Shown: piece after piece, positions 1 to 64,000 of the stretch | How positions within the stretch are numbered: the stretch's first letter is position 1 | Layout of the letters: every line of letters begins with the position of its first letter | Assembly: GCA_963675595.2 (NCBI GenBank) | Contig: CAXXLZ010000001.1 | Coordinates: forward strand, 864,001-928,000 | Reading direction: 5' to 3' | Source of the DNA: Thermodesulfobacteriota bacterium | GTDB taxonomy: Bacteria; Desulfobacterota; Desulfarculia; JACQYL01 | DNA: 64,000 bases | Notes under the pieces: model-generated | Told to the model about the DNA's origin: nothing | Databases searched by the model: none | The model's input: only the letters and a program-made list of their open reading frames with translations | Translations under genes and position numbers: made by a program

Positions 1-366
1 TGGCACTTGTTGGACGCCTATGCCGCATTGTTCGTCTCTCTACTCATCGCCAAGGTGGGTTTGGAGATCATTTGGCAGGCTTTTCGTGAGATGGCGGATA
101 CGGCGCCCCCGCCGGAAACCGTGGAAAGAATCTATATGTGCATCCGAGGCGTGGAAGGCGTGCTGGATGCCCATGGATTGAAAGCGCGCTTCGTGGGTGG
201 AGTGTTGCAGGTGCAGGTTCACATTCTGGTCGACGGCGGCATGACGGTGGAAAAAGGGCATCAGATCACCCGGGAAGTTGAGGGGTGTCTGAAGGACGAC
301 TTCGACGACATGGGTGAGATCATTGTGCACGTGGAGCCTGAAAGCGCGGGTACCGACGAGCTTTAG
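1..366 (+). CDS. Cation diffusion facilitator family transporter, C-terminal part (5' truncated by window)
   Basis: Last TM helix (LDAYAALFVSLLI) followed by a ZT_dimer-like domain (HGLKARFVG...VHILVDGGMTVEKGH...IIVHVEP). Confidence 0.85.
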   Translation, partial: WHLLDAYAALFVSLLIAKVGLEIIWQAFREMADTAPPPETVERIYMCIRGVEGVLDAHGLKARFVGGVLQVQVHILVDGGMTVEKGHQITREVEGCLKDDFDDMGEIIVHVEPESAGTDEL

Positions 367-529
367 ATCGTTGAAAAGTGCTACTTCGGGCATTTTATGG
401 GGGGGCTCGCCTACGCGTCGAAACCCGGGTCGGGAGGCCTCTCGAACAGGTTACCGGGTCCAACCCACCGAGACTTCTGACTAAGGCGTCGCGGTCTGAC
501 TGCTCTCAAACGGCAAAGAGGCTCACCGC

Positions 530-1480
530 TCAGCTGGATCGAAATCCCATGGTCGCCAGATAACCGCCGTATGCCATGAGCAGGCAGACTCCCTCCCATC
601 GCGTCAATCTTCTTCCCGTGGCCATGAACACGAGGGCCATGACGCTGACTCCGATCATGAGAGGAAAATCGATGCGCACGGATTCCGCCGGACAGGGAAG
701 GGGATTGATCGCCGAAACGGTTCCCATGATGAAGAGCACGTTGAAGATGTTGGAACCGATGAGATTGCCCACGGACAGGTCCATTTCTTTCTTCAGGGCC
801 GCCATGGCCGAAGCAGCCAGTTCGGGCAAAGAAGTGCCCAAAGCCACGATGGTCAGCCCGATGACGAGCTCGGAAACGCCCATATGACGGGCGAGGGACG
901 AAGCCCCCTTCACGAACAGATCGGAGCCCAAGGCCAGACCCACAAGGCCCGCCAAGATATAGAGGCAGTCCATTGAGAGGGATCCCTTCATGCCGGAGGT
1001 CGGGTTCGGCGCGGGGTCGACTTCGAGTCGATTCTTGAAGCAATAGAACATGAAGAGGCCGAACAGGCCCAGAAGCAAGCCTCCATCCAGTCGGCCGATG
1101 GTTCCGTCGAGGGCCATGAAATAGAACAGCAGAGACGACGCCAGGACAAAAGGCATTTCCATTTTCAGGGATCGGCCGCTGGTGGGAAGAGGGCGGACGG
1201 TGACCGCCAATCCCAATACCAAAGCGATGTTGGCAATGTTGGATCCGACTACGTTTCCCACGGAGATGGCGGTGCTTCCTTCAAGTGCGGCGAGGAGGGA
1301 AACGAACAGTTCGGGGGCGGAGGTCCCGAGGGCGACCACGGTCAGTCCCACGGTCATCCGGGACAGTCCTTTCCGCACGGCAAGGTTGGAGGCGCCTCGT
1401 ACGATAAGACCTCCGCAGAAGTAAAGAAGAAGAATGCCCGCCACCAGAAAAACGACGGTGACCGGAAGGGAATAGGTCAT
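530..1480 (-). CDS. Calcium/sodium antiporter (CaCA, YrbG-like)
   Basis: Two alpha repeats GLTVVALGTSAPE and GLTIVALGTSLPE, plus GNVVGSNIAN and GNLIGSNIFN. ATG at 1480 has a GGAG RBS upstream. Confidence 0.92.
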   Translation of the reverse strand: MTYSLPVTVVFLVAGILLLYFCGGLIVRGASNLAVRKGLSRMTVGLTVVALGTSAPELFVSLLAALEGSTAISVGNVVGSNIANIALVLGLAVTVRPLPTSGRSLKMEMPFVLASSLLFYFMALDGTIGRLDGGLLLGLFGLFMFYCFKNRLEVDPAPNPTSGMKGSLSMDCLYILAGLVGLALGSDLFVKGASSLARHMGVSELVIGLTIVALGTSLPELAASAMAALKKEMDLSVGNLIGSNIFNVLFIMGTVSAINPLPCPAESVRIDFPLMIGVSVMALVFMATGRRLTRWEGVCLLMAYGGYLATMGFRSS

Positions 1481-1825
1481 ACGTTCTTGCCTCCGACGAG
1501 TTAAGAGCACTACCTCTTACCAGAAATCGTCGGTTGGGAACAGCCCTTATGGAGTCGCGAAGTCCGCGGTCGACCGTAGAAGGGGACGGGCGCTCCGTTG
1601 TCCCTTCCCATCTCGAACTCGATACAACATGGCCCCCGGTTGTCTCTCGGCCGAATATTGTCATTCGCCCTCAATATTCCGGCGGCCTCCTTGTGAGCGT
1701 CGCTCATGAGGAGGGCGGAAGGCCCGGCACCAAAGAATGCGCCCGCGCCGCTCCTGATAAGCGGTTCCACCGGGACTTGCAATGAGCTCCCGGTCATCGT
1801 AGACTAGTTCGTCATTCATTAGAAT

Positions 1826-2770
1826 GTGGAGACGCATACAGTGTCGGAAAAAATTACGGAAATTCTTGAAGACCTGTTCTTTATCGAGCGAGGATACCTA
1901 AACGGGAATCATTTCGTCTATCGTTCGGAGCAACCGGTGCTCATCGACACGGGTTACCGGGCCGATCTGGATGAGACTCTGCGTCTGATAAGAACTCTCG
2001 GGGCGGACGTGAGCAAGACCCGATTGATTATCAATACGCACTCCCACTGTGATCATATCGGAGCCAACCAATGCATCCAAGAACTTTCCGGATGCGACAT
2101 CGCCCTTCACAAGGTGGGGAAGAACTTTATCGATACGCGTAACGACTGGGCCACTTGGTGGAAATATTACGGTCAGGAGGCGGATTTCTTTGATTGCACT
2201 TCCGAGTTGGAGGATGGGCGGACGGTGTGGTTGGGGCCCCATCGATTTCGCGTGATTTACACTCCCGGCCATGCTTCCGACGGTATCGTGCTCTACAATG
2301 AGGAGGAACGACTTCTTCTTTCCTCGGATACCTTGTGGGAACGGGACGTCGCCGTGATGACCGTTCGCGTTGAAGGCAGCAGGGCTCCGTTCTGCATGCT
2401 CGAATCTCTCTCCGAGCTTCGAGGGCTGGACGTCGAAATGGTGTACCCGGGCCACGGTGAGCCCTTTCGAGATTTCGATCAGGCCTTGGATTCGGCGGAG
2501 CGCAAGGTCGGGGCCTATGTTCGGAATGCTTCGGATGCCGCCAACGATCTGCTGAAGAAGATCATCGTCTATACATTGCTCATGCGCAGGCATGTCGAGG
2601 AGAGTGATTTTTTTTCAATCCTGATGGATAGGATTTGGTTCAGAGAAACGGTGGATTTGTACTTTCAAAGCGAGTATCGGAAGAAATATCAGGAGATTAT
2701 GGAGGGCTTTTTTCGTCGTGGAATCGTGGTGCGAGAAGGAGAAGGTATCCGCACCACCGTAAAGCCGTAA
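1826..2770 (+). CDS. MBL-fold metallo-hydrolase
   Basis: THSHCDH, TPGH, SSD and YPGHG motifs. Confidence 0.9.
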   Translation: METHTVSEKITEILEDLFFIERGYLNGNHFVYRSEQPVLIDTGYRADLDETLRLIRTLGADVSKTRLIINTHSHCDHIGANQCIQELSGCDIALHKVGKNFIDTRNDWATWWKYYGQEADFFDCTSELEDGRTVWLGPHRFRVIYTPGHASDGIVLYNEEERLLLSSDTLWERDVAVMTVRVEGSRAPFCMLESLSELRGLDVEMVYPGHGEPFRDFDQALDSAERKVGAYVRNASDAANDLLKKIIVYTLLMRRHVEESDFFSILMDRIWFRETVDLYFQSEYRKKYQEIMEGFFRRGIVVREGEGIRTTVKP

Positions 2771-2859
2771 CCGAGAAGAATGAGTTATTCCGACTCCACG
2801 GAAACGCTTCGGCAGCCGTGACCGGTCGAATCCAACAAATCGGAAAAAGGGGAATGATT

Positions 2860-3120
2860 ATGTCCAAGGAAGACAAGCAGGTCATGATGTATACACTCAG
2901 CACTTGCGGTCATTGCAGAAGCACCAAGAAACTTCTGGGGGACTGCGATGTGGCGTATGATTTCGTGGACGTGGACCTGCTCACGGGCGACGAACGAAAG
3001 GCGATCCTTGAGGACGTCAAGAAATTGAATCCGGCCTGCACCTTTCCCACCATCAAGATCGGGGAAAAGGTGATTGTGGGTTACAAGGAGCAGGAGATTA
3101 GGGAGGCCTTGGGATTATGA
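2860..3120 (+). CDS. Glutaredoxin/NrdH-like redoxin
   Basis: CGHC active site and TFPTI cis-Pro motif; overlaps the FTR start. Start could also be 2854. Confidence 0.9.
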   Translation: MSKEDKQVMMYTLSTCGHCRSTKKLLGDCDVAYDFVDVDLLTGDERKAILEDVKKLNPACTFPTIKIGEKVIVGYKEQEIREALGL

Positions 3121-3452
3121 CGGAAGTCGAGAAGCTTTATGAAATGTTGAAGAAGGTTCAGGAGCCCAGAGGCTTTTATTTCAACAAGGACAAGGAATAC
3201 GTCTTTGAGCTCCTTGAAGGGTTGATCAAGAACAAAGAACGATATGGCTACATGAACTGCCCTTGTCGCCTTTCTTCCGGCGACCGGGAATGGGACAAAG
3301 ACATCATGTGTCCCTGCGTGTATCGAGAACCCGATGTGCAGGAGTACGGAAGCTGTTACTGCGCGCTGTACGTGAGCGAGGATTGGAACCAAGAGAAGAT
3401 TCCGCACCAATTTGTGCCGGAAAGAAGACCCGTTGAGAAGATGAGACTCTGA
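3117..3452 (+). CDS. Ferredoxin:thioredoxin reductase catalytic-subunit family protein
   Basis: CPC...CPC...CYC motifs typical of the FTR catalytic chain. Confidence 0.92.
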   Translation: MTEVEKLYEMLKKVQEPRGFYFNKDKEYVFELLEGLIKNKERYGYMNCPCRLSSGDREWDKDIMCPCVYREPDVQEYGSCYCALYVSEDWNQEKIPHQFVPERRPVEKMRL

Positions 3453-3641
3453 ATCGGGTACAACCGTATGATTCCGGCGATCGTAGAAGACCGGATGAGC
3501 CAAGGGGGACGGTCGTGATCGACCTCTCCCGAGCTCGAAGGGCCGGCTGAGAAGTCTCGATATCGGCCGGTCGCGTTATCCCCGTTGAAACACTTTCTTG
3601 ACGAGTTCACTTAAAACGTTCATAAATCGAATGACGATACA

Positions 3642-3795
3642 GGGTCGATAAATTTCGATTCTCGGCGGCAAAGCCGATGCCTGATCCGCCAGGGGGAGGC
3701 GGATCCCCCTTCGTCCCTCGCCATTGCCCCGCACTGCATCTGCGCCTCGATTCTCAGGGCCCTGTCGCCCGAATCCATCCTATGTTCATCGACCC
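3642..3795. repeat. Degenerate palindromic MITE/REP-like element
   Basis: Terminal inverted repeat GGGTCGAT...ATCGACCC; internal hairpin GATCCGCC..GGCGGATC; core resembles 12092-12212. Confidence 0.5.
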
Positions 3796-4762
3796 ACCGC
3801 GAACCGGTTCATCGACGAGCCGTCGCGGTTCGGCATATGCGGTTCTTTCGGAGTTGACACGCCTTCAAGGGAGGTCGGTCCCTCAATGGTCGGTCCGAAA
3901 AAATCGATCCTTTCTATTCTTTATCGGACCATTTTGTCGTTCCGAAATCTTCCATGTTCGTTTGCCCACGGCGTTTCATGCTTCCGGAACAGAGCCCGAC
4001 CACGCTTTCCAAATACCGAACAAAGGATCCGGGCGCCTTCCGGGTTCCCTCGGCGGGCTTGATTTCCCGGCGATATTGGAGGGAGAAACGGCCGTCTATC
4101 GGCGGAGTAGGGTGATTTCCTCGGCGACGGCGTTTACGAGACGGGGGGGAGTTATGGCAGGTGGAAGACTGACCATCGGAAAAAGAATCGGTTTGGGGTT
4201 CGGCTTGGTGCTGACGCTTCTGCTGGTATTGGCTGCCGTGGCGGTATGGGGACTTCGGGGGACCGTGGAAAACGCTCGAGAGGTGATTGAAGGGAACCAA
4301 TTGGACGGCACCCTCGCCCAGAAGGAAGTGGATCATCTGAACTGGCTGCGACAGCTCAATCTGTTTCTGACGGACGAACAGGTGACTGAACTCGGTGTGC
4401 AAACGGATGATACGCGCTGTGCCTTTGGGAAATGGCTATTTGGACCGCCGCGTGTGGAAGCCGAGAAGCTGGTTCCTGAATTGACCCCCCTTCTGAAGCA
4501 GATAGAGGAACCCCACCGAAATTTGCATGAATCCGCGAGAAAGATCGGTGAGACGTTTCGGCAACCTCATCGCGACTTGGCCGTGACGTTGGAGGACCGC
4601 TTATCGGACCACTTGGCCTGGGCCGAAGCGGTCGGGAGTACGTTGGCTGCGGAGAGCGCCGGGCTTGATCGCATACGGTCCATGGTCCAAAACTGTGTCC
4701 GCCTGGCTGTGTCCGCTATCCGAGGCATTTATGAAGACCCTTCGCCGTTGTCCGAGCAGGAC

Positions 4763-6060
4763 TGGAATGCCCCCCGATAATTGGTCCATGTATAATGAGA
4801 GTCTGAATGCCCAAAGAACGGAAGGAGACTTTTTGCATGGCCAAGAGAAAGAGACACAGCGCGGAGCAAATCATCCGGAAACTTGAAGACGCGGACCGTC
4901 GTCTGACGGCAGGGCAGACGATAGCGCAGGTTTGCCAATCGCTGGAGGTGAGCGAGGCGACGTACCACCGGTGGCGAAACCAGTATGGGGGGATGAAGGC
5001 TGAGGAGGCCAAACGGCTAAAAGAACTGGAAAAGGAAAATGCACGCTTAAAAAAGCTGGTCGCCGATCTGATGTTGGACAAGGCAATGCTGAAGGATCTT
5101 GCGGAGGGAAACTTCTAAGCCCGGCGCGTCGTAGGAAAGCGGTTGATTATGTTCGAAGTGAACATGCCGCTTCAGAGCGTCGGGCCTGCCGCGTAGCCGG
5201 TCAACACCGATCCACCCAACGTTATGAGCCGAAGGAACGGGACGATGAGGTGGAACTGATCAAGGCTCTTCACCGGTTGGTTGGAGAACATCCCCGTTTT
5301 GGATGCCGTAGGATCACTCGGCTGCTGCGTGATGCGGGGTGGGCGGTAAACTACAAGCGAATTCATAGACTTTGGAAAGAGGAGGGATTCAAGGTACCTC
5401 GAAAAGCCAAGAAGAAACGCTTCCTGGGAGTTGATGCCAATGCGTGCAACAAGCGTAAGGCGGCTTTTGCAAATGATGTCTGGACGTTGGATTTCATTCA
5501 TGACCGCTTGGTCGACGGCCGTCAGTTCAAGTGCTTGGCCATTGTCGACGAGTTTACTCGGGAAAACCTGGCCCTGAGGATCAACCGCTCCATTACGGGT
5601 GAAGACGTTTTGAACGAGCTGAGCCGATTGATGGGCGAGCGGGGAGTTCCAACGGGCATTCGATCGGATAACGGTCCCGAATTTATAGCCCAAAAGGTGA
5701 GAAATTGGCTGAAAGACCTGGGAGTGGGAACCTTTTTCGTCGAGCCGGGAGCCCCTTGGCAGAACGGGTACGTGGAAAGTTTCAACAGCCGTTTTCGGGA
5801 TGAATTCTTGAACATGGAAATTTTCAACAACATCAAGGAAGCGCAGACTCTGGCCGCCAAATGGCGGAAAGTCTATAACGAGGAAAGACCGCACAGTGCA
5901 TTGAATTACATGACCCCGGCCCGGTTCGCGGCGAGCCCTTGGGGCCTCGACTCCGCCTCGCTCAGCTCGGCTTCGCCGTGGCCCCAAGGGCCGGGGATGG
6001 AAAACCGCGAGTCATGATAAAACTCTCATAACTCCTGGACCAAAAACTGGGGGCTTGACA
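4763..6060 (+). mobile_element. IS3-family insertion sequence (IS407-like), 1298 bp
   Basis: TG...CA ends with imperfect IRs (TGGAATGCCCCCCGATAATTGGTCCA / rc TGTCAAGCCCCCAGTTTTTGGTCCA); 4-bp target duplication GGAC at 4759-4762 and 6061-6064. Confidence 0.95.
4837..6017 (+). CDS. IS3 transposase OrfA (4837-5118) and OrfB, joined by a programmed -1 frameshift
   Basis: HTH OrfA (VSEATYHRWRNQYGGM); slippery GGGAAAC at 5106-5112; the -1 frame reads LSPARRRKAV...; DDE motifs WTLDF, RSDNGPEF and NGYVESFN. Confidence 0.93.
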
Positions 6061-8050
6061 GGACCGAAAAGAACGAGCCATGCGCGTGGTCGCCTCCATG
6101 CGCTACGGCCCGGAAAACAAAGACTATCTTTGGATCAACGACATGCGTCCCTATATGGTCATGCACCCCTACAAACCCGAGCTGGATGGCACGGACCTGT
6201 CCGAGTTCTCGGACCCCAAGGGAAAGAAGCTGTTCGTGGAGGCCGTCAAAGTGTGTCGGGAAGGGGGAGAGGGCTTCGTCATGTACGAGTGGCCCTTGTA
6301 CGGCGCGGATGCTCCTGTTCCCAAGATTTCTTACGTGAAGCTGTTCAGACCGTGGAACTGGATTGTGGGTACCGGTGTGTATCTGGATCATACCAATGAA
6401 GCGCTCATGGCCAGGGCCGCCCAGGTTGCGGCCGGTGAACCGTTCTCTTTGGGCGTCGAACTGGACCCCACTCTTTGTGCTTTCGGTCGGTTCATCGATT
6501 CCCCTGAGACGGCTTCGCTTGCCGAAAAGTTTCCTGTTTTGAAACAGGTATTGGAGGAAATTCGAGAGCCTCACGAACAACTGCACCGTTCCGCCCGGAA
6601 GATCCAAGAGCTCGTCGACAGCGATCGCACGGAAGATGCGATCCGGGTGTACCAGAACGAAACAAAGGCTTCCCTGAAAAGAACCCTCGACCTGATGAAC
6701 CGGATCATCAAAGCGGAGTCCGAATTCGTCGATGCTCAGGAGGCCGCCAAACGGATCTACGCCCGGGAAACCGTTCCCAACCTTGAGGCGATTCAGGGGC
6801 TTCTTAGAAGAATCAGGGTGGTGGCTCGGGATAACATCACCACGGATCAGGTTATGCTCGACGCGGCTCGGCGAACCCGCCGGAATGTTACATGGATCGC
6901 CGTAGTGTCCGTCATCCTGGGGATCGCCCTGGCCTTCCTGATATCGAAAAGTACGGTAGGCATCCTGACTCGTATTTCACGCCACATGGACGGGGCCGCC
7001 CACCATGTGGCCGCAGCAGCCGGTGAAGTCGCCTCAAGCAGCCAGATGGTGGCGCAAGGCACATCGGAACAGGCTTCCTGCATCGAAGAGACATCCGCCT
7101 CCTTGGAGGAGGTGTCGAGTATGACTCGGCGGAACAGCGAAAATGCGGATCAGGCCAACCAACTCATGGAAAAAGCCGGCAGAGATATTCTGGATGCTCG
7201 GACCTCCATGACCTCCCTGTCGCAGTCCATGGAAGAAATCACTTCCGCGAGTCGGGATACTCGGGCCATCAATAAAAATATCGATGAAATCGCGTTCCAA
7301 ACCAACCTGCTGGCATTAAATGCCGCAGTGGAAGCGGCCAGGGCCGGGGAAGCCGGGGCGGGATTCGCAGTGGTTGCCGGCGAGGTGAGGAACCTCGCCC
7401 AAAAAGCGGCGGATGCGTCCAAGAAGACCGAGATGCTCATCGCCGAAACCGTAAACAAAGTGGAAGTCGGGCTGCAGTTTCTGAAATCCACCGAAGGTTC
7501 TTTCGAAGTCATGGCCGACAGTGTATCCAAAGCTGGAGGTCTGGTGGGGGAAATCGCCTCGGCGTCCCGCGAGCAGCTCCACGGAACCGAGCAAATCGGA
7601 AGAGCGGTTGTGGAAGTGGAAAAGGTGGTCCAGGTGAACGCTTCCAGTGCGGAAGAGTCCGCGGCCGCCGCTCAGGAAATGAATGCACAGGCCGAAAGGC
7701 TGCGTGCGGGAGTCAAAGTGTTGCTCGAGCTGACGGCGGGAGGGGCCAAAAAGTTTTCCCGCGAAGATCGCGAGACGACGCCGAAGAAGAGACTCGGGCG
7801 GACCCTGCAACTGCCCGAGCCCGACCGCACGGGAGCGGACCACGCTGAAGATGAGTTCTCCTGACGGTGTGCGTTCACCGGGGAAGAACGCGTGCAGGTC
7901 TTCAGGGGGAGGTCCGAAGCCTCTTCGGATCTCTCATCGATCTCCGAATGTCCGCTTCAAGCATATTTGGCCGAAGAAGGATTCGCTCCCTGAATCGGCA
8001 TCCGAGTTCCGTGAGGGCAGGTCATAGTGCCTGCCTTCATTTCTTGTCGA

Positions 8051-10423
8051 TCAGCTGTTCTCCGGATATTTAAAGGAAACGTTGAAGGTCCCGGAGATAT
8101 GTGGACAATTGAGAGTCATCACCCCGGTGGTGCTGCCTGTGAGGTTCAGACTCAAGGCGCAGGACTGTCCAAGGATGTCGGATTGAACGGAGATGCCGTC
8201 CGTAAAGTCGGGATCCAGGTGAGCCGTCAATCGACCTGCGGCTAATAAAACGATTACGCAGGACCCCGTGTCGTATTTCTGAAGGTAGAACTTGATGGAC
8301 CCATCGGGGTTATGCCAGATGGCATTGGTGGGAATAGACGGCCCGGTTTCTCCGTTGTCGGGATACGTCAAGGATACGGGAACGGAAAATGAACGAGTTG
8401 GAAGTTGGGCCGTGAGCGTGCCGGCGGAACCCCCGGCCGTACTGAGGGTGAGTGAGTAATTTTGACCCAGGATATCCTGAGTGCAGGATATACCGTCCTT
8501 GTAGTTCGGATCCAAAAAGGCCGTGAGCACGCCGTCCACAAACGCCACGACTACTGCGGAACCGGCCTGATATTTTTGAAGGTAGAAATTGACCTCGTTC
8601 GCCGAGCATTTCCAGATGCCGTTTTCGGCGTAGTAAGCGGTGCTGTCGAAAAGCAGTTCCACGTCGTCCACAATAAAGTTGGTGATGAGGCTTTCATCGG
8701 TGATCGCGAAGAATTCAACGGCAACATCTTGCCCGATGAACTCTGAAATGTCGAAAGAGGCGCTCCGAATCCAGTCATCCGTGGCATCCGCGTTGCTGAG
8801 AACGGTGATGTCCTTATAGTAGTCGTCGCTTGCGCGGTAGATACCGATTTCGAGCGTGTCGTAGGGTTCGAGCTCTTCCTCTTCCGTCTCGATACCGTAC
8901 CAGAAACGGAGCGTCGCGTTCTTGGCCGTGGAGGGAATCTTGAAATCCTGGGCGAGATAATCGAATTCCATGTAGTCGTATCCGCCCAGCCATGCGGCCC
9001 AGCTACCCTTATGGGCGCATTCGAGTCCGCCGAAAGTGTAGCAGGGCAGTTCCCAGATCACCCATCCCGTGGAGAACCATGCTCCGTCGTCTCCGTTTTC
9101 AAAGTCGGGGTTTTCCAGAATATTGGTGGTCAGCGCGGCACTGTCTTGGGTTACTGTAACTGTTTTTCCGGCGATGTTCAGCGTGCCCGTTCGCGCGTCT
9201 CCGGTATTGACGGAAACGCTGTAGGTCACCGTGCCGTTGCCGCTGCCCGAGGCCCCCGAAGTCAGCGATATCCAGGAGGCTTGAGAAGATGCGGTCCAGG
9301 CGCAGCCGGCGTTGGAGGCGCTCACCTTGAAAAGACCTTCTCCTCCGCTGGAGTAGAAATTTTCTTCATTCGGCAGCACTGAGTAATTGCACTCCGATCC
9401 ACCGCTCTCGAAGTCGATGTCCAGTGTTTGCCAGAAGAAGGCATAGAAGGTCTCATCATAGTATTGGTAGGTGCAATCGTAATTCATGTGCATGGGAATG
9501 CGGTACAGCCCGTTGGGGCGGTTGGCGGGCCCCCCCCAGCTGTTGAGAATAAGCCAGTAGTGGTTTGCCGGATCGGGGGCGGTATCGTCATAACCCACGA
9601 GCAACACGGCATGTCCGCCTCCCTCGTCCGTGTACGTCATCCCGCAGGTGTCCCGGTAAAAGAGAGCGTTTTCCGATTCGTCGTCCCAGAATGAGTAGAA
9701 ATGGTTCCAACTCGAGTCATCGGGGAGATAAAAGCCGAAAAAAATGGCTTTGTTCTGGTGAAGCACGTTCTTTATGTTGGCAATGGCCGCCGCCTCGCCG
9801 ATCCCGTAGGTTTGAACGGTCACCGGAGTGATGGATCGGATGGGATAATTGGTGTCGGTCTGAATGCCGGCACAACTGGTCACACTGGAACCGTAGTTAC
9901 AGCCGCTTTCGGCATCCGCGAAGGAGGCGTTTCCATTGGACCAAGGAAAGAACATGCCCACTCTCCCATACCAGGAGGCGTACTTCTCCAACGTGCCGCC
10001 GCAGCAGGCAAAGTTGTCCATCTTGCAGGAGTTTAGATACTGAGTGGACAGTCGGTCGTAGATGCCTTGCTGCGTAGACAGCGCCACTTCCACCACGCCG
10101 GTGCCCGCCCAATTCCAGCAGTTTCCGCAGTAACCCTGATTCCGTTCGTCGGGATCGTAGGTCAGATATTGCAGTAGGCTCTTCGATCCGCCCATGCCTT
10201 CCAGCTTGCTTTGTTGCAGCGATTTGGTTATGGCAGGGTCCGTGTACGCGGCGGCGGCATTAAGTCTCTCGCTCTGCCATCTCAAAATCGTGTCCACGGA
10301 GGGCCGCATGATCCGGTCCCGAAGCCGTTCCCGATCGAGGTCGGACGAATCCGCGGACCAGGCGAAGCTTAACGTCGATGCGAAAAGAAAAAAACTCATC
10401 AGAAACCAAAACATCTTTTTCAT
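8051..10423 (-). CDS. Exported C1 (papain-family) cysteine peptidase with BACON-like, beta-sandwich and two C-terminal repeat domains
   Basis: Signal peptide; QGYCGNCW, GGHAVLLVGY and NSWG catalytic motifs; BACON-like WTASSQASWISLTSG...RTGTLNIAG. Confidence 0.85.
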   Translation of the reverse strand: MKKMFWFLMSFFLFASTLSFAWSADSSDLDRERLRDRIMRPSVDTILRWQSERLNAAAAYTDPAITKSLQQSKLEGMGGSKSLLQYLTYDPDERNQGYCGNCWNWAGTGVVEVALSTQQGIYDRLSTQYLNSCKMDNFACCGGTLEKYASWYGRVGMFFPWSNGNASFADAESGCNYGSSVTSCAGIQTDTNYPIRSITPVTVQTYGIGEAAAIANIKNVLHQNKAIFFGFYLPDDSSWNHFYSFWDDESENALFYRDTCGMTYTDEGGGHAVLLVGYDDTAPDPANHYWLILNSWGGPANRPNGLYRIPMHMNYDCTYQYYDETFYAFFWQTLDIDFESGGSECNYSVLPNEENFYSSGGEGLFKVSASNAGCAWTASSQASWISLTSGASGSGNGTVTYSVSVNTGDARTGTLNIAGKTVTVTQDSAALTTNILENPDFENGDDGAWFSTGWVIWELPCYTFGGLECAHKGSWAAWLGGYDYMEFDYLAQDFKIPSTAKNATLRFWYGIETEEEELEPYDTLEIGIYRASDDYYKDITVLSNADATDDWIRSASFDISEFIGQDVAVEFFAITDESLITNFIVDDVELLFDSTAYYAENGIWKCSANEVNFYLQKYQAGSAVVVAFVDGVLTAFLDPNYKDGISCTQDILGQNYSLTLSTAGGSAGTLTAQLPTRSFSVPVSLTYPDNGETGPSIPTNAIWHNPDGSIKFYLQKYDTGSCVIVLLAAGRLTAHLDPDFTDGISVQSDILGQSCALSLNLTGSTTGVMTLNCPHISGTFNVSFKYPENS

Positions 10424-10655
10424 GACGCGTCTCCCGGATGGTTCGGTGGTCCCGTGCTCCCGTGGACTATGTGCGATGTTCTTAGGGGTAAGAGCTGTTC
10501 CGCAAGGGCGCCTCGTTCCTGCGACGGCCCCTAACGCCCCTGGCCGAAATTTTGGCTGAGTATATGTTGTACTATTTGCTCATATACTTTCCACGGTGTC
10601 GTTTCAACACCCATACGACTCTCCTCTTCGAGGCGCTGATGGGATGCAGTTCTCG

Positions 10656-10671
10656 TGGCATCCAACTTGCT
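10656..10671 (+). promoter_or_regulatory. Sigma54 (-24/-12) promoter upstream of the EAL gene
   Basis: TGGCATCCAACTTGCT matches TGGCAy-N5-TTGC with exact GG-N10-GC spacing, about 160 bp upstream of 10830. Confidence 0.7.
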
Positions 10672-10829
10672 TTAAGAACGATATTGCATCTTGATGATAT
10701 CGGGACTTTCCTCCCGAACCTCCTGCGGCACAGGCAATGACCGTCTATGGGGAGCCTGGGAAGCGCCCTTGGAATCAAGCCCGGGCTACGGGTATGGAGG
10801 ACACAACTACCGGACGGTAGGAAATTCAT

Positions 10830-12056
10830 ATGGATATCTCTCTCGATCAGATTCTGGAACGCCGGCTAGTCGTCACCCACTTCCAGCCCATCGTGTCCGT
10901 CAAGAAGAATACCACTGTCGGTTTTGAGGCGCTGTCTCGGGGTATTTCTCAAGACGGTTCAAACAGCATCATCCCGCCTTTGGACTTGTTTAATGCGGCC
11001 CGCAAGGAGCACAAGACCGCGTTGCTGGATGTGGTTTGCCGTGAAAAGGCGCTCGAATCGTTCCGAGCCTACCATGCCCATAGAAAAGACCTTCTGCTCT
11101 TCCTGAATCTCGAGGGGGCCGCCATTAATCCGGACGGGCCGGAAACCCTGATCGATGCCGCAAAAGAAGCATCCATCGAACCCTACCATATCGTCATTGA
11201 AATTGTTGAGTCCAAAGTAGGAAACGCCGTAGACCTTCATCGATTCGTCTCGCATCACCGGCGCGCGGGCTTTCTGATCGCTCTGGACGACGTGGGAAGC
11301 GGTCATTCGAACTTCGATCGTATCGCCGCGTTGAGGCCGGATATCATCAAGGTGGACCGCAGTCTGATCTCCGGACTGGACACAGAGTACTCTAAGCAGC
11401 ATGTCCTCCGATCCTTGACCGGCTTGGCTCACCGTCTTGGAGCTTTGGTGATCGCCGAAGGAGTCGAAACCGAGGAGGAGGCCATGGTGGCCATCGAATG
11501 CGAAACCGATCTGCTTCAAGGATATTTATTGGCGCGACCCATGGAGGACATGGAAGCGGCCATGGCTTCCGTTGTGGCTCCCATGCGATCGGTGGGAAGC
11601 AGGTACAAGGATTTCGTCATGGCCGAGATCAACGCCAGGATGGGAACGCATCGCGTTTACGATTTGGTCATGACGGAAATGATCGAAAGACTGGCTGATT
11701 GCGCGGGATGTGACTTCGAGCTCACACTGGTGGAGTTCATCCAGGATTATTCCGTGCTTGAGTGCGTCTATGTGTTGGATATGGACGGGGTCCAGGTGAG
11801 CGATACCATCTGCAACCCTGATCGCATCGGAGGAAGCCGTAGGATCATCTTCCGTCCCGACGAAAAGGGGGCCGACCAGTCTCTCAAAGACTATTTCTAT
11901 TTCATCAAAGCGGGCAAGACCCACTATACGACGGATCGGTACATCTCCATGGCTTCGGGAAACTGGTGCTGCACCGTTTCTTCACTATTCCGTTCATTCA
12001 ACGCCCAGCCGTATATCCTGTGTGCGGATTTCAGTTCGGAGGAGTGCAAAGGGTGA
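10830..12056 (+). CDS. EAL-domain c-di-GMP phosphodiesterase with C-terminal YkuI_C/Cache-like domain
   Basis: EAL, FLN, EIVE, DDVGSG, IKVD, EGVE and QGY motifs all present; C-terminal TDRYISMASGNWCCT. Confidence 0.9.
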   Translation: MDISLDQILERRLVVTHFQPIVSVKKNTTVGFEALSRGISQDGSNSIIPPLDLFNAARKEHKTALLDVVCREKALESFRAYHAHRKDLLLFLNLEGAAINPDGPETLIDAAKEASIEPYHIVIEIVESKVGNAVDLHRFVSHHRRAGFLIALDDVGSGHSNFDRIAALRPDIIKVDRSLISGLDTEYSKQHVLRSLTGLAHRLGALVIAEGVETEEEAMVAIECETDLLQGYLLARPMEDMEAAMASVVAPMRSVGSRYKDFVMAEINARMGTHRVYDLVMTEMIERLADCAGCDFELTLVEFIQDYSVLECVYVLDMDGVQVSDTICNPDRIGGSRRIIFRPDEKGADQSLKDYFYFIKAGKTHYTTDRYISMASGNWCCTVSSLFRSFNAQPYILCADFSSEECKG

Positions 12057-12091
12057 CGTTATAGCCGCAACGGGGAGGGAGAATCGATAAC

Positions 12092-12212
12092 GGACGGTCG
12101 AAAAATTCGATCTGCGGCGTTGCGCCTTATCCCTCGTCACTGCGACGTACTCCTTCGTATGCCTCATGTTCGGGATTCGCTCGTTTGCATGTCATCGTTT
12201 CTTTCCGGCCCC
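12092..12212. repeat. Degenerate palindromic MITE/REP-like element between convergent genes
   Basis: GACGGTCGAAAAA...CTGCGGCGTTGCGCCTTATCCCTCGTCACTGCGACGTAC..GTATGCCTCA..CGGGATTCGC with nested dyad symmetry; related to 3642-3795. Confidence 0.5.
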
Positions 12213-12379
12213 AAATAATCCGCTTACTCAACGGGTGGGGGGATAAAGGGCTTTGACGCTCGTCTCGAGATTTCCACGTCCGGCCGACGAGGATGTCGGA
12301 TACGGTTCAGCCGTGACTCACGCGTGGCGGCCGGAAATGGAAAACGAAATGACGGGCTTGTTCAACATCAGTGGGTGTT

Positions 12380-14092
12380 TCACCGTCGTCGGACGACGCG
12401 AAAGCCGCCGTCCTCGGCGCACAGTCTCGGATCGCTCCACACCTGTGATGAAATCATGCAGCCCAAACTGCCTGCCAGGAATGATCCTCCTTTGATAAGC
12501 CGATTCAAGGAAGCGGAGTTCATACCGTCCGGAATCCGGGAAAGTGTTGCAGGAGAATTCACCGCATCTTGTTCATAGCTCCAATTGTCGCACCATTCCC
12601 AAACGTTTCCCGAAAGGTTGTGTATCTTCTTTTCTCCCCAGTAACTTGCTCCCCGGGGGAAGGCGTCCACTTCCATAACCGCCGTGCCGGGAATGCCGCG
12701 AACAGGTCTCAAGGTTTCCTCACTGTTGCAGCGGCCCGGCTCCCAAAGGGCCCCCCATGGGTAGTTTTTGAAAGACGGCGGGGAGTTGTGGGAAACCGAG
12801 GCGACGAGCCGGCTTCCGTCGACGTCCCCTAGCGCCGCGGTAGTCCATTGGAATTCCGTGGGTAGACTTCCGCCTCGCCAGTCGGCATAAGCCTTTGCCG
12901 CGAACCAGGAAACGTACGTTACCGGATGCCGGTCCGCCGATGGTGGAAAACGATCCGGTGCAGGCCAATGTTTCAGATAGTCCCCGTCATGAAAGGCGGT
13001 CGGAATGCGATCCTTCCGCCATTGTGGATTTGCCTGAACGAAATCAAGGAACTCACGGTTCGTGGTTTCCGTAGCCGAAATGAGAAAGACCGGGCCGTCC
13101 CTTGGCGCGACCTTGACCCAATCCGGTTGGGAAGACGGATCGGTCGGCATCTCCACGTTCGACAACTCGACCAGCGGATAAGTGGACAGGGGAAAACCGT
13201 GGGTCAGGGCCAATGTGGAGATGGTAGGGCGCTGATGTTGGTTCAGTCGCTCCGCCGCCTCCGCAACTTTGTCTTCCAGATATTCCCAGATTTCCCAGAC
13301 CTCGACCACATTGTCCCGATTGCCGTCCGCCCCGCCCTTGAGGCCCTCCATGAGGAAATAAGTGAACGCGCCGTGACCCGGATCGGCCAATTCAACGGAT
13401 AGCTGATCTCCCTCGGAAGCGGTGATGACGATTCGACCTGTTCCGCCGAATTCTCTGAATGCATCCTTTACCTCACGGTGATGAAAGGATTCGCCTCGAG
13501 GATAGCTGATCACCGTGGCCGAACTGAAACAACAATCCACGAACAAGATCAAACGGCGTGCCCGGATTCGGTTGATCAGTCCACTGATTTCTTTTTGTGA
13601 TAGGGCGCTGCCCGAAAGAATCTCCAATTCATTTTGTTGATAAGCGCGCAGATCCACTTCGGTGTCGTGCAGAATCCAATAACCCTCCCCGTCGGCGTTC
13701 CGGATCCCATGGGAGGAAAAGTAGATCAGTACCGTGTCCTCGGGAAGGGCGTCCGCTGCAAGGCGCTCCAAGGCCGAGCGTACACCGTTGGTGGTGGCCT
13801 CTTCGTCCAGCAGCGTGTTGAGATCAAGATTCGGCACCGGGAGATGGTTCGGGTCCTTCAGCAAGGAGCGCAAAGCCGAGGCGTCCGCACGGCAGAAACG
13901 AAGTGGACGAATCTTACCGTCGGAAAAACGATCGATGCCGATGAGCAGCGCCCGGTACACTCCGGCGGAAGGGTCTTCCGTGATGCGGAGAGAGGAATCT
14001 TCCACGGGCCGGACCACGATGGCTTTCTGAGCCCGAGCGATGCCCGTCGAAGTCAGGAGGACCAAGATCACGCAGATACACATCTTTCTCAT
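12380..14092 (-). CDS. Exported caspase-family (C14) peptidase fused to an FGE-sulfatase/CLec-fold domain
   Basis: Signal peptide MRKMCICVILVLLTSTGIARA; ALLIGI, YFSSHG and VDCCFS (His-Cys dyad); C-terminal SGNVWEWC...KGGSF...GFRVV. Confidence 0.88.
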   Translation of the reverse strand: MRKMCICVILVLLTSTGIARAQKAIVVRPVEDSSLRITEDPSAGVYRALLIGIDRFSDGKIRPLRFCRADASALRSLLKDPNHLPVPNLDLNTLLDEEATTNGVRSALERLAADALPEDTVLIYFSSHGIRNADGEGYWILHDTEVDLRAYQQNELEILSGSALSQKEISGLINRIRARRLILFVDCCFSSATVISYPRGESFHHREVKDAFREFGGTGRIVITASEGDQLSVELADPGHGAFTYFLMEGLKGGADGNRDNVVEVWEIWEYLEDKVAEAAERLNQHQRPTISTLALTHGFPLSTYPLVELSNVEMPTDPSSQPDWVKVAPRDGPVFLISATETTNREFLDFVQANPQWRKDRIPTAFHDGDYLKHWPAPDRFPPSADRHPVTYVSWFAAKAYADWRGGSLPTEFQWTTAALGDVDGSRLVASVSHNSPPSFKNYPWGALWEPGRCNSEETLRPVRGIPGTAVMEVDAFPRGASYWGEKKIHNLSGNVWEWCDNWSYEQDAVNSPATLSRIPDGMNSASLNRLIKGGSFLAGSLGCMISSQVWSDPRLCAEDGGFRVVRRR

Positions 14093-14109
14093 GCTTGGAT
14101 CCCTTCCGG

Positions 14110-17100
14110 CTATTGCCAGTCGCCGTAGAGGACAAAGGCGCTCCAATAGTATGGGTGGGACCACTCCGCGCGCTTCATTAACGAAAGCTTGGCGAGACGT
14201 AGAGATTCCGATTTGTCGTGTCCGCTCAGATAGTTTTCGTAGAATCCGCGCATGAGTTCACGAGTGGCTTCGTCGTCCACGTCCCACAAAGAGCATAGTA
14301 CGCTCGGTGCCCCCGCGAACATGAGTGCCCGAGTGAGACCCACCAGATCATCCCCGGCGCCGAGTTTGCCTTTACCCGAGGAACACGCGGACAGGCTCAC
14401 GAGAGATACGCCACGCCAGTCCAGGCCGAAAAGCTCGTGCATTTCCAGATTGCCGTCGTTTTCCCCATCGGGCGTCAAGGCCAGGTACGATAGAGGCGGT
14501 GCGATCTCATTGAAAATGCCGTGGCAGGCAAGGTGAACCACGTCGGGACTCCCCAGCCGGGCGAGCGGCTGTTTGACATACGTCTCCGTGGCCTCGGTGC
14601 GTTTTCGCAGAACTGCCTTCGGAAACAGACTCGCGACCTCGGCGGCCTCGCGCTCGGCCCCCGGCAACGGCGATAGGGCCGTCACCGGATTGCCGACGGC
14701 GAATATCCTGCTTCGGCCGGAGCGGCGCTTATTCAGCAGATAACGATAGACGCCCGCCGAGGGTGAAACGACCATACGATGGGAAGCGACCAGGACCTCG
14801 CCGTTGTCTGCGTTAAGGGCGCCGAAAGGAATCTTGTACATGGGGCCCCACGGAATCACCACGAGGGCCTCGTGTCCAAGGAGTTTCTCAATGGGTTGGA
14901 TAAGTCGCGAATACAGTCCGCCCGACAAAGACCGTAATTTCGGTAAGTCCGTATCGCCGGCTTCCAGCACTCGTACAAAGGCCTCCAGTTCGGCCTCCAA
15001 GGTCTCGCGGCTCACATCCACCCGTTCAAAATGGAGACTATTCCGCGTTATCACGAATACCCACAGCTCATTCCGTTTTTTCCCGTCCGGATATTTCATT
15101 TCCCCCGGGTGGTGGTACTCCACCAGAACAACACCGTCTCCCAGAAACGATTGGACTTCTTCCAACGTGGGGGCGTCCACGCAAATCAGAGACCCGAGTT
15201 CGGCATCTGCACGCCTGATCTCCTCGATCAGTTCCAGACGTTGTCTCTCCATCGCGCCCATCTTTCGTTCAACCGTCTCCGGTGCCGACCGGGTCTTTTG
15301 TCCGACCGGACCCGAGGACTCCAATGTCCAGGAATCTCTCTCCTCACTCAGCGCCCGATACTCTCGTTCCAACCGGTCCAATTGGGCGCTTTTCGCATAG
15401 GTGGTGTCGTTCCGTGATGAGGCGACCAACTCCTCCGTGGCCAGCAGGTCCAGAAACGATTTGGCCCGTCTTCTTTCCAGGGCGTTGAAGGCTTCGGACT
15501 CGGCCCCCATCGCCAGGGACGCCGCGGCCAAGTTGTCATAGTAGTTTCCATGAGCCGCCTGGAACTTCGCTCGGCGGGAACCCTCCCCGATTTTGCCTCG
15601 AACCTGTTCGAAGTATTCGATTCCGCGTTTCAGGGAGGACACGGCTTCGCGGGGACGATCGGCGAGGCGGAGCAATTCACCCAGATTGCACGAAACCGTG
15701 CAGGCGCTCTGGGGCTCTCCGGCCTCCATGACGATGGACAAAGCCTCTCGATACAGGGGCTCGGCTTTGTCGTAATCTCCCATCGCCGCATAGAGCCCGG
15801 CCAGATTGTTCAGACTCTGAGCGCAGGCCGGGTGCTTCTGACCCAACGCCTTTTCCCTGATTGCCAATGTCCTTCGATACAAAGGTTCGGCCTCGTCGTA
15901 TCTCCCCATGGCTTCATAGAGTGTCGCCAAGTCGTTCACACTCCGGGCGTAGTCCGGGTGGCCTTCACCGAGCGCCGCCTTCATCACGGTCATGGCCTCT
16001 CGAAGCAGCGGTTCGGCTTCGTCGAGATTTCCCGTGACTCGGCACAGTCCCGCCAGATTGTCGAGGCTCAAAGCGTAGTCCGGATGGTTCGGCCCCAGCA
16101 CTTCCTTTCGAATGGACACGGACTCCTGCAACAATCGTCGAGCCTTGTCGTACTCGCCGATGGACTGATGGAGCGCGGCCAGGTTGTCCAGGCTTTGGGC
16201 ATATTCAGGACTTTTCTTCCTTAGGGTGCTCACGTCTATGGACTTGACTTCAAGCAACAAGGGCTCGGCCTTGCCGAACTCGCCCATGGCCATGTAGAGC
16301 AGGGCCAGGTTGTTGAGGCAGGACGCATACTCCCCGTGTTTCTCTCCCAAGGCCTCCTTCTTGATGACCAGGGCTTTCCGGAAGAGCGGTTCGGCCTCGG
16401 CGTATTCGGCCAGGGTACGGTAGAATTCGCCCAGGTTATTGAGGCTGGTGGCATAGTCGGGATGCTTTTCTCCCAGAACGCTTTTTCTGAGGTCCAAGGC
16501 CTTCTTCAGAAATCGTTCCGCTTTGCCGTATTCTCCCATGGAAACATACAGAGAGGCCAAGTTGTTCAGGCTTTGGGCGTAAGCCGGGTGCCCTTCCCCC
16601 AAGGCTCGTTTCCTGACGTCCATGGCCTGCAGGTACAATGTCTCGGCCTGAGGGAATTCCCCCATGCATTTATAGAGATAGGCGAGATTGTTGAGGCTGA
16701 CGGCGTAGTCCGGGTGGTTTTCGCCGAGAACCCTCTTTCTGATGGCGATTGTTTCCTTCAGAAGGGGCTCGGCTTTGGCGTATTGGTCCGTGGAAACGTA
16801 CAGGGCGGACAGGCTGTTCAAAGTGGTGGCATAGTCCGGATGCTTGTCACCCAGGTGTCTTTTCCGGATTTGCATGGCCTTGAGCAGGAGCGGTTCCGCC
16901 TCGGCATACCTCCCCATGGAACGATACAACTCGGCCAAGTTGTTGAGACCCAGCGCGTAATTCGGGTGATTCTCCCCGACGATCCTTTTCCATACGGCCA
17001 TGGATTCTTTGTACAGAGGCGCCGCCTTTTCGTATTTGCCCATGGATTTATACAGCAACGCGAGGTTGTTGAGGCTGACGGAGTATTCCGCGGGATTCGC

Positions 17101-17298
17101 GGCAGCCCTACTCTTGCGCAAGGTCACCACTTCTTCGGCAATGCGTGCGGCTTCCTCGTATCGCCCCTGTTGATAAAGTTGAATCACTTCGCGGTTCAAG
17201 GCATCGGCGTCCCGACTCCATGACGGAGGAGCGCACAGAATCGACACGATCACAAGAAACGCAAACAGCCCCCTTACCCGTTTCCTCGTTTGCGGCAT
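14110..17298 (-). CDS. Exported TPR-repeat CHAT-domain protease
   Basis: Signal peptide; about 13 42-aa TPR repeats (SLNNLA.LY...G.Y..AEPL...GE.HPD); CHAT motifs HLACHG, LSACSSG, SLWDVDD and HPYYWSAF. Confidence 0.92.
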   Translation of the reverse strand: MPQTRKRVRGLFAFLVIVSILCAPPSWSRDADALNREVIQLYQQGRYEEAARIAEEVVTLRKSRAAANPAEYSVSLNNLALLYKSMGKYEKAAPLYKESMAVWKRIVGENHPNYALGLNNLAELYRSMGRYAEAEPLLLKAMQIRKRHLGDKHPDYATTLNSLSALYVSTDQYAKAEPLLKETIAIRKRVLGENHPDYAVSLNNLAYLYKCMGEFPQAETLYLQAMDVRKRALGEGHPAYAQSLNNLASLYVSMGEYGKAERFLKKALDLRKSVLGEKHPDYATSLNNLGEFYRTLAEYAEAEPLFRKALVIKKEALGEKHGEYASCLNNLALLYMAMGEFGKAEPLLLEVKSIDVSTLRKKSPEYAQSLDNLAALHQSIGEYDKARRLLQESVSIRKEVLGPNHPDYALSLDNLAGLCRVTGNLDEAEPLLREAMTVMKAALGEGHPDYARSVNDLATLYEAMGRYDEAEPLYRRTLAIREKALGQKHPACAQSLNNLAGLYAAMGDYDKAEPLYREALSIVMEAGEPQSACTVSCNLGELLRLADRPREAVSSLKRGIEYFEQVRGKIGEGSRRAKFQAAHGNYYDNLAAASLAMGAESEAFNALERRRAKSFLDLLATEELVASSRNDTTYAKSAQLDRLEREYRALSEERDSWTLESSGPVGQKTRSAPETVERKMGAMERQRLELIEEIRRADAELGSLICVDAPTLEEVQSFLGDGVVLVEYHHPGEMKYPDGKKRNELWVFVITRNSLHFERVDVSRETLEAELEAFVRVLEAGDTDLPKLRSLSGGLYSRLIQPIEKLLGHEALVVIPWGPMYKIPFGALNADNGEVLVASHRMVVSPSAGVYRYLLNKRRSGRSRIFAVGNPVTALSPLPGAEREAAEVASLFPKAVLRKRTEATETYVKQPLARLGSPDVVHLACHGIFNEIAPPLSYLALTPDGENDGNLEMHELFGLDWRGVSLVSLSACSSGKGKLGAGDDLVGLTRALMFAGAPSVLCSLWDVDDEATRELMRGFYENYLSGHDKSESLRLAKLSLMKRAEWSHPYYWSAFVLYGDWQ

Positions 17299-17343
17299 GT
17301 TGACGTCCTTTGCTTGAGTTACCGTTATCGCAGTTGCGGCGTC

Positions 17344-18402
17344 TCAGTAGAAGCCGTCATAGATGTCCATGTCTCCCGACCGGCTCCTTCGTTCCACTCC
17401 GGCTTTGAATTGTCGTAGGGCTTCATAATCGGTGAACTCCACCCGGCGGTTCATGGCTTGGTGCTCCTCCGTGTCGTTGGGCACCAGCGGTCTGGAATCA
17501 CCGTACCCGCGGATTTCAAAGCGCTCCTCCTTCAATTGAAGCCGGTCCACCAGATATCGCTTTACACTGTCCGCCCGAGACAGGGAGAGCCGCCTCAGAC
17601 CCTCGGGGGAATCACCGCACTGAGTATGTCCTTCAATGAGAATTCTCTTGTCCTTCAGTGTACCGCTTTCCAAGGCTCGTGCGAGTTCTCTCAGCTGTCC
17701 GTGGGATTCGGGCAGAATATCGCATCGATTCATCTCGAACCGAATCATGAGCGGTACTTTCGGCCCCTTGTAGGGTGACTGGCCCCTGGTGAACGTCCGG
17801 TTCAATTTGGATCGGATTTCTTCGGAGGGCACAAGCCGGCTTGAAACCTGCCGGTCCAACAGGGCTGCTATGCGGTCTTCCAATTCGATCGCCCTTTGAG
17901 CCGCAAACGACATGCACTGCTTGGTGCCTGCATCTGCGGTCTCTGCGGCGGCGGAGGCGCAAATGCGCAGCCGTTCCCGAATCTCGTATAAGTTCGGCGG
18001 TATTCGGACCGAAGGCCTCAACAGCAGATCGGCTACCTGCAGGGCGTTCTTGAAAGCCGGTTCGCGACTCGGATCAAGACCCGCCGCTTCGGAATAGTGC
18101 TCCAACGCACGATAAAGGCTCCGTGTGTTGTGCCAGGTCGGGCCGGTTCGCCTCCATTCTTCAAGGGCTTGTTGGTGAAGCACATAAGCCAGGTTGAAAT
18201 GCGCCGCCGCGTATCTCGGGTCGACTTGAACGGCGTTTTCATAACATGCGGCCTCCTCGTCCGAGTTGGGCAGGGTCCGGGCCGTTTCCAGTCCTTTGTC
18301 CACCCATTGCCGTGCCTCATCCAAAGGGGCCGCCACGGCCGGAAAGCTCGTGAAGAACAGCAAACAAGAAACAAAAAAAACGGCCTGATAACAGGTCCTC
18401 AT
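17344..18402 (-). CDS. Exported TPR + OmpA-like C-terminal domain protein
   Basis: Signal peptide (AVA-A); TPR (YAAAHFNLAYV); IEGHT...LSLSRADSV...GYGDSRPLVPN...NRRVEF. Confidence 0.85.
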   Translation of the reverse strand: MRTCYQAVFFVSCLLFFTSFPAVAAPLDEARQWVDKGLETARTLPNSDEEAACYENAVQVDPRYAAAHFNLAYVLHQQALEEWRRTGPTWHNTRSLYRALEHYSEAAGLDPSREPAFKNALQVADLLLRPSVRIPPNLYEIRERLRICASAAAETADAGTKQCMSFAAQRAIELEDRIAALLDRQVSSRLVPSEEIRSKLNRTFTRGQSPYKGPKVPLMIRFEMNRCDILPESHGQLRELARALESGTLKDKRILIEGHTQCGDSPEGLRRLSLSRADSVKRYLVDRLQLKEERFEIRGYGDSRPLVPNDTEEHQAMNRRVEFTDYEALRQFKAGVERRSRSGDMDIYDGFY

Positions 18403-18787
18403 GGACGCCGACTCCCTGTGATTGAATCCGTTTGTCCAGCCTTTCGAAGTCAGGCGCCAAAGGGCAGGTGCCCGGGGTTCATGACGCCCCTGTGGAGAGC
18501 CGACTCACGCGCCCGACTTTGTATGGGATGGTTCCTCCATGAAGCTGCAAGCATAGGCCGAAGAACGGATCAACAAAAAGGAAAAAATCTTTCGAACGCG
18601 CATCGGGAAGCGACATGGGACGTAACGCCGGGACCCGGTTGTCTTTTTCTAAGGAAACAGGGCGCGCACCGTCTTGAGGGAGGAGGCCGGCGCACGCACG
18701 ACGGTTGTCGGCCGTTCCCGTTGCCGGCGAGGGAAGGGCGGGAGGCCTTCGGGATCGAGGGGCATTCTCCAGGTCGGACCATGGTGA

Positions 18788-20968
18788 TCAAGGCGTCTTT
18801 TCACCGGTTACGGCACCCCGCAGCCAATGCCATGCGGCGTCGATGTCGAAGAATCTAGATCCATAACCGAGGGCGCGCAGTCTCTTCGGCAGGAAGTGAT
18901 CATGCTTTTCTGTGATTGTATCCGCCGCATTCTCCGCAAGTTGTTCCGGAGTCGGCTTGGGTTTTCGGAGGATGTCCTCGACCGCCGCGACAAAGTCGTT
19001 CTCTTGACCTTCGAAAACGTCGATCACACCGGCGAAACAGTCGACCGTGAGTCCTTCCCCGCGCAAGAGAGCGGAAATCGTGTGGCAGGTTTCGTCTCCA
19101 AGCCAGGGAAGGATATGGAGATGTCTTTCATTCCGAATCACACTCGCGTTTTCGAGCCCCAGGGAACGAAAGCACTCGACTCCCTCTTCGAACAGGGCCT
19201 TGGCGGCGCGATCCAGGTAGATCGGCATCGTCCCGTCCCGGTACACCCGAAACATTTCCCGCCTTACCCGGTCATGTACCCCATATCCGCTTCCTCCAAA
19301 CCTCGGAGGTTTACCGCCTACGGCTCTCTTGAGCACTACCCGCTTGTTGTCGGGATCCACATGCCGGACTTCCCACCTCCTGCCGGCGAACACAACCAGT
19401 TGTCCCTCAAACAAAGGATTGTCGATGGGGACCGTGCCCAGAATTCGTCCTTCGAACTCCAGGCGGTACTCTTCCGGAGTCTTGAAAGCGGTATAGAACG
19501 TATAGTGTTCGACGAGTCTTTCCCCTTTGCGGCCGAGAACGATTTGTCCGTCCCGTGTTTGTGTGATGAGGTCGTGTTCTCCGAGGCTCCTGAGGAACTC
19601 CACGTACAGGTTCCGGTCGATCCGCCCAAAGGGGCCGGTGTCGCAGAGCAGCGACCAGAGCTGCACGGCCGCCACGCCGCCGTATTGACCGATGACGGAG
19701 AGGGTTTGTTGCACCAACGTCGACAGATGGTACCGGCTCTCCTGGGGCGGCTCATACCATTTATCGAGCAACAGGTTGATCATGGCGATGCACTGGAAGG
19801 TTTCCAGGCGCAACCGATCCCGCAGGTGACTTCTTGAAGTGACCTCATCCTCGGTGATGAACAACCTCAGAACGGCGGGTTCGCCTCTTCGTCCGGACCG
19901 ACCGAGACGCTGACGCAAACCGGCCACCGAATGCGGGGCGGTCACTTGAGCAATGGAATCCACCGATCCGATGTCGATTCCAAGTTCGAGAGTCATGGTA
20001 CAAATTGCGGTGGTCGGTTTTTTCCCTTGTTGGAGCCTGCACTCCAGACCCTCGCGAATTTCCTTGGAGAGATTCCCATGATGGGGGAAGAATTCGTTGG
20101 GAACTCCGTCGCGGTTGCAGCGGTCCGCCAAGCCGGCGGCGATTTCTTCCGTCCTCCGTCGCGTATTGGCGAAGACCAGATGCGACTTTCCTCTCAAGAC
20201 GGCGTAAAGGTCGTCCTCGACCCGTTCGAACACCGGTGGGTCGGTACCCTCGGGGTAGGCCGGGGAGCGATAGCCCCTGAGCTGTATTTTCAGGTCGGAC
20301 TTGCTTGCCGTTGATTCGATGATTTCGCAGGGAACGTCTTGATTGGGCCTCAGGCACTTTGCGACACGGTCCAGCTCGCCCAGCGTGGCGCTGAGCGCGA
20401 TTCGAGGAATAGTCCGGCGTAGTAGGAATTCCAGCCGGTGCATCAGAGACTGCAGTTGGCGGCCTCGCTCGGTGCCTATGAAGGAATGAAACTCATCGAT
20501 GATGAGGTAACGCAATCCGTTGAATGCGGAGCCGATCCAATTCGTTTGGTTCAGAAGCAGCGACTCCAGAGATTCGGGCGTAATCAAAAGAACGCCGCCG
20601 GGCTTCTTTCTCTGCCTGTTCTTGAGGGAGGGGCCCACATCTCCATGCCACGGAGTCACCTGCAACCGCAGCAGATCGCAGAGGTCTTGAAGTCTCCGAT
20701 ACTGATCGTTGATCAATGCCTTCAAGGGGCTGATATAGAGGATTCCAATACCGTCGAGTTCGAGTCGCGCAATGTGTGAACAAGCGGGAAGGAACGCGGC
20801 CTCCGTCTTTCCGGAGGCTGTGGAAGCGCTGAGGACAACGTCGCAATCCCCTCTCAGAATCGGTTCGACGGACCGTTCCTGAATATCGCGAAGGGCCCGC
20901 CAACCCTGCTTCCACACCCAGCGCCGCACTCCCTCGTGTAACAAAGCAAAGGCGCGAGACTCACTCAT
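18788..20968 (-). CDS. sngC: Shango system Lhr-like DEAD/DEAH helicase
   Basis: ASGKTEA, DEFH, LSAT, TLELGIDIG and QRLGRSGRR motifs; lies after the TerB-like and DUF2791 ATPase genes. Confidence 0.85.
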   Translation of the reverse strand: MSESRAFALLHEGVRRWVWKQGWRALRDIQERSVEPILRGDCDVVLSASTASGKTEAAFLPACSHIARLELDGIGILYISPLKALINDQYRRLQDLCDLLRLQVTPWHGDVGPSLKNRQRKKPGGVLLITPESLESLLLNQTNWIGSAFNGLRYLIIDEFHSFIGTERGRQLQSLMHRLEFLLRRTIPRIALSATLGELDRVAKCLRPNQDVPCEIIESTASKSDLKIQLRGYRSPAYPEGTDPPVFERVEDDLYAVLRGKSHLVFANTRRRTEEIAAGLADRCNRDGVPNEFFPHHGNLSKEIREGLECRLQQGKKPTTAICTMTLELGIDIGSVDSIAQVTAPHSVAGLRQRLGRSGRRGEPAVLRLFITEDEVTSRSHLRDRLRLETFQCIAMINLLLDKWYEPPQESRYHLSTLVQQTLSVIGQYGGVAAVQLWSLLCDTGPFGRIDRNLYVEFLRSLGEHDLITQTRDGQIVLGRKGERLVEHYTFYTAFKTPEEYRLEFEGRILGTVPIDNPLFEGQLVVFAGRRWEVRHVDPDNKRVVLKRAVGGKPPRFGGSGYGVHDRVRREMFRVYRDGTMPIYLDRAAKALFEEGVECFRSLGLENASVIRNERHLHILPWLGDETCHTISALLRGEGLTVDCFAGVIDVFEGQENDFVAAVEDILRKPKPTPEQLAENAADTITEKHDHFLPKRLRALGYGSRFFDIDAAWHWLRGAVTGEKTP

Positions 20969-20976
20969 GCGAAACC

Positions 20977-22302
20977 TCAGAGCCTGAAAGAGGCCAATTC
21001 ATCATTGTCGTCGGCATCCGTCGTTCCCACGGAGGGCATATTGGTGTCGGCCTCTTCAGGAATGCGGACTCGACTGATGAGCCGGTCCCAGTGCAGATCG
21101 GGATTCTGCTCGAGGATCGCCAGGAGATCGACAAACGCCTTGATGGTGTTGCGCGGCGTTCTGAAGTAGGCGTCTCCGACTCGCTCGGAACAATGGGCCA
21201 GAAAAGCGGTCAGCGCCTCATCGGGAACCAGGTACTTGTCTTGATCGCCCCCGGCGAAAACATGGCGCAGGTTGCGCAGCAGAACATACAGCTCTTCCGG
21301 GGCAAGATTGGCCAGGTGAAGGGTTGGGGCGTAGTAGTCCACAAGTCCGGCTTTTTCGGCGAAGGCATTGTCGGCCAGACGGGATTGCAGGGCTTCATAG
21401 CTGTAGAGACCTTTGCGCGGGTCCAGCAAAAAATCGGGGGTGCCGCCCAGAATGAAGCCGATGTGCCCGGCGCTTCCCTGCAGGCAATCATTCAGAATGT
21501 GCAATATCTTTTCATAGTTGGAAACACGCGCCTTTTGACTAGGAAGCTTGTACAGGGCGACGGTTTCATCCAGGTTGACCAAGAGGCCTTGATAGCCCGC
21601 CTGCCGAACGAACAAACTCATGAGCTTCAAATGGTCGTAAATGTCTGCGTCATCAACGATGGTGCGCACGCCCAGAGCGCTACGCGCCTCCGTCTTCGTA
21701 GTGAATTCGCCTCGAAACCAACGCACTGCGTCGGACTTGAGTTGCCGGTTGTCCTGTTCATGCCCTTTCCAGTATGCGGAAACCACTTTGGCGAAGTCGT
21801 ACCCGCCCACCAGTTCGCTCAAGTGATCCAACTGCTGGGAAATCACGGAATCCACCGTCTCGCCCGACGAGTCCGAATGTTTGCGCGCTTCCGTGATGAA
21901 CCGTTCCACAACACTCGACAAGGCATTGCCTTCCGGCTTCGTGCGTGTGGAAATATTCTTCATTAGTTCGGCGTAAAGGTTCCTCGCTTGTCCGCCGGTC
22001 GCGTGAAGCCGCCTTTCGGGAGACAGATCGGCGTGCACGGCGACCAAGCCCTTCTCCAGCGCTATGGAGCGAATCAATTGCAGAAAGAACGTCTTACCCG
22101 AACCGAACTCTCCAATGATCAGGCGGAACGCGGAACCCCCGTCGGATATGCGTTCGATGTCCTTGAGCAAGGCCGCGACCTCGCGGACCCGGCCGACCTG
22201 AATATGCTGCAAACCGATACGCGGCGTCACTCCGGCACGAAGCGACTGAATCACGGCGTCCCGTTCCCTGGGGCGGAGTTTCGGTTTGTTCTCATTGAGC
22301 AT
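20977..22302 (-). CDS. sngB: Shango system P-loop ATPase (DUF2791/BrxD-like)
   Basis: QSLRAGVTPRIGLQHIQVGR, Walker A GEFGSGKT, Walker B LLVNLDE. Confidence 0.87.
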   Translation of the reverse strand: MLNENKPKLRPRERDAVIQSLRAGVTPRIGLQHIQVGRVREVAALLKDIERISDGGSAFRLIIGEFGSGKTFFLQLIRSIALEKGLVAVHADLSPERRLHATGGQARNLYAELMKNISTRTKPEGNALSSVVERFITEARKHSDSSGETVDSVISQQLDHLSELVGGYDFAKVVSAYWKGHEQDNRQLKSDAVRWFRGEFTTKTEARSALGVRTIVDDADIYDHLKLMSLFVRQAGYQGLLVNLDETVALYKLPSQKARVSNYEKILHILNDCLQGSAGHIGFILGGTPDFLLDPRKGLYSYEALQSRLADNAFAEKAGLVDYYAPTLHLANLAPEELYVLLRNLRHVFAGGDQDKYLVPDEALTAFLAHCSERVGDAYFRTPRNTIKAFVDLLAILEQNPDLHWDRLISRVRIPEEADTNMPSVGTTDADDNDELASFRL

Positions 22303-24529
22303 CGATCATCTCCTTGGCCAGGCTCACGTCCACGTAGACGGGGTCTCCGTCGTCGAGGAGAGGAGCATGTGCGGTATCGAAAGCCCATTCATTGAGCACT
22401 TCCATGGCGCCGTCCACCATGAGCCCCAGTTCTTTGCACAGTTCATGAAACGCGGTTCGGTCCCATGTTTCTTTGGTGATGAGTCGGTCGAAAAGCTTCC
22501 GATGGGGACGATCCAATCCCACGAGCGGATCCTTGTTGGAAACGACATCTCCGGAAGGCGTCTCGGCCTCGAGAGCCTCTTCGGTCCGTTCGGAGAATAT
22601 CCGCTCCAGCACACCTTGCACCTGTCGCGTTTCCTCTTCTCGAATCCTGATCAACTCTTCATTCAGCTGAAACCGTTTTGCGGGGGGCGGCTCCGCCCTC
22701 GGCTTTGGAACGGAAAAAATGGGTTCCCGGTCTCGAAAGGCCACGGTCACCGGCTCGGTTTCCGCGGCCAAGGCATGAATATCCCCGGCAACCCGATCCT
22801 TTTCCAGGCCGATGGAGGCATAAAGCTTTTCCAGTTGCCTGACTTCCTTCGGGGCTATGCGGCCGTCCGCATGGGCCACCGAAATCAGTATGCGACTGAT
22901 TGCGTTTTTTTCCGGGACATCGAGTCGCGAAAGAATGGGTTTCAGACCCGCCGCACCCTGTGGGGTTCTCATGCACCAAGTCAAGAAAGCGGATAGGGAA
23001 TTCTTTTCAATATCGGTGAGTCGACGGTCGTCCCGTATCAAATGTCTGAGCGTCGCCTCTTCAGCCGGCGACAGGTCCCGGTCGATTTGGCTTACCAGAG
23101 CCCCGAGTCGAAGAACGGCGCCCATGGTTCGGAACTCCGGCGACGGCCGGAAATCCGAACCATGTCCCTGAGGAAAGACCGCCACTTTGCCGCCGGGGTC
23201 CGGCTTCATGGGATGAAATCGAACGTCGGGCGCCATTCCGAATCCCGCCGCCTGCATCACGATCGCCAGGTTCTCCGCGTCTTTTTTGGTCATTCGTTCG
23301 GGAGACTCCCGGCCGAAGCCCTCATAGAGGACATCCACGTCGATCAACGTGGGACCGTTGGCGCAAATGCGGGCAAGGCTTCCTTTTGCCGCGATGACGT
23401 TGGGAGACTTGCTCTTCAATTGGTCGGGAAGAAGCGCCAGGGTGTCCAAAGAGTCGGCGTCGGCCCCTTTTCTCGCGAGCCAACGGCTGTAGGGTTCCAA
23501 GTCGGCCGTGCATTCTTCCACTAGCCCGCTCAGTTTCTTCAATGGTGCGGTCAGAATGAACGGATTGGGGATGTCCGGCGTCCTGAGTTTCAGACCACCC
23601 GCCAGGGAAGGACTCGCGGCGCGATATTGGACCTTCAGAGGCGTCTTGTTCGGCTTGACGACCAGCCCCGCGCCGAAACACTTTTCGTATCGGGCGGCGA
23701 AAAGTTCCCGGAACTCCCTCGCGCAGCGACGCGCGGGCGTCTTAAGTCCGAAGTCGGGATGCAAAGTGTACCATTGGAGCGCCAAGTCCGCGGGGATGGG
23801 TTTTCCCTCGGCGACCATCCGCGCAAGGAGGAACTGAAAGGATGGCAGGCAGTATCGGTCGTTGAGGTCAAGATAGTCGGGCACGGGTTCGTCGCTGCGA
23901 TACACCATCCATTCCATGGCGAGCAGGCCGTGGGCGTAGCGGCGAAACGACCGATTGCTTCCGTAGATGGCGAGCAGGCGTTTCACTTCGTCGATAATTT
24001 CCCGCCGCTCACGGTCGGAGATGCCTTCCCGTTGACCGTCGACGAATAATCGACGTTCGAGACCATAGAAGAACAAAAAGACATATCCGATATAGGTTTC
24101 AGGTTCGGACCGTCCGGTGGCCGGCCATTTCAGGTAGGCGCCGCGGCACTTTGCCGGAATCGTCGCATACCTCGGCCAATAATCCATTTCGTCGCCGGCC
24201 TCCCAGGGTTCCGCCGGCGATACCTTGAGCCTTGGGTTGATGAGACACGCGTCGTCGCCGTACCCGTGGATATCCGGCAGGCGTTCGCCCACGTAGATCA
24301 GCCCGCCGGGGATGTCATAGCCTTGTACGGTGACGGGCCGGTCCTTTCCGTACCATTGTGTCGGTTTCTTCCTGGAGCGCGAAGAAGGGGCGGGCGCACT
24401 CTCATCGGCGTTCAGTATGTCGTGACGGAAGGTCGGTTCCGGGCGTTTCGATACGTCTTTTTGGGAGAAGAGTCTCCTCACGACACGATACGCGAGATAC
24501 AGGAGAAACAGGCCGACGAGCAGTTTCAT
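22292..24529 (-). CDS. sngA: Shango system TerB_N/TerB/TerB_C protein with N-terminal TM helix
   Basis: YWPRYATIP..CRGAYLKW and IGYVFLFFYGLERR (TerB_N); ADGRIAPKE (TerB); GLMVDGAMEVLNEWAFD (TerB_C). Confidence 0.87.
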   Translation of the reverse strand: MKLLVGLFLLYLAYRVVRRLFSQKDVSKRPEPTFRHDILNADESAPAPSSRSRKKPTQWYGKDRPVTVQGYDIPGGLIYVGERLPDIHGYGDDACLINPRLKVSPAEPWEAGDEMDYWPRYATIPAKCRGAYLKWPATGRSEPETYIGYVFLFFYGLERRLFVDGQREGISDRERREIIDEVKRLLAIYGSNRSFRRYAHGLLAMEWMVYRSDEPVPDYLDLNDRYCLPSFQFLLARMVAEGKPIPADLALQWYTLHPDFGLKTPARRCAREFRELFAARYEKCFGAGLVVKPNKTPLKVQYRAASPSLAGGLKLRTPDIPNPFILTAPLKKLSGLVEECTADLEPYSRWLARKGADADSLDTLALLPDQLKSKSPNVIAAKGSLARICANGPTLIDVDVLYEGFGRESPERMTKKDAENLAIVMQAAGFGMAPDVRFHPMKPDPGGKVAVFPQGHGSDFRPSPEFRTMGAVLRLGALVSQIDRDLSPAEEATLRHLIRDDRRLTDIEKNSLSAFLTWCMRTPQGAAGLKPILSRLDVPEKNAISRILISVAHADGRIAPKEVRQLEKLYASIGLEKDRVAGDIHALAAETEPVTVAFRDREPIFSVPKPRAEPPPAKRFQLNEELIRIREEETRQVQGVLERIFSERTEEALEAETPSGDVVSNKDPLVGLDRPHRKLFDRLITKETWDRTAFHELCKELGLMVDGAMEVLNEWAFDTAHAPLLDDGDPVYVDVSLAKEMIDAQ

Positions 24530-24751
24530 ATTCCGTTCTCCCCGGGAGCGGACGGCTGAGGAACAGTGCACGTGTACCGTATGAGCGGCTCCGTTGGACA
24601 CTGCTTTCCGTCCGGATTATACGAATCCGATGTCCGGTGTCAAAGGATGAACGACCATTTCGAGCGGAAGGAACCTGATTCAGGGAGATCGGGGGCATGA
24701 TCGGTGACTTTGAAGTGATTTCGCCCGGTGATTTAATGAATCAGGGCCCGC

Positions 24752-25561
24752 TTACAGGACGCCGAGGATCCAGCCCTCGACCGCGGCGACTTCGCGTTCT
24801 CCGGGCAACAGGGAGGGTTTGAAAAATTTCGGGAGGCTGCCGTCGAGATCGGCCTGCCGCAGCCAGGTGGCGGCCGCACAGGCATCCTGCTGATCCGGCG
24901 TGCGACCCTCTTGTGGAAAGATGTGCTTCCACAGGGACGGGTAGACCTCCGCCAGAGCCGAACGTCCCGCGGGAATGTCCCACCCGTCAAAGGGCCAACA
25001 GTGAACGCGCTCCCCGAGCCGATTTCGCAGAAAACGCAGCCAGGGAAGACCGGCATGGGTGGACTTGGCCACCGAACCGGGCACATCGAAATGAAAGACC
25101 GACTTGGCGCCGGCCCGTTCCTCGGCGATTCTTCTCCAACGGCTGTTCCCGGTGCGCGCCTCGGCGTGGCCCAAAGATCCGTCTCTGACGAAATCGACAT
25201 AAGTGGCTTTCAGGTCCGTGGGCCAGTGCTGATGAAAGTCATCCAGAAAAGTCGGCCAATCAGGATTCAGACGGTGCACTTCGAAGTAGCGCAGAGGAAA
25301 AGAAAAACCGTGGTCTATTCCCACCAGGGTCGGCGCGTCTTCGGACAGCCGCTCGACGAGCCACTGGGCAAGACCGCGCCGGGTCCAGTACTTGCGAGGG
25401 CTTGAGGGCGGCTGAACCTCCACCGGCAAGGACTCGCGTGTCGCCTCGTAGACCCGAAGCCCCTTCAGACTCGTTTCCGGGGTTGCGGCGCCTGAGTAAT
25501 CGATGCCGATGTAACGCTTGAAAGAAGGTTTGACGCGCTCCGGCATCCTTATGACCACCAT
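24752..25561 (-). CDS. DUF429-like predicted RNase H-fold nuclease
   Basis: YIGIDYSGA, VGIDHGFSFP, AEVYPSL and DQQDACA acidic motifs. Confidence 0.6.
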   Translation of the reverse strand: MVVIRMPERVKPSFKRYIGIDYSGAATPETSLKGLRVYEATRESLPVEVQPPSSPRKYWTRRGLAQWLVERLSEDAPTLVGIDHGFSFPLRYFEVHRLNPDWPTFLDDFHQHWPTDLKATYVDFVRDGSLGHAEARTGNSRWRRIAEERAGAKSVFHFDVPGSVAKSTHAGLPWLRFLRNRLGERVHCWPFDGWDIPAGRSALAEVYPSLWKHIFPQEGRTPDQQDACAAATWLRQADLDGSLPKFFKPSLLPGEREVAAVEGWILGVL

Positions 25562-25777
25562 GCCCGCGCACCTCGCTTATTCAAAGGTATGGCCAAATTT
25601 CATCCACTCGGAGGGGGAGTCCCTTCGCGCAACTCCCGATCAGGGTTGCCGTGACACCTTCCTCGTTTTCAAGGTCTCATGAGTCCGCATACCCGGCCGG
25701 GTCTTCGGCAATCTCTCGCAGATGCGCTTTTCATGTCGCAAGTCCCGTCGTGAGCTGGTCGTAAGACTTGTCACAAC

Positions 25778-26794
25778 CTATTCATCGGTATTCGGCTTCA
25801 AGCGTTTGCGGCCCTTGTCGGTCAGGCGGTATTTCTGTCGGCTGCTGCGGGGCTTATCCGGGATGGTCATTTCAATCAGTTCGGATTTGAGGGCGGGCAG
25901 CAGATATCGTTTGCGGAAATGCTCGTCGTCTCTCAGCCCCAGCGCGGCCTTGAGCCGGCGACGGGTCATTTCTCCCGAAAAAGCGGAGAGTAATGCGACT
26001 TCCGGGGTAGCTTCCCGGGTGACTTCCGGGGTCGGGGCGAGGATCGCATCCAGGGTCATGCGAAGCATGAAGGCGATGAAGGGCGCGCAATCGGTCCCTC
26101 GCGTGCTCTCCTGCAACGCTTGGTAGTACTCGGCCTGATGCTCGAAGATCAGGCTCTCCACCGGGATGTCGGCGAGCAGGGGATTCCAATGCGTCAGAAT
26201 CAGGCTCTGCCACAGCCGCCCCATGCGCCCGTTGCCGTCGGCAAAAGGGTGGATGAATTCGAACTCGTAGTGAAACACGCAACCGGTCACCAAAGGATGT
26301 TCGTCGGTGGTTTTCAGCCAATCAAGCAGATCGAACATCAATTGGGGCACCCGGTCCGCCGGAGGAGCCATGTGGATCACCCGCGGGCCCGCCTTGACCC
26401 CTACGCCGCCGGACCGGTACATGCCCGCCTCGTCGGCCAGGCCGGACATCAAAATGCGATGCGCCTCCAGCAGGTCTTTTTCCGTCTTGGGTTTCCAGGT
26501 ATTGAACCGGTCGTAGGCGGCCGGCGCGTTTTTCACCTCCCGCACCTCGCGCGGCGAAGCGATCACCCGTTTGCCCTCAAGAATCGTGGTCATCTGGTCC
26601 TCGCTCAGAGTGTTGCCCTCGATGGCCAGGAACCCATGAATGGTGCGGATGCGATTGACACGCCGCACCCGCAGCGCCCTGGGCCGGTCGGTGAGCACGG
26701 ACAGCCGCCCTGGGTCAAAGCTGATCGCGGCGACCCGGATCAGGATGTCGGGGGTGATGGTGTAGGGCGGCTGGAAGGTGGAGGGCTTGATCAT
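25778..26794 (-). CDS. Fic family protein with C-terminal HTH
   Basis: Canonical HPFADGNGRMGR; C-terminal IEMTIPDKPRSSRQKYRLT. ATG 26794 overlaps the upstream stop. Confidence 0.92.
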   Translation of the reverse strand: MIKPSTFQPPYTITPDILIRVAAISFDPGRLSVLTDRPRALRVRRVNRIRTIHGFLAIEGNTLSEDQMTTILEGKRVIASPREVREVKNAPAAYDRFNTWKPKTEKDLLEAHRILMSGLADEAGMYRSGGVGVKAGPRVIHMAPPADRVPQLMFDLLDWLKTTDEHPLVTGCVFHYEFEFIHPFADGNGRMGRLWQSLILTHWNPLLADIPVESLIFEHQAEYYQALQESTRGTDCAPFIAFMLRMTLDAILAPTPEVTREATPEVALLSAFSGEMTRRRLKAALGLRDDEHFRKRYLLPALKSELIEMTIPDKPRSSRQKYRLTDKGRKRLKPNTDE

Positions 26795-27441
26795 GGCTTC
26801 TTCCTCCGCTTGGCGGTTCGCACCTTGTACAAGCGCTCGGTGAAGCCTCCTTCGTTTTCGAAATCCAGCGCCAAGCGTTCGACCTGCCGGTCGAGGAGAT
26901 AGCATGCAAGGTTCAGAAGCGAAAGCGCGCCGTTGGCCGCCAGACAAGCTGATGTTATGAACTGGCACGGACGTTCACCGACCAGCACGGACGAATTGTC
27001 ACCGGGCTTGTCCCTGTTCGTCAGTGCCTGTCCTTGTCTGTCCGTGTTACTTTTCCGCTCCTCTTCCACCCAAGCCGCGAAATCTTCCACTGTGTGCGGC
27101 TTCTGCTGTTTGAAGCACACCAAGGCGGGGTGGCTTGGTGCCAGTATTGCCAGTCCCCGCTGGCGCAAAAAATCCTCATAGTCGAGCTTCAGCTCTTCCA
27201 GGCTGGCGCGGGCCACCTGGGTGAGTTTCAGTTCGGTCTTTTTCGAGGTGGCCGAGGCCTGCGATCCTTCGGCGATATTCTGCACCCCACTCCGCGCCGC
27301 CTGCACCATCTGGTCCTTTGTCCGACTGAAACGGTCCACGTACCGGTCGCAGAACCGCACTGTGATGTCGTAACAAAGCTGTGCCATCTGAAAGCTCTTC
27401 AGCTTGCGGTAACCGCCATGTTTGGGGATCAGGTCGGACAT
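26791..27441 (-). CDS. Four-helix-bundle (suffix-domain type) protein, Avd/IVP-like fold
   Basis: GGYRKLKSFQ...DQMVQAARSGVQNIAEGS...ARASLEELKLDYEDFLRQR...GGFTERLY. Confidence 0.85.
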   Translation of the reverse strand: MSDLIPKHGGYRKLKSFQMAQLCYDITVRFCDRYVDRFSRTKDQMVQAARSGVQNIAEGSQASATSKKTELKLTQVARASLEELKLDYEDFLRQRGLAILAPSHPALVCFKQQKPHTVEDFAAWVEEERKSNTDRQGQALTNRDKPGDNSSVLVGERPCQFITSACLAANGALSLLNLACYLLDRQVERLALDFENEGGFTERLYKVRTAKRRKKP

Positions 27442-27537
27442 GGCATCTCCCTATACCCGCGCCGTCACGGCGTTGAGCAGTTCGGTTCGCTTAGCTTTGG
27501 CGGCGTCGATCTGACGCTCCAGCGTGTCGCAAATCGC

Positions 27538-28437
27538 CATCAACCGGTCGATCTTGGCGACGATGCGGTGTTGTTCGGGGAGCGGGGGCAGTCCCACAAC
27601 GATTGAAAAAAGCCTGTAAGTCTCAAGGCGGCAGGTGCCGTGAGTTGAGCGCTCCACGAGACCGAGGAAATCTCTCCTCCTTCCCTTTGTCAGGATCAAT
27701 AGGAATTCTTGAATGTCCTGAAAGTATGGACATAGTGCTTTCATGTCCTGGTTAACGGTTACAACGGTCTTAGTGATCGCAGTTGGAAACGAATGCGCAA
27801 GAATCATCCCTCTTACCACCAAGAGCAACGCTTGCTCGGGAATCAGTCTAACTGAACTCCCTGATACAGCTTCTCCTGAAATATGATCTTGGCAATCGTA
27901 GATGTAATCAACCTTCATGTCCTTAGGGCTAACCCAAGGAATATGACCGTTCCAATAATGATGTTTAGATTTACTCGGAGTTCCACCGCCTAAAATATAG
28001 CCAAGATCACCGAGTCGCACCCACTTCCACCCCTTCGGCGGTTCGTAGGGCACTTCTTCCGGCTTGATGGGAGGCAGAGGCTTGGGCTTCTTGATCTTGT
28101 CTGCCTTCACCAAGCGCTGTTTTTCCGCTTCGATTGCTTTCAGCAGTTCGCCGGCGGGTGGGTCGTTGGGGTCTTGGGGGACGAGGCGGCCCATGACGGC
28201 GAGCTGGAGCACGGCCTTGCGCAGTTCGGCGACGTTCTCCTTAACCGTGTAGAGTTCGCCGAAGTGCTTCCGGATAAAATTCCAGGCCGAGCCCTCCGGC
28301 GAGTCGAGCAGTTGCTGGATGGCGGCGGCGTGGACGGCGAGCCGCTTATCCTCCCGCTCGGTTCGGAGCTTTTCGAGTCCGTCGCAACGGGTCATCAACC
28401 GGTCGATCTTGGCGACGATGCGGTGTTGTTCGGGGAG
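27538..28437. repeat. 45-bp identical direct repeat in the hsdS conserved regions (27538-27582 and 28393-28437)
   Basis: CATCAACCGGTCGATCTTGGCGACGATGCGGTGTTGTTCGGGGAG occurs twice; a second, longer imperfect repeat lies at about 28018-28200 and 30761-30945. Confidence 0.85.
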
Positions 28438-28854
28438 GGGAGGAAGTGGAATTTCAAATTGCTCCAGAATTTTCTTACTGAGTCCTTCGCGAGCCATACC
28501 CACTTGTCTCGTCCAGATTATTTTCTGGCAATGTGGCGACAGCAGGAAATAGTGAAGATATGTCCTGAGTTCATCATGTAGGCAACGAATAATAGTGACA
28601 TGCTGGCTGACGTTAGCTTCCTTCAAATCATCTGGCGCAATAGCTGCCCGACCAAGAGAAGCTCCAGTAATGTTGAGCAAGATGTCTCCCGAAAAAACGG
28701 CCGTTGCTCCCATCTTCTTATGAATTTGGGACGTAATGAAAGCAACATCGTCCAACTTAAGTCCATCATTCCAGACATTCTGGGAGCGTAGAAAAGGTAT
28801 TCCATCCGTAACGTATGCGCTTTTCCCACCCCGTGGAGTGCTGCCGGATCCAAT

Positions 28855-30736
28855 CTTGATGCCGTCGTAAGAACCCCCCTTTACGAACAGGGCTGTTTTT
28901 TGGAGCATTGGAAGTTCAAGCGGCCATTGCAACACTGCCAAGGTTACTGTCATCGTGACATAGGCTACAAAGACGACGGAAATTATCGTTGCTGCCTCCC
29001 TCTATCGAGTTGGAAAGGGCCTTCTTGGCCTTATCAAGGCGGCTCTGGACGAACCTCTTGATGTTGATGGCCAGGGCCTTCATGAAAACAGATAAGGTGA
29101 CCCGTTTTTTGCCTCGGGTCCACGATCGTTTCAATCCCGTGACCCGATCCGCTTCGGAGATGGTGGCCTCGATGCCGGACCGGATTTTGTAGCGTTCTTT
29201 GAAATCATGGCTTTCCTGCTGTAGTCTGCGCTTGGAGGTCGCCATGTCCTTGCGCTTGTACTTCAGTCGATAATTTCCGCCCTTGATCCGTTTTACCGGA
29301 CAGATGGGGAGAAATTCGCATAGGAGACAGTGCTCGCGGGAAAACACGGCTTCCACCGCTTTGCCGCGGTCAACGATCTTGCATTCAAGTGGCGCGTGCC
29401 CCCGGATACAGTAAACGACCTGGGTGCAGTCCTCGTTCGTTTCAAAGTCACTCAACTGCATCTTATTGAGATCCGGCGCTTTTCCGCAAGTCACCGGAGC
29501 GGTAAGCTCGACTCCGTGCTCGTGAGCTTGAAGGATGTTCTCGCCGCTGCCGTAGCCTGCGTCGGCGAACAACTCTTCGGGTTTGCGGCCCGTTTCCTCC
29601 AGGCGTTCGATAACGGGCATCACGTCTTTCTGGTCGCTGTCATAGGAAGGGGCCACGTCCACATCGGTGATCACCTGGAAGGGATTTTCCTTCACGCAGG
29701 TCTCCGTGAGGGAAGCCTTATATCCTTTGCCCTTGCGCCCATAGGTGGCGTCGGGATCCGAAGGATTCTGCAGGGAGTCCGCAGGGATTTCCTTGGGCTT
29801 CTCGAGTTCTGTTTTGTCGGGATCTCCCTCGGTGAAACGGCATTGCTCCGACAGTAGTCGGGCCATCAGCCGGTATTCTTTCATTCGGCTGATTTCCGGA
29901 TGACCTCGGAAGCGGTCCACCAGGTCGGCGAGATGGCGGGCGGACTTGTCCAGACGACGCTTGGCCCGCGATGATTTTGCATCGGCAAAATAGCCTGCGC
30001 GCTTCAAGTAGGCCTTGTCGTAAAGTCGGGGCAGTTTCTCATACAACTTGGGATGTTTCTTATGGAGCCGTTTCAAGAACGCCTCGATGGTGCGCGTAAA
30101 GAGCCCCAGACGGCTCAGATGAGCCATGTTGGAAGTGATCTGTGTGGAGTCCAACCGCTGTTTGTCCGTGCTAAGGGCCGCCGTCTCGATGATGGCGTCC
30201 GTGATTCCGGTAAAGAGGCTCCGCGCTTGCTTGTTGTCGGTAATCAAGGTCCGGAAATTGTGCAGGGTCTTCTGGCAGACGTGAGATTCAAAGGCGTTGA
30301 TGTTGAAGGCATATTGCCAACGCAGATCGAAGTCCAGAGCGCCCAAGACTTCCGCATCGGTCAGGCTGTTCATTTCCTTCAAAACACACGCTCCGACAAG
30401 GATGGCCACGGGTCTGTTGGGCCTGCCGTTGTCCTCACAGTAGAAAGGCCGGAAAGACTCCTCATCGATCATGGGAAGCACCAGGCGCCGGAACGGACCG
30501 GCCCACGTCTTCTCCAACGCCTCGATCCTGTCTGCGGGAAGGCAAATATCGTGGTCGAAAATGGTCTTTTGCGTTCTCTTAGGCCGAAACAAAACAACCC
30601 CCCTAAGGACCATATTATTAATCAAGTCAGATACTTATCATACAGGACCCAAAAGAAAGGTCAACCCATAAATGCCATTTTTATTCATATTTTCAACTAG
30701 ATACCTTTACGGAGAGGTTTTTACGAACTCATCAAG
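28855..30736 (-). mobile_element. IS1182-like insertion sequence, about 1.88 kb
   Basis: Terminal IRs CTTGATGCCGTCGTAAGAACC / rc CTTGATGAGTTCGTAAAAACC. Removing 28855-30736 restores hsdS. CTTG can be read as either IR or target duplication. Confidence 0.85.
28916..30625 (-). CDS. DDE transposase (DUF772 N-terminus, IS1182-like)
   Basis: FYCEDNGRPN, RLDSTQI, SLQNPSDPDATY, FADAGYG and YKIRSGIEATISE motifs; true start may be slightly downstream. Confidence 0.88.
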   Translation of the reverse strand: MINNMVLRGVVLFRPKRTQKTIFDHDICLPADRIEALEKTWAGPFRRLVLPMIDEESFRPFYCEDNGRPNRPVAILVGACVLKEMNSLTDAEVLGALDFDLRWQYAFNINAFESHVCQKTLHNFRTLITDNKQARSLFTGITDAIIETAALSTDKQRLDSTQITSNMAHLSRLGLFTRTIEAFLKRLHKKHPKLYEKLPRLYDKAYLKRAGYFADAKSSRAKRRLDKSARHLADLVDRFRGHPEISRMKEYRLMARLLSEQCRFTEGDPDKTELEKPKEIPADSLQNPSDPDATYGRKGKGYKASLTETCVKENPFQVITDVDVAPSYDSDQKDVMPVIERLEETGRKPEELFADAGYGSGENILQAHEHGVELTAPVTCGKAPDLNKMQLSDFETNEDCTQVVYCIRGHAPLECKIVDRGKAVEAVFSREHCLLCEFLPICPVKRIKGGNYRLKYKRKDMATSKRRLQQESHDFKERYKIRSGIEATISEADRVTGLKRSWTRGKKRVTLSVFMKALAINIKRFVQSRLDKAKKALSNSIEGGSNDNFRRLCSLCHDDSNLGSVAMAA

Positions 30737-31038
30737 CTTGGATACAAGTCTTTCCAACCTCACCCATTCCCACCCCTTCGGCAGTTCGTAGGGCAATTCT
30801 TCCGGCTTGATGGGCGGCAGAGGCTTGGGCTTCTTGATCTTACCGGCCTTCACCAACCGCTGTTTTTCGGCTTCAATCTTTTTCAGCAGTTCCGATGCAG
30901 GCGGGTCATTCGGGTCCTGGGGAACCAGCCTGCCTTGCATGGCCAGGGTCAGAATCAGCTCGCGCAGCTTCTTGACGCCTTCCGGTGCGGCAAAAGCGGT
31001 GTCGAAGTGCGTTATCAGCAGGTTGCGGGCGGCTTCGG

Positions 31039-32085
31039 TCATGGCTCGCCCCCCTTCTTGCGCGACGCCTCGATCTTCTTCAGTTCGGCCTCGGCCTCGA
31101 CAAAGTGTTTCTCCACCTCGGTCGGCTCTTCCAGTTGCCCGGGATGGAATTTTTCAAATTCCTCGTGGGCCTTGCGCAGGGCCTTGTCGTGGCTGATCCT
31201 TCCTGCATGGGTGAGGATGTCGCGGCCGGAAAGCTTGAGAAAATCGTCGAGCTTGCCGATCCAGTCACGCATGGTCATGGCCTTGCGCTGGATGGCCTGC
31301 AGCTCGGCAAAGTCCAGGTAGAGGGTGACGATGCGGTTGAGCAGGTCCAGCTCCTCGGCGGTCAGATAGTTCTTGGCGATCTCGGCTTCGCCTTTGCTGA
31401 TGCGCGACCCCACCCAGTTGGTCATGCCCATGTTGGGTTGCGTGGCATCGACCCGGCTGTAGATCACCTCGGCGGCGGTCTGTCCGTGCGCAGCCCAGTG
31501 CATCTTGTTCTGGATGATCTTGAAAAACTCACGGGAGACCTCGGATTTCGGGTCGTAATCGATACTGGTGGCGTAGATGTCCAGCACCTTGCGCCAGAAG
31601 ACCTTTTCCGAGGAGCGGATATCCCGAATGCGGGCCAGCAGCTCATCGAAGTAGCTGCCGCCCCCCGCCTTCTTGAGGCGCTCATCGTCCATGGCGAAAC
31701 CCTTGACGATGTACTCCCGGATCCGTTCGGTGGCCCAGATACGGAACCGGGTGCCTCGAAAGCTGTTGACCCGGTAACCGACCGAGATGATGGCGTCCAG
31801 GTTGAAGTATTCGACTTGGTAGGTCTTGCCGTCGGCGGCAGTTGTTGCATGTTTTGCAACAACTGCATCGCGCGCCAATTCGCCGCTTGCGAAAATGTTC
31901 TTCAAGTGCCGGCTGATGCCGGACTTGTCCACGCCGAACAGCTCCGCCATCTGGTTGAGGCTTAGCCGGACGGTCTCGTTCTGCAGCCGGGTTTCGAGCC
32001 GGATGCGGCCGTCTTCGGTCTGATAAAGCAGGATTTCGGACTGTCCATCCTGTCGAGTCGGCAGATTCGATTCTTTCCTGCTCAT
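31039..32085 (-). CDS. rhuM: Virulence RhuM family protein
   Basis: LYQTEDG...QMAELFGV...YFNLDAIISVGYRVNS...FRIWAT...KGFAMDDERLK...RIRDIRSSEK. Confidence 0.85.
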   Translation of the reverse strand: MSRKESNLPTRQDGQSEILLYQTEDGRIRLETRLQNETVRLSLNQMAELFGVDKSGISRHLKNIFASGELARDAVVAKHATTAADGKTYQVEYFNLDAIISVGYRVNSFRGTRFRIWATERIREYIVKGFAMDDERLKKAGGGSYFDELLARIRDIRSSEKVFWRKVLDIYATSIDYDPKSEVSREFFKIIQNKMHWAAHGQTAAEVIYSRVDATQPNMGMTNWVGSRISKGEAEIAKNYLTAEELDLLNRIVTLYLDFAELQAIQRKAMTMRDWIGKLDDFLKLSGRDILTHAGRISHDKALRKAHEEFEKFHPGQLEEPTEVEKHFVEAEAELKKIEASRKKGGEP

Positions 32086-33548
32086 GCTTTGCCCCCCAAA
32101 CAAGCCGTCAATTCGTCCTTCAGCGCCTGCTGCGCCGCTTCGAGCCGGCGGACGATCTCCCGATACTCGGCCATCAGCTCTTCCGGGTCGCGGTGGTTCA
32201 CCTCCACCTCGTGCGGGTTCTTGCAGTCGAGGTTGTGATTGCGCTCGACCAGTTCCTTGGCCGAGACCTTCCAGGCATGCTCGGTGGTCTTGCGGCCTTT
32301 GCGTGCCTCGCCGCCCCACCAGGCTTTTTCCCGGTCGAATTCGGCAATGGTCAGGGGTTTGGAACGGGAGTAGGATTTGTACCCTTCCGGGTAGGGATGT
32401 TCGAAGAACCAGACGTCCTTGGTGGGTCCGCCCTTTTCGAAGAACAGAATGTTGGTGGCGATGCCGGTGTAGGGGCTGAACACGCCCTTGGGCAGGCGCA
32501 CGATGGTGTGCAGGTTGAATTCTTCGAGCAGTTCGCGCTTGAGAGTGGTCTTGACGCCCTCGCCGAACAGGAAGCCGTCGGGCAGCACCACGGCGGCCTT
32601 GCCGGTATCGTATTTGAGCAGGTGCATGATGAGCGCCATGAACAGGTCCGCAGTCTCACGAGTCTGGTACTTGCGCGGAAAGTTATGCTCAATGCCGTCT
32701 TCTTCCATGCCGCCGAAGGGCGGGTTGGTGACCACGAGGTCCACCCGGTCGCGGGGGCCGTAGTCCTTGAGCGGACGGCTCAGGGTGTTGTCGTGGCGGA
32801 TGTTGGTGGGCAAATCGATACCGTGCAGCATCATATTGGTCACGGCCAGCATGTGGGGCAAGGTCTTCTTCTCCACACCGTGGATGGCGGCCTGCAGCCG
32901 CCTGCGGTCATCGTTGTTCTTCACCTGTTTGTTCAGGTGCTCGATGGCGCAGGTGAGAAAGCCGCCGGTGCCGCAGGCCGGGTCGAGGATGATCCGGCCC
33001 AGCCGCGGGTCGAGCATATCGACCATGAATCGCGTGACCGCGCGGGGCGTGTAGTATTCGCCCGCGTTACCGGCCGACTGCAGATCGGAAAGAATCTTCT
33101 CGTAGATATCGTTGAACAGGTGCCGGTCGCCGGACGAGTTGAAATCGACATTCTCTTGGATGGTATTGATCACCTGGCGCAACAGGGTGCCGGACTTCAT
33201 GTAGTTGTAGGCGTCCTCGAACACCGAGCCCACCACCTTTCCGTGGGGTGAGACGCCTGCGGCGGTGGCCAGTCTTTTCAGCGCCGGGAAAAGATCGTTG
33301 TTGACAAAATCGATGAGCTCCTCACCGGTCATGCCTTCCGGGTTCTTGGCCCACCCGGACCAGCGGAAGCGGCCTTGCAGAGGCGATTTGTAGCCGGGTA
33401 CGGTGAGCCGCCATTCCTGCTCCTTGTCGTCGAAGATTTTCAGGAAAATGAGCCAGACCATCTGGCTGATGCGCTGGGCGTCGCCGTCCACGCCGACATC
33501 CTTGCGCATGACGTCTTGGATTGACTTGATGAGTGTGGTCAGGGACAT
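32082..33548 (-). CDS. hsdM: Type I R-M N6-adenine methyltransferase subunit
   Basis: GEYYTPR, DPACGTGGFL and NPPFGG motifs. Confidence 0.95.
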   Translation of the reverse strand: MSLTTLIKSIQDVMRKDVGVDGDAQRISQMVWLIFLKIFDDKEQEWRLTVPGYKSPLQGRFRWSGWAKNPEGMTGEELIDFVNNDLFPALKRLATAAGVSPHGKVVGSVFEDAYNYMKSGTLLRQVINTIQENVDFNSSGDRHLFNDIYEKILSDLQSAGNAGEYYTPRAVTRFMVDMLDPRLGRIILDPACGTGGFLTCAIEHLNKQVKNNDDRRRLQAAIHGVEKKTLPHMLAVTNMMLHGIDLPTNIRHDNTLSRPLKDYGPRDRVDLVVTNPPFGGMEEDGIEHNFPRKYQTRETADLFMALIMHLLKYDTGKAAVVLPDGFLFGEGVKTTLKRELLEEFNLHTIVRLPKGVFSPYTGIATNILFFEKGGPTKDVWFFEHPYPEGYKSYSRSKPLTIAEFDREKAWWGGEARKGRKTTEHAWKVSAKELVERNHNLDCKNPHEVEVNHRDPEELMAEYREIVRRLEAAQQALKDELTACLGGKA

Positions 33549-33574
33549 GTTGGTGTTATTTCCATTTCAATTCA

Positions 33575-35950
33575 TCAGGCGCTGTAAAGCGCCTGTTCCA
33601 GTTCGTGTACGGCCTGCCGGTATTGATTCGGTCCGCCGAAGGTTCGGACGATTTCCAGCGGGGTGCCGAAATCGGTAAAGGGGGCGATGGTGAGGATTTG
33701 CGTCTCCTCGATTTGGGACACGCCTTCATCGGCGTATTTGTCGAGCAGGGCCTCCAGCACTCGGCGGGCCTGTTTGCCGTAGCGGGTGAAGTAATTGCGT
33801 TTCTTCACCCGATCGGCTCGCTCTTTTCGGGTGAGAGGCGGCATGTCCCAGGCGACATGGCAGACCAGGTCGAAGGGATCGAACACCTTGTTCGACCGGC
33901 GACCGATTTCATCGGCCAAGGCGTCGAAGAACACGCCTTGCTCGGCCAGTTCGTCGATGACGGCCTGTTTCTTCTCAGCGCCGCTCCAGCGGCGCAGGAA
34001 ATCGTCGAGCGAAGCGTATTCCTTGGCCAGGGCCTTGCGGGTGTAGTCCTTGAGGGATTCGGTGATCAGTTTGCCGTCGGCGTCGAAGTACTGCACCCGT
34101 TCGGCGACCACCGTGACTTCGACGTCGGCCACCACGTAGCGGCGAATACGGGAACCTTCTTCCTCTCCGGGGTCGGCGACTCCGGTCCAATCCGAGCCTT
34201 CACCGGGCTCCGGAAAGGCGACGCCTTCGTCGGCTTCATCGGAGAGGTCCGGAGGCACCGGAGAACCATTTTCATCGGGTTCGTAGATCTGTACCGGGTC
34301 CCCGTCGAACTCCGGATCGGCAAACAGCTCGGTGGCCTTCTTGAAATCGAGGATGGTGAAGTAGTACTTGCCGTAGTCTTCGTTGATGCGGGTGCCTCGC
34401 CCGATGATCTGCTTGAACTCGGTCATGGACTGAATGCGCTGGTCGAGCACGATGAGCTTGCAGGTCTGGGCGTCCACGCCGGTGGACATCAGCTTGGAAG
34501 TGGTGGCGATGACCGGGTACTTGCTTTCCGGGAAAATGAAATTGTCGAGCTCGGCCTTGCCTTCCTCGTTGTCGCCGGTGATGCGCATGACGTACTTGCC
34601 GTTCTGCGCTGTGAGGTCGCCGTTCTCGTTTACCAGTGCCCGACGCATGCGTTCGGCGTGATCGATATTTTCGCAGAAGACGATGGTCTTGTCGAAGCGG
34701 TTGGTTTGCTTGAGGAATTCGGTGATCTTCTTGGCCACCAACTCGGTGCGCTTCTCCAGCACCAGAATCCTGTCGAAATCCTTTTGGTTGTAGACGCGAT
34801 CCTCGATCTCGTTGCCGTATTTGTCGAGCATGCCTTTGTCGGGTCGCCAGCCCACCAGGTCCTTGTCCAGATCGATACGCACCACCTTGTAGGGAGAAAG
34901 GAACCCGTCCTCAATGCCTTGCCTGAGCGAGTAGGTGTAAACGGGGTCGCCGAAGTAGTCGATGTTGGAAACCTCCTTGGTTTCCTTGGGCGTGGCGGTC
35001 AACCCGATCTGGGTGGCGGAGGCGAAGTATTCGAGAATCTCACGCCAGGCGGAATCGGCGGCCGCGCTGCCCCGGTGGCATTCGTCGATAACGATCAGGT
35101 CGAAAAAGTCGGGGCTGAACTGCTTGTAGATGTTCTTCTCTTCTTCGGCGCCGGTCACCGCCTGATAGAGCGACAAGTAGATTTCGTAGGATTTGTCGGC
35201 CTGACGTTTCCGGATCTTGGTCATGGCCGAGCCGAACGGCTTGAAATCGTTGGTCATGGTCTGGTCGATCAGGATGTTGCGGTCGGCGAGGAAGAGGATG
35301 CGTTTCTTCGCCTTGGACTTCCAAAGCCGCCAGATGATCTGGAAAGCGGTGAAGGTCTTGCCGGTGCCCGTCGCCATGACCAGCAGGATGCGATTTCCGC
35401 CGCGAGCAATGGCCTCGACGGCTTTATTAATGGCCAGTAGCTGGTAGTAGCGTGGGGTTTTGTCGCCGGCGTCGCTGTAGTAGTCCTGTGTAATGAGGGT
35501 GTTTTGCCGGTCGTTCAGACCACGGTGTTCCGCCCACCGTTGCCACAGTGTTTGTGCGGAGGGGAATTCGTGCAGGCCGAGTTCCCGCTCGATGATGCCG
35601 TCGGACGCGATCTTGTCGTGGAACAGGAATCCGTCGCCGTTAGAGCTGAACACGAAAGGGACTTGCAGCATTTCGGCATAACCCAGCGCCTGCTGCATGC
35701 CGTCGCCTACGGTGTGATTGTTGTCTTTGGCCTCGATGACGGCCATGGGGATGTTCGGCTTGTGGAACAGGACATAGTCGGCCCGTTTATGTTTGGCGCG
35801 GGTATGGAGCTTGCCGCGAACGATAATGCGCCCGTTGGTGAGAGGGAATTCTTCTCTCACTTGAGTTGCGATATCCCAACCGGACCGTTCCAGGGCGGGT
35901 GTAATGAACTTGGTGCAGATATCGCGCTCGGAGAGTTGCTTCTTATTCAT
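33575..35950 (-). CDS. hsdR: Type I restriction endonuclease subunit R (EcoAI/EcoEI family)
   Basis: ADYVL..VIEAK nuclease motif, [22 protein letters not shown] and EcoEI_R_C-like C-terminus. Confidence 0.95.
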
Positions 35951-36808
35951 CTGGCCGACTCCCCCTGTTTCTTTTTCCGTGCGCACAAGATTGCTCAATC
36001 GGCCCCTGCGTCGGCCGATTCGGCGCCGCATCGGCTTGCTCCAGACGATGGACCTCGGAGGAATTCGCCCCAGGGGTCTTCTGTCCGTTCCCGCTCAAAT
36101 GTCGGCTCTTCTTCGGAGGCGAGCAAGGATCATTCAGATTTATTCGACAATATACCGTCCGCTAGGCGGGATGCAAAATGAAATCCTTGGACGATCCGAA
36201 AGATTGCTCACGATTCCGAAGGCTAGGCGCTGTGAACACCTATGGAAAGACGAGACTGACATGAGCCTGAGAGAAGTATGAGAGGGATCCGAAGCGGGGG
36301 AGTGACCTGATCTATACTTTGTTGGCGTAACCAAGCGTTACCGGATCATATGAAGGTATATGTCTTTGAAATGCCTATATATTGTCGTTTTCATGGAGAC
36401 CGATCAGTTGTTTCCTTTCATCGTCGGAAAGCAAGATGGGTCGATCGTGGGTTCGTGTTGAAAAATGGGTCTGGAGAAAGCCCCTCAGGTTCTTGATCTG
36501 CGGATCCGTTAGGTAAGGATATGAAGCCAGCGCGATTTTGAGTCTTGACGGAAGATACAGTGAGTGAGGGCTCTTGGCTCCTCCTTATCTCTTGTTGAGC
36601 CGCTCTGAGAGGTTCTCAAAGGTGAATCGGCGGCCCGTAATGGGTATCAGATTTCGTCCATCGAGAATGGATATAAGCTAGGAAGGAACCATGTTCAGGA
36701 GAGGTGGAATGGCCTGGTTCCGGAACTATCCGCAGGCTGATTTGACCATATTGTGTAATGGGGATATATTGTAGAGAATCCCTTCCGTCTTCTCAGGAGT
36801 CTGGTCAC

Positions 36809-37681
36809 ATGGACCTGAGGACCCTTCTGCTAGCCGGTTCCGCAGTATCGGCCAATTTGTCGCTTGCCATGCTTTACTTGCTTGCGACGGGACGCAGCTA
36901 TCCGGGGTTCGGCTTATGGACTGCGGGGGTGATAGCCGTAGCCGCTGGAAACACGCTGATCGCGTTGAGGAGCCAATTGCCGGAAGCGATATCGATTCTT
37001 CTGGGGAACGCACTGATTTTTCTCGCACTATACATGTTTCTTTTCGGGTTGAATCGTTTCGTCGGGCGCAGGACCGAACAGTGCCGGGTTATCCTGCCCT
37101 TGATCGCCGCTCTCTCGGTGTTGTTCTATTACTGGTTTGTTTCGCCGGACTTGAGAGCTAGAATTCTTGTCGTGTCGTTTGTAATTTGCGCCTATCTTAC
37201 GGTGGGTTGGTTTACGGCCTTCCGGCATCTACCCAAAGTAATGCTTAGGGGAGAAAATCTTCTTCTCATCGGCTTCGGTATCTTTGTCGCTTCCACGTTT
37301 CTGAGGCCGTTGGTCGTTCTCTTCCGACGCAGCACCATGTCGGATTTAATGAGTGCGGGAGGATTCGAGCCTGTCGCCGCTCTTGTGAACATACTGGGCG
37401 TGGTGACGTTGGTTCTCGGAATGATCAAGATCAACCAGCAACGACTTGAGGAAGAATTCCGACAAGCACGAATCAAACTCAACGCCTTGGAAGGTCTTCT
37501 ACCGCTTTGTTCCCATTGTGGAAAGATCAGGGACGAGCAAGACGAGTGGCACTCCTTCGAAAATTACTTGCGTCTGCATTCAAAAGCCCAAGTTACTCAT
37601 GGGCTTTGCCCCGATTGCACACGCCTCCTATACCCCGATATTGCGGACTCCGCGCTTCAGGAACTCGCAGAAATGAAATAG
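36809..37681 (+). CDS. Multi-TM membrane protein with C-terminal CxxC-KIRD...HGxCPxC putative zinc-binding domain
   Basis: About 7 hydrophobic helices, a coiled coil, then LPLCSHCGKIRD...THGLCPDC. Confidence 0.75.
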   Translation: MDLRTLLLAGSAVSANLSLAMLYLLATGRSYPGFGLWTAGVIAVAAGNTLIALRSQLPEAISILLGNALIFLALYMFLFGLNRFVGRRTEQCRVILPLIAALSVLFYYWFVSPDLRARILVVSFVICAYLTVGWFTAFRHLPKVMLRGENLLLIGFGIFVASTFLRPLVVLFRRSTMSDLMSAGGFEPVAALVNILGVVTLVLGMIKINQQRLEEEFRQARIKLNALEGLLPLCSHCGKIRDEQDEWHSFENYLRLHSKAQVTHGLCPDCTRLLYPDIADSALQELAEMK

Positions 37682-39141
37682 GGTTCGTCTGCCGGACAAG
37701 ACTCGTCGGCGACGGGTTTGTTGCCCCTATTTGCTTATGGCGCGTCAAAAGCGTTTCTCTCTGTCCTCCGTTGTTAAAAAGGCCTGAGCGGTGAGGCGCA
37801 ATGGACACCCGGAACGCACTTTGCGAAATGCTTAAAGAATGTAAAGTCGAAGGACGAAGTCTATCCGACATCGTGATCTATATTAAGAGAAAACCGCAAT
37901 CGCGTCGTCCGTCCTGCCGTTCGTCGGGTGGTGATAGCGGAAATCGGACAATTTCGAGATTCCAGTCCCTTTTTGAAAAGCGCACATTTGCCTGAATCAC
38001 CTTCGGTTTATTCGCCGGTTTTTGTAAAAAGGCACTTGACAGCAATGTGTTTATCGTTTACGCATATGATGCAATCCAAAAAAACAGGCTGACGCACTGA
38101 AGTTGATGACCCGCCTTAATGTCGCTGACCCAAAGGGGCGCAAAATTGCGGATCTTTCTTTCAGTAATCCATGGCTGCGGAATCATCGGACTGACGTGCC
38201 TTCGCAACTATGCGGCATCGTTTAAGGCACCGAGGTCTTCACCGAAGGACTTGCTTCGGATACCGGTTGCGGCATGGACACTGTTTTTCAGGACGTGGAT
38301 GAAATCGATCACATCTCCTGGAACATATCGGAATCCCCACCTTTTGTTAAAATCGTTCCCATCATTCAAAGAATATTTTCGGCGAAAACGCGACTATTCC
38401 CGCCAAGAAGTCATCGTTCTGCTGAAGAATCAGGATCGCAACTTATTAATCAGGAAACCGGAGAGAGACTTCGACGCTCTGTGTTTTGTAGCCTCATCCC
38501 ACGGGGAAGTAGGCGCTGAGCTCCTTAACCTGAGGGGGCCGGAACTTTCATAGCGTCACATGTGGAAGACTTTGGAGAGAGTTTTCCTCTTTACGTTTCT
38601 CCCGAAGGTCGCCTGTCGAATCGTATCGGTGCTCGCAGAGAGCTATTGAGATGCGCGTCGTTAGGGGTGTTGTGCATCGGAGCTCGAAGTCGGCCTCAGC
38701 GGAATCGGCAGGCCTCTTTTCATAGACGCGCACCTGGTTCGGGAGGGCACGGCAACCACCGGCCCCTGAACGGTCGCAAACGCTTCATCCACGCTCTCAG
38801 CGGTAGCCGGGCCTATCTGTTCCTCTGGAAACCGACTCGGCCGCTCTTCGAGAGCAAGGGAACCGGTTTCGGTTTTTGGGTGAGCGAAAAATCCACCACA
38901 GAAGGGAAGTGATAGAAACGAAGATGGGAACTGAGAGTCGTCGGTCTTACAGCGAGAGCACTCTAATCTGAATTCTTGCTGGAATCGTTGCTGTTAGACA
39001 CTGTTAACGCCTGTTGAGTCAAACCTAAGTCCGAAATTCCACTCGAAACGTAGCATGTTGATCCAATGTATGACCCAGTAGATTAACAGCGTTGGGGGTT
39101 GTAAGAAAACCATCTTATTCACAAGAATGAGGGGAGTACAA

Positions 39142-39828
39142 ATGGTCTACATCGTGTTGTACCTGGTAGGGGCTATTCTGGTTGTCAACGGGCTGACCAT
39201 GGCCCAGATCATCACGTCTTTCAGTCCCGTCGCGGGAGCGGCGAACGTACCCGTTCTGGCTTTGGGGTTTTCGGCCACGGGCATTGCTAATCTGAACTGG
39301 ATTATCGGCGGCCTGATCGTCATCATCGCGCTGATTATCGCCACCAAAGACATGTACAACGGTTTCGGGGAAACCGTGTCCTATGTGGTGGCTTCCACCT
39401 GTTTGACTTTTGCCATCGCCTATCTTCTGCTCGGGGCGGCTCTCAACAACATGTACAATCCCGACTTTTTGTCGATGGCGCAAGCGGCTGTGGGGGAAGG
39501 ACAAGAACTGAATCCATTCGTCAGTTTTGCGGCACTGCAACCTTTGGGATGGTATTGCCTGCCCATGTCCATTTTTGTCTTTATTTTGAGCTTGGGATTT
39601 TTCCAGGTCATCGGGAAGAAACTGCCCAAAGTCCCGCAGTTCGGATTCCTCTGGCTGCTGTGGGCGATCACGTTCTTCCTCTTCTTCTGGGTGTTGGGAC
39701 TCGGAAACTACGGCGCCGGCCTGAGCATGTTGATATTCACAGGCTGGTACGCGTTCATTGTCGGTTTGCTTACGTGTGCTTATCCCGCCTTGGCCTATTT
39801 CAACGCGGGCAAGGTAGGAGCCTGGTAA
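39142..39828 (+). CDS. AmiS/UreI-family channel protein
   Basis: MVYIVLYLVGAILVVNGL start, LTFAIAYL, LGWYCL and WLLWAITFFLFF motifs; GGGGAG RBS before ATG 39142. Confidence 0.75.
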   Translation: MVYIVLYLVGAILVVNGLTMAQIITSFSPVAGAANVPVLALGFSATGIANLNWIIGGLIVIIALIIATKDMYNGFGETVSYVVASTCLTFAIAYLLLGAALNNMYNPDFLSMAQAAVGEGQELNPFVSFAALQPLGWYCLPMSIFVFILSLGFFQVIGKKLPKVPQFGFLWLLWAITFFLFFWVLGLGNYGAGLSMLIFTGWYAFIVGLLTCAYPALAYFNAGKVGAW

Positions 39829-39877
39829 TCGCCGCCCGTCACGGAATGGGAGTTGGCTAGTTAAGGCGAGAAGAATG

Positions 39878-39916
39878 AAAGGGTGGTGAACGCGATGTTC
39901 GCCACCCTTTTTTGTT
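39878..39916 (+). terminator. Rho-independent terminator
   Basis: AAAGGGTGGTGAAC-loop-GTTCGCCACCCTTTTTT. Confidence 0.85.
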
Positions 39917-40047
39917 TGGCCGAGCGAATGCCGGGGATCGGATTCGAGGAGATTTTACTCTCCATCGGTCCGTGGATCGTCCGCGCTTCTCAGGGAAGCT
40001 CGGCGAGCCGATTCCGGCAGGTTAAGCGCGGTTCGAAAGGTTCGTAA

Positions 40048-41025
40048 CTACTCTTCCGAACTTCCTTCGGCACCCGATGAGGTTTGGCCTATCCGCTGAA
40101 GAAGTCGCTCGTATTTGGCATCCACCTGTTCCTGAATCGTCTTGATGTCGTCTTCAGTGAGATGCCTGAAACGCCTCTGGTGTTGCAGATATTCCTGAAC
40201 GGGTTTCGGTGACTTAACGTCTTTGCTGAGAATCCAATTCCCGTCGATCACTTCGTACAGAGGGAAGACGCGTGTTTCCACCGCCAGTCTCGCGGCCTCC
40301 ACGGACCTTTCGGGCGCAAGCCTCCATCCGGTGCAACAGGGTGAAAATACATGCAGATAGGCCGGTCCGGGAATGGTGGCCGCCTTCTTGGCCTTATTCA
40401 TAAGGTCCACCGGATAAGCCGGGCACGCGGTAGCAACGTAAGGGATGTTATGTGCCGCCGCAATGGCGGCCACATCCTTCTTCAAGGTGGCCTGACCGAT
40501 GCTTTGTTTTCCGGGAGGCGATGTCGTGGTCATGGCTCCGTACGGTGTTGAACTCGAACGTTGAATACCCGTGTTCATGTAGGCTTCGTTGTCGAGACAA
40601 ACGTAAAGGAAGTTGTGACCCCGTTCCAAGGCGCCACTGAGAGCCTGGAGTCCGATGTCGGCCGTTCCGCCGTCTCCGGCAACAGCCATGAATACGGTGT
40701 TCTCGTCTTTGATACGCCCCTTACGAATCAGCGCCTTGTAGCCTGATTCAACGCCCGAAGCGACTGCGGCGGCGTTTTCGAAGGCCACGTGGAGCCAAGG
40801 GGTACGCCATGCGGTCTGAGGCCAAGGGGAGGTGATGATTTCCATGCATCCCGTGGCGGAACAGACGATGACATTATCGCCGATGGCCTTCATCACCTGA
40901 CGAAGTGCAAGAACCTCGGTGCAGCCTTGACAGGCGCGATGACCCGGGGCCAGGGGCTCCACGCGAGGAAGCTTCTTCATGGAGTATTTCTGGAAATCCT
41001 TCAATGCTGCTGTCGCCGTTCCCAT
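40048..41025 (-). CDS. porB: Pyruvate/2-oxoacid:ferredoxin oxidoreductase beta subunit
   Basis: GHRACQGC and TPP motif GDGGTADIG...DNEAYMNTG. Confidence 0.92.
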   Translation of the reverse strand: MGTATAALKDFQKYSMKKLPRVEPLAPGHRACQGCTEVLALRQVMKAIGDNVIVCSATGCMEIITSPWPQTAWRTPWLHVAFENAAAVASGVESGYKALIRKGRIKDENTVFMAVAGDGGTADIGLQALSGALERGHNFLYVCLDNEAYMNTGIQRSSSTPYGAMTTTSPPGKQSIGQATLKKDVAAIAAAHNIPYVATACPAYPVDLMNKAKKAATIPGPAYLHVFSPCCTGWRLAPERSVEAARLAVETRVFPLYEVIDGNWILSKDVKSPKPVQEYLQHQRRFRHLTEDDIKTIQEQVDAKYERLLQRIGQTSSGAEGSSEE

Positions 41026-42200
41026 TATTCCCTCACATTTATGATCTGATAGAGTTCAGAGGAATTGGAGCTTGCCAGGCTCTTCACATCGGAAGCCATT
41101 TCCTCGAAATTTTCGACCGTAACATCGCGGCCGCCCAAGCCGGCGATGAAGTTGAAAATGAAGGGTCGGCTGGACTGGTTGTAGAAAAGGGATCGAATTT
41201 CAGTGGCAAGAGGGCCGCCGTTCCCGCCGAAGCTCAGGTAACGGTCCACCACGCCTACGTACTTGGCGTTCTTGAGCGCGGCCACCACTTCTTCGTTGGG
41301 AAACGGCCGGTACAGCCGAATGCGGGCTACGCCGACTTTGTGGCCCTTGGCGCGCATACCGTCGACCGCGGTCATCGCGGTTTCGCCGATACTGCCCATG
41401 GTTACCAGAATCGTATCGGCATCCTCGGTCAGATAGGTTTCCACGGGGTTGTAGTAGCGTCCGGTGAGGTCGCCGAATTCCTTCCATCCTTTGAGAATGG
41501 TCGGTTTGGACGCTTTGACGGCCTCCTCAAGCGCCATCCTCGCTTCCGTGTAGACTTCCGGCATTCCCACGGGTCCCATGGTGATGGGATTCTTGGGATC
41601 GAGCCGTTGTGCCCAGTCGTAGGGCTTAAGGTACTTGTCCACGTCTTTCTGGTCGAGGATCTCGATAGGCTCGATGACGTGGCTCACGGTGAACCCGTCC
41701 ATGTTGATAATCATGGGCAGCAGGACTCCGTGGTCTTCCGCCACGCGATAAGCATGAAACAACGAATCATACATTTCCTGACCGTTTTCTGCGACGGTTT
41801 GGATCCATCCCGTGTCTCGGGCAAGCATGATGTCGCTGTGATCGTTCCAGATGCTGATGGGGCCGCTCATGGCTCGGTTGGCCATGGCCATGACTATGGG
41901 GAGCCTCAATGATGAGGCGATGAATACGATTTCCACCATCAGAGCCATGCCCTGTGAGCTCGTGGCTGTAAAAACTCTGGCTCCGGCGGCGGCCGCTCCG
42001 ATACTGCAGCTCATGGCCGAATGTTCGGATTCCACCGGAATAAACTCGGCGTCCAATTCCCCGTCTGCGACCAGTTCCGATAGGTGCTCCACAATGTGCG
42101 TCTGGGGAGTAATCGGGTAGGCTGCGACCACGTCCACATTGGCCTGTTTAACCGCTTCAGCCAAAGCGATTGAAACTTCAATTCCGACTCGCTCACTCAT
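41025..42200 (-). CDS. porA: Pyruvate/2-oxoacid:ferredoxin oxidoreductase alpha subunit
   Basis: YPITPQT, ESEHSA, TATSSQG and GLGGRD motifs. Confidence 0.93.
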   Translation of the reverse strand: MSERVGIEVSIALAEAVKQANVDVVAAYPITPQTHIVEHLSELVADGELDAEFIPVESEHSAMSCSIGAAAAGARVFTATSSQGMALMVEIVFIASSLRLPIVMAMANRAMSGPISIWNDHSDIMLARDTGWIQTVAENGQEMYDSLFHAYRVAEDHGVLLPMIINMDGFTVSHVIEPIEILDQKDVDKYLKPYDWAQRLDPKNPITMGPVGMPEVYTEARMALEEAVKASKPTILKGWKEFGDLTGRYYNPVETYLTEDADTILVTMGSIGETAMTAVDGMRAKGHKVGVARIRLYRPFPNEEVVAALKNAKYVGVVDRYLSFGGNGGPLATEIRSLFYNQSSRPFIFNFIAGLGGRDVTVENFEEMASDVKSLASSNSSELYQIINVRE

Positions 42201-42492
42201 CGCTTCCGTCCTCCACCATGGTTATGCATTTTTTCGGGCACTCATAAGCGCAGATGCCGCACCCTTTACAGTAGAACAGATTCGCCTCGTAGTAACCCTC
42301 TTCGGTGGGGGAATAAACCATGTCCGGGCAATAGATGTAGCAGAATCCACATTTGATGCAGGTGTCGTAATCCGTGACCGGATGTTTGCTGCGCCAGTCA
42401 CCCGTTTTTAGCCTTGAGGAACTCCCAGGTTCGAGAACGGCAGTCCCCAATGGTAACTCTTTCCAGCTGATTGCGCCGATTTCCTTTGCCAC
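42193..42492 (-). CDS. porD: 2-oxoacid:ferredoxin oxidoreductase delta subunit (2x4Fe-4S)
   Basis: KTGDWR, CIKCGFC..CP and CKGCGICAYECP motifs. Confidence 0.92.
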   Translation of the reverse strand: MAKEIGAISWKELPLGTAVLEPGSSSRLKTGDWRSKHPVTDYDTCIKCGFCYIYCPDMVYSPTEEGYYEANLFYCKGCGICAYECPKKCITMVEDGSDE

Positions 42493-42496
42493 TTTC

Positions 42497-43045
42497 TTAC
42501 TCCTCGACTCGGGTTTCTACGAATGCCCTCTTGCAGGAAGACAGGTTCTTGGGAGCGATGGGACCAAATCGCTTCTCAAGGGGGCCTTCAAGAGACGCAA
42601 TGTCCACCACTCCGGTGGCCTTCAGGATGGCACCGAGCATTGTCGTGTTGGTAATGGGTACGTTCATTTCTTCCATGGCAATTTTGCTCGCATCCACCAG
42701 CGCAAGGCGTGCCTTCCACCCATATCTCTTTCGGAGGGCTTCCGCACTTTCAGACGTGTTGAGCACCAAAGTGCCTCCTTCGCGCAATCCGGCCGCCACA
42801 TCGACGATCTCGAGGAGTGTCGGGTCCAGCACCGCGACTACGTCGGGCTCGTACACCTTTTCCCTGGTGCGAATCTTTTCCTCGCTGACTCGGGTAAAGG
42901 CCAGTACCGGTGCTCCGCGCCGCTCGGGACCGAAACTGGGGAAGGCCTGTGCGAACTTACCCTCGTTAATGGCGGCAACGGCCATCAACTCAGCGGAAGT
43001 AACCGCTCCTTGTCCCCCTCGTCCATGGTATCTGATTTCAAGCAT
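42497..43045 (-). CDS. porC: 2-oxoacid:ferredoxin oxidoreductase gamma subunit
   Basis: EIRYHGRGGQG, FGPERRGAP and NTTMLGA motifs. Confidence 0.92.
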   Translation of the reverse strand: MLEIRYHGRGGQGAVTSAELMAVAAINEGKFAQAFPSFGPERRGAPVLAFTRVSEEKIRTREKVYEPDVVAVLDPTLLEIVDVAAGLREGGTLVLNTSESAEALRKRYGWKARLALVDASKIAMEEMNVPITNTTMLGAILKATGVVDIASLEGPLEKRFGPIAPKNLSSCKRAFVETRVEE

Positions 43046-43104
43046 AGTCACCAACCTCCCTAAACAATTCAAAGATTCATGAGTATCCAATGGCTCACGA
43101 TAAG

Positions 43105-43899
43105 CTATCTTCCGACAAAGTTGGGTTTCCTCTTCTCTGCGAAGGCCGTGAAGCCTTCCCGGGCGTCCGCGGTCGCGAACATTTTCCGCTGGCTCCTGTT
43201 TTCCTCATCAATATGAGCTCGGAGCCTGGGGAGAATCTCGCGATTCAAGAGGGCCTTGGTCTCGGCGATGGCCACGGGGGGTCTTGCGGCCAAATTTTGA
43301 GCCAACTCTTGAGCAGCCTGCATAACTTCTTCAGCAGGGACGACCCGGTTGTACAGTCCGAGGGAGAATGCCTCCTCCGCCGTCAGAATTCTGCCGGTAA
43401 AGAATAGTTCGGCGGCACGGTGGTACCCAATCGTTTCAGGCACGAAGAAGGTGCCGCCGCCGTCCGGCACCAAACCGATGTTGAGGAATACTTCAGCGAA
43501 GCGCGCCTTCTCGGATGCAATGGTGATATCACAAGCAAGAGCCAAATTGGCACCGGCGCCGGCCGCCACTCCGTTGACGGCCCCGATCACGGGTTTAGGA
43601 GTCCTCCGAATGGCCATGACCACACGGGTAAGCATTCTGAGAATATCTTCCTCTTCCGGTCCCTCCTTAATCTGGCTCAATAAGTCATCAGCGCCTTTTA
43701 CGTCCGCGCCTGCGCAGAACGCGCGGCCCTCTCCGGTGAAGATTACGCACCGAATGTCCTCATCCACCCCGGCGTCTTCAAAAGCTTTCAACAGCTCTTT
43801 CAACATCGGGACGTTGAAAGCATTAAGTTCGTCGGGGCGTCTCATGACGATTGTGGCCACCTGCTCCGATTTTTCAAAGCGAATCGTTGAAAATTCCAT
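43105..43899 (-). CDS. Enoyl-CoA hydratase/isomerase family protein
   Basis: AFCAGAD, AVNGVAAGAG, GLVPDGG and AFAEKRKPNF motifs. Confidence 0.92.
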   Translation of the reverse strand: MEFSTIRFEKSEQVATIVMRRPDELNAFNVPMLKELLKAFEDAGVDEDIRCVIFTGEGRAFCAGADVKGADDLLSQIKEGPEEEDILRMLTRVVMAIRRTPKPVIGAVNGVAAGAGANLALACDITIASEKARFAEVFLNIGLVPDGGGTFFVPETIGYHRAAELFFTGRILTAEEAFSLGLYNRVVPAEEVMQAAQELAQNLAARPPVAIAETKALLNREILPRLRAHIDEENRSQRKMFATADAREGFTAFAEKRKPNFVGR

Positions 43900-44383
43900 A
43901 GTGGTTTTCCCCTTGTGCCGTGACGTTGATACCATCCAAGGTGGTTCGTGGTTTTCCTCAGAATCAGCCTTCCGGAATTGCGGTGAGGCTTTGAGCTTCC
44001 AGTGATCGCAAGCCCACGGAAACTTTCATTGTAACCGCACAGGGCTCTGCTGTCCAAGCGGAAGTGCAGAGGGCGCAGAAAAGACGTGACGATTCAGGAG
44101 GGGAACACTTCCAAGATGCTTTCCTCACGCGCTTTTGTCCAAAGTTCTTCAACCCCGCAACAGCGGGGAGGTCGCGCTCAGGCCAAACAATCATTCGTCG
44201 AAACGCCTTCGATCGATATGTATCCGTTCCATCCATGCGGTTCTGATGCGGCCCTTTTATCATCAGCCGGACAAAGGCTGAGCGCACCGATGGTCCGTAC
44301 GAGACGGCGGACGAGGGATGGTCGTGGACGGCCGCTGAGGCTGCCCACGACCCAAACCGCCCGGAAGAGGGCGCCCGTTTGAG

Positions 44384-45955
44384 TTATATCTGTCGTTCCT
44401 GATCCTTCCAGTAAGGTTCCCGGATGATGCGTTTGAGCACTTTGCCCGTCGCCGTTCTGGGGAAGTCCTGAACGAATTCGACACTTCGAGGCCGTTTGTA
44501 GCCGGCCAGATTATCCTTGCAGAAGTCCAGTATTTGTTTTTCGGTGAGGGAAGCGCCTTCCTTAAGCATGACAAAGGCCTTCACTTCTTCACCCCAATCG
44601 GGATGGGGTACGCCGATGGCGGCCGCTTCCGAAACCTCGGGAATCTTCATGAGGACCTCTTCAATTTCGGCCGGGTAGACGTTCTCACCACCGCTGATGA
44701 TCATGTCGTGCTTGCGGTCGGCAAGGTAGTAGTAGCCCTCTTCGTCGAAGTACGCAATATCTCCGGCGGTTGACCACTCTCCGTTGATGGATTCTTCAGT
44801 CTTCTTAGGATCCTTGTAATATCCGATAAACGCGGAGCGAGCTTTGGCCCACAGAACGCCCTGTTTGCGCGGCTCGGTCACCACATTTCCTTCTTCGTCT
44901 ATCAGTTTGATGTCGATGCCGGGGTTGGGGAGACCGATGCTGCGGACTTTGCGCTTCTGATCTCGGTGCCTCAAGGTCGTGAGAGCCCCGGTCTCAGTGG
45001 AGCCGTACCCTTCGCTGAAACGGGCGTTGCAGAAGAACTCCAAGGCGGCTTCCTTGGTCTTTGTCATCAACGGGGCGCTGGAACTGCCGAGACTGGAGAG
45101 CGAGGACATGTCGTACTTGCTCCGGACTTCTTCGGGCAGCTCAAGAATTCGACTGATCATGGTGGGAACCATGGATGTCGTGGTCACCTTTTCATCTGAG
45201 ATCAGTTCCAGTACTTTCTCCGGATTGAACTTGCCTGAAGGCATGATTACGTTGGTTCCCCCGCACCAGAAAGTAATCAAGGTCGACCAGACGCTGTTGG
45301 AATGGCAAATGGGGATGATGGCCAGAAGAACACGTTTGGTCAGGTCGATATGAGCTTTTCCCGCAGTACGCACAAACACGTTCTTGATGATGTCCAGAAT
45401 CCCTCGCTGGGTGTTCATTGCCCCTTTGGGGAACCCTGTGGTACCGGAGGTATACCCGAAGAAGAAAATGTCTTCCTCGCTCATGTCCACATCCGTGGGT
45501 TCATTCGTCGGTTGTCCGGCAAGCAGGTCTTCATAATTCATGAAGCCTTCCGGGGTGTCTTCTTTAGGGGCGACGACGAAGACGTTCTCTTTTTTCACAT
45601 TGGCAAGGTTGTCGAAGTTGATCTTGTCGAACAGCTCCCTGCCTATGATGACACCGGTGGAATCGGAGTTGTTGATGACGTACTCGAGTTCGGAGGGCAC
45701 CAAGCGGAAGTTCACGGGCACGCTGATCACGCTGAGTCTCGCCAGTCCGTGGTAAATCTCGAGGAACTCGGTATTGTTGTACATGATGATCGAGACTTTG
45801 TCCTGTCTCTTGAAACCGCGCGCTCTCATGGCGTGAGCCAGCTGATTGGCCCGAGAGTTCAGCTCGGAGTAGGTCAAACGCTTTCCTTCAAAGACCGCTC
45901 CAACTCTGTCCGGGTTCCGCCATGAATTGATGCGCAATCCATCTGCAACGTTCAT
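44384..45955 (-). CDS. Acyl-CoA synthetase (AMP-forming)
   Basis: YTSGTTGFPKG, YGSTE, TAGD, DMIISGGENVYP and TGKV motifs. Confidence 0.93.
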   Translation of the reverse strand: MNVADGLRINSWRNPDRVGAVFEGKRLTYSELNSRANQLAHAMRARGFKRQDKVSIIMYNNTEFLEIYHGLARLSVISVPVNFRLVPSELEYVINNSDSTGVIIGRELFDKINFDNLANVKKENVFVVAPKEDTPEGFMNYEDLLAGQPTNEPTDVDMSEEDIFFFGYTSGTTGFPKGAMNTQRGILDIIKNVFVRTAGKAHIDLTKRVLLAIIPICHSNSVWSTLITFWCGGTNVIMPSGKFNPEKVLELISDEKVTTTSMVPTMISRILELPEEVRSKYDMSSLSSLGSSSAPLMTKTKEAALEFFCNARFSEGYGSTETGALTTLRHRDQKRKVRSIGLPNPGIDIKLIDEEGNVVTEPRKQGVLWAKARSAFIGYYKDPKKTEESINGEWSTAGDIAYFDEEGYYYLADRKHDMIISGGENVYPAEIEEVLMKIPEVSEAAAIGVPHPDWGEEVKAFVMLKEGASLTEKQILDFCKDNLAGYKRPRSVEFVQDFPRTATGKVLKRIIREPYWKDQERQI

Positions 45956-46008
45956 TAATAGCTCCTTTTGGGATCAAGCGTTTTCTGAGAGGCTGCGCCG
46001 GAGTCTTA

Positions 46009-47100
46009 TCAGCGCAGTTGGTTTTTGTCCTTGGGATACCAGAAGTAACCGTCTTGCCAAGGCGGCACGAACATGTATCCCTGGCTTCCGTCGTTCCATT
46101 GGACGATCTCTTTGGTGCAGGGTCCGTTCTTCGTGGTGAACGGCCTCAACTTGCGACGAAGCAGCTGTTCGAGCACGCGTCCCAAGGCGAGGAGTCTGGG
46201 GACGTCGATACCGGTGTCGATACCCACTTCTTCCAGCATCACCACACCGTCTTCGGAAGAGCAGTTCCCAACGTCGACACCGTCCGTATACAGAGGACCG
46301 GTGCCCTTGCCCACCAAGTTGTCCACGATAAACGCAGGCTGCCCGCCCAGGGCTCCCAAGGAAAGCTCGACAACTTGCGCTCCCGCCATCACGCAAGCAA
46401 ACGTGTTGGCCAAGCCCATGCCTCGAGTATCATGGAAGTGGGCGATGCGGTACTGGGCTTCACCGTCGTACTTCGAGAACTCGTCCACCAGGCGGGACAT
46501 GTACTCATAGGTACGGATCGGATTACTTTCCCCGGTGGTGTCGCAGGGGGTGAAATGCCGGATACCGAGGTCGAGGCCCCATTTGATAAGATCAATGGTG
46601 TTCTCGATGGGCACCACGGCGTCGCAGGGGGACCCGTACACGCAAGCGATGGCCATGTCCAGATGGATTCCGACGGACTTGCAGATTTTGAACATTTCTT
46701 CGATTTCCGGCTTGTATTCGTCACGGGTTCGGCCGGAGTTGCGCTTTCCGTGCAGGTCGGCGGCGGAAATGGTGAAAGCGAGCCCGTCGATGGGATCGCC
46801 CTTCTCTTTGACCGCAGCAGCCCGCTCGGCGGCCTTCTTGGTCATACCGTAGGACTTATAGTATACGCCCTCGACGCGCTTGAGCGCGCCATGCACTTGC
46901 TCGGCGTCCGCCGACTGAGGGAGATATTTGGGGTGAGAAAAGTTGGTGACCTCAAGCATCTTGTACCCGCAGGCGATGAATTCGTTGATGAACCAAGCCT
47001 TGGTGTCTACGGGTAGGTAAGTGTCTAAATTCTGTATGCCGTCTCTCGCGAAGAGTTCCAGCATCTTCACTTTCTTGGGTAAAGATCCTTTCAAATCCAT
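46009..47100 (-). CDS. HMG-CoA lyase-like DRE-TIM metallolyase
   Basis: RDGIQN and HFHDTRG motifs; LGGQP in place of LGGCP. Confidence 0.8.
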   Translation of the reverse strand: MDLKGSLPKKVKMLELFARDGIQNLDTYLPVDTKAWFINEFIACGYKMLEVTNFSHPKYLPQSADAEQVHGALKRVEGVYYKSYGMTKKAAERAAAVKEKGDPIDGLAFTISAADLHGKRNSGRTRDEYKPEIEEMFKICKSVGIHLDMAIACVYGSPCDAVVPIENTIDLIKWGLDLGIRHFTPCDTTGESNPIRTYEYMSRLVDEFSKYDGEAQYRIAHFHDTRGMGLANTFACVMAGAQVVELSLGALGGQPAFIVDNLVGKGTGPLYTDGVDVGNCSSEDGVVMLEEVGIDTGIDVPRLLALGRVLEQLLRRKLRPFTTKNGPCTKEIVQWNDGSQGYMFVPPWQDGYFWYPKDKNQLR

Positions 47101-47528
47101 TTGACTCCTCCTTCGTTAAGTGTCGATCCCCTGTGAGGGATTGTTTTTGAATTGGCGTGTTGCTTTTCTGCCGTCCCTCTGAGATATGGTCCGGGAACAT
47201 GCCGTGACTCAGGTCAAAAACATACGCTCGGACTATTTTCACACCTTTGGCCTTTCGCACACCGCCCCGGTGTCTCAAGCGAGGCATTCCGGCGGCTGAA
47301 ATGCGATCAACCGGTGGGAAATCCGTTATTACGCCGACAATCGGCCGTGCACTGTCGTTATTGCGAGGAACAACCCAACGAAGCAGTTTCCAGGATTCCA
47401 CGAATCGTGTGTTTCCGGAGTGCCTCGGCCGCAGTAACCGCCTCCGAAGGCTCGGCATGACGGTTACGTTATTCCGTGATCACCTAGACGGGTGAACCTA
47501 CCCCCTTCCCGTTTCGGTGCCAGGGGAG

Positions 47529-47562
47529 CAAAGGAGAAACGCTTTATGGCGCTTCTCCTTTG
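47529..47562. terminator. Hairpin downstream of thiolase (possible terminator)
   Basis: CAAAGGAGAAACGC...GCGCTTCTCCTTTG; U-tract is short. Confidence 0.4.
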
Positions 47563-47619
47563 AATATGGTCGAGCTCAGAGCCGAATCAGGTCGGCTCAG
47601 CCTTTGAGAAAGCCTGTCA

Positions 47620-48900
47620 TTAACGTTCCAGCGTCATGGCAAAGCCCATGCCGCCGCCGATGCAAAGCGTAGCCATGGATTTGGAGTAGTTTTTCCTCGC
47701 CATCTCCATGGCCGCCGCGTACACGATGCGAGCGCCGGTGGCTCCAATGGGGTGGCCGATGGAAATGCCGCCGCCGTTGCAATTGGTCTTGGACCAATCG
47801 AGACAGAGCTCTCGGATACAAGCCAAAGCCTGAGAAGCAAAGGCTTCATTCAATTCGGTATATTCGACATCCTTGACGCTCCAGCCGGCTCTCTTGAGGG
47901 CGATGTGCACGGCGGGGATGACGCCCAGTCCCATATAAGCGGGATCGATGGCGCCGGCGGAGTAGGAGCGGATCGTGGCCAAGGGCTTGAGGCCCATTTC
48001 GTCGGCTTTATCTTTGGACATCACCAGCACCGCCGCCGCCGCGTCGTTAATACCGGAGGCGTTGGCCGCCGTGACCGTACCGTCCTTCTTGAAGAAGGGT
48101 TTGAGCTTGCCCATTTTTTCCAGCGATGTATCCATGGGACGCTCGTCCGTATCGAAGATGAGAGGATCGCCTTTTCTCTGGGGGATGGACACAGGGACGA
48201 TTTCTTCTTTGAGAATGCCGGCGGCGATGGCTGCTTTGGCCCGCTGATGGCTCTCAAGGCCCAACTTATCCTGGTCTTCCCTGGAAATCTGGTACTTGTC
48301 GGTGATGTTTTCGGCGGTCATACCCATGTGGTAACCGTAGTAGAGCTCCCACAGGCCGTCGTTGACCATCAGGTCGACGGCTTCCGCGTTGAACATCCGG
48401 GCGCCTTCACGCAGTGCGGGCAGGGCGTAGGGAATACGGCTCATGTTTTCCATTCCGCCGGCCACGATCACGTCGGCGTCGCCCGCTTTGATGCTCTGTG
48501 CGGCCAAGGCGATGGCTTTGATGCCGGAGGCACAGACTTTGTTGACGGTCATCGCGGGAGTTTCCTTGGGCATACCGGCGTAGATGGTCGCTTGGCGAGC
48601 GGGATTCTGACCTTGGCCCGCCTGCACGACGTTACCCATGATGACTTCGTCGACGGCGATCTCGCGGGCGCTGTCGTCCCACTGCCGATTCTTCTCTTCC
48701 AGCTCGATAATACCCACGCCTTTCAGCTTCTCCGGCGCAAAGTCGATCATGTCGGGCGTCGCCGCCGGTTTGAGGCCTACTCGTTTGAGGGCCTCTCGGA
48801 TGCACAGGGCCCCCAACTGAGCGGCCGGAATGTCCTTCAACGTTCCCTGGAAGTTCCCTACGGCAGTTCGGGCTCCGCTTACGATCACAACTTCTCTCAT
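47620..48900 (-). CDS. Acetyl-CoA C-acetyltransferase (thiolase)
   Basis: NKVCASG, NEAFA, GHPIGATG and LCIGGGMG motifs. Confidence 0.95.
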   Translation of the reverse strand: MREVVIVSGARTAVGNFQGTLKDIPAAQLGALCIREALKRVGLKPAATPDMIDFAPEKLKGVGIIELEEKNRQWDDSAREIAVDEVIMGNVVQAGQGQNPARQATIYAGMPKETPAMTVNKVCASGIKAIALAAQSIKAGDADVIVAGGMENMSRIPYALPALREGARMFNAEAVDLMVNDGLWELYYGYHMGMTAENITDKYQISREDQDKLGLESHQRAKAAIAAGILKEEIVPVSIPQRKGDPLIFDTDERPMDTSLEKMGKLKPFFKKDGTVTAANASGINDAAAAVLVMSKDKADEMGLKPLATIRSYSAGAIDPAYMGLGVIPAVHIALKRAGWSVKDVEYTELNEAFASQALACIRELCLDWSKTNCNGGGISIGHPIGATGARIVYAAAMEMARKNYSKSMATLCIGGGMGFAMTLER

Positions 48901-49176
48901 TCGCTTGCCTCCTGATTCGTTGTTCTTTCTAAACCTACCCGTTTGAAACCAAGAGCAGAGATTCCACTGCTCCCGAATGGCACCGCTCAGTATGCAAAAT
49001 ACTTCCGTGAAAGTGTTTCCACGCCGAAAAAGGCGTCGCCGTGGACCGCATCACGCCCCGGAAGAACAAGGGCTTTGCCGGCGGGCGAGCCTCCGACCGC
49101 TTTCCCTCGAACGACCCCCACGGCTTGACCGGCAAGGCGAGGCCCGAGGCCTGTAAATCCTGATTATCGGAATGCT

Positions 49177-49785
49177 TCAATCGACGCCGGAATCCGGTCT
49201 TCTTATGCCGTGCAGAATCTGGTCGGTGAACTCGTCTATGTATTCCCTCAGGTCCGGAGTTCTTCCAACAAGCAGTTTGCTTACAACCAGGTGTTCCACC
49301 GTTCCTAAAATCATGGCCCGTACCAAGTAGGGGTTTGTTTCCGGTCTGAACTCTCCTGAAGATATCCCTTCTTCGACTATGCGTAATACGACTCTAGACC
49401 TTTCTCTCACGGCCTGATACGCCTGGGTGTCGAGAAACTTTCGATTCTGCTTGAGGATCAACATCACAACGGCGGCATATTCCAGATGGTTCTGATAAAG
49501 CCACAGATAGTGATAAATTAGGCTTCGAATCTTATTGGAAGCTCCGCGAACGTGATCCAGGATAAACGCCAGCATCTCTCTGGATCGTCTCTCCGTTTCA
49601 CCTCCAATGGAAAACAGGAGTTCTTCTTTGGACGAGAAATACTCATAAATCGTGGCTTCGGATATACCCGCCTGCTGCGCTACCTCCGAAATGGTTGCCT
49701 CGTGAAAACCTTTTTCGGCGAATATCTTTTGCGCTGCGTTTCGAATCCCCTGCTTGCGAGCTTCAACCCTGTCCTTGTTCTGCAC
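49177..49785 (-). CDS. TetR/AcrR family regulator (paralog 1)
   Basis: FAEKGFHEATISEVA..AGISEATIYEYF. GTG 49785 has a GGAG RBS and matches the start of paralog 2. Confidence 0.9.
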   Translation of the reverse strand: MQNKDRVEARKQGIRNAAQKIFAEKGFHEATISEVAQQAGISEATIYEYFSSKEELLFSIGGETERRSREMLAFILDHVRGASNKIRSLIYHYLWLYQNHLEYAAVVMLILKQNRKFLDTQAYQAVRERSRVVLRIVEEGISSGEFRPETNPYLVRAMILGTVEHLVVSKLLVGRTPDLREYIDEFTDQILHGIRRPDSGVD

Positions 49786-49828
49786 GAGGATCTCCAACGA
49801 AATCTTAGGCAACCCAAATTTGTAGAAA

Positions 49829-49859
49829 CATTATCATAGCGACTTTTTGAAAGTCAACG
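49829..49859 (-). promoter_or_regulatory. Putative sigma70 promoter of tetR overlapping a palindrome
   Basis: Minus strand reads TTGACT-N16-GATAAT and contains the dyad GACTTT-caa-AAAGTC. Confidence 0.45.
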
Positions 49860-50386
49860 TGATTTCTTATAGGCGTAGAAAAAAAGGAACAAACTTTTTA
49901 GCGTTGATATGGCACGGGGGGGCTTGACCGGAGAACGCCCTGATTGTACCAAACGACGCATGGTTGAAATTCGGCAATCCGTCGAGCCGTTGTGGCTGTC
50001 TTGATCTCATTCCATCCTTCCTTGGATTCATGAAATACGAAGAAAACAGAAGTAATACGGATCGATGCATGAATAGTATCGGCAATTCGGCTTATCGGTC
50101 CTTAAGGGTTTGGATAAAACCTATGTTACTTCACAATTTGCCGAAATTTGCTCTTTCCCTAAGTCCTGTGCTCCCAGGTTCAGGGAAGCCGGGGTGATTC
50201 CGTTTAGGTTAGGGAGGAGGGTTTCCCGGTTTTCCGGGGAAGAGTGGGACGTTGGGCAGGGGGGGGACCTTTGTGGACAAGTCCACGTTCAAAAGATAGT
50301 ATGAACCAGTTTCTTGTTCCTTTACACAGGGCCGGCGACTTCGTTCCGGATTCCTCAAACCTGAGCCGATCAGGGAGGCAAGTTTC

Positions 50387-52342
50387 ATGGAAACACGTAT
50401 TGCGACATCGTGTACCCGCGATTGCCCTTGTGGCTGCAGTCTGCTCGTCACCGTCCAAGACGGTGAGGTTGTGTCTCAACGGGCCGATTCCAGAAACTCC
50501 TATACTCGAAATTTCCTGTGCGAAAAAGGAAACCGCTATCTAAAGCGGGTTTACAGCCCGGAAAGACTCACGTCTCCCTTGAAGCGAGTGGGGGAGACTT
50601 TCGAAACCGTGTCATGGGACGAGGCGTTGGACATTGTGGCGGACAAGTTGACGGGCACTCGCCGGGAAAGCGGCCCTTTGTCCACTCTCTGGGCTCAGTA
50701 TTCCGGCTCCCTTTCCCTGCTCAATCTTTTTATGCCCAGGTTCTTCTGGATACATTTAGGCGGAAGTACGGTCACGACCGGTGGAATTTCCATCGACGCA
50801 CTTCAGGCGGCACAGGAGCTGGATTTTGGTGCTTGTCTGCTTCACGCTCCCGAAGACCTGATGAACTCCCGGAACATAGTGATCTGGGGAAAGAACCCCG
50901 CCGTTTCCAATATTCACTTGATGCCGTTCATCAAGGAAGCCCGGCGAAACGGGGCCCGGCTCACGGTCATTGATCCTCGCAGTTCCGAAACGGCCCGAAT
51001 GGCGGATCACCATATCGCACCCCGACCCGGAGGGGACGGGTACTTGGCCATTGCAGCGGCCAAGGAGATCCGTCGCCGACAAGGTAACATACCGGATTGG
51101 GTCGAAAAAGGGGCGAATTGGGAAGGATACCTCGACCTTCTCGACCGTTACAATGAGGATGATCTTTTAGAGCAAGCCGGCGTCGGTCGAGAGGAGGTCT
51201 CACTCCTGGCCGACGCTTATTGGGATGATCGTCCGTGTTCCACATATATGGGGTTGGGGTTGAATTGGTGGAAGCAGGGGGGAGCCCATTGCCGCTTGGT
51301 GCATTCCTTAATATATATGAGTGGGAACGTGGGGGTCGCCGGAGGTGGGGCGAACTTTTTCAATCGCGACTTTCCTTTCAGTACACAACCGTTCCGAGAA
51401 GAAATGGCCAAGGCGAAGGAGCGAGGAGTAAATTTGGTGAAGCCTCGGCGGCTTGTCCTTCCTCTCCTGGCTCAGGAAATCGAGAAGGCGGAGGATCCGC
51501 CGATAAGGGTCGCGTGGATTTCCATGTTCAACCCGGTGGCCACGGTACCTGATTCCAACCATCTGGCGAATGTGCTGCGTTCCCTGGAATTCGTGGTAGT
51601 CACCGAGCAATTCATGACCGCCACTGCGGCGTGCGCCGATATCGTTTTACCGGTCACCACTTATCTGGAAGAAGAGGACGTGATTGGAAGCCATGGGCAC
51701 TCGTTTGTCGGACCGGTAAATGCGGCCATTGCTCCGCGAGGCCAAGCTCTCAGCAACTTTCGTATCTTCCAGCTGCTTGCCGAGAAGCTGGGATTCGGAG
51801 ATGCCTTGGCGGGATCTGAATGGGATTGGATTGCCCGGGCGTGGAGTCCTCTGTCCGAGCAAGGCATCACGTTGGACCAGGTGAGACAAGGGCCCGTGAA
51901 GCGTCCATTACCGTCGGTTCCGTTCAGTGACGGTGCCTTTTCAACAACCGACGGCAAATTTCAATTCATCACGGAATATGAGGGCCGTCCTCAAGACGAG
52001 CCGGGATTGTCACTCCTCATGGTGAAGGTATCCTCGTTCCTCAATTCACAACTACTGGACGATGAGGCACGTCCCGTACCCACGGTTCTTCTGAATCCGG
52101 TGGTTATGAAAAGCCTGGATCTGAGGGATGGGGATCGGGTGTGGATTCGGTCTCCCCTGGACCGAGTTGAAGCCGAAGTCGTGTCTTCCGAAAGAACCCG
52201 CGCCGACGTAGCCGAACTGTCACCTTCCATTTGGGCGGATGGCGGGAGGGGCGTCAACCGGTTGCGAGCGGCCCAGGTCAGTGACTTGGGACCCACGGCG
52301 GCCGTAAACGAGACGCGAGTCACCATTCACAAAGTGCCGTGA
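50387..52342 (+). CDS. Molybdopterin (DMSO reductase family) oxidoreductase
   Basis: N-terminal CTRDCPCGC...LCEKG Fe-S motif, SWDEALD, IWGKNP, VIDPR and ADIVLPVTT. Confidence 0.9.
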   Translation: METRIATSCTRDCPCGCSLLVTVQDGEVVSQRADSRNSYTRNFLCEKGNRYLKRVYSPERLTSPLKRVGETFETVSWDEALDIVADKLTGTRRESGPLSTLWAQYSGSLSLLNLFMPRFFWIHLGGSTVTTGGISIDALQAAQELDFGACLLHAPEDLMNSRNIVIWGKNPAVSNIHLMPFIKEARRNGARLTVIDPRSSETARMADHHIAPRPGGDGYLAIAAAKEIRRRQGNIPDWVEKGANWEGYLDLLDRYNEDDLLEQAGVGREEVSLLADAYWDDRPCSTYMGLGLNWWKQGGAHCRLVHSLIYMSGNVGVAGGGANFFNRDFPFSTQPFREEMAKAKERGVNLVKPRRLVLPLLAQEIEKAEDPPIRVAWISMFNPVATVPDSNHLANVLRSLEFVVVTEQFMTATAACADIVLPVTTYLEEEDVIGSHGHSFVGPVNAAIAPRGQALSNFRIFQLLAEKLGFGDALAGSEWDWIARAWSPLSEQGITLDQVRQGPVKRPLPSVPFSDGAFSTTDGKFQFITEYEGRPQDEPGLSLLMVKVSSFLNSQLLDDEARPVPTVLLNPVVMKSLDLRDGDRVWIRSPLDRVEAEVVSSERTRADVAELSPSIWADGGRGVNRLRAAQVSDLGPTAAVNETRVTIHKVP

Positions 52343-52580
52343 ACGGTTCGCCGATTCTCTCACGAGACGTCGTACACCTCGGGCAAAGAACGTCTCGTGA
52401 TTACTTGTTGCCGAAAACGGTTCGATTGGGTGTCGCTTCGGAATTCCCGGATCGCGATTCCGGTCTTTGGAAAGCGTATCCATCGGTCCGGAGTGACAAG
52501 GAGCCTTCGGGAAGGATGCGACAATTTCAAGAGATAAGACCGTCTATGCCCTGAACGGCGGAGGAGGCGAGCATGCCGCG

Positions 52581-53300
52581 CTACTCGCCGTTATCGTTCT
52601 CCGTGTGGCCGTCTTCCGCAATGTCGGGTTCCAGAGGCCATTCACCGGGCATCGTGGTGCATTCACGATGCCCCGACTCCGTTTGGGGTCTCCAAACCGT
52701 GCGAAGATCAGGGCTTCTGATACCCACTAGAATCTGATCGGCGAACTGGTCTATGTAATCCCTGAGATCCTGCGCCCTCCCCACAAGGAGCTTGCTGACC
52801 ACCAAATGCTCCACCGTTCCCAAGATCATGGCGCGAACCAGGTAGGGATTGGTTTCCGGTCTGAATTCTCCCGACGATATCCCTTCTTCCACGACGCGCA
52901 GAATTACTCGGGATCTTTCCCGCACAGCCTGATAAGCTATAGTATCCAGGAATTTCCGGTTCTGCTTGAGAATCAACATGACCACTGCGGCGTATTCCAG
53001 GTGGTTCTGGTATAGCCAGAGATAGTGGTAGATAATGCTTCTTATCTTGTTGGATGCTCCGCGAACGTGATCCAGAATGAACGCGAGCATTTCCATGGAG
53101 CGTCGTTCCGTCTCTCCGGGAATGGAGAACAGCAGTTCCTCCTTGGAGGAAAAATACTCGTAAATCGTTGCTTCGGATATGCCGGCTTTTTGTGCTACTT
53201 CCGAAATGGTCGCTTCGTGGAACCCTTTTTCTGAGAAAACCTTCTGGGCGGCCTCTCGGATACTCTGCTTGCGAGCCTCAAACCTATCCTTCTTCTGCAC
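52581..53300 (-). CDS. TetR/AcrR family regulator (paralog 2)
   Basis: About 90% aa identity to 49177-49785 by manual count; C-terminal extension. Confidence 0.9.
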   Translation of the reverse strand: MQKKDRFEARKQSIREAAQKVFSEKGFHEATISEVAQKAGISEATIYEYFSSKEELLFSIPGETERRSMEMLAFILDHVRGASNKIRSIIYHYLWLYQNHLEYAAVVMLILKQNRKFLDTIAYQAVRERSRVILRVVEEGISSGEFRPETNPYLVRAMILGTVEHLVVSKLLVGRAQDLRDYIDQFADQILVGIRSPDLRTVWRPQTESGHRECTTMPGEWPLEPDIAEDGHTENDNGE

Positions 53301-53439
53301 GCAAATCTCCCCTCAAATGATCAATTTCCTTTTCCTCCCAACAACAATATTCGGTACACGGCCGGCACGATGGTTCCTCCACGCGTCAGACGACGTTATG
53401 ACCAACTTGCGGAAGGACGTCGCAGGATTCGAGTCGCAG

Positions 53440-54105
53440 TTATTCGATCCAGGTAGTGAAATCGTCCGCTGAGACGCGTTTTCTCTCAAACCGATTGATG
53501 GCGGCGGAATCATCGGGATACCCGAGGGCGATTCCCATGACCACCCGTTTGTTCTCCGGGATTTTCAAAAGGGATCTGAGCGAATCCGGGTACCGAATCA
53601 CCGTAGACAAGATCAACGTGCCCAATCCTTTGTCATGGGCAAGTAGACAAATTCCGTGCGCAAAAATGCCGATATCCAACATACCGTATGGGACCTCCAA
53701 CTGGTCGTCCAGGAGCAGGAGGATCATCACGGGCGCACCGAACATGGTGTACATTTCTTCGTAGTATCGATTCCGAGCCTCTCGATCATCACGGGCGATG
53801 CCTTGGGCGTCCAGGCACGATTTCCCAATGTCGGCGACCCGCTCGTGCCATTTGGGAGGGAATCTGTCCGGCGTCGGAATATCCGATTTATGGGGAGCAT
53901 GAACGGCGACTTTTTCGCGCTGCGAATCCTTGAACCGTGACAGCGGCTCGCCGGACACCATTACCACTTCCCAAGGTTGAGTGTTCGCCCAGGAGGGACA
54001 CCAGCGGGCTTCCGAAAGAATCTCTTCGAGTAATGCTTTCGGGACCGATTCGGATTTGAACTTCCGAATGCTTCTTCTTCCTTTAAACACTTCCATGAAG
54101 TCCAT
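53440..54105 (-). CDS. Nitroreductase family protein
   Basis: RRSIRKF, PSWANTQPW and IALGYPD motifs. Confidence 0.92.
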   Translation of the reverse strand: MDFMEVFKGRRSIRKFKSESVPKALLEEILSEARWCPSWANTQPWEVVMVSGEPLSRFKDSQREKVAVHAPHKSDIPTPDRFPPKWHERVADIGKSCLDAQGIARDDREARNRYYEEMYTMFGAPVMILLLLDDQLEVPYGMLDIGIFAHGICLLAHDKGLGTLILSTVIRYPDSLRSLLKIPENKRVVMGIALGYPDDSAAINRFERKRVSADDFTTWIE

Positions 54106-54783
54106 GCAGTTTCCCCTTTCTACTGAGGCTCTGAAATATCAAAATGATCACGCAGGCTTTGGAAACCGTACTACATTCTAACGGCCCGTCGGATCCAGGG
54201 CAAGGCAAAAACCACCACAATAACCGGGATGAAGCCGATTCCCGAAACCTGCATGCGGAATATGCGGGTAAGCAATATATAACTGATTGAAATAGTTAGG
54301 ATGCTGAATTTTTGAAACGCGTTGTTCCCAGCTTCGATGGACGGCGGTTTAACCGGAAAGAGGGGATGGTTAGCGTTCTGATGTAATCCATGCATGCCTC
54401 GGAAAAACATTCAAAAACCATTCTGGTGCTCAGAGAGCCTTCAATTTCACATAACCATGTTATGCGAGAGGGTCAATTTTACGAATGCATCAAAGGAAAT
54501 CTTGACAATTTCGAGGCACCATGTTAGATACGCCATCCGTTATGGTGTTGTTCGCACGAGAGTCATCATTAGGCGGCTCTCGAGAACGGCGGGACGCCGG
54601 GTCGTCTCTCGGGCGACGCTGCCGCAAATCGGGCATTCCTAAGCGTTCGCATCGGCGTTGCCGCACCCTGGGCCTTGCGGCGAGAACATTAAGATTACAG
54701 ACGCGTCGGGGAGGCCGATCCGGAAGCTCCGTTGCTTGTGAGTCTATGGAGTAGACGTTGAATCATTTATAAGGAGGAAAGTG

Positions 54784-54996
54784 ATGAGCGAAGTTTTTGC
54801 CCCGATGGCCGGGAAGATCATCAAGATCATGGTGAACGTGGGTGACGGCGTGGAAGAAGACGATGAGGTATTGATCATGGAAGCCATGAAAATGGAAATG
54901 CCCGTTGTCAGTCCCGAAAGTGGGACGGTGAAGGAAATCAAGGTGAAAGAAGGCCAGGCGGTGGAGGCCGAAGAAGTGGTGATGGTTGTCGAGTAG
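54784..54996 (+). CDS. Biotin carboxyl carrier protein
   Basis: APMAGKI...EAMKME biotinylation motif; AGGAGG RBS. Confidence 0.92.
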   Translation: MSEVFAPMAGKIIKIMVNVGDGVEEDDEVLIMEAMKMEMPVVSPESGTVKEIKVKEGQAVEAEEVVMVVE

Positions 54997-55254
54997 AAAC
55001 ACGACAGCTTTCCATTTTCTTGACGTTAACCTTCGGGGTGCGCATGCTGCGTCATCGAAATCCGGTGATCGGCGAAGTGCGGACTGAAGGCGGTCGTACT
55101 GGACGGGTCGGCGATTGATCGGACAAGCCGGGATTCGCCTGGGAAACGTAAGTAATAGGCGAGCGGGGCTTGCTTATATGTCCGGGATTGATGTACAGGG
55201 AATTCCGTATCAATCTCATTTGTGACCGTAACCTGATATTTGGAGAAGCCGAAC

Positions 55255-55398
55255 ATGGTTGACTGGGATCAAGCCGTCAAGATCGTGGTGAACGGGTTCC
55301 TGGCCGTATTCGTGATTATGGGAATACTGGCCGGATTGACAACGATTGTAGGAAAAGTTCTTTCTCGCACTCAGAAATCCGACAAGGAAAGGGCGTAG
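55255..55398 (+). CDS. Small membrane subunit of Na+-translocating decarboxylase (OadG/delta-like), 47 aa
   Basis: MVDWDQAVKIVVNGFLAVFVIMGILAGLTTIVGKV... single TM helix, GGAG RBS, abuts the beta subunit gene; below the ORF-track cutoff. Confidence 0.75.
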   Translation: MVDWDQAVKIVVNGFLAVFVIMGILAGLTTIVGKVLSRTQKSDKERA

Positions 55399-55399
55399 T

Positions 55400-56536
55400 A
55401 TGTTTTTGGGCATCCAAATGGGTTTCGGCTTCATGTCCATCGGGCAACTGGTCATGATTCTGGTCGGATTGGGCTTCATGTACCTGGCCATCAAGAAGAA
55501 GTGGGAACCCTATGAATTGCTTCCCATCGGTGCCGGAATGTTGTTGGCGAATCTACCGCTTACCGGGTTGACCACCGCGCCCGCACCGGGGCTTGGGCCG
55601 GGAATGGCGGGGATTCTGGGCATCATTCTGAAATACGGTTTGTACACATGGACGATTCTGCCCCAATTCATCTTCTTCGGAATCGGGGCGCTGACCGACT
55701 TCGGACCGCTGATCGCCAATCCCCGGGCCTTCTTTCTCGGTGCGGCTGCGCAGTTGGGGATCTACACCTCGTTCGTGGGCGCGCTCCTTCTCGGGTTCAC
55801 CATTCCCGAGGCATGTTCCATCGGAATCATAGGAGGAGCGGACGGTCCCACCACCATCTACACGACCGGTCTCTTGGCACCCGACATCATGGGCATTACG
55901 GCGACCGCGGCCTACAGCTATATGGCCATGGTGGCGATCATCCAGCCTCCCATCATCAAGGCGCTGCTCAGTAAGAAAGAACGCCAGATCTACATGAAGC
56001 CGCAGCTCAGGCCGGTTTCCAAGACCGAGAAGATTTTGTTCCCTCTGTTTACGATGATCATTGTGCTTCTGATGATCCCCAAGTCGGCTCCTCTCGTCGG
56101 CATGCTGATGCTGGGTAATCTGTTTCGGGAATCGGGCGTTGTGGAGCGGCTGTCCAACACGGCACAAAACGAGCTGATCAACATCATCACCATCTTGCTC
56201 ATGTTGGGCATCGGAGCGTCCATGCCTGCGGAATCCGTTCTTCAGGTCAAGACCCTGATGGTGCTGGGGCTGGGCCTGTTCGCCTTTTGCGTGGGCACCG
56301 CCGGAGGCGTTTTGCTGGGAAAGGTCATGAGCAAGTTCAGCAAAGAGCCCTTCAACCCCATGCTCGGCGCCAGCGGGGTGTCGGCCGTGCCCATGAGCGC
56401 CCGCATTGTGCAACATTTGGGACAGCATGAGAACAAGAAGAACCTGCTGCTCATGCACGCCATGGGACCCAACGTCGCCGGAGTGATCGGTTCCGCGGTC
56501 GCCGGCGGGTACTTTCTGGGATTGTTCGTGAAATAA
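55400..56536 (+). CDS. Sodium ion-translocating decarboxylase beta subunit (OadB/MmdB/GcdB family)
   Basis: GALTDFGPL, IGIIGGADGPT, AYSYMA, GVSAVPM and HAMGPNVAGVIGSA motifs. Confidence 0.95.
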   Translation: MFLGIQMGFGFMSIGQLVMILVGLGFMYLAIKKKWEPYELLPIGAGMLLANLPLTGLTTAPAPGLGPGMAGILGIILKYGLYTWTILPQFIFFGIGALTDFGPLIANPRAFFLGAAAQLGIYTSFVGALLLGFTIPEACSIGIIGGADGPTTIYTTGLLAPDIMGITATAAYSYMAMVAIIQPPIIKALLSKKERQIYMKPQLRPVSKTEKILFPLFTMIIVLLMIPKSAPLVGMLMLGNLFRESGVVERLSNTAQNELINIITILLMLGIGASMPAESVLQVKTLMVLGLGLFAFCVGTAGGVLLGKVMSKFSKEPFNPMLGASGVSAVPMSARIVQHLGQHENKKNLLLMHAMGPNVAGVIGSAVAGGYFLGLFVK

Positions 56537-56560
56537 TATCGGAATCGATTGCGTACAAAG

Positions 56561-56595
56561 AAAAGAAGGCCTCTCAAAGAGAGGCCTTCTTTTTT
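56561..56595. terminator. Bidirectional Rho-independent terminator
   Basis: AAAAGAAGGCCTCTC-AAA-GAGAGGCCTTCTTTTTT between convergent genes. Confidence 0.9.
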
Positions 56596-56617
56596 AGAGA
56601 AATCCGTCTCGTCCGGT

Positions 56618-57286
56618 CTACATGAAATCCATATCCCCACTGAAGGTGCCGTTGACAAAGGGGTTGGTAATGCGTTCGTGACCGATGGTGGAGGTGGGAG
56701 AGGGACCGTAATTGTGTCCGGGAAAGATCTCGGTGTCATCCGGCAGGGTCATCAGGTGCCGCTGGATCGAATCGAACATTTCGCTCCAGGATGATTTGGG
56801 ACCGTCCGTTCTCCCCACGGATCCCACGAAAAGCGTGTCTCCGGTCAAACACATGCCGGCGGGCTCATAATACAGGCATATGCCGCCGGGCGTGTGACCC
56901 GGGGTATGAAGCACCCTCCATCCATAGGAGCCGATGGTCAGCATATCTCCGTGTTCCAGTCTGCGATCCGCGGGCGGTGATTTTCGGGCGCTGAACATCT
57001 GGAGCCAGAACTCCCCGATCTTCGTCAAATAATCGGCCTCCGCCTCATGAATGAGGATTTCCGCTCCGGTCTTTTCTTTCATCTCGGCATTGCCCATCAC
57101 ATGATCCACATGCCCATGCGTGTTCAATATCGTACGGATTGTCAGACGATTCGCTTCAGCCAGTTCTATGATACGGTCCGCATCGTCTGCGGGGTCCACG
57201 ACCATGGCGTCGCCCGTATCGGTGTCGCCGATCAGGTAAGCGAACACCGCGTGATATCCAACTTCCAACTGACGAAAAAACATCAT
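56618..57286 (-). CDS. MBL-fold hydrolase (glyoxalase II-like)
   Basis: THGHVDH, TPGHTPG, TGDTLF and PGH motifs. Confidence 0.9.
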   Translation of the reverse strand: MMFFRQLEVGYHAVFAYLIGDTDTGDAMVVDPADDADRIIELAEANRLTIRTILNTHGHVDHVMGNAEMKEKTGAEILIHEAEADYLTKIGEFWLQMFSARKSPPADRRLEHGDMLTIGSYGWRVLHTPGHTPGGICLYYEPAGMCLTGDTLFVGSVGRTDGPKSSWSEMFDSIQRHLMTLPDDTEIFPGHNYGPSPTSTIGHERITNPFVNGTFSGDMDFM

Positions 57287-58179
57287 TAGTTCCGCCTCGA
57301 TTTTCTTAGGTAACCAAGAATCCCGGCCACGCTCAGGCCGAAAGAAAAGCGTTGTGTCGGAAAAGATTTAAGATGCGGCAGGCGTTCCAGGAAGGCCTCC
57401 AGCATTTCTTCGTTGGTTCCATCAGGGAACTGATCCAGCAAATCAGCCAAGGTCCCTACCCAGAGATCGTGTTGGCGCTTGAGGCGTGGAAAGAAATCGT
57501 CATCCCGTGCCAAATAATAGGGGCCGTTGTGGGTGAAAAACAATGACTTGAGATGGAGATCGGCTACCTTGTCCAGAGAAAGTTTGGATTTCGGAAGATC
57601 GTAGTCCGGAGGAGGGGCCAGGACGAAATTGGGCAGACCGAGGTACTTGCTGCCCAACGCATCTCCCACGAATCCGATTCCTTCCTCTGGGCAATAATAG
57701 ACTACATGGTGTCCGGCATGGCCCGGCGTTGCCAATACATGCAGTCGGCGATGGCCAATATCTATGACATCACCGGAATCCACCGCCACGATCGTATTGT
57801 CTTCCGAATCTATGGGGAGCAGTTCCCCTATCTGATGGAAACGGCTTCCGTAGGCTCTCCTGACGCTTTGGTTGAGTCGTTCCGGTCGAGCGAGATGATG
57901 GGCGCCTTCGCCGTGGACATATACGCGCATAGCAGGGTTGTCTCGCACCAGATAGCCCGCACCTCCGGCGTGGTCCAGGTGAATGTGGGTCAGAGCTGTA
58001 ACGTGGATGTCCGCGGGTGTCAGGCCCATCTTTCGCAAGGCCGCCACCAGTTCCGGGTACTCGAAGGGAAAACCGCATTCAACGAGAGTGGGGTGATCAT
58101 CAAGGATCACATAGCACGCGCGAACGCGATTGAGGAGAATCATAAACAGATTCGGGGCCACTTCTTCAATATGGAACAT
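57286..58179 (-). CDS. MBL-fold hydrolase
   Basis: THIHLDHAGG, TPGHAGHH and VGD motifs; start uncertain. Confidence 0.85.
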   Translation of the reverse strand: MFHIEEVAPNLFMILLNRVRACYVILDDHPTLVECGFPFEYPELVAALRKMGLTPADIHVTALTHIHLDHAGGAGYLVRDNPAMRVYVHGEGAHHLARPERLNQSVRRAYGSRFHQIGELLPIDSEDNTIVAVDSGDVIDIGHRRLHVLATPGHAGHHVVYYCPEEGIGFVGDALGSKYLGLPNFVLAPPPDYDLPKSKLSLDKVADLHLKSLFFTHNGPYYLARDDDFFPRLKRQHDLWVGTLADLLDQFPDGTNEEMLEAFLERLPHLKSFPTQRFSFGLSVAGILGYLRKSRRN

Positions 58180-58391
58180 AACGGCCTTGGCTGGAATCCG
58201 GTCTTGATCGACGGTTATGGCTTTGGCGGCGAAGCTGTGCAAGGAACGATGGACAAACTTAGGTAAGGTCGGCCTTGAACTCGCACACCGGAGAGTGGCG
58301 TAGGAAAAAGGTAAGAACATCGGACCGACCCGTGAGGGCGGAGGTCCGATGTTCGATGAGAGCCCCGATATCGACGTGGTGAGTTCTAATG

Positions 58392-59186
58392 CTATCCTTT
58401 GGAACCGAGCCTGAGGCCTCCATGGAGGAAATAAACCGCTCCGTTGATGGCTTCGTTTCGGTACATTTCAAAAATGAGGGAAGCCACCTCCTCCGGTTCG
58501 ATCAAGCGCCCGATGGGCACATTTTCCAGGATCTTGTCGAGGGCTTTCTGATTCATGCCCTTTACCATGGCGGTGCCCACATACCCGGGAGCGATTGCAC
58601 CGCAGCGGATTCGATCGGCGATGCCTTTTCTGAAAAACTCGGCCACGATAACACTGGGCATGACACTCATGGCCGCTTTGGTTGCGGAATAGTTGATTTG
58701 GCCGGCCGTACCCAGGGAGCCCGTCGAAGAGATAGTGCAGAGGAAGCCGCGGGAGCCGTTGTTGATCATCTGTTCCGCGCACTCTCTCAAGGTGAGGAAG
58801 ACGCCCGTGATATTGATGTCAAGCACGCGCTGGAACTGATCGACACTCATCTTTTTGGTGACTTTGCCCGTTTCCCTGTCGGGGGAGAGAAAAAGTCCGT
58901 CCATGATGATACCCGCACACGGAACGACCAGATTGATGTCGCCGAAGGTATCCACGGCTTTTTTAGCAAGCGCGGAGGCGTCTTCTTCTTTGGTGACGTC
59001 GCAAACGATGGAAGTCGCTTGGCCGCCCATGTCCTTGATTTCCTTCTCCACGCGTTCCAGGTTCTCTTTTACCACGTCTCCCAGAACAACCTTACCACCC
59101 AGTTTGACCCATTCCTTGGCCACCATCTCACCAATACCGCTGCCTCCGCCGGTGATTACCGCTACATGATCCTTGATCTCAAGCAT
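58392..59186 (-). CDS. Short-chain dehydrogenase/reductase (FabG-like)
   Basis: TGGGSGIG and YSATK motifs. Confidence 0.9.
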   Translation of the reverse strand: MLEIKDHVAVITGGGSGIGEMVAKEWVKLGGKVVLGDVVKENLERVEKEIKDMGGQATSIVCDVTKEEDASALAKKAVDTFGDINLVVPCAGIIMDGLFLSPDRETGKVTKKMSVDQFQRVLDINITGVFLTLRECAEQMINNGSRGFLCTISSTGSLGTAGQINYSATKAAMSVMPSVIVAEFFRKGIADRIRCGAIAPGYVGTAMVKGMNQKALDKILENVPIGRLIEPEEVASLIFEMYRNEAINGAVYFLHGGLRLGSKG

Positions 59187-59272
59187 TGTGAATCCCCTTT
59201 TCTGGTGCGAACATTTATGGGTAGCGAATTCATGGAATCAGATCGTCCGAGGCCGGCCGCCAATGTTTCGCC

Positions 59273-60250
59273 TCACGACTGAGAGAGATCCAATTGACGC
59301 TCCACTTGAACGGCGATCTCTCTGGCTGCGGACTCCGGGTCCTTCTTACGCGCCCATATTTGTTCCACGAGCTGGTCCAGGTTGTTGTTCCGACTCATAT
59401 GCTCCCAGGTAATCCGTGTGAGTTCCTTTTCGATAAGTCTCAGCAACTCGGCCCGTATTTGTGTTTTTCTTCGCTTCTTCAGGCGGTCTTCTTTCAGCAG
59501 GAATTCACGATGGGAAAGGATTCCCCGGTAGAGCTCTTCGATTCCCCAGTTGCGCATGGCCGCGGTCATGAAAACCGACGGTGTCCACTCGGACTTTCGG
59601 AAAGTCGTGCGCCGTTCGAGCATGTTGGCAATAGATTCAGCCATGGAATCGGCACCGGATCGGTCCGACTTGTTCACGGCAAAAACATCGGCGATCTCCA
59701 TCAAACCGGCTTTCATGATTTGAACGCTATCGCCGCTTTCAGGGACCAGCACTACAAGAACGGTGTCCGTAGCACTCACGATATCCAGTTCGGACTGGCC
59801 CACCCCCACGGTCTCAATGATGATGATCTGCTTTCCGCAGGCGTCCAGGATGCGGGTGGCTTCACGGGTGGTTTCGGCCAACCCCCCTACGGTCTTGCCG
59901 GCACTCATGCTCCGGAAGAAGATATCCCAGCCCGGTTTCTTTTTGACGTTCATACGAATACGATCGCCGAGGAGCGCACCTCCGCTGAAAGGACTGGAGG
60001 GGTCGATGGCGACGATCCCCACAGAGAAGCCCTCAGCGCAAAAGGTCCTTGTCAGACGGTCGACGAGGGTGCTTTTCCCCGCTCCCGGCGGACCGGTAAT
60101 TCCCACGTAATAGGCATTGCCCACGTGGGGATAAATATGCTTCATCACCTCGTGGGCGGTGGGATCGCGACGCTCCACCAGGGAGATGAGTCTGGCGATG
60201 GCCAGCGTCTCCCCGGCGAGCGCTTTACTCAGCAGCTCTTGTAATTCCAT
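59273..60250 (-). CDS. meaB: Acyl-CoA mutase-associated GTPase MeaB
   Basis: GPPGAGKST, DPSSPFSGGALLGDRIRM, ETVGVGQSE and NKSD motifs. Confidence 0.93.
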   Translation of the reverse strand: MELQELLSKALAGETLAIARLISLVERRDPTAHEVMKHIYPHVGNAYYVGITGPPGAGKSTLVDRLTRTFCAEGFSVGIVAIDPSSPFSGGALLGDRIRMNVKKKPGWDIFFRSMSAGKTVGGLAETTREATRILDACGKQIIIIETVGVGQSELDIVSATDTVLVVLVPESGDSVQIMKAGLMEIADVFAVNKSDRSGADSMAESIANMLERRTTFRKSEWTPSVFMTAAMRNWGIEELYRGILSHREFLLKEDRLKKRRKTQIRAELLRLIEKELTRITWEHMSRNNNLDQLVEQIWARKKDPESAAREIAVQVERQLDLSQS

Positions 60251-60265
60251 AAGTCCCTAAGGCGT

Positions 60266-60658
60266 TCAGACGGACACCGAGCCATTGACTACATCGATGA
60301 TGGTCTGCATGGGTGTGTCCGGAAGAAACACTCGATTGACACCGCCCTCGAGAAGCGCGGGTACGTGCTTGGGAGGAATGACGCCGCCCATGAATACCTT
60401 GACGTTGTCGAGTCCGCCTTCTTTGAGGAGTCTTACGGTCTTCAAGCCCAATGAATGGTGGTTTCCCCCCAACGTGCTCATGCCCACAACGTCCGCGTCT
60501 TCCTGCATCACCGCTTCAACGATCTGTTCAGGAAACTTGTTTCCGATATATACGACATCCATGCCGGCGTCTCTCAGAAACTGACTTACCAAGTAGACGC
60601 CTCTCCAATGAATGTCCAATCCCAGTTTCGCCATGACAACTTTGATCGGTCTGGTCAT
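60266..60658 (-). CDS. Cobalamin-binding small subunit of acyl-CoA mutase
   Basis: DIHWRG (DxHxxG), DVVGMS and GGVIP motifs. Confidence 0.9.
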   Translation of the reverse strand: MTRPIKVVMAKLGLDIHWRGVYLVSQFLRDAGMDVVYIGNKFPEQIVEAVMQEDADVVGMSTLGGNHHSLGLKTVRLLKEGGLDNVKVFMGGVIPPKHVPALLEGGVNRVFLPDTPMQTIIDVVNGSVSV

Positions 60659-60705
60659 TACTTAACCTCCATACGCTCGGCTCTTAGCACTGTTTCGGTT
60701 TTCGA

Positions 60706-62424
60706 CTAGTTGATCAGCGGGAACGTCCACAGACCGAATTGCTCTCGGAAGAGTTCCTCGATTTCGCCAAGCGTCACCAGATTCTTGACTGCTTCAAGCG
60801 TATACGGGTAGAGGTTTTCATCCGTGTGGCACTTATCGGCCAGTATTTTCAGCGATTCCTTGACCTTTTGTTCGCTGCGCTCTTTGCGGAGACGATCAAG
60901 TTTGGCTTTTTGGCGGGTGTAGGTTTCCGGATACTCGAAGACCTCGATTTCACGGGCGGAACCTTCTTCCGCTCTGAAATAGTTCACGCCGACCACCTTC
61001 ATTTCGCCGTTTTCGATCTTCTTCTGGTACTTCAGGTTGTAGTTGGCGATTTCGCGATGCAGCCAACCGTTCTCCACTGCGGTTACCAAGCCGCCCATGT
61101 CTTCGATTTTCTTAATATAATCGAAGATTCGCTTGACCATCTCGTCGGTGAGGTACTCAAGATAATAGGACCCGGCCAACGGATCCACGGTATTGATGAC
61201 CCCGGTTTCCGCCTGGATGATCTGCTGGGTGCGGAGCGAAATCAACGCCGCTTCCTCGGTGGGCGCGGAGTAAGCTTCGTCATAGGAGTCGATGTGCAGG
61301 GATTGGCAGCCGCCAAAGGTGGCCGCGAGTCCCTGAAGAGCGGACCTCGCCACATTGTTCAGAGGCTCGGTGGCCGGCAGGGTAACGCCCGCGGTTTGCA
61401 CGTGGAAGCGCATCAGCATGGACTTGGGCTTCTTGGCGCCGAAGCGTTCCTTCATGATCTTGTACCAAACCTTACGGCTGGCCCGGCACTTGGCGATCTC
61501 TTCGAAGAAGTCATTGTGGAGGTCCCAGAAAAAGCTCATTCTGGGAGCGAAATCGTCGACGTTCATACCGCGTTTAAGCAATTCCTCGGCCGTGGCGATG
61601 CCGTTGGAGATGGCGATGGCCACTTCCTGGACCGCATTGGTGCCGGCTTCCCGCAGGTTGTACCCGTTATAGCTGATGGGGTTGAAACGGGCGTAGTTCT
61701 GGCAGACGAACTGGACGACGTCGCACTGCAGCCGGAAGCTCACCGGGGGAGGAAGAATTTCCGGACCACTGCCCACGCAGGTTTCCATAATGAAGTCGTT
61801 CTGGCAGGTTCCCGCGATCTTGTCCTTGGGGGTCCCTCGCTGTTCGGCGACCGCGAAATACATGCCCGGGATCACAATGGAGGTGCTGGGCAGATGGGTC
61901 ACGATCGAAGTACTGATGGTTCCCAGGTCGATGTCCTTGAAATAGGCATCCATGTCCCAGATGGAATCCACGGCGGCGCCGCAGTGCCCCACATTGCCTT
62001 CCGCCTCGGCATCGTCGGAGTTATATCCGCGGATCGTGGGAAGGTCGAAGAGGATGTTGACGCCGTTGGCTCCATGCTGCAGCAGGTACTTGATGCGCAG
62101 GTTGCAGTCTTCCGGAGCGCCCAGGCCGGCGAGCTGGCGAACGGTGAACGGACGGCCGCGGTACATATTGGGGTAGACGCCGCGGACGTAGGGGGCGCAG
62201 CCCGGGTAACCGATGTCTTCCGTATAGTCGATGTGGGACACATCCGCAGGAGTGTGCACCATCTTGACGGGAATGCCGGAGTGTGTGAAGTACTTGCCGG
62301 CAAGCTCTTCCTCACGATCTCCGTCCTTCAGGACGTTGTTGAACCAATCGTCATAACCCGTCTTGATGCTGTCCAACTGCTCCTTGGTGAAAATACAAAC
62401 TTGCTTCTCAGGGTTGTTTGCCAT
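60706..62424 (-). CDS. Methylmalonyl-CoA mutase family large subunit with atypical specificity residues
   Basis: PG.APYVRGVYPNMYRGR, FDLPT, QND, FFEEIAK and DPLAGSYY motifs. Confidence 0.9.
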   Translation of the reverse strand: MANNPEKQVCIFTKEQLDSIKTGYDDWFNNVLKDGDREEELAGKYFTHSGIPVKMVHTPADVSHIDYTEDIGYPGCAPYVRGVYPNMYRGRPFTVRQLAGLGAPEDCNLRIKYLLQHGANGVNILFDLPTIRGYNSDDAEAEGNVGHCGAAVDSIWDMDAYFKDIDLGTISTSIVTHLPSTSIVIPGMYFAVAEQRGTPKDKIAGTCQNDFIMETCVGSGPEILPPPVSFRLQCDVVQFVCQNYARFNPISYNGYNLREAGTNAVQEVAIAISNGIATAEELLKRGMNVDDFAPRMSFFWDLHNDFFEEIAKCRASRKVWYKIMKERFGAKKPKSMLMRFHVQTAGVTLPATEPLNNVARSALQGLAATFGGCQSLHIDSYDEAYSAPTEEAALISLRTQQIIQAETGVINTVDPLAGSYYLEYLTDEMVKRIFDYIKKIEDMGGLVTAVENGWLHREIANYNLKYQKKIENGEMKVVGVNYFRAEEGSAREIEVFEYPETYTRQKAKLDRLRKERSEQKVKESLKILADKCHTDENLYPYTLEAVKNLVTLGEIEELFREQFGLWTFPLIN

Positions 62425-62700
62425 GTTCCTGCCTCCTTTACAGAAATCTTACTGCTTTTATTTCCAGGGCTACTGTCCGTTAATAATTCGCTTGAAAATC
62501 GCCGAGTTTCCTCCAGACCGCCACGTCACGGAGGACCCTACGGTTTCAAGCATGTAAGGAGTGCGGTTAAGGGATTGATTTCATGGAGCGAACCCCTACG
62601 GAGGACGATCCGACGCTTCTGCCAATTGCCTTTTGGTTCCCCCTCGTTAACGATGACGCCCGAAGGGTTCTTGCTCACACTACATTCGGTTTCGGTTGGA

Positions 62701-63903
62701 CTAGAACTCTTCCGAGCTCAATTCGAGTTCAAAAGGATCCACCGCCAACGGTACGCCGGTACCTCCTTGAACAATCACTCTCTTGAGTCCGACGGACTCT
62801 ACGATGATTCTTGCCTGATCTATGTCTTCCGCTGTGACGAAAGGCCAGTCCCGCAATCGGAAGGCCGGTTGGTATTCAATAAGGGTAACCGGCATCTCCG
62901 GGTTGATCGCCGCGACGGCACGGGCGGAAGCAAGAAGCTCCTCTTGCGTGTGTACGCGGGGATGGTATGGAAGGCTGACCGCCATAAACACTCGTCCGCG
63001 GTACTTTTCGTCGACGTAAGCTACTGCATTCCAAGAGGTTTCCAAATAAGAACGGGCCAATGGCTCAGATGTAATGCCGCACAAAAGCATGAACGTTCTT
63101 ACGGTTCGGGCCTTCAAATCGGGCGAGAGGTCGGTCACGCCGGCATCGACCAGTTCATCGATGTAGTCGGGCGTTAGAATGGAAGCATTGGTGTCCAATT
63201 GTATCCGGACCTCCGGATGGACCTCTCTGATTCTACGCACTGTCTTGACCAGCCACGGGCGATTCAGTGTAGGTTCCCCACCGGAAATTCCCACCCAGTA
63301 ATCCCGTGAAACGTCCAGACGAAGGGCGTCCACCGCCTCTACCGGGGTACAGGTTCGGCCGGCGGAGGCGAAAGTCATCTCCCAGTTGTGGCACAGATCA
63401 CAAGAATAGTTGCATCCGTGCGTGAATATGGACGGATGGTGATGGGGAGCCGGCCGCATCGTTGTTACCACGCGAAGAGGATCGGCGTCTCGGACTTCGA
63501 CGGAGTCGGTGGAAATCGCCATCCCATCTGTGAGGGGGGTGAGGCAACTTCGCTTCAGCTCACCGTCGATCCAAACTGCGCAGTTCCAACAGCCGCCGGT
63601 GTCACAAGTCGCGTGCGAGGTTTGATCGGCGTGACCTCCGACCGATTTGCCCAGACTGCGGAGCACCTGCCGGACCGTTATGGGACCCTGAATGATGAGG
63701 TTTTCACCGTCCAAGGAGAAGCGAAGCGCCGCTCCGGAATTCCTGCGAGGTTCAAGACTTCTGGCGTTCTGAGGACAACCCTTGATGCATATCCCGCATC
63801 CGATGCACGCGGAGGCGACGGCCGGACACCCCACATAGTGGCTGCAGAATCCGCATTGCACGCAATTATCGTTGACAATGACGGAGAACCGTTCGGAGCT
63901 CAT
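62701..63903 (-). CDS. Radical SAM protein (activating-enzyme-like) with N-terminal 4Fe-4S and 2Fe-2S-like domains
   Basis: CVQCGFC/CIGCGICIKGCP, CDTGGCWNC..RSC, CNYSCDLC, SGGEPT and DTN motifs. Confidence 0.85.
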   Translation of the reverse strand: MSSERFSVIVNDNCVQCGFCSHYVGCPAVASACIGCGICIKGCPQNARSLEPRRNSGAALRFSLDGENLIIQGPITVRQVLRSLGKSVGGHADQTSHATCDTGGCWNCAVWIDGELKRSCLTPLTDGMAISTDSVEVRDADPLRVVTTMRPAPHHHPSIFTHGCNYSCDLCHNWEMTFASAGRTCTPVEAVDALRLDVSRDYWVGISGGEPTLNRPWLVKTVRRIREVHPEVRIQLDTNASILTPDYIDELVDAGVTDLSPDLKARTVRTFMLLCGITSEPLARSYLETSWNAVAYVDEKYRGRVFMAVSLPYHPRVHTQEELLASARAVAAINPEMPVTLIEYQPAFRLRDWPFVTAEDIDQARIIVESVGLKRVIVQGGTGVPLAVDPFELELSSEEF

Positions 63904-64000
63904 TCCCAGATCAACTTCGTATCACCGACCTTGGCACAGAATTCGAACGGAAAGGAACCCCAGAACTCGTTTTCAGCCTCGATGGTAACTTTGTCGAGAC
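63900..64000 (-). CDS. C-terminus of an unidentified protein (truncated by window), coupled to the radical SAM gene
   Basis: Open frame LDKVTIEAENEFWGSFPFEFCAKVGDTKLIWE*; its TGA overlaps the next ATG (ATGA). Confidence 0.55.
   Translation of the reverse strand, partial: LDKVTIEAENEFWGSFPFEFCAKVGDTKLIWE

What the first reader, a model, noticed from the sequence alone, without database searches (positions are those of the whole stretch)
12380..18402. Candidate extracytoplasmic two-protease system: TPR-OmpA + TPR-CHAT + caspase-FGE, all with signal peptides
Seen: three tightly packed co-oriented genes, each starting with a Sec-type signal peptide. Both clan CD proteases keep their His-Cys dyads (CHAT HLACHG/LSAC; caspase SSHG/DCC). 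Known: the best-characterised bacterial TPR-CHAT and caspase systems (Craspase, gasdermin activators) are cytoplasmic. Inference: this is a periplasmic/surface cascade in which the TPR array senses a ligand, CHAT activates the caspase, the FGE/CLec domain binds a target and the OmpA-like protein tethers the complex or is a substrate. It sits directly downstream of Shango on the same strand, hinting at envelope-level defence or cell-contact signalling.
Basis: partly seen in the sequence, partly recalled or inferred. Interest (0 to 1): 0.8.

Follow-up and report, generated by a model that had tools for sequence, protein, structure and literature searches.

The report
Exported OmpA, CHAT and caspase gene trio
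Three adjacent genes encode a cell-wall-binding protein and two caspase-like proteases that all appear to be exported to the cell envelope; the set recurs in a few uncultured bacteria, its job is unknown, and its parts were each known before.

Summary
On the minus strand lie TPR-OmpA_C (17344-18402), TPR-CHAT (14110-17298) and Peptidase_C14-FGE-like (12380-14092; true start is M25), separated by 45 and 17 nt, just downstream of Shango SngABC.

- **Catalytic residues:** both His-Cys dyads are invariant in the orthologues, 45 of 45 CHAT and 18 of 18 caspase.
- **Export signals:** signal-peptide-like N-termini are conserved in all three families. I used a crude rule, not SignalP.
- **Conservation:** the trio is rare and patchy. 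It was not found in 94 class genomes or 400 phylum genomes. Gene order elsewhere could not be seen.
- **Second lineage:** another bacterial family pairs an exported WD40-caspase with a TPR-OmpA gene in 5 of 5 genomes.
- **FGE domain:** it lacks one catalytic cysteine and is probably a binding domain.

Best reading: a periplasmic, peptidoglycan-tethered dual-protease module. A CHAT-to-caspase cascade and a defence role are untested. The Shango adjacency was seen only in near-identical strains.

Prior art exists: caspase-FGE fusions, OmpA in metacaspase operons, and the periplasmic TPR-CHAT protein DdvA. This is a new variant of a known kind.

The parts
17344..18402 (-). P0001, 352 aa. Signal peptide (about 1-24, AVA|AP), then a TPR-like helical N-domain (about 26-200), an invariant FTRGQSPYxGPRVP linker, an OmpA_C-like domain (222-319) and a conserved C-terminal tail RKRSGxxDxYDxLY.
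   Evidence: Pfam. Alignment A2 of 22 sequences. AlphaFold2 model with pLDDT 90 and pTM 0.83. Foldseek hits only OmpA_C domains (3td3, 5u1h).
17446..17739 (-). OmpA_C-like peptidoglycan-binding domain of P0001. The orthologues keep GH[AT]DSxG...YN...LSxRRA...NRRVEF. This genome's copy reads GHTQCGD, with the motif Asp replaced by Gln.
14110..17298 (-). P0002, 1062 aa. N-terminal signal or anchor segment (MPQTRKRVRG + LFAFLVIVSILC), about 11 TPR_12/TPR_10 repeats (about 35-560), a helical linker and a CHAT protease domain.
   Evidence: Pfam. Orthologue N-termini. Ribosome-binding site AAGGA 9 nt upstream.
14119..14919 (-). CHAT domain (residues 794-1060). Catalytic His926 is the codon at 14521-14523. 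Catalytic Cys972 is the codon at 14383-14385.
   Evidence: Pfam E 4.2e-68. H922, H926 and C972 invariant in 45 of 45 sequences. Codons checked.
12380..14092 (-). P0003/P0326, 570 aa from M25. Signal peptide (MRKMCICVILVLLTSTGIARA|Q), an orthocaspase p20-like domain and an FGE/C-type-lectin-like domain.
13199..13954 (-). Peptidase_C14 domain. His152 is the codon at 13709-13711. Cys212 is the codon at 13529-13531. D94, S150 and D210 are also invariant.
   Evidence: The best NCBIfam hit is caspase_w_EACC1 at 115.6 bits, below its cut-off of 140.
12389..13093 (-). FGE-sulfatase-like domain. The first of the two catalytic cysteines of true FGE is replaced; the second (C569) is kept. The C-terminus is conserved, not hypervariable.
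   Evidence: Profile alignment to 5nxl and 6s07. Alignment A1. No second copy of the 3' end in the genome.
18788..24601 (-). Shango SngA (22292-24601), SngB (20977-22302) and SngC (18788-20968). These are upstream neighbours separated from the trio by 385 nt. They are not shown to belong to it.
   Evidence: PADLOC. Pfam. No terminator or promoter call in the gap.

Best explanation
The three genes form one small operon that encodes a periplasmic protease module tethered to peptidoglycan.

Shown:
- The three genes are tightly spaced.
- Each product has an N-terminal export signal that is conserved across its orthologues.
- Both clan-CD proteases (TPR-CHAT and a C14 orthocaspase) keep invariant His-Cys dyads.
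- The three families travel together on the same contigs in uncultured bacteria, often with 2-3 TPR-CHAT paralogues.
- An exported caspase next to a TPR-OmpA_C gene recurs in a second lineage.

Inferred:
- After Sec export, the TPR-OmpA_C protein binds peptidoglycan. Through its TPR-like domain or its conserved C-terminal tail it docks the proteases.
- The fast-diverging TPR arrays of the CHAT protein(s) and the non-catalytic FGE/lectin-like domain of the caspase are the ligand-recognition parts.
- Ligand binding switches on site-specific cleavage of proteins in the envelope. The caspase probably cuts after Arg or Lys.

Open: the target could be an incoming foreign protein, the cell's own envelope proteins, or the OmpA-like partner itself.
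For: Operon. The gaps are 45 and 17 nt and each gene has a ribosome-binding site.

Export. The crude signal rule is positive in 24 of 26, 35 of 45 and 20 of 20 family members, against 4 of 25 other window proteins. A close CHAT relative supports a cell-wall-proximal location. P0250 is 63% identical over 48% of the CHAT query, and its precomputed Pfam domains include PG_binding_1 and SLT_2.

Active proteases. The dyads are invariant.

Linkage by identical longest-contig length.
- All three families: 40094, 47645 and 51359 (two CHATs on the last).
- Caspase plus OmpA: 343613, 13657 and 23891.
- Caspase plus CHAT: 27191 (two CHATs) and 12523.
- OmpA plus CHAT: 11807 (two CHATs) and 18826.

Second lineage. 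In family f48, 5 of 6 genomes carry a TPR-OmpA_C gene. In 5 of 5 of those a caspase domain is encoded immediately upstream on the same strand. There the caspase is fused to a signal peptide and WD40 repeats.

Variable recognition part. Paralogous TPR-CHATs on one contig are 76-90% identical in the CHAT half and 29-65% in the TPR half.

FGE domain as a binder. One catalytic cysteine is replaced. Periplasmic FGE-fold proteins with structural roles exist: PorK/GldK appears among the PDB hits.

Arg/Lys specificity. D94, S150 and D210 are invariant. I recall that they occupy the positions of the acidic S1 pocket of metacaspases; that rests on memory, not on a call. Orthocaspases cleave after basic residues (PMC6426788, abstract seen).

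Precedent. DdvA is a periplasmic TPR-CHAT proposed to sense a protein signal (PMC11506125).
Against: - Contig-length matching shows co-occurrence, not adjacency or order. One short match (3040 bp) is clearly chance, because the contig is too small for both proteins and they come from different sources.
- Of the 10 caspase-FGE orthologues on contigs of 10 kb or more, 3 (11466, 55776, 12796) have no matching partner in my lists.
- The contigs of 343613 and 13657 bp show no orthologous CHAT.
- This genome's own OmpA_C copy has lost the motif Asp (GHTQ), so peptidoglycan binding may be weakened here.
- No physical interaction, cleavage, localisation or expression data exist.
- The signal peptides rest on a home-made rule. 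For P0002 I cannot tell a cleaved signal from an uncleaved N-terminal anchor.
- The AlphaFold2 model of the caspase-FGE protein was poor (mean pLDDT 57), so it gives no structural support for the FGE part.
Confidence: 0.5

Rival explanations
1. Two-tier cascade. Ligand-activated TPR-CHAT cleaves and activates the caspase-FGE zymogen, which then executes an envelope-level defence such as abortive lysis or destruction of incoming phage or predator proteins.
For: - A CHAT-to-caspase cascade is real in the cytoplasm. SAVED-CHAT cleaves and activates PCaspase and gives abortive infection (bioRxiv 10.1101/2023.06.23.546230, abstract read).
- The periplasmic TPR-CHAT of DdvA was proposed as a phage-signal sensor.
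- The trio lies in an island with Shango, type I R-M, Fic, RhuM and transposases.
- It is patchy and absent from relatives.
- The TPR arrays diversify faster than the protease half.
- PADLOC 'caspase' model hit, E 1.4e-12.
Against: - No cleavage site or zymogen feature was identified.
- Caspase plus TPR-OmpA occurs without any CHAT in family f48 (20-kb loci). It possibly does so on the 343613 and 13657 bp contigs too, so CHAT is not obligatory upstream of the caspase.
- The Shango adjacency was seen only in near-identical strains.
- Island context is guilt by association.
- No transmembrane or cytoplasmic output component lies in the operon.
Confidence: 0.15
2. Housekeeping envelope function. 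The module matures, turns over or remodels the cell's own periplasmic, outer-membrane or cell-wall-associated proteins, or degrades peptides for nutrition. It has no role in conflict.
For: - The f48 counterpart sits among exported lipoproteins. These include a Gly-zipper protein and a CsgG/LpoB-like domain fused to the OmpA protein. It lies next to grpE-dnaK, not in a defence island.
- A secreted papain-type C1 protease with BACON and MAM domains lies 2 kb downstream in the window.
- OmpA-family partners are typical of envelope machines such as PorE, YfiB and Pal.
Against: - The distribution is very sparse for a housekeeping role: 0 of 94 class genomes and 0 of 400 phylum genomes.
- Caspase and CHAT enzymes are usually site-specific regulators, not bulk peptidases. 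This rests on established knowledge of clan CD, not on a call.
Confidence: 0.2
3. Sortase-like transpeptidation. One of the clan-CD enzymes removes the conserved C-terminal tail of the OmpA-like protein (...RKRSGxxDxYDxLY) and links the protein covalently to another envelope component. GPI transamidase, legumain ligases and PorU work this way.
For: - The C-terminal tail is conserved, with invariant R341 and near-invariant D349.
- There is an NCBIfam analogy to PdsO, the OmpA-like protein associated with a dedicated proteobacterial sortase. The hit is weak (33 bits) and covers only the OmpA_C domain.
- That clan-CD enzymes act as transamidases is recalled knowledge.
Against: The idea rests purely on analogy. 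No acceptor was identified. The tail is predicted to end a helix that packs on the protein.
Confidence: 0.05
4. The genes are only neighbours. They are three unrelated exported proteins with no shared function.
For: - Each architecture exists on its own elsewhere. C14+FGE is present in 26 of the 30 nearest Atlas clusters. TPR-CHAT proteins are abundant.
- Nine distant caspase-bearing metagenome loci showed no OmpA_C neighbour.
Against: - Contig lengths coincide repeatedly for orthologues of all three families.
- The gaps are only 17 and 45 nt.
- The caspase/TPR-OmpA pair is conserved in a second lineage.
Confidence: 0.08

Closest known systems
[quoted passage not shown]
   Same: A TPR array followed by a CHAT domain with a His-Cys dyad, located in the periplasm. 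It was proposed to sense a protein signal in the envelope.
   Different: DdvA has a cytoplasmic zinc-binding anti-sigma domain, a transmembrane helix and an ECF sigma partner. P0002 has only 10 residues before its hydrophobic segment, and no sigma factor gene is nearby. DdvA has no caspase-FGE or OmpA partner. DdvA proteolysis itself is still unproven.
SAVED-CHAT / PCaspase cascade of a type III-B CRISPR/CBASS locus (bioRxiv 10.1101/2023.06.23.546230, abstract read)
   Same: One locus encodes a CHAT protease and a C14-type caspase. There the CHAT enzyme activates the caspase.
   Different: That system is cytoplasmic and is triggered by cA3 through a SAVED domain. Here there is no SAVED domain, no CRISPR or CBASS gene, and all parts carry export signals.
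Craspase (Csx29 TPR-CHAT with Cas7-11)
   Same: The TPR-CHAT architecture. A profile of CHAT relatives (A4, which does not include P0002 itself) finds Craspase TPR-CHAT chains as the best solved matches (8d9f, 7x8a; E about 1e-8).
   Different: There are no cas genes nearby. P0002 has an export signal. P0002's CHAT region alone finds no PDB sequence at E<=1.
Prokaryotic metacaspase/orthocaspase-FGE fusions and metacaspase-OmpA operons (PMC3501461, passages read); FGS/CLec sensor domains of conflict systems (PMC7159879, PMC7517822, PMC10907252, passages read)
   Same: The C14+FGE-sulfatase architecture (33 of 671 metacaspases). N-terminal helices likely to be signal peptides. OmpA in 14 of 217 metacaspase operons. 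The FGE/CLec fold read as a ligand binder.
   Different: Those surveys do not describe this TPR-OmpA + TPR-CHAT + caspase-FGE set. Here there is no DGR, no vWA/MoxR or STAND partner, and no EACC1 gene.
OmpA_C-type peptidoglycan anchors of envelope machines (PorE of T9SS, YfiB, Pal, PdsO)
   Same: An OmpA_C fold, with a TPR domain in the same protein as in PorE.
   Different: All NCBIfam scores are far below their cut-offs. P0001 has no lipobox or beta-barrel. The N-domain is specific to a very small family: only 4 of the 150 best representatives match it end to end.

Membership tests
CHAT (Pfam PF12770), clan CD | Domain match and His-Cys catalytic dyad | tested here: met
   E 4.2e-68 over residues 794-1060. 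H926 and C972 are invariant in 45 of 45 sequences.
Craspase / Csx29 | Association with Cas7-11 (type III-E) and a cytoplasmic location | tested here: not met
   No cas genes among the window ORFs scanned. An N-terminal export signal is present.
DdvA-type TPR-CHAT anti-sigma | N-terminal cytoplasmic zinc-binding anti-sigma domain plus a TM helix, with an adjacent ECF sigma gene | tested here: not met
   Only 10 residues precede the hydrophobic segment. No sigma-70/ECF family was found among the neighbours scanned.
SAVED-CHAT/PCaspase | SAVED sensor domain on the CHAT protein | tested here: not met
   Pfam lists only TPR families and CHAT for P0002.
Peptidase C14 orthocaspase/metacaspase | p20-like domain with His-Cys dyad | tested here: met
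   PF00656 E 5e-16. H152 and C212 are invariant in 18 of 18 sequences.
Peptidase C14 orthocaspase/metacaspase | Acidic S1 pocket giving Arg/Lys specificity | tested here: inconclusive
   D94, S150 and D210 are invariant. Their equivalence to metacaspase S1 residues is recalled and was not aligned here.
NCBIfam NF047832 caspase, EACC1-associated type | Score above the curated cut-off, with an upstream EACC1 TM gene | tested here: not met
   115.6 bits against a cut-off of 140. The upstream gene is the TPR-CHAT.
Formylglycine-generating enzyme (true FGE) | Two catalytic, copper-binding cysteines in the C-terminal motif | tested here: not met
   In the profile alignment to 5nxl and 6s07, the first Cys (FLCHESYC) aligns with Ala or other residues. 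Only the second is kept. The domain match itself is met (E 1.9e-26).
DGR variable protein (CLec/FGS target) | Hypervariable C-terminal region with a template repeat in the genome | tested here: not met
   The C-terminus is highly conserved in A1. There is no second copy of the last 381 nt in the genome.
OmpA_C-like peptidoglycan-binding domain (PF00691) | Domain match plus the conserved Asp and Arg of the binding motif | tested here: inconclusive
   Domain E 7.2e-17 and fold match to 3td3. Orthologues keep GHxDS...LSxRRA...NRRVEF. This genome's copy has Gln in place of the Asp. The role of that Asp in binding diaminopimelate is recalled.
Shango (SngABC) | The trio being part of the system | tested here: not met
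   SngA, SngB and SngC are complete without it. A 385-nt gap separates them. The adjacency was seen only in strains about 96-98% identical.

The most novel reading that the evidence does not exclude
This would be the first extracytoplasmic caspase-type cascade. A peptidoglycan-tethered sentinel complex uses diversifying TPR arrays and a lectin-like FGE domain to recognise a foreign protein or glycan crossing the periplasm (from a phage, a predator or a toxin). TPR-CHAT then activates the orthocaspase. The caspase either destroys the intruder or cuts the cell's own envelope tethers to abort infection. It would be the envelope counterpart of the SAVED-CHAT to PCaspase cascade.
Probability: 0.12. 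Interest if true: 0.8.

Novelty: new variant of a known kind. Interest (0 to 1): 0.5.

Why it matters
Bacterial caspase-like proteases have been worked out almost only in the cytoplasm: Craspase, SAVED-CHAT/PCaspase and the gasdermin activators. What they do outside the cytoplasm is an open question, even though surveys have long noted signal peptides on many of them. This trio offers a compact three-gene case that can be tested. It has two intact proteases, a cell-wall anchor and candidate ligand-binding parts. If it works as a unit, it would show how regulated caspase-type proteolysis operates without ATP or nucleotide signals in the periplasm. It might also reveal a way of sensing invaders at the envelope. 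If it is housekeeping, it still defines partners for an uncharacterised class of exported orthocaspases.

Tried and rejected
**Complex prediction.** I ran the mature caspase-FGE protein with the mature TPR-OmpA protein, using alignments A1 and A2. The result was no verdict (score 0.00, mark 0.32). This is evidence neither for nor against binding.

**Searches for real neighbourhoods.**
- The search for related loci on genome contigs with the single protein returned only generic FGE-domain loci (37).
- The search for related loci on metagenome contigs with A1 also returned only generic FGE-domain loci (80 kept). The pattern GN[VA]WEWC swamped the scan.
- tblastn over those loci found no CHAT or TPR-OmpA N-domain beside them.
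Gene order in other organisms was therefore not seen, except in near-identical strains.

**The genome search for orthologues.**
- 0 full-length matches in 40 relatives.
- 0 of 400 in the phylum sample at E<=1e-40.
- 0 of 94 in the class.
- CHAT region: 19 of 400 genomes at E<=1e-60, but at most 38-40% identity.
- Repeating the phylum draw with min_completeness 70 gave essentially the same sample.

**Expression.** No RNA holder was listed.

**Structure.**
- The AlphaFold2 model of the caspase-FGE protein was too poor for a fold search (pLDDT 57).
- Foldseek of the P0001 model matched only the OmpA_C part.

**PDB sequence searches.**
- P0002's CHAT region alone found nothing at E<=1.
- The A3 profile was swamped by TPR proteins.

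**DGR idea.** Rejected.

**Earlier findings of this scan.** Nothing was returned.

**Promoter and terminator scan.** There were 0 promoter-like sites, and terminator-like sites were at background. It says nothing on whether the trio is transcribed with Shango.

**Supplements.** They are closed. Table S2 of PMC3501461 (metacaspase operons) and table S7 of PMC11506125 (DdvA-like proteins) may bear on novelty, and I could not see them.

**Literature.** I found no paper describing this trio.


Full report
**What is there**

The window carries three co-oriented minus-strand genes at 17344-18402, 14110-17298 and 12380-14164.

Their translations and Pfam scans give:
- P0001, 352 aa: TPR_11 plus OmpA.
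- P0002, 1062 aa: about 11 TPR_12/TPR_10 repeats plus CHAT (E 4.2e-68).
- P0003: Peptidase_C14 (E 5e-16) plus FGE-sulfatase (E 1.9e-26).

The listed GTG start of the third ORF is too early. M25 at 14092 has a GGAAGGGA ribosome-binding site, and the 570-aa form is the one on public record (P0326). With that start the gaps are 45 and 17 nt, which fits an operon.

Upstream on the same strand, after a 385-nt gap, lies a complete Shango system: SngA E 2e-80, SngB E 4.2e-183, SngC E 1e-263 (PADLOC).

**Catalytic residues**

I collected orthologues from the 5.8-billion-protein collection.
- Caspase-FGE: of 82 hits, 19 are full length with both domains (P0004-P0022). One is 94% identical and the rest 45-52%.
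- TPR-OmpA: of 153 hits, 25 are full length at 42-97% identity (P0086-P0110).
- CHAT region: of 478 hits, 44 are 42-55% identical over the whole 503-residue region (P0206-P0249). Identity then drops to 36% or less.

Findings:
- In the caspase family, H152, G153, D210 and C212 are invariant in 18 of 18 aligned sequences. C211 varies, so C212 is the nucleophile.
- In the CHAT family, H922, H926 and C972 are invariant in 45 of 45. The whole region around the dyad is nearly identical across the family.

Both enzymes are therefore under strong selection as proteases.

**Export**

SignalP was not available, so I used a crude rule of my own: a hydrophobic 10-mer, a preceding K or R, and a small-x-small site.

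| Group | Positive by the rule |
|---|---|
| TPR-OmpA proteins | 24 of 26 |
| TPR-CHAT proteins | 35 of 45 |
| Caspase-FGE proteins | 20 of 20 |
| Other proteins of the window | 4 of 25 |

- Six of the ten CHAT misses begin inside a TPR and are probably fragments. Most of the others have a hydrophobic stretch at the very start.
- Of the four positive controls, two are integral membrane proteins, one is SngA and one is unknown.
- Many orthologues show classic sites such as AQA|KD, VSA|DE and AGA|AS.
- For P0002 itself I cannot tell a cleaved signal from an N-terminal anchor. Either way the body of the protein lies outside the cytoplasm.
- One close CHAT relative (P0250, 63% identity over 48% of the query) carries PG_binding_1 and SLT_2 domains in the precomputed Pfam list. 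That fits a cell-wall-proximal location.

**Is the trio conserved?**

It is rare and patchy among genomes:
- No full-length caspase-FGE orthologue in 40 relatives.
- None in the 94 other genomes of the class.
- None in a 400-genome sample of the phylum.
- The CHAT region finds at most 38-40% identity in that sample.
- The N-domain of P0001 matches end to end in only 4 of the 150 best representatives out of 1.84 billion. The rest are hits to one generic TPR motif.

My two collection scans returned only generic FGE loci, so I could not read neighbourhoods directly. Instead I compared the 'longest contig' lengths reported for the three orthologue lists. Identical lengths recur:

| Contig length (bp) | Families sharing it |
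|---|---|
| 40094 | caspase + OmpA + a 325-aa CHAT fragment that represents P0002's own cluster |
| 47645 | all three |
| 51359 | all three, with two CHATs |
| 343613 | caspase + OmpA |
| 13657 | caspase + OmpA |
| 23891 | caspase + OmpA |
| 27191 | caspase + two CHATs |
| 12523 | caspase + CHAT |
| 11807 | OmpA + two CHATs |
| 18826 | OmpA + CHAT |

- Other contigs hold three (31204) or two (46113) CHAT paralogues.
- A match at 4102 bp would leave no room for a CHAT gene between the other two.
- A match at 3040 bp is clearly chance, so short matches should be distrusted.
- Of the ten caspase-FGE orthologues on contigs of at least 10 kb, seven share a length with a partner and three do not.

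This shows co-occurrence, not order.

One cluster member is named in NCBI as a SUMF1/EgtB/PvdO family protein of a Candidatus Desulfacyla MAG.

**A second lineage**

The TPR-OmpA profile also found family f48.
- Five of its six genomes, in three genera, encode a signal-peptide TPR-OmpA_C protein fused to a CsgG/LpoB-like domain.
- In five of five, a caspase domain is encoded immediately upstream on the same strand.
- There the caspase is the C-terminus of a signal-peptide WD40-repeat protein with intact GHG and DACYS motifs.
- No CHAT lies within the 20-kb loci.

So the recurrent core is an exported caspase, carrying a binding or scaffold domain, next to a TPR-OmpA_C protein. The TPR-CHAT genes are an addition in the family studied here.

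**The parts in detail**

*P0001*
- It folds with high confidence (pLDDT 90, pTM 0.83). Only its OmpA_C part has solved relatives.
- The family has three strongly conserved features:
  - a conserved N-terminal block (AQQWVDKGL...NSDEEAxCY);
  - an invariant linker, FTRGQSPYxGPRVP;
  - a conserved C-terminal tail, RKRSGxxDxYDxLY, with invariant R341.
- The orthologues keep the canonical OmpA_C motif. This genome's copy and its 97% relative read GHTQ, with the Asp lost.

*FGE-like domain*
- It aligns to true FGEs (E about 4e-25) but has lost the first of the two catalytic cysteines.
- PorK/GldK and the Treponema variable protein are among its weaker matches.
- It is not a DGR target: the C-terminus is conserved and no template copy exists in the genome.

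*TPR-CHAT paralogues*
- Paralogues on one contig are 76-90% identical in the CHAT half but 29-65% in the TPR half.
- P0002 is 48-56% identical to its orthologues in the CHAT half and 25-36% in the TPR half.
- The recognition-type part is therefore the variable one.

**Context**

The trio sits in a variable island:
- an IS3-type transposase beside a truncated chemoreceptor gene;
- a secreted papain-type protease;
- an EAL protein;
- Shango;
- Fic;
- a type I R-M system interrupted by a DDE transposase;
- RhuM.

Contigs from other public runs carry the same EAL-trio-SngC-SngB order. One is an 11,751-bp contig with 415 differences; another run holds pieces with fewer differences. These are strains of the same or a very close species, so they do not test a link to Shango.

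**How it most likely works**

Shown:
- operon-like spacing;
- conserved export signals;
- intact proteases;
- co-occurrence of the three families;
- a caspase/TPR-OmpA pair in a second lineage.

Inferred:
- The OmpA-like protein binds peptidoglycan and docks the proteases.
- The TPR arrays and the FGE/lectin-like domain bind ligands.
- Binding switches on site-specific cleavage in the periplasm, where no nucleotide signal is available.
- The caspase probably cuts after Arg or Lys, as orthocaspases do (PMC6426788, abstract). The S1-pocket assignment of D94, S150 and D210 is recalled, not tested.

I give this mechanism a confidence of 0.5. The rivals and their confidences are:

| Rival | Confidence |
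|---|---|
| Housekeeping envelope proteolysis | 0.2 |
| CHAT-to-caspase defence cascade | 0.15 |
| Unrelated neighbours | 0.08 |
| Sortase-like transpeptidation of the OmpA protein's tail | 0.05 |

**Comparison with what is known**

- The 2012 survey (PMC3501461, passages read) reported C14-FGE fusions in 33 of 671 metacaspases. It also reported N-terminal helices likely to be signal peptides, and OmpA in 14 of 217 metacaspase operons.
- Aravind's group and others read the FGE/CLec ('FGS') domain as a ligand sensor in conflict systems.
- The Protein Atlas shows that the C14+FGE architecture is widespread, present in 26 of the 30 nearest clusters.
- A periplasmic TPR-CHAT has been solved: DdvA, proposed as a phage-signal sensor whose proteolysis is unproven.
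- A cytoplasmic CHAT-to-caspase cascade has been demonstrated.
- I found no description of this particular trio in four searches. Supplementary tables were closed.

**Verdict**

An exported, linked module: yes. A cascade, a defence role and a tie to Shango: open.
- It is a new variant of known kinds, of moderate interest.

Noticed in passing
window 8051-10423 (-): A 790-aa protein with a clear signal peptide (MKKMFWFLMSFFLFASTLSFAWSA). It has papain-type Peptidase_C1, BACON and MAM-like domains. It is a third exported cysteine protease within 10 kb of the trio, separated from it by a convergent EAL gene. There are no NCBIfam or PADLOC hits.
   Followed up: partly
window 5250-7864: An IS3-type transposase (rve, rve_3, HTH_21) lies directly before a chemoreceptor ORF. 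That ORF's Cache domain starts at profile position 197 of 298. The receptor gene therefore looks truncated or split by the insertion. A separate CZB-domain ORF lies at 3677-4780.
   Followed up: no
window 27451-36031 (-): A type I restriction-modification system: HsdS 27451-28953, HsdM 32082-33548 and HsdR 33575-36031. A DDE transposase (28916-30625) and a RhuM-family gene (31039-32319) lie between hsdS and hsdM.
   Followed up: no
window 24752-27441 (-): Between Shango and the R-M system there are three genes. One is a 269-aa protein with no Pfam family and a weak NCBIfam hit (PRK14495, 30 bits, cut-off 596). The others are a Fic/DOC protein with Fic-like_C and a weak 23S_rRNA_IVP-like four-helix protein.
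   Followed up: no
window 22292-24601 (-), SngA: My crude signal rule flags a hydrophobic segment (MKLLVGLFLLYLAYRV) about 25 residues into the listed SngA ORF. The true start may be that Met, and SngA may be membrane-anchored.
   Followed up: no
window 17600-17640 (-), P0001 residues about 257-266: This genome's OmpA_C motif reads EGHTQCGDSPEGLRR, whereas 20 of 22 aligned relatives have EGH[AT]DSxGxxxYN. The near-identical relative P0086 shares the change. Peptidoglycan binding may be altered in this lineage.
   Followed up: partly
G000:C2:881520-886068 (L002/L003) and G000:C2:2606994-2608346: The same genome holds another locus with an FGE-like domain followed by a caspase domain (24-30% identity to P0003). 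It also holds a CHAT domain inside a 2892-aa open frame.
   Followed up: no
L151 9406-19528 (-) (G298:C9): In family f48 a run of nine minus-strand ORFs includes the WD40-caspase and the TPR-OmpA-CsgG-like gene. At least seven begin with signal-peptide or lipoprotein-like N-termini; the last ORF starts with a long hydrophilic stretch. One is a Gly-zipper protein and several have no Pfam family. The run lies next to grpE-dnaK.
   Followed up: partly
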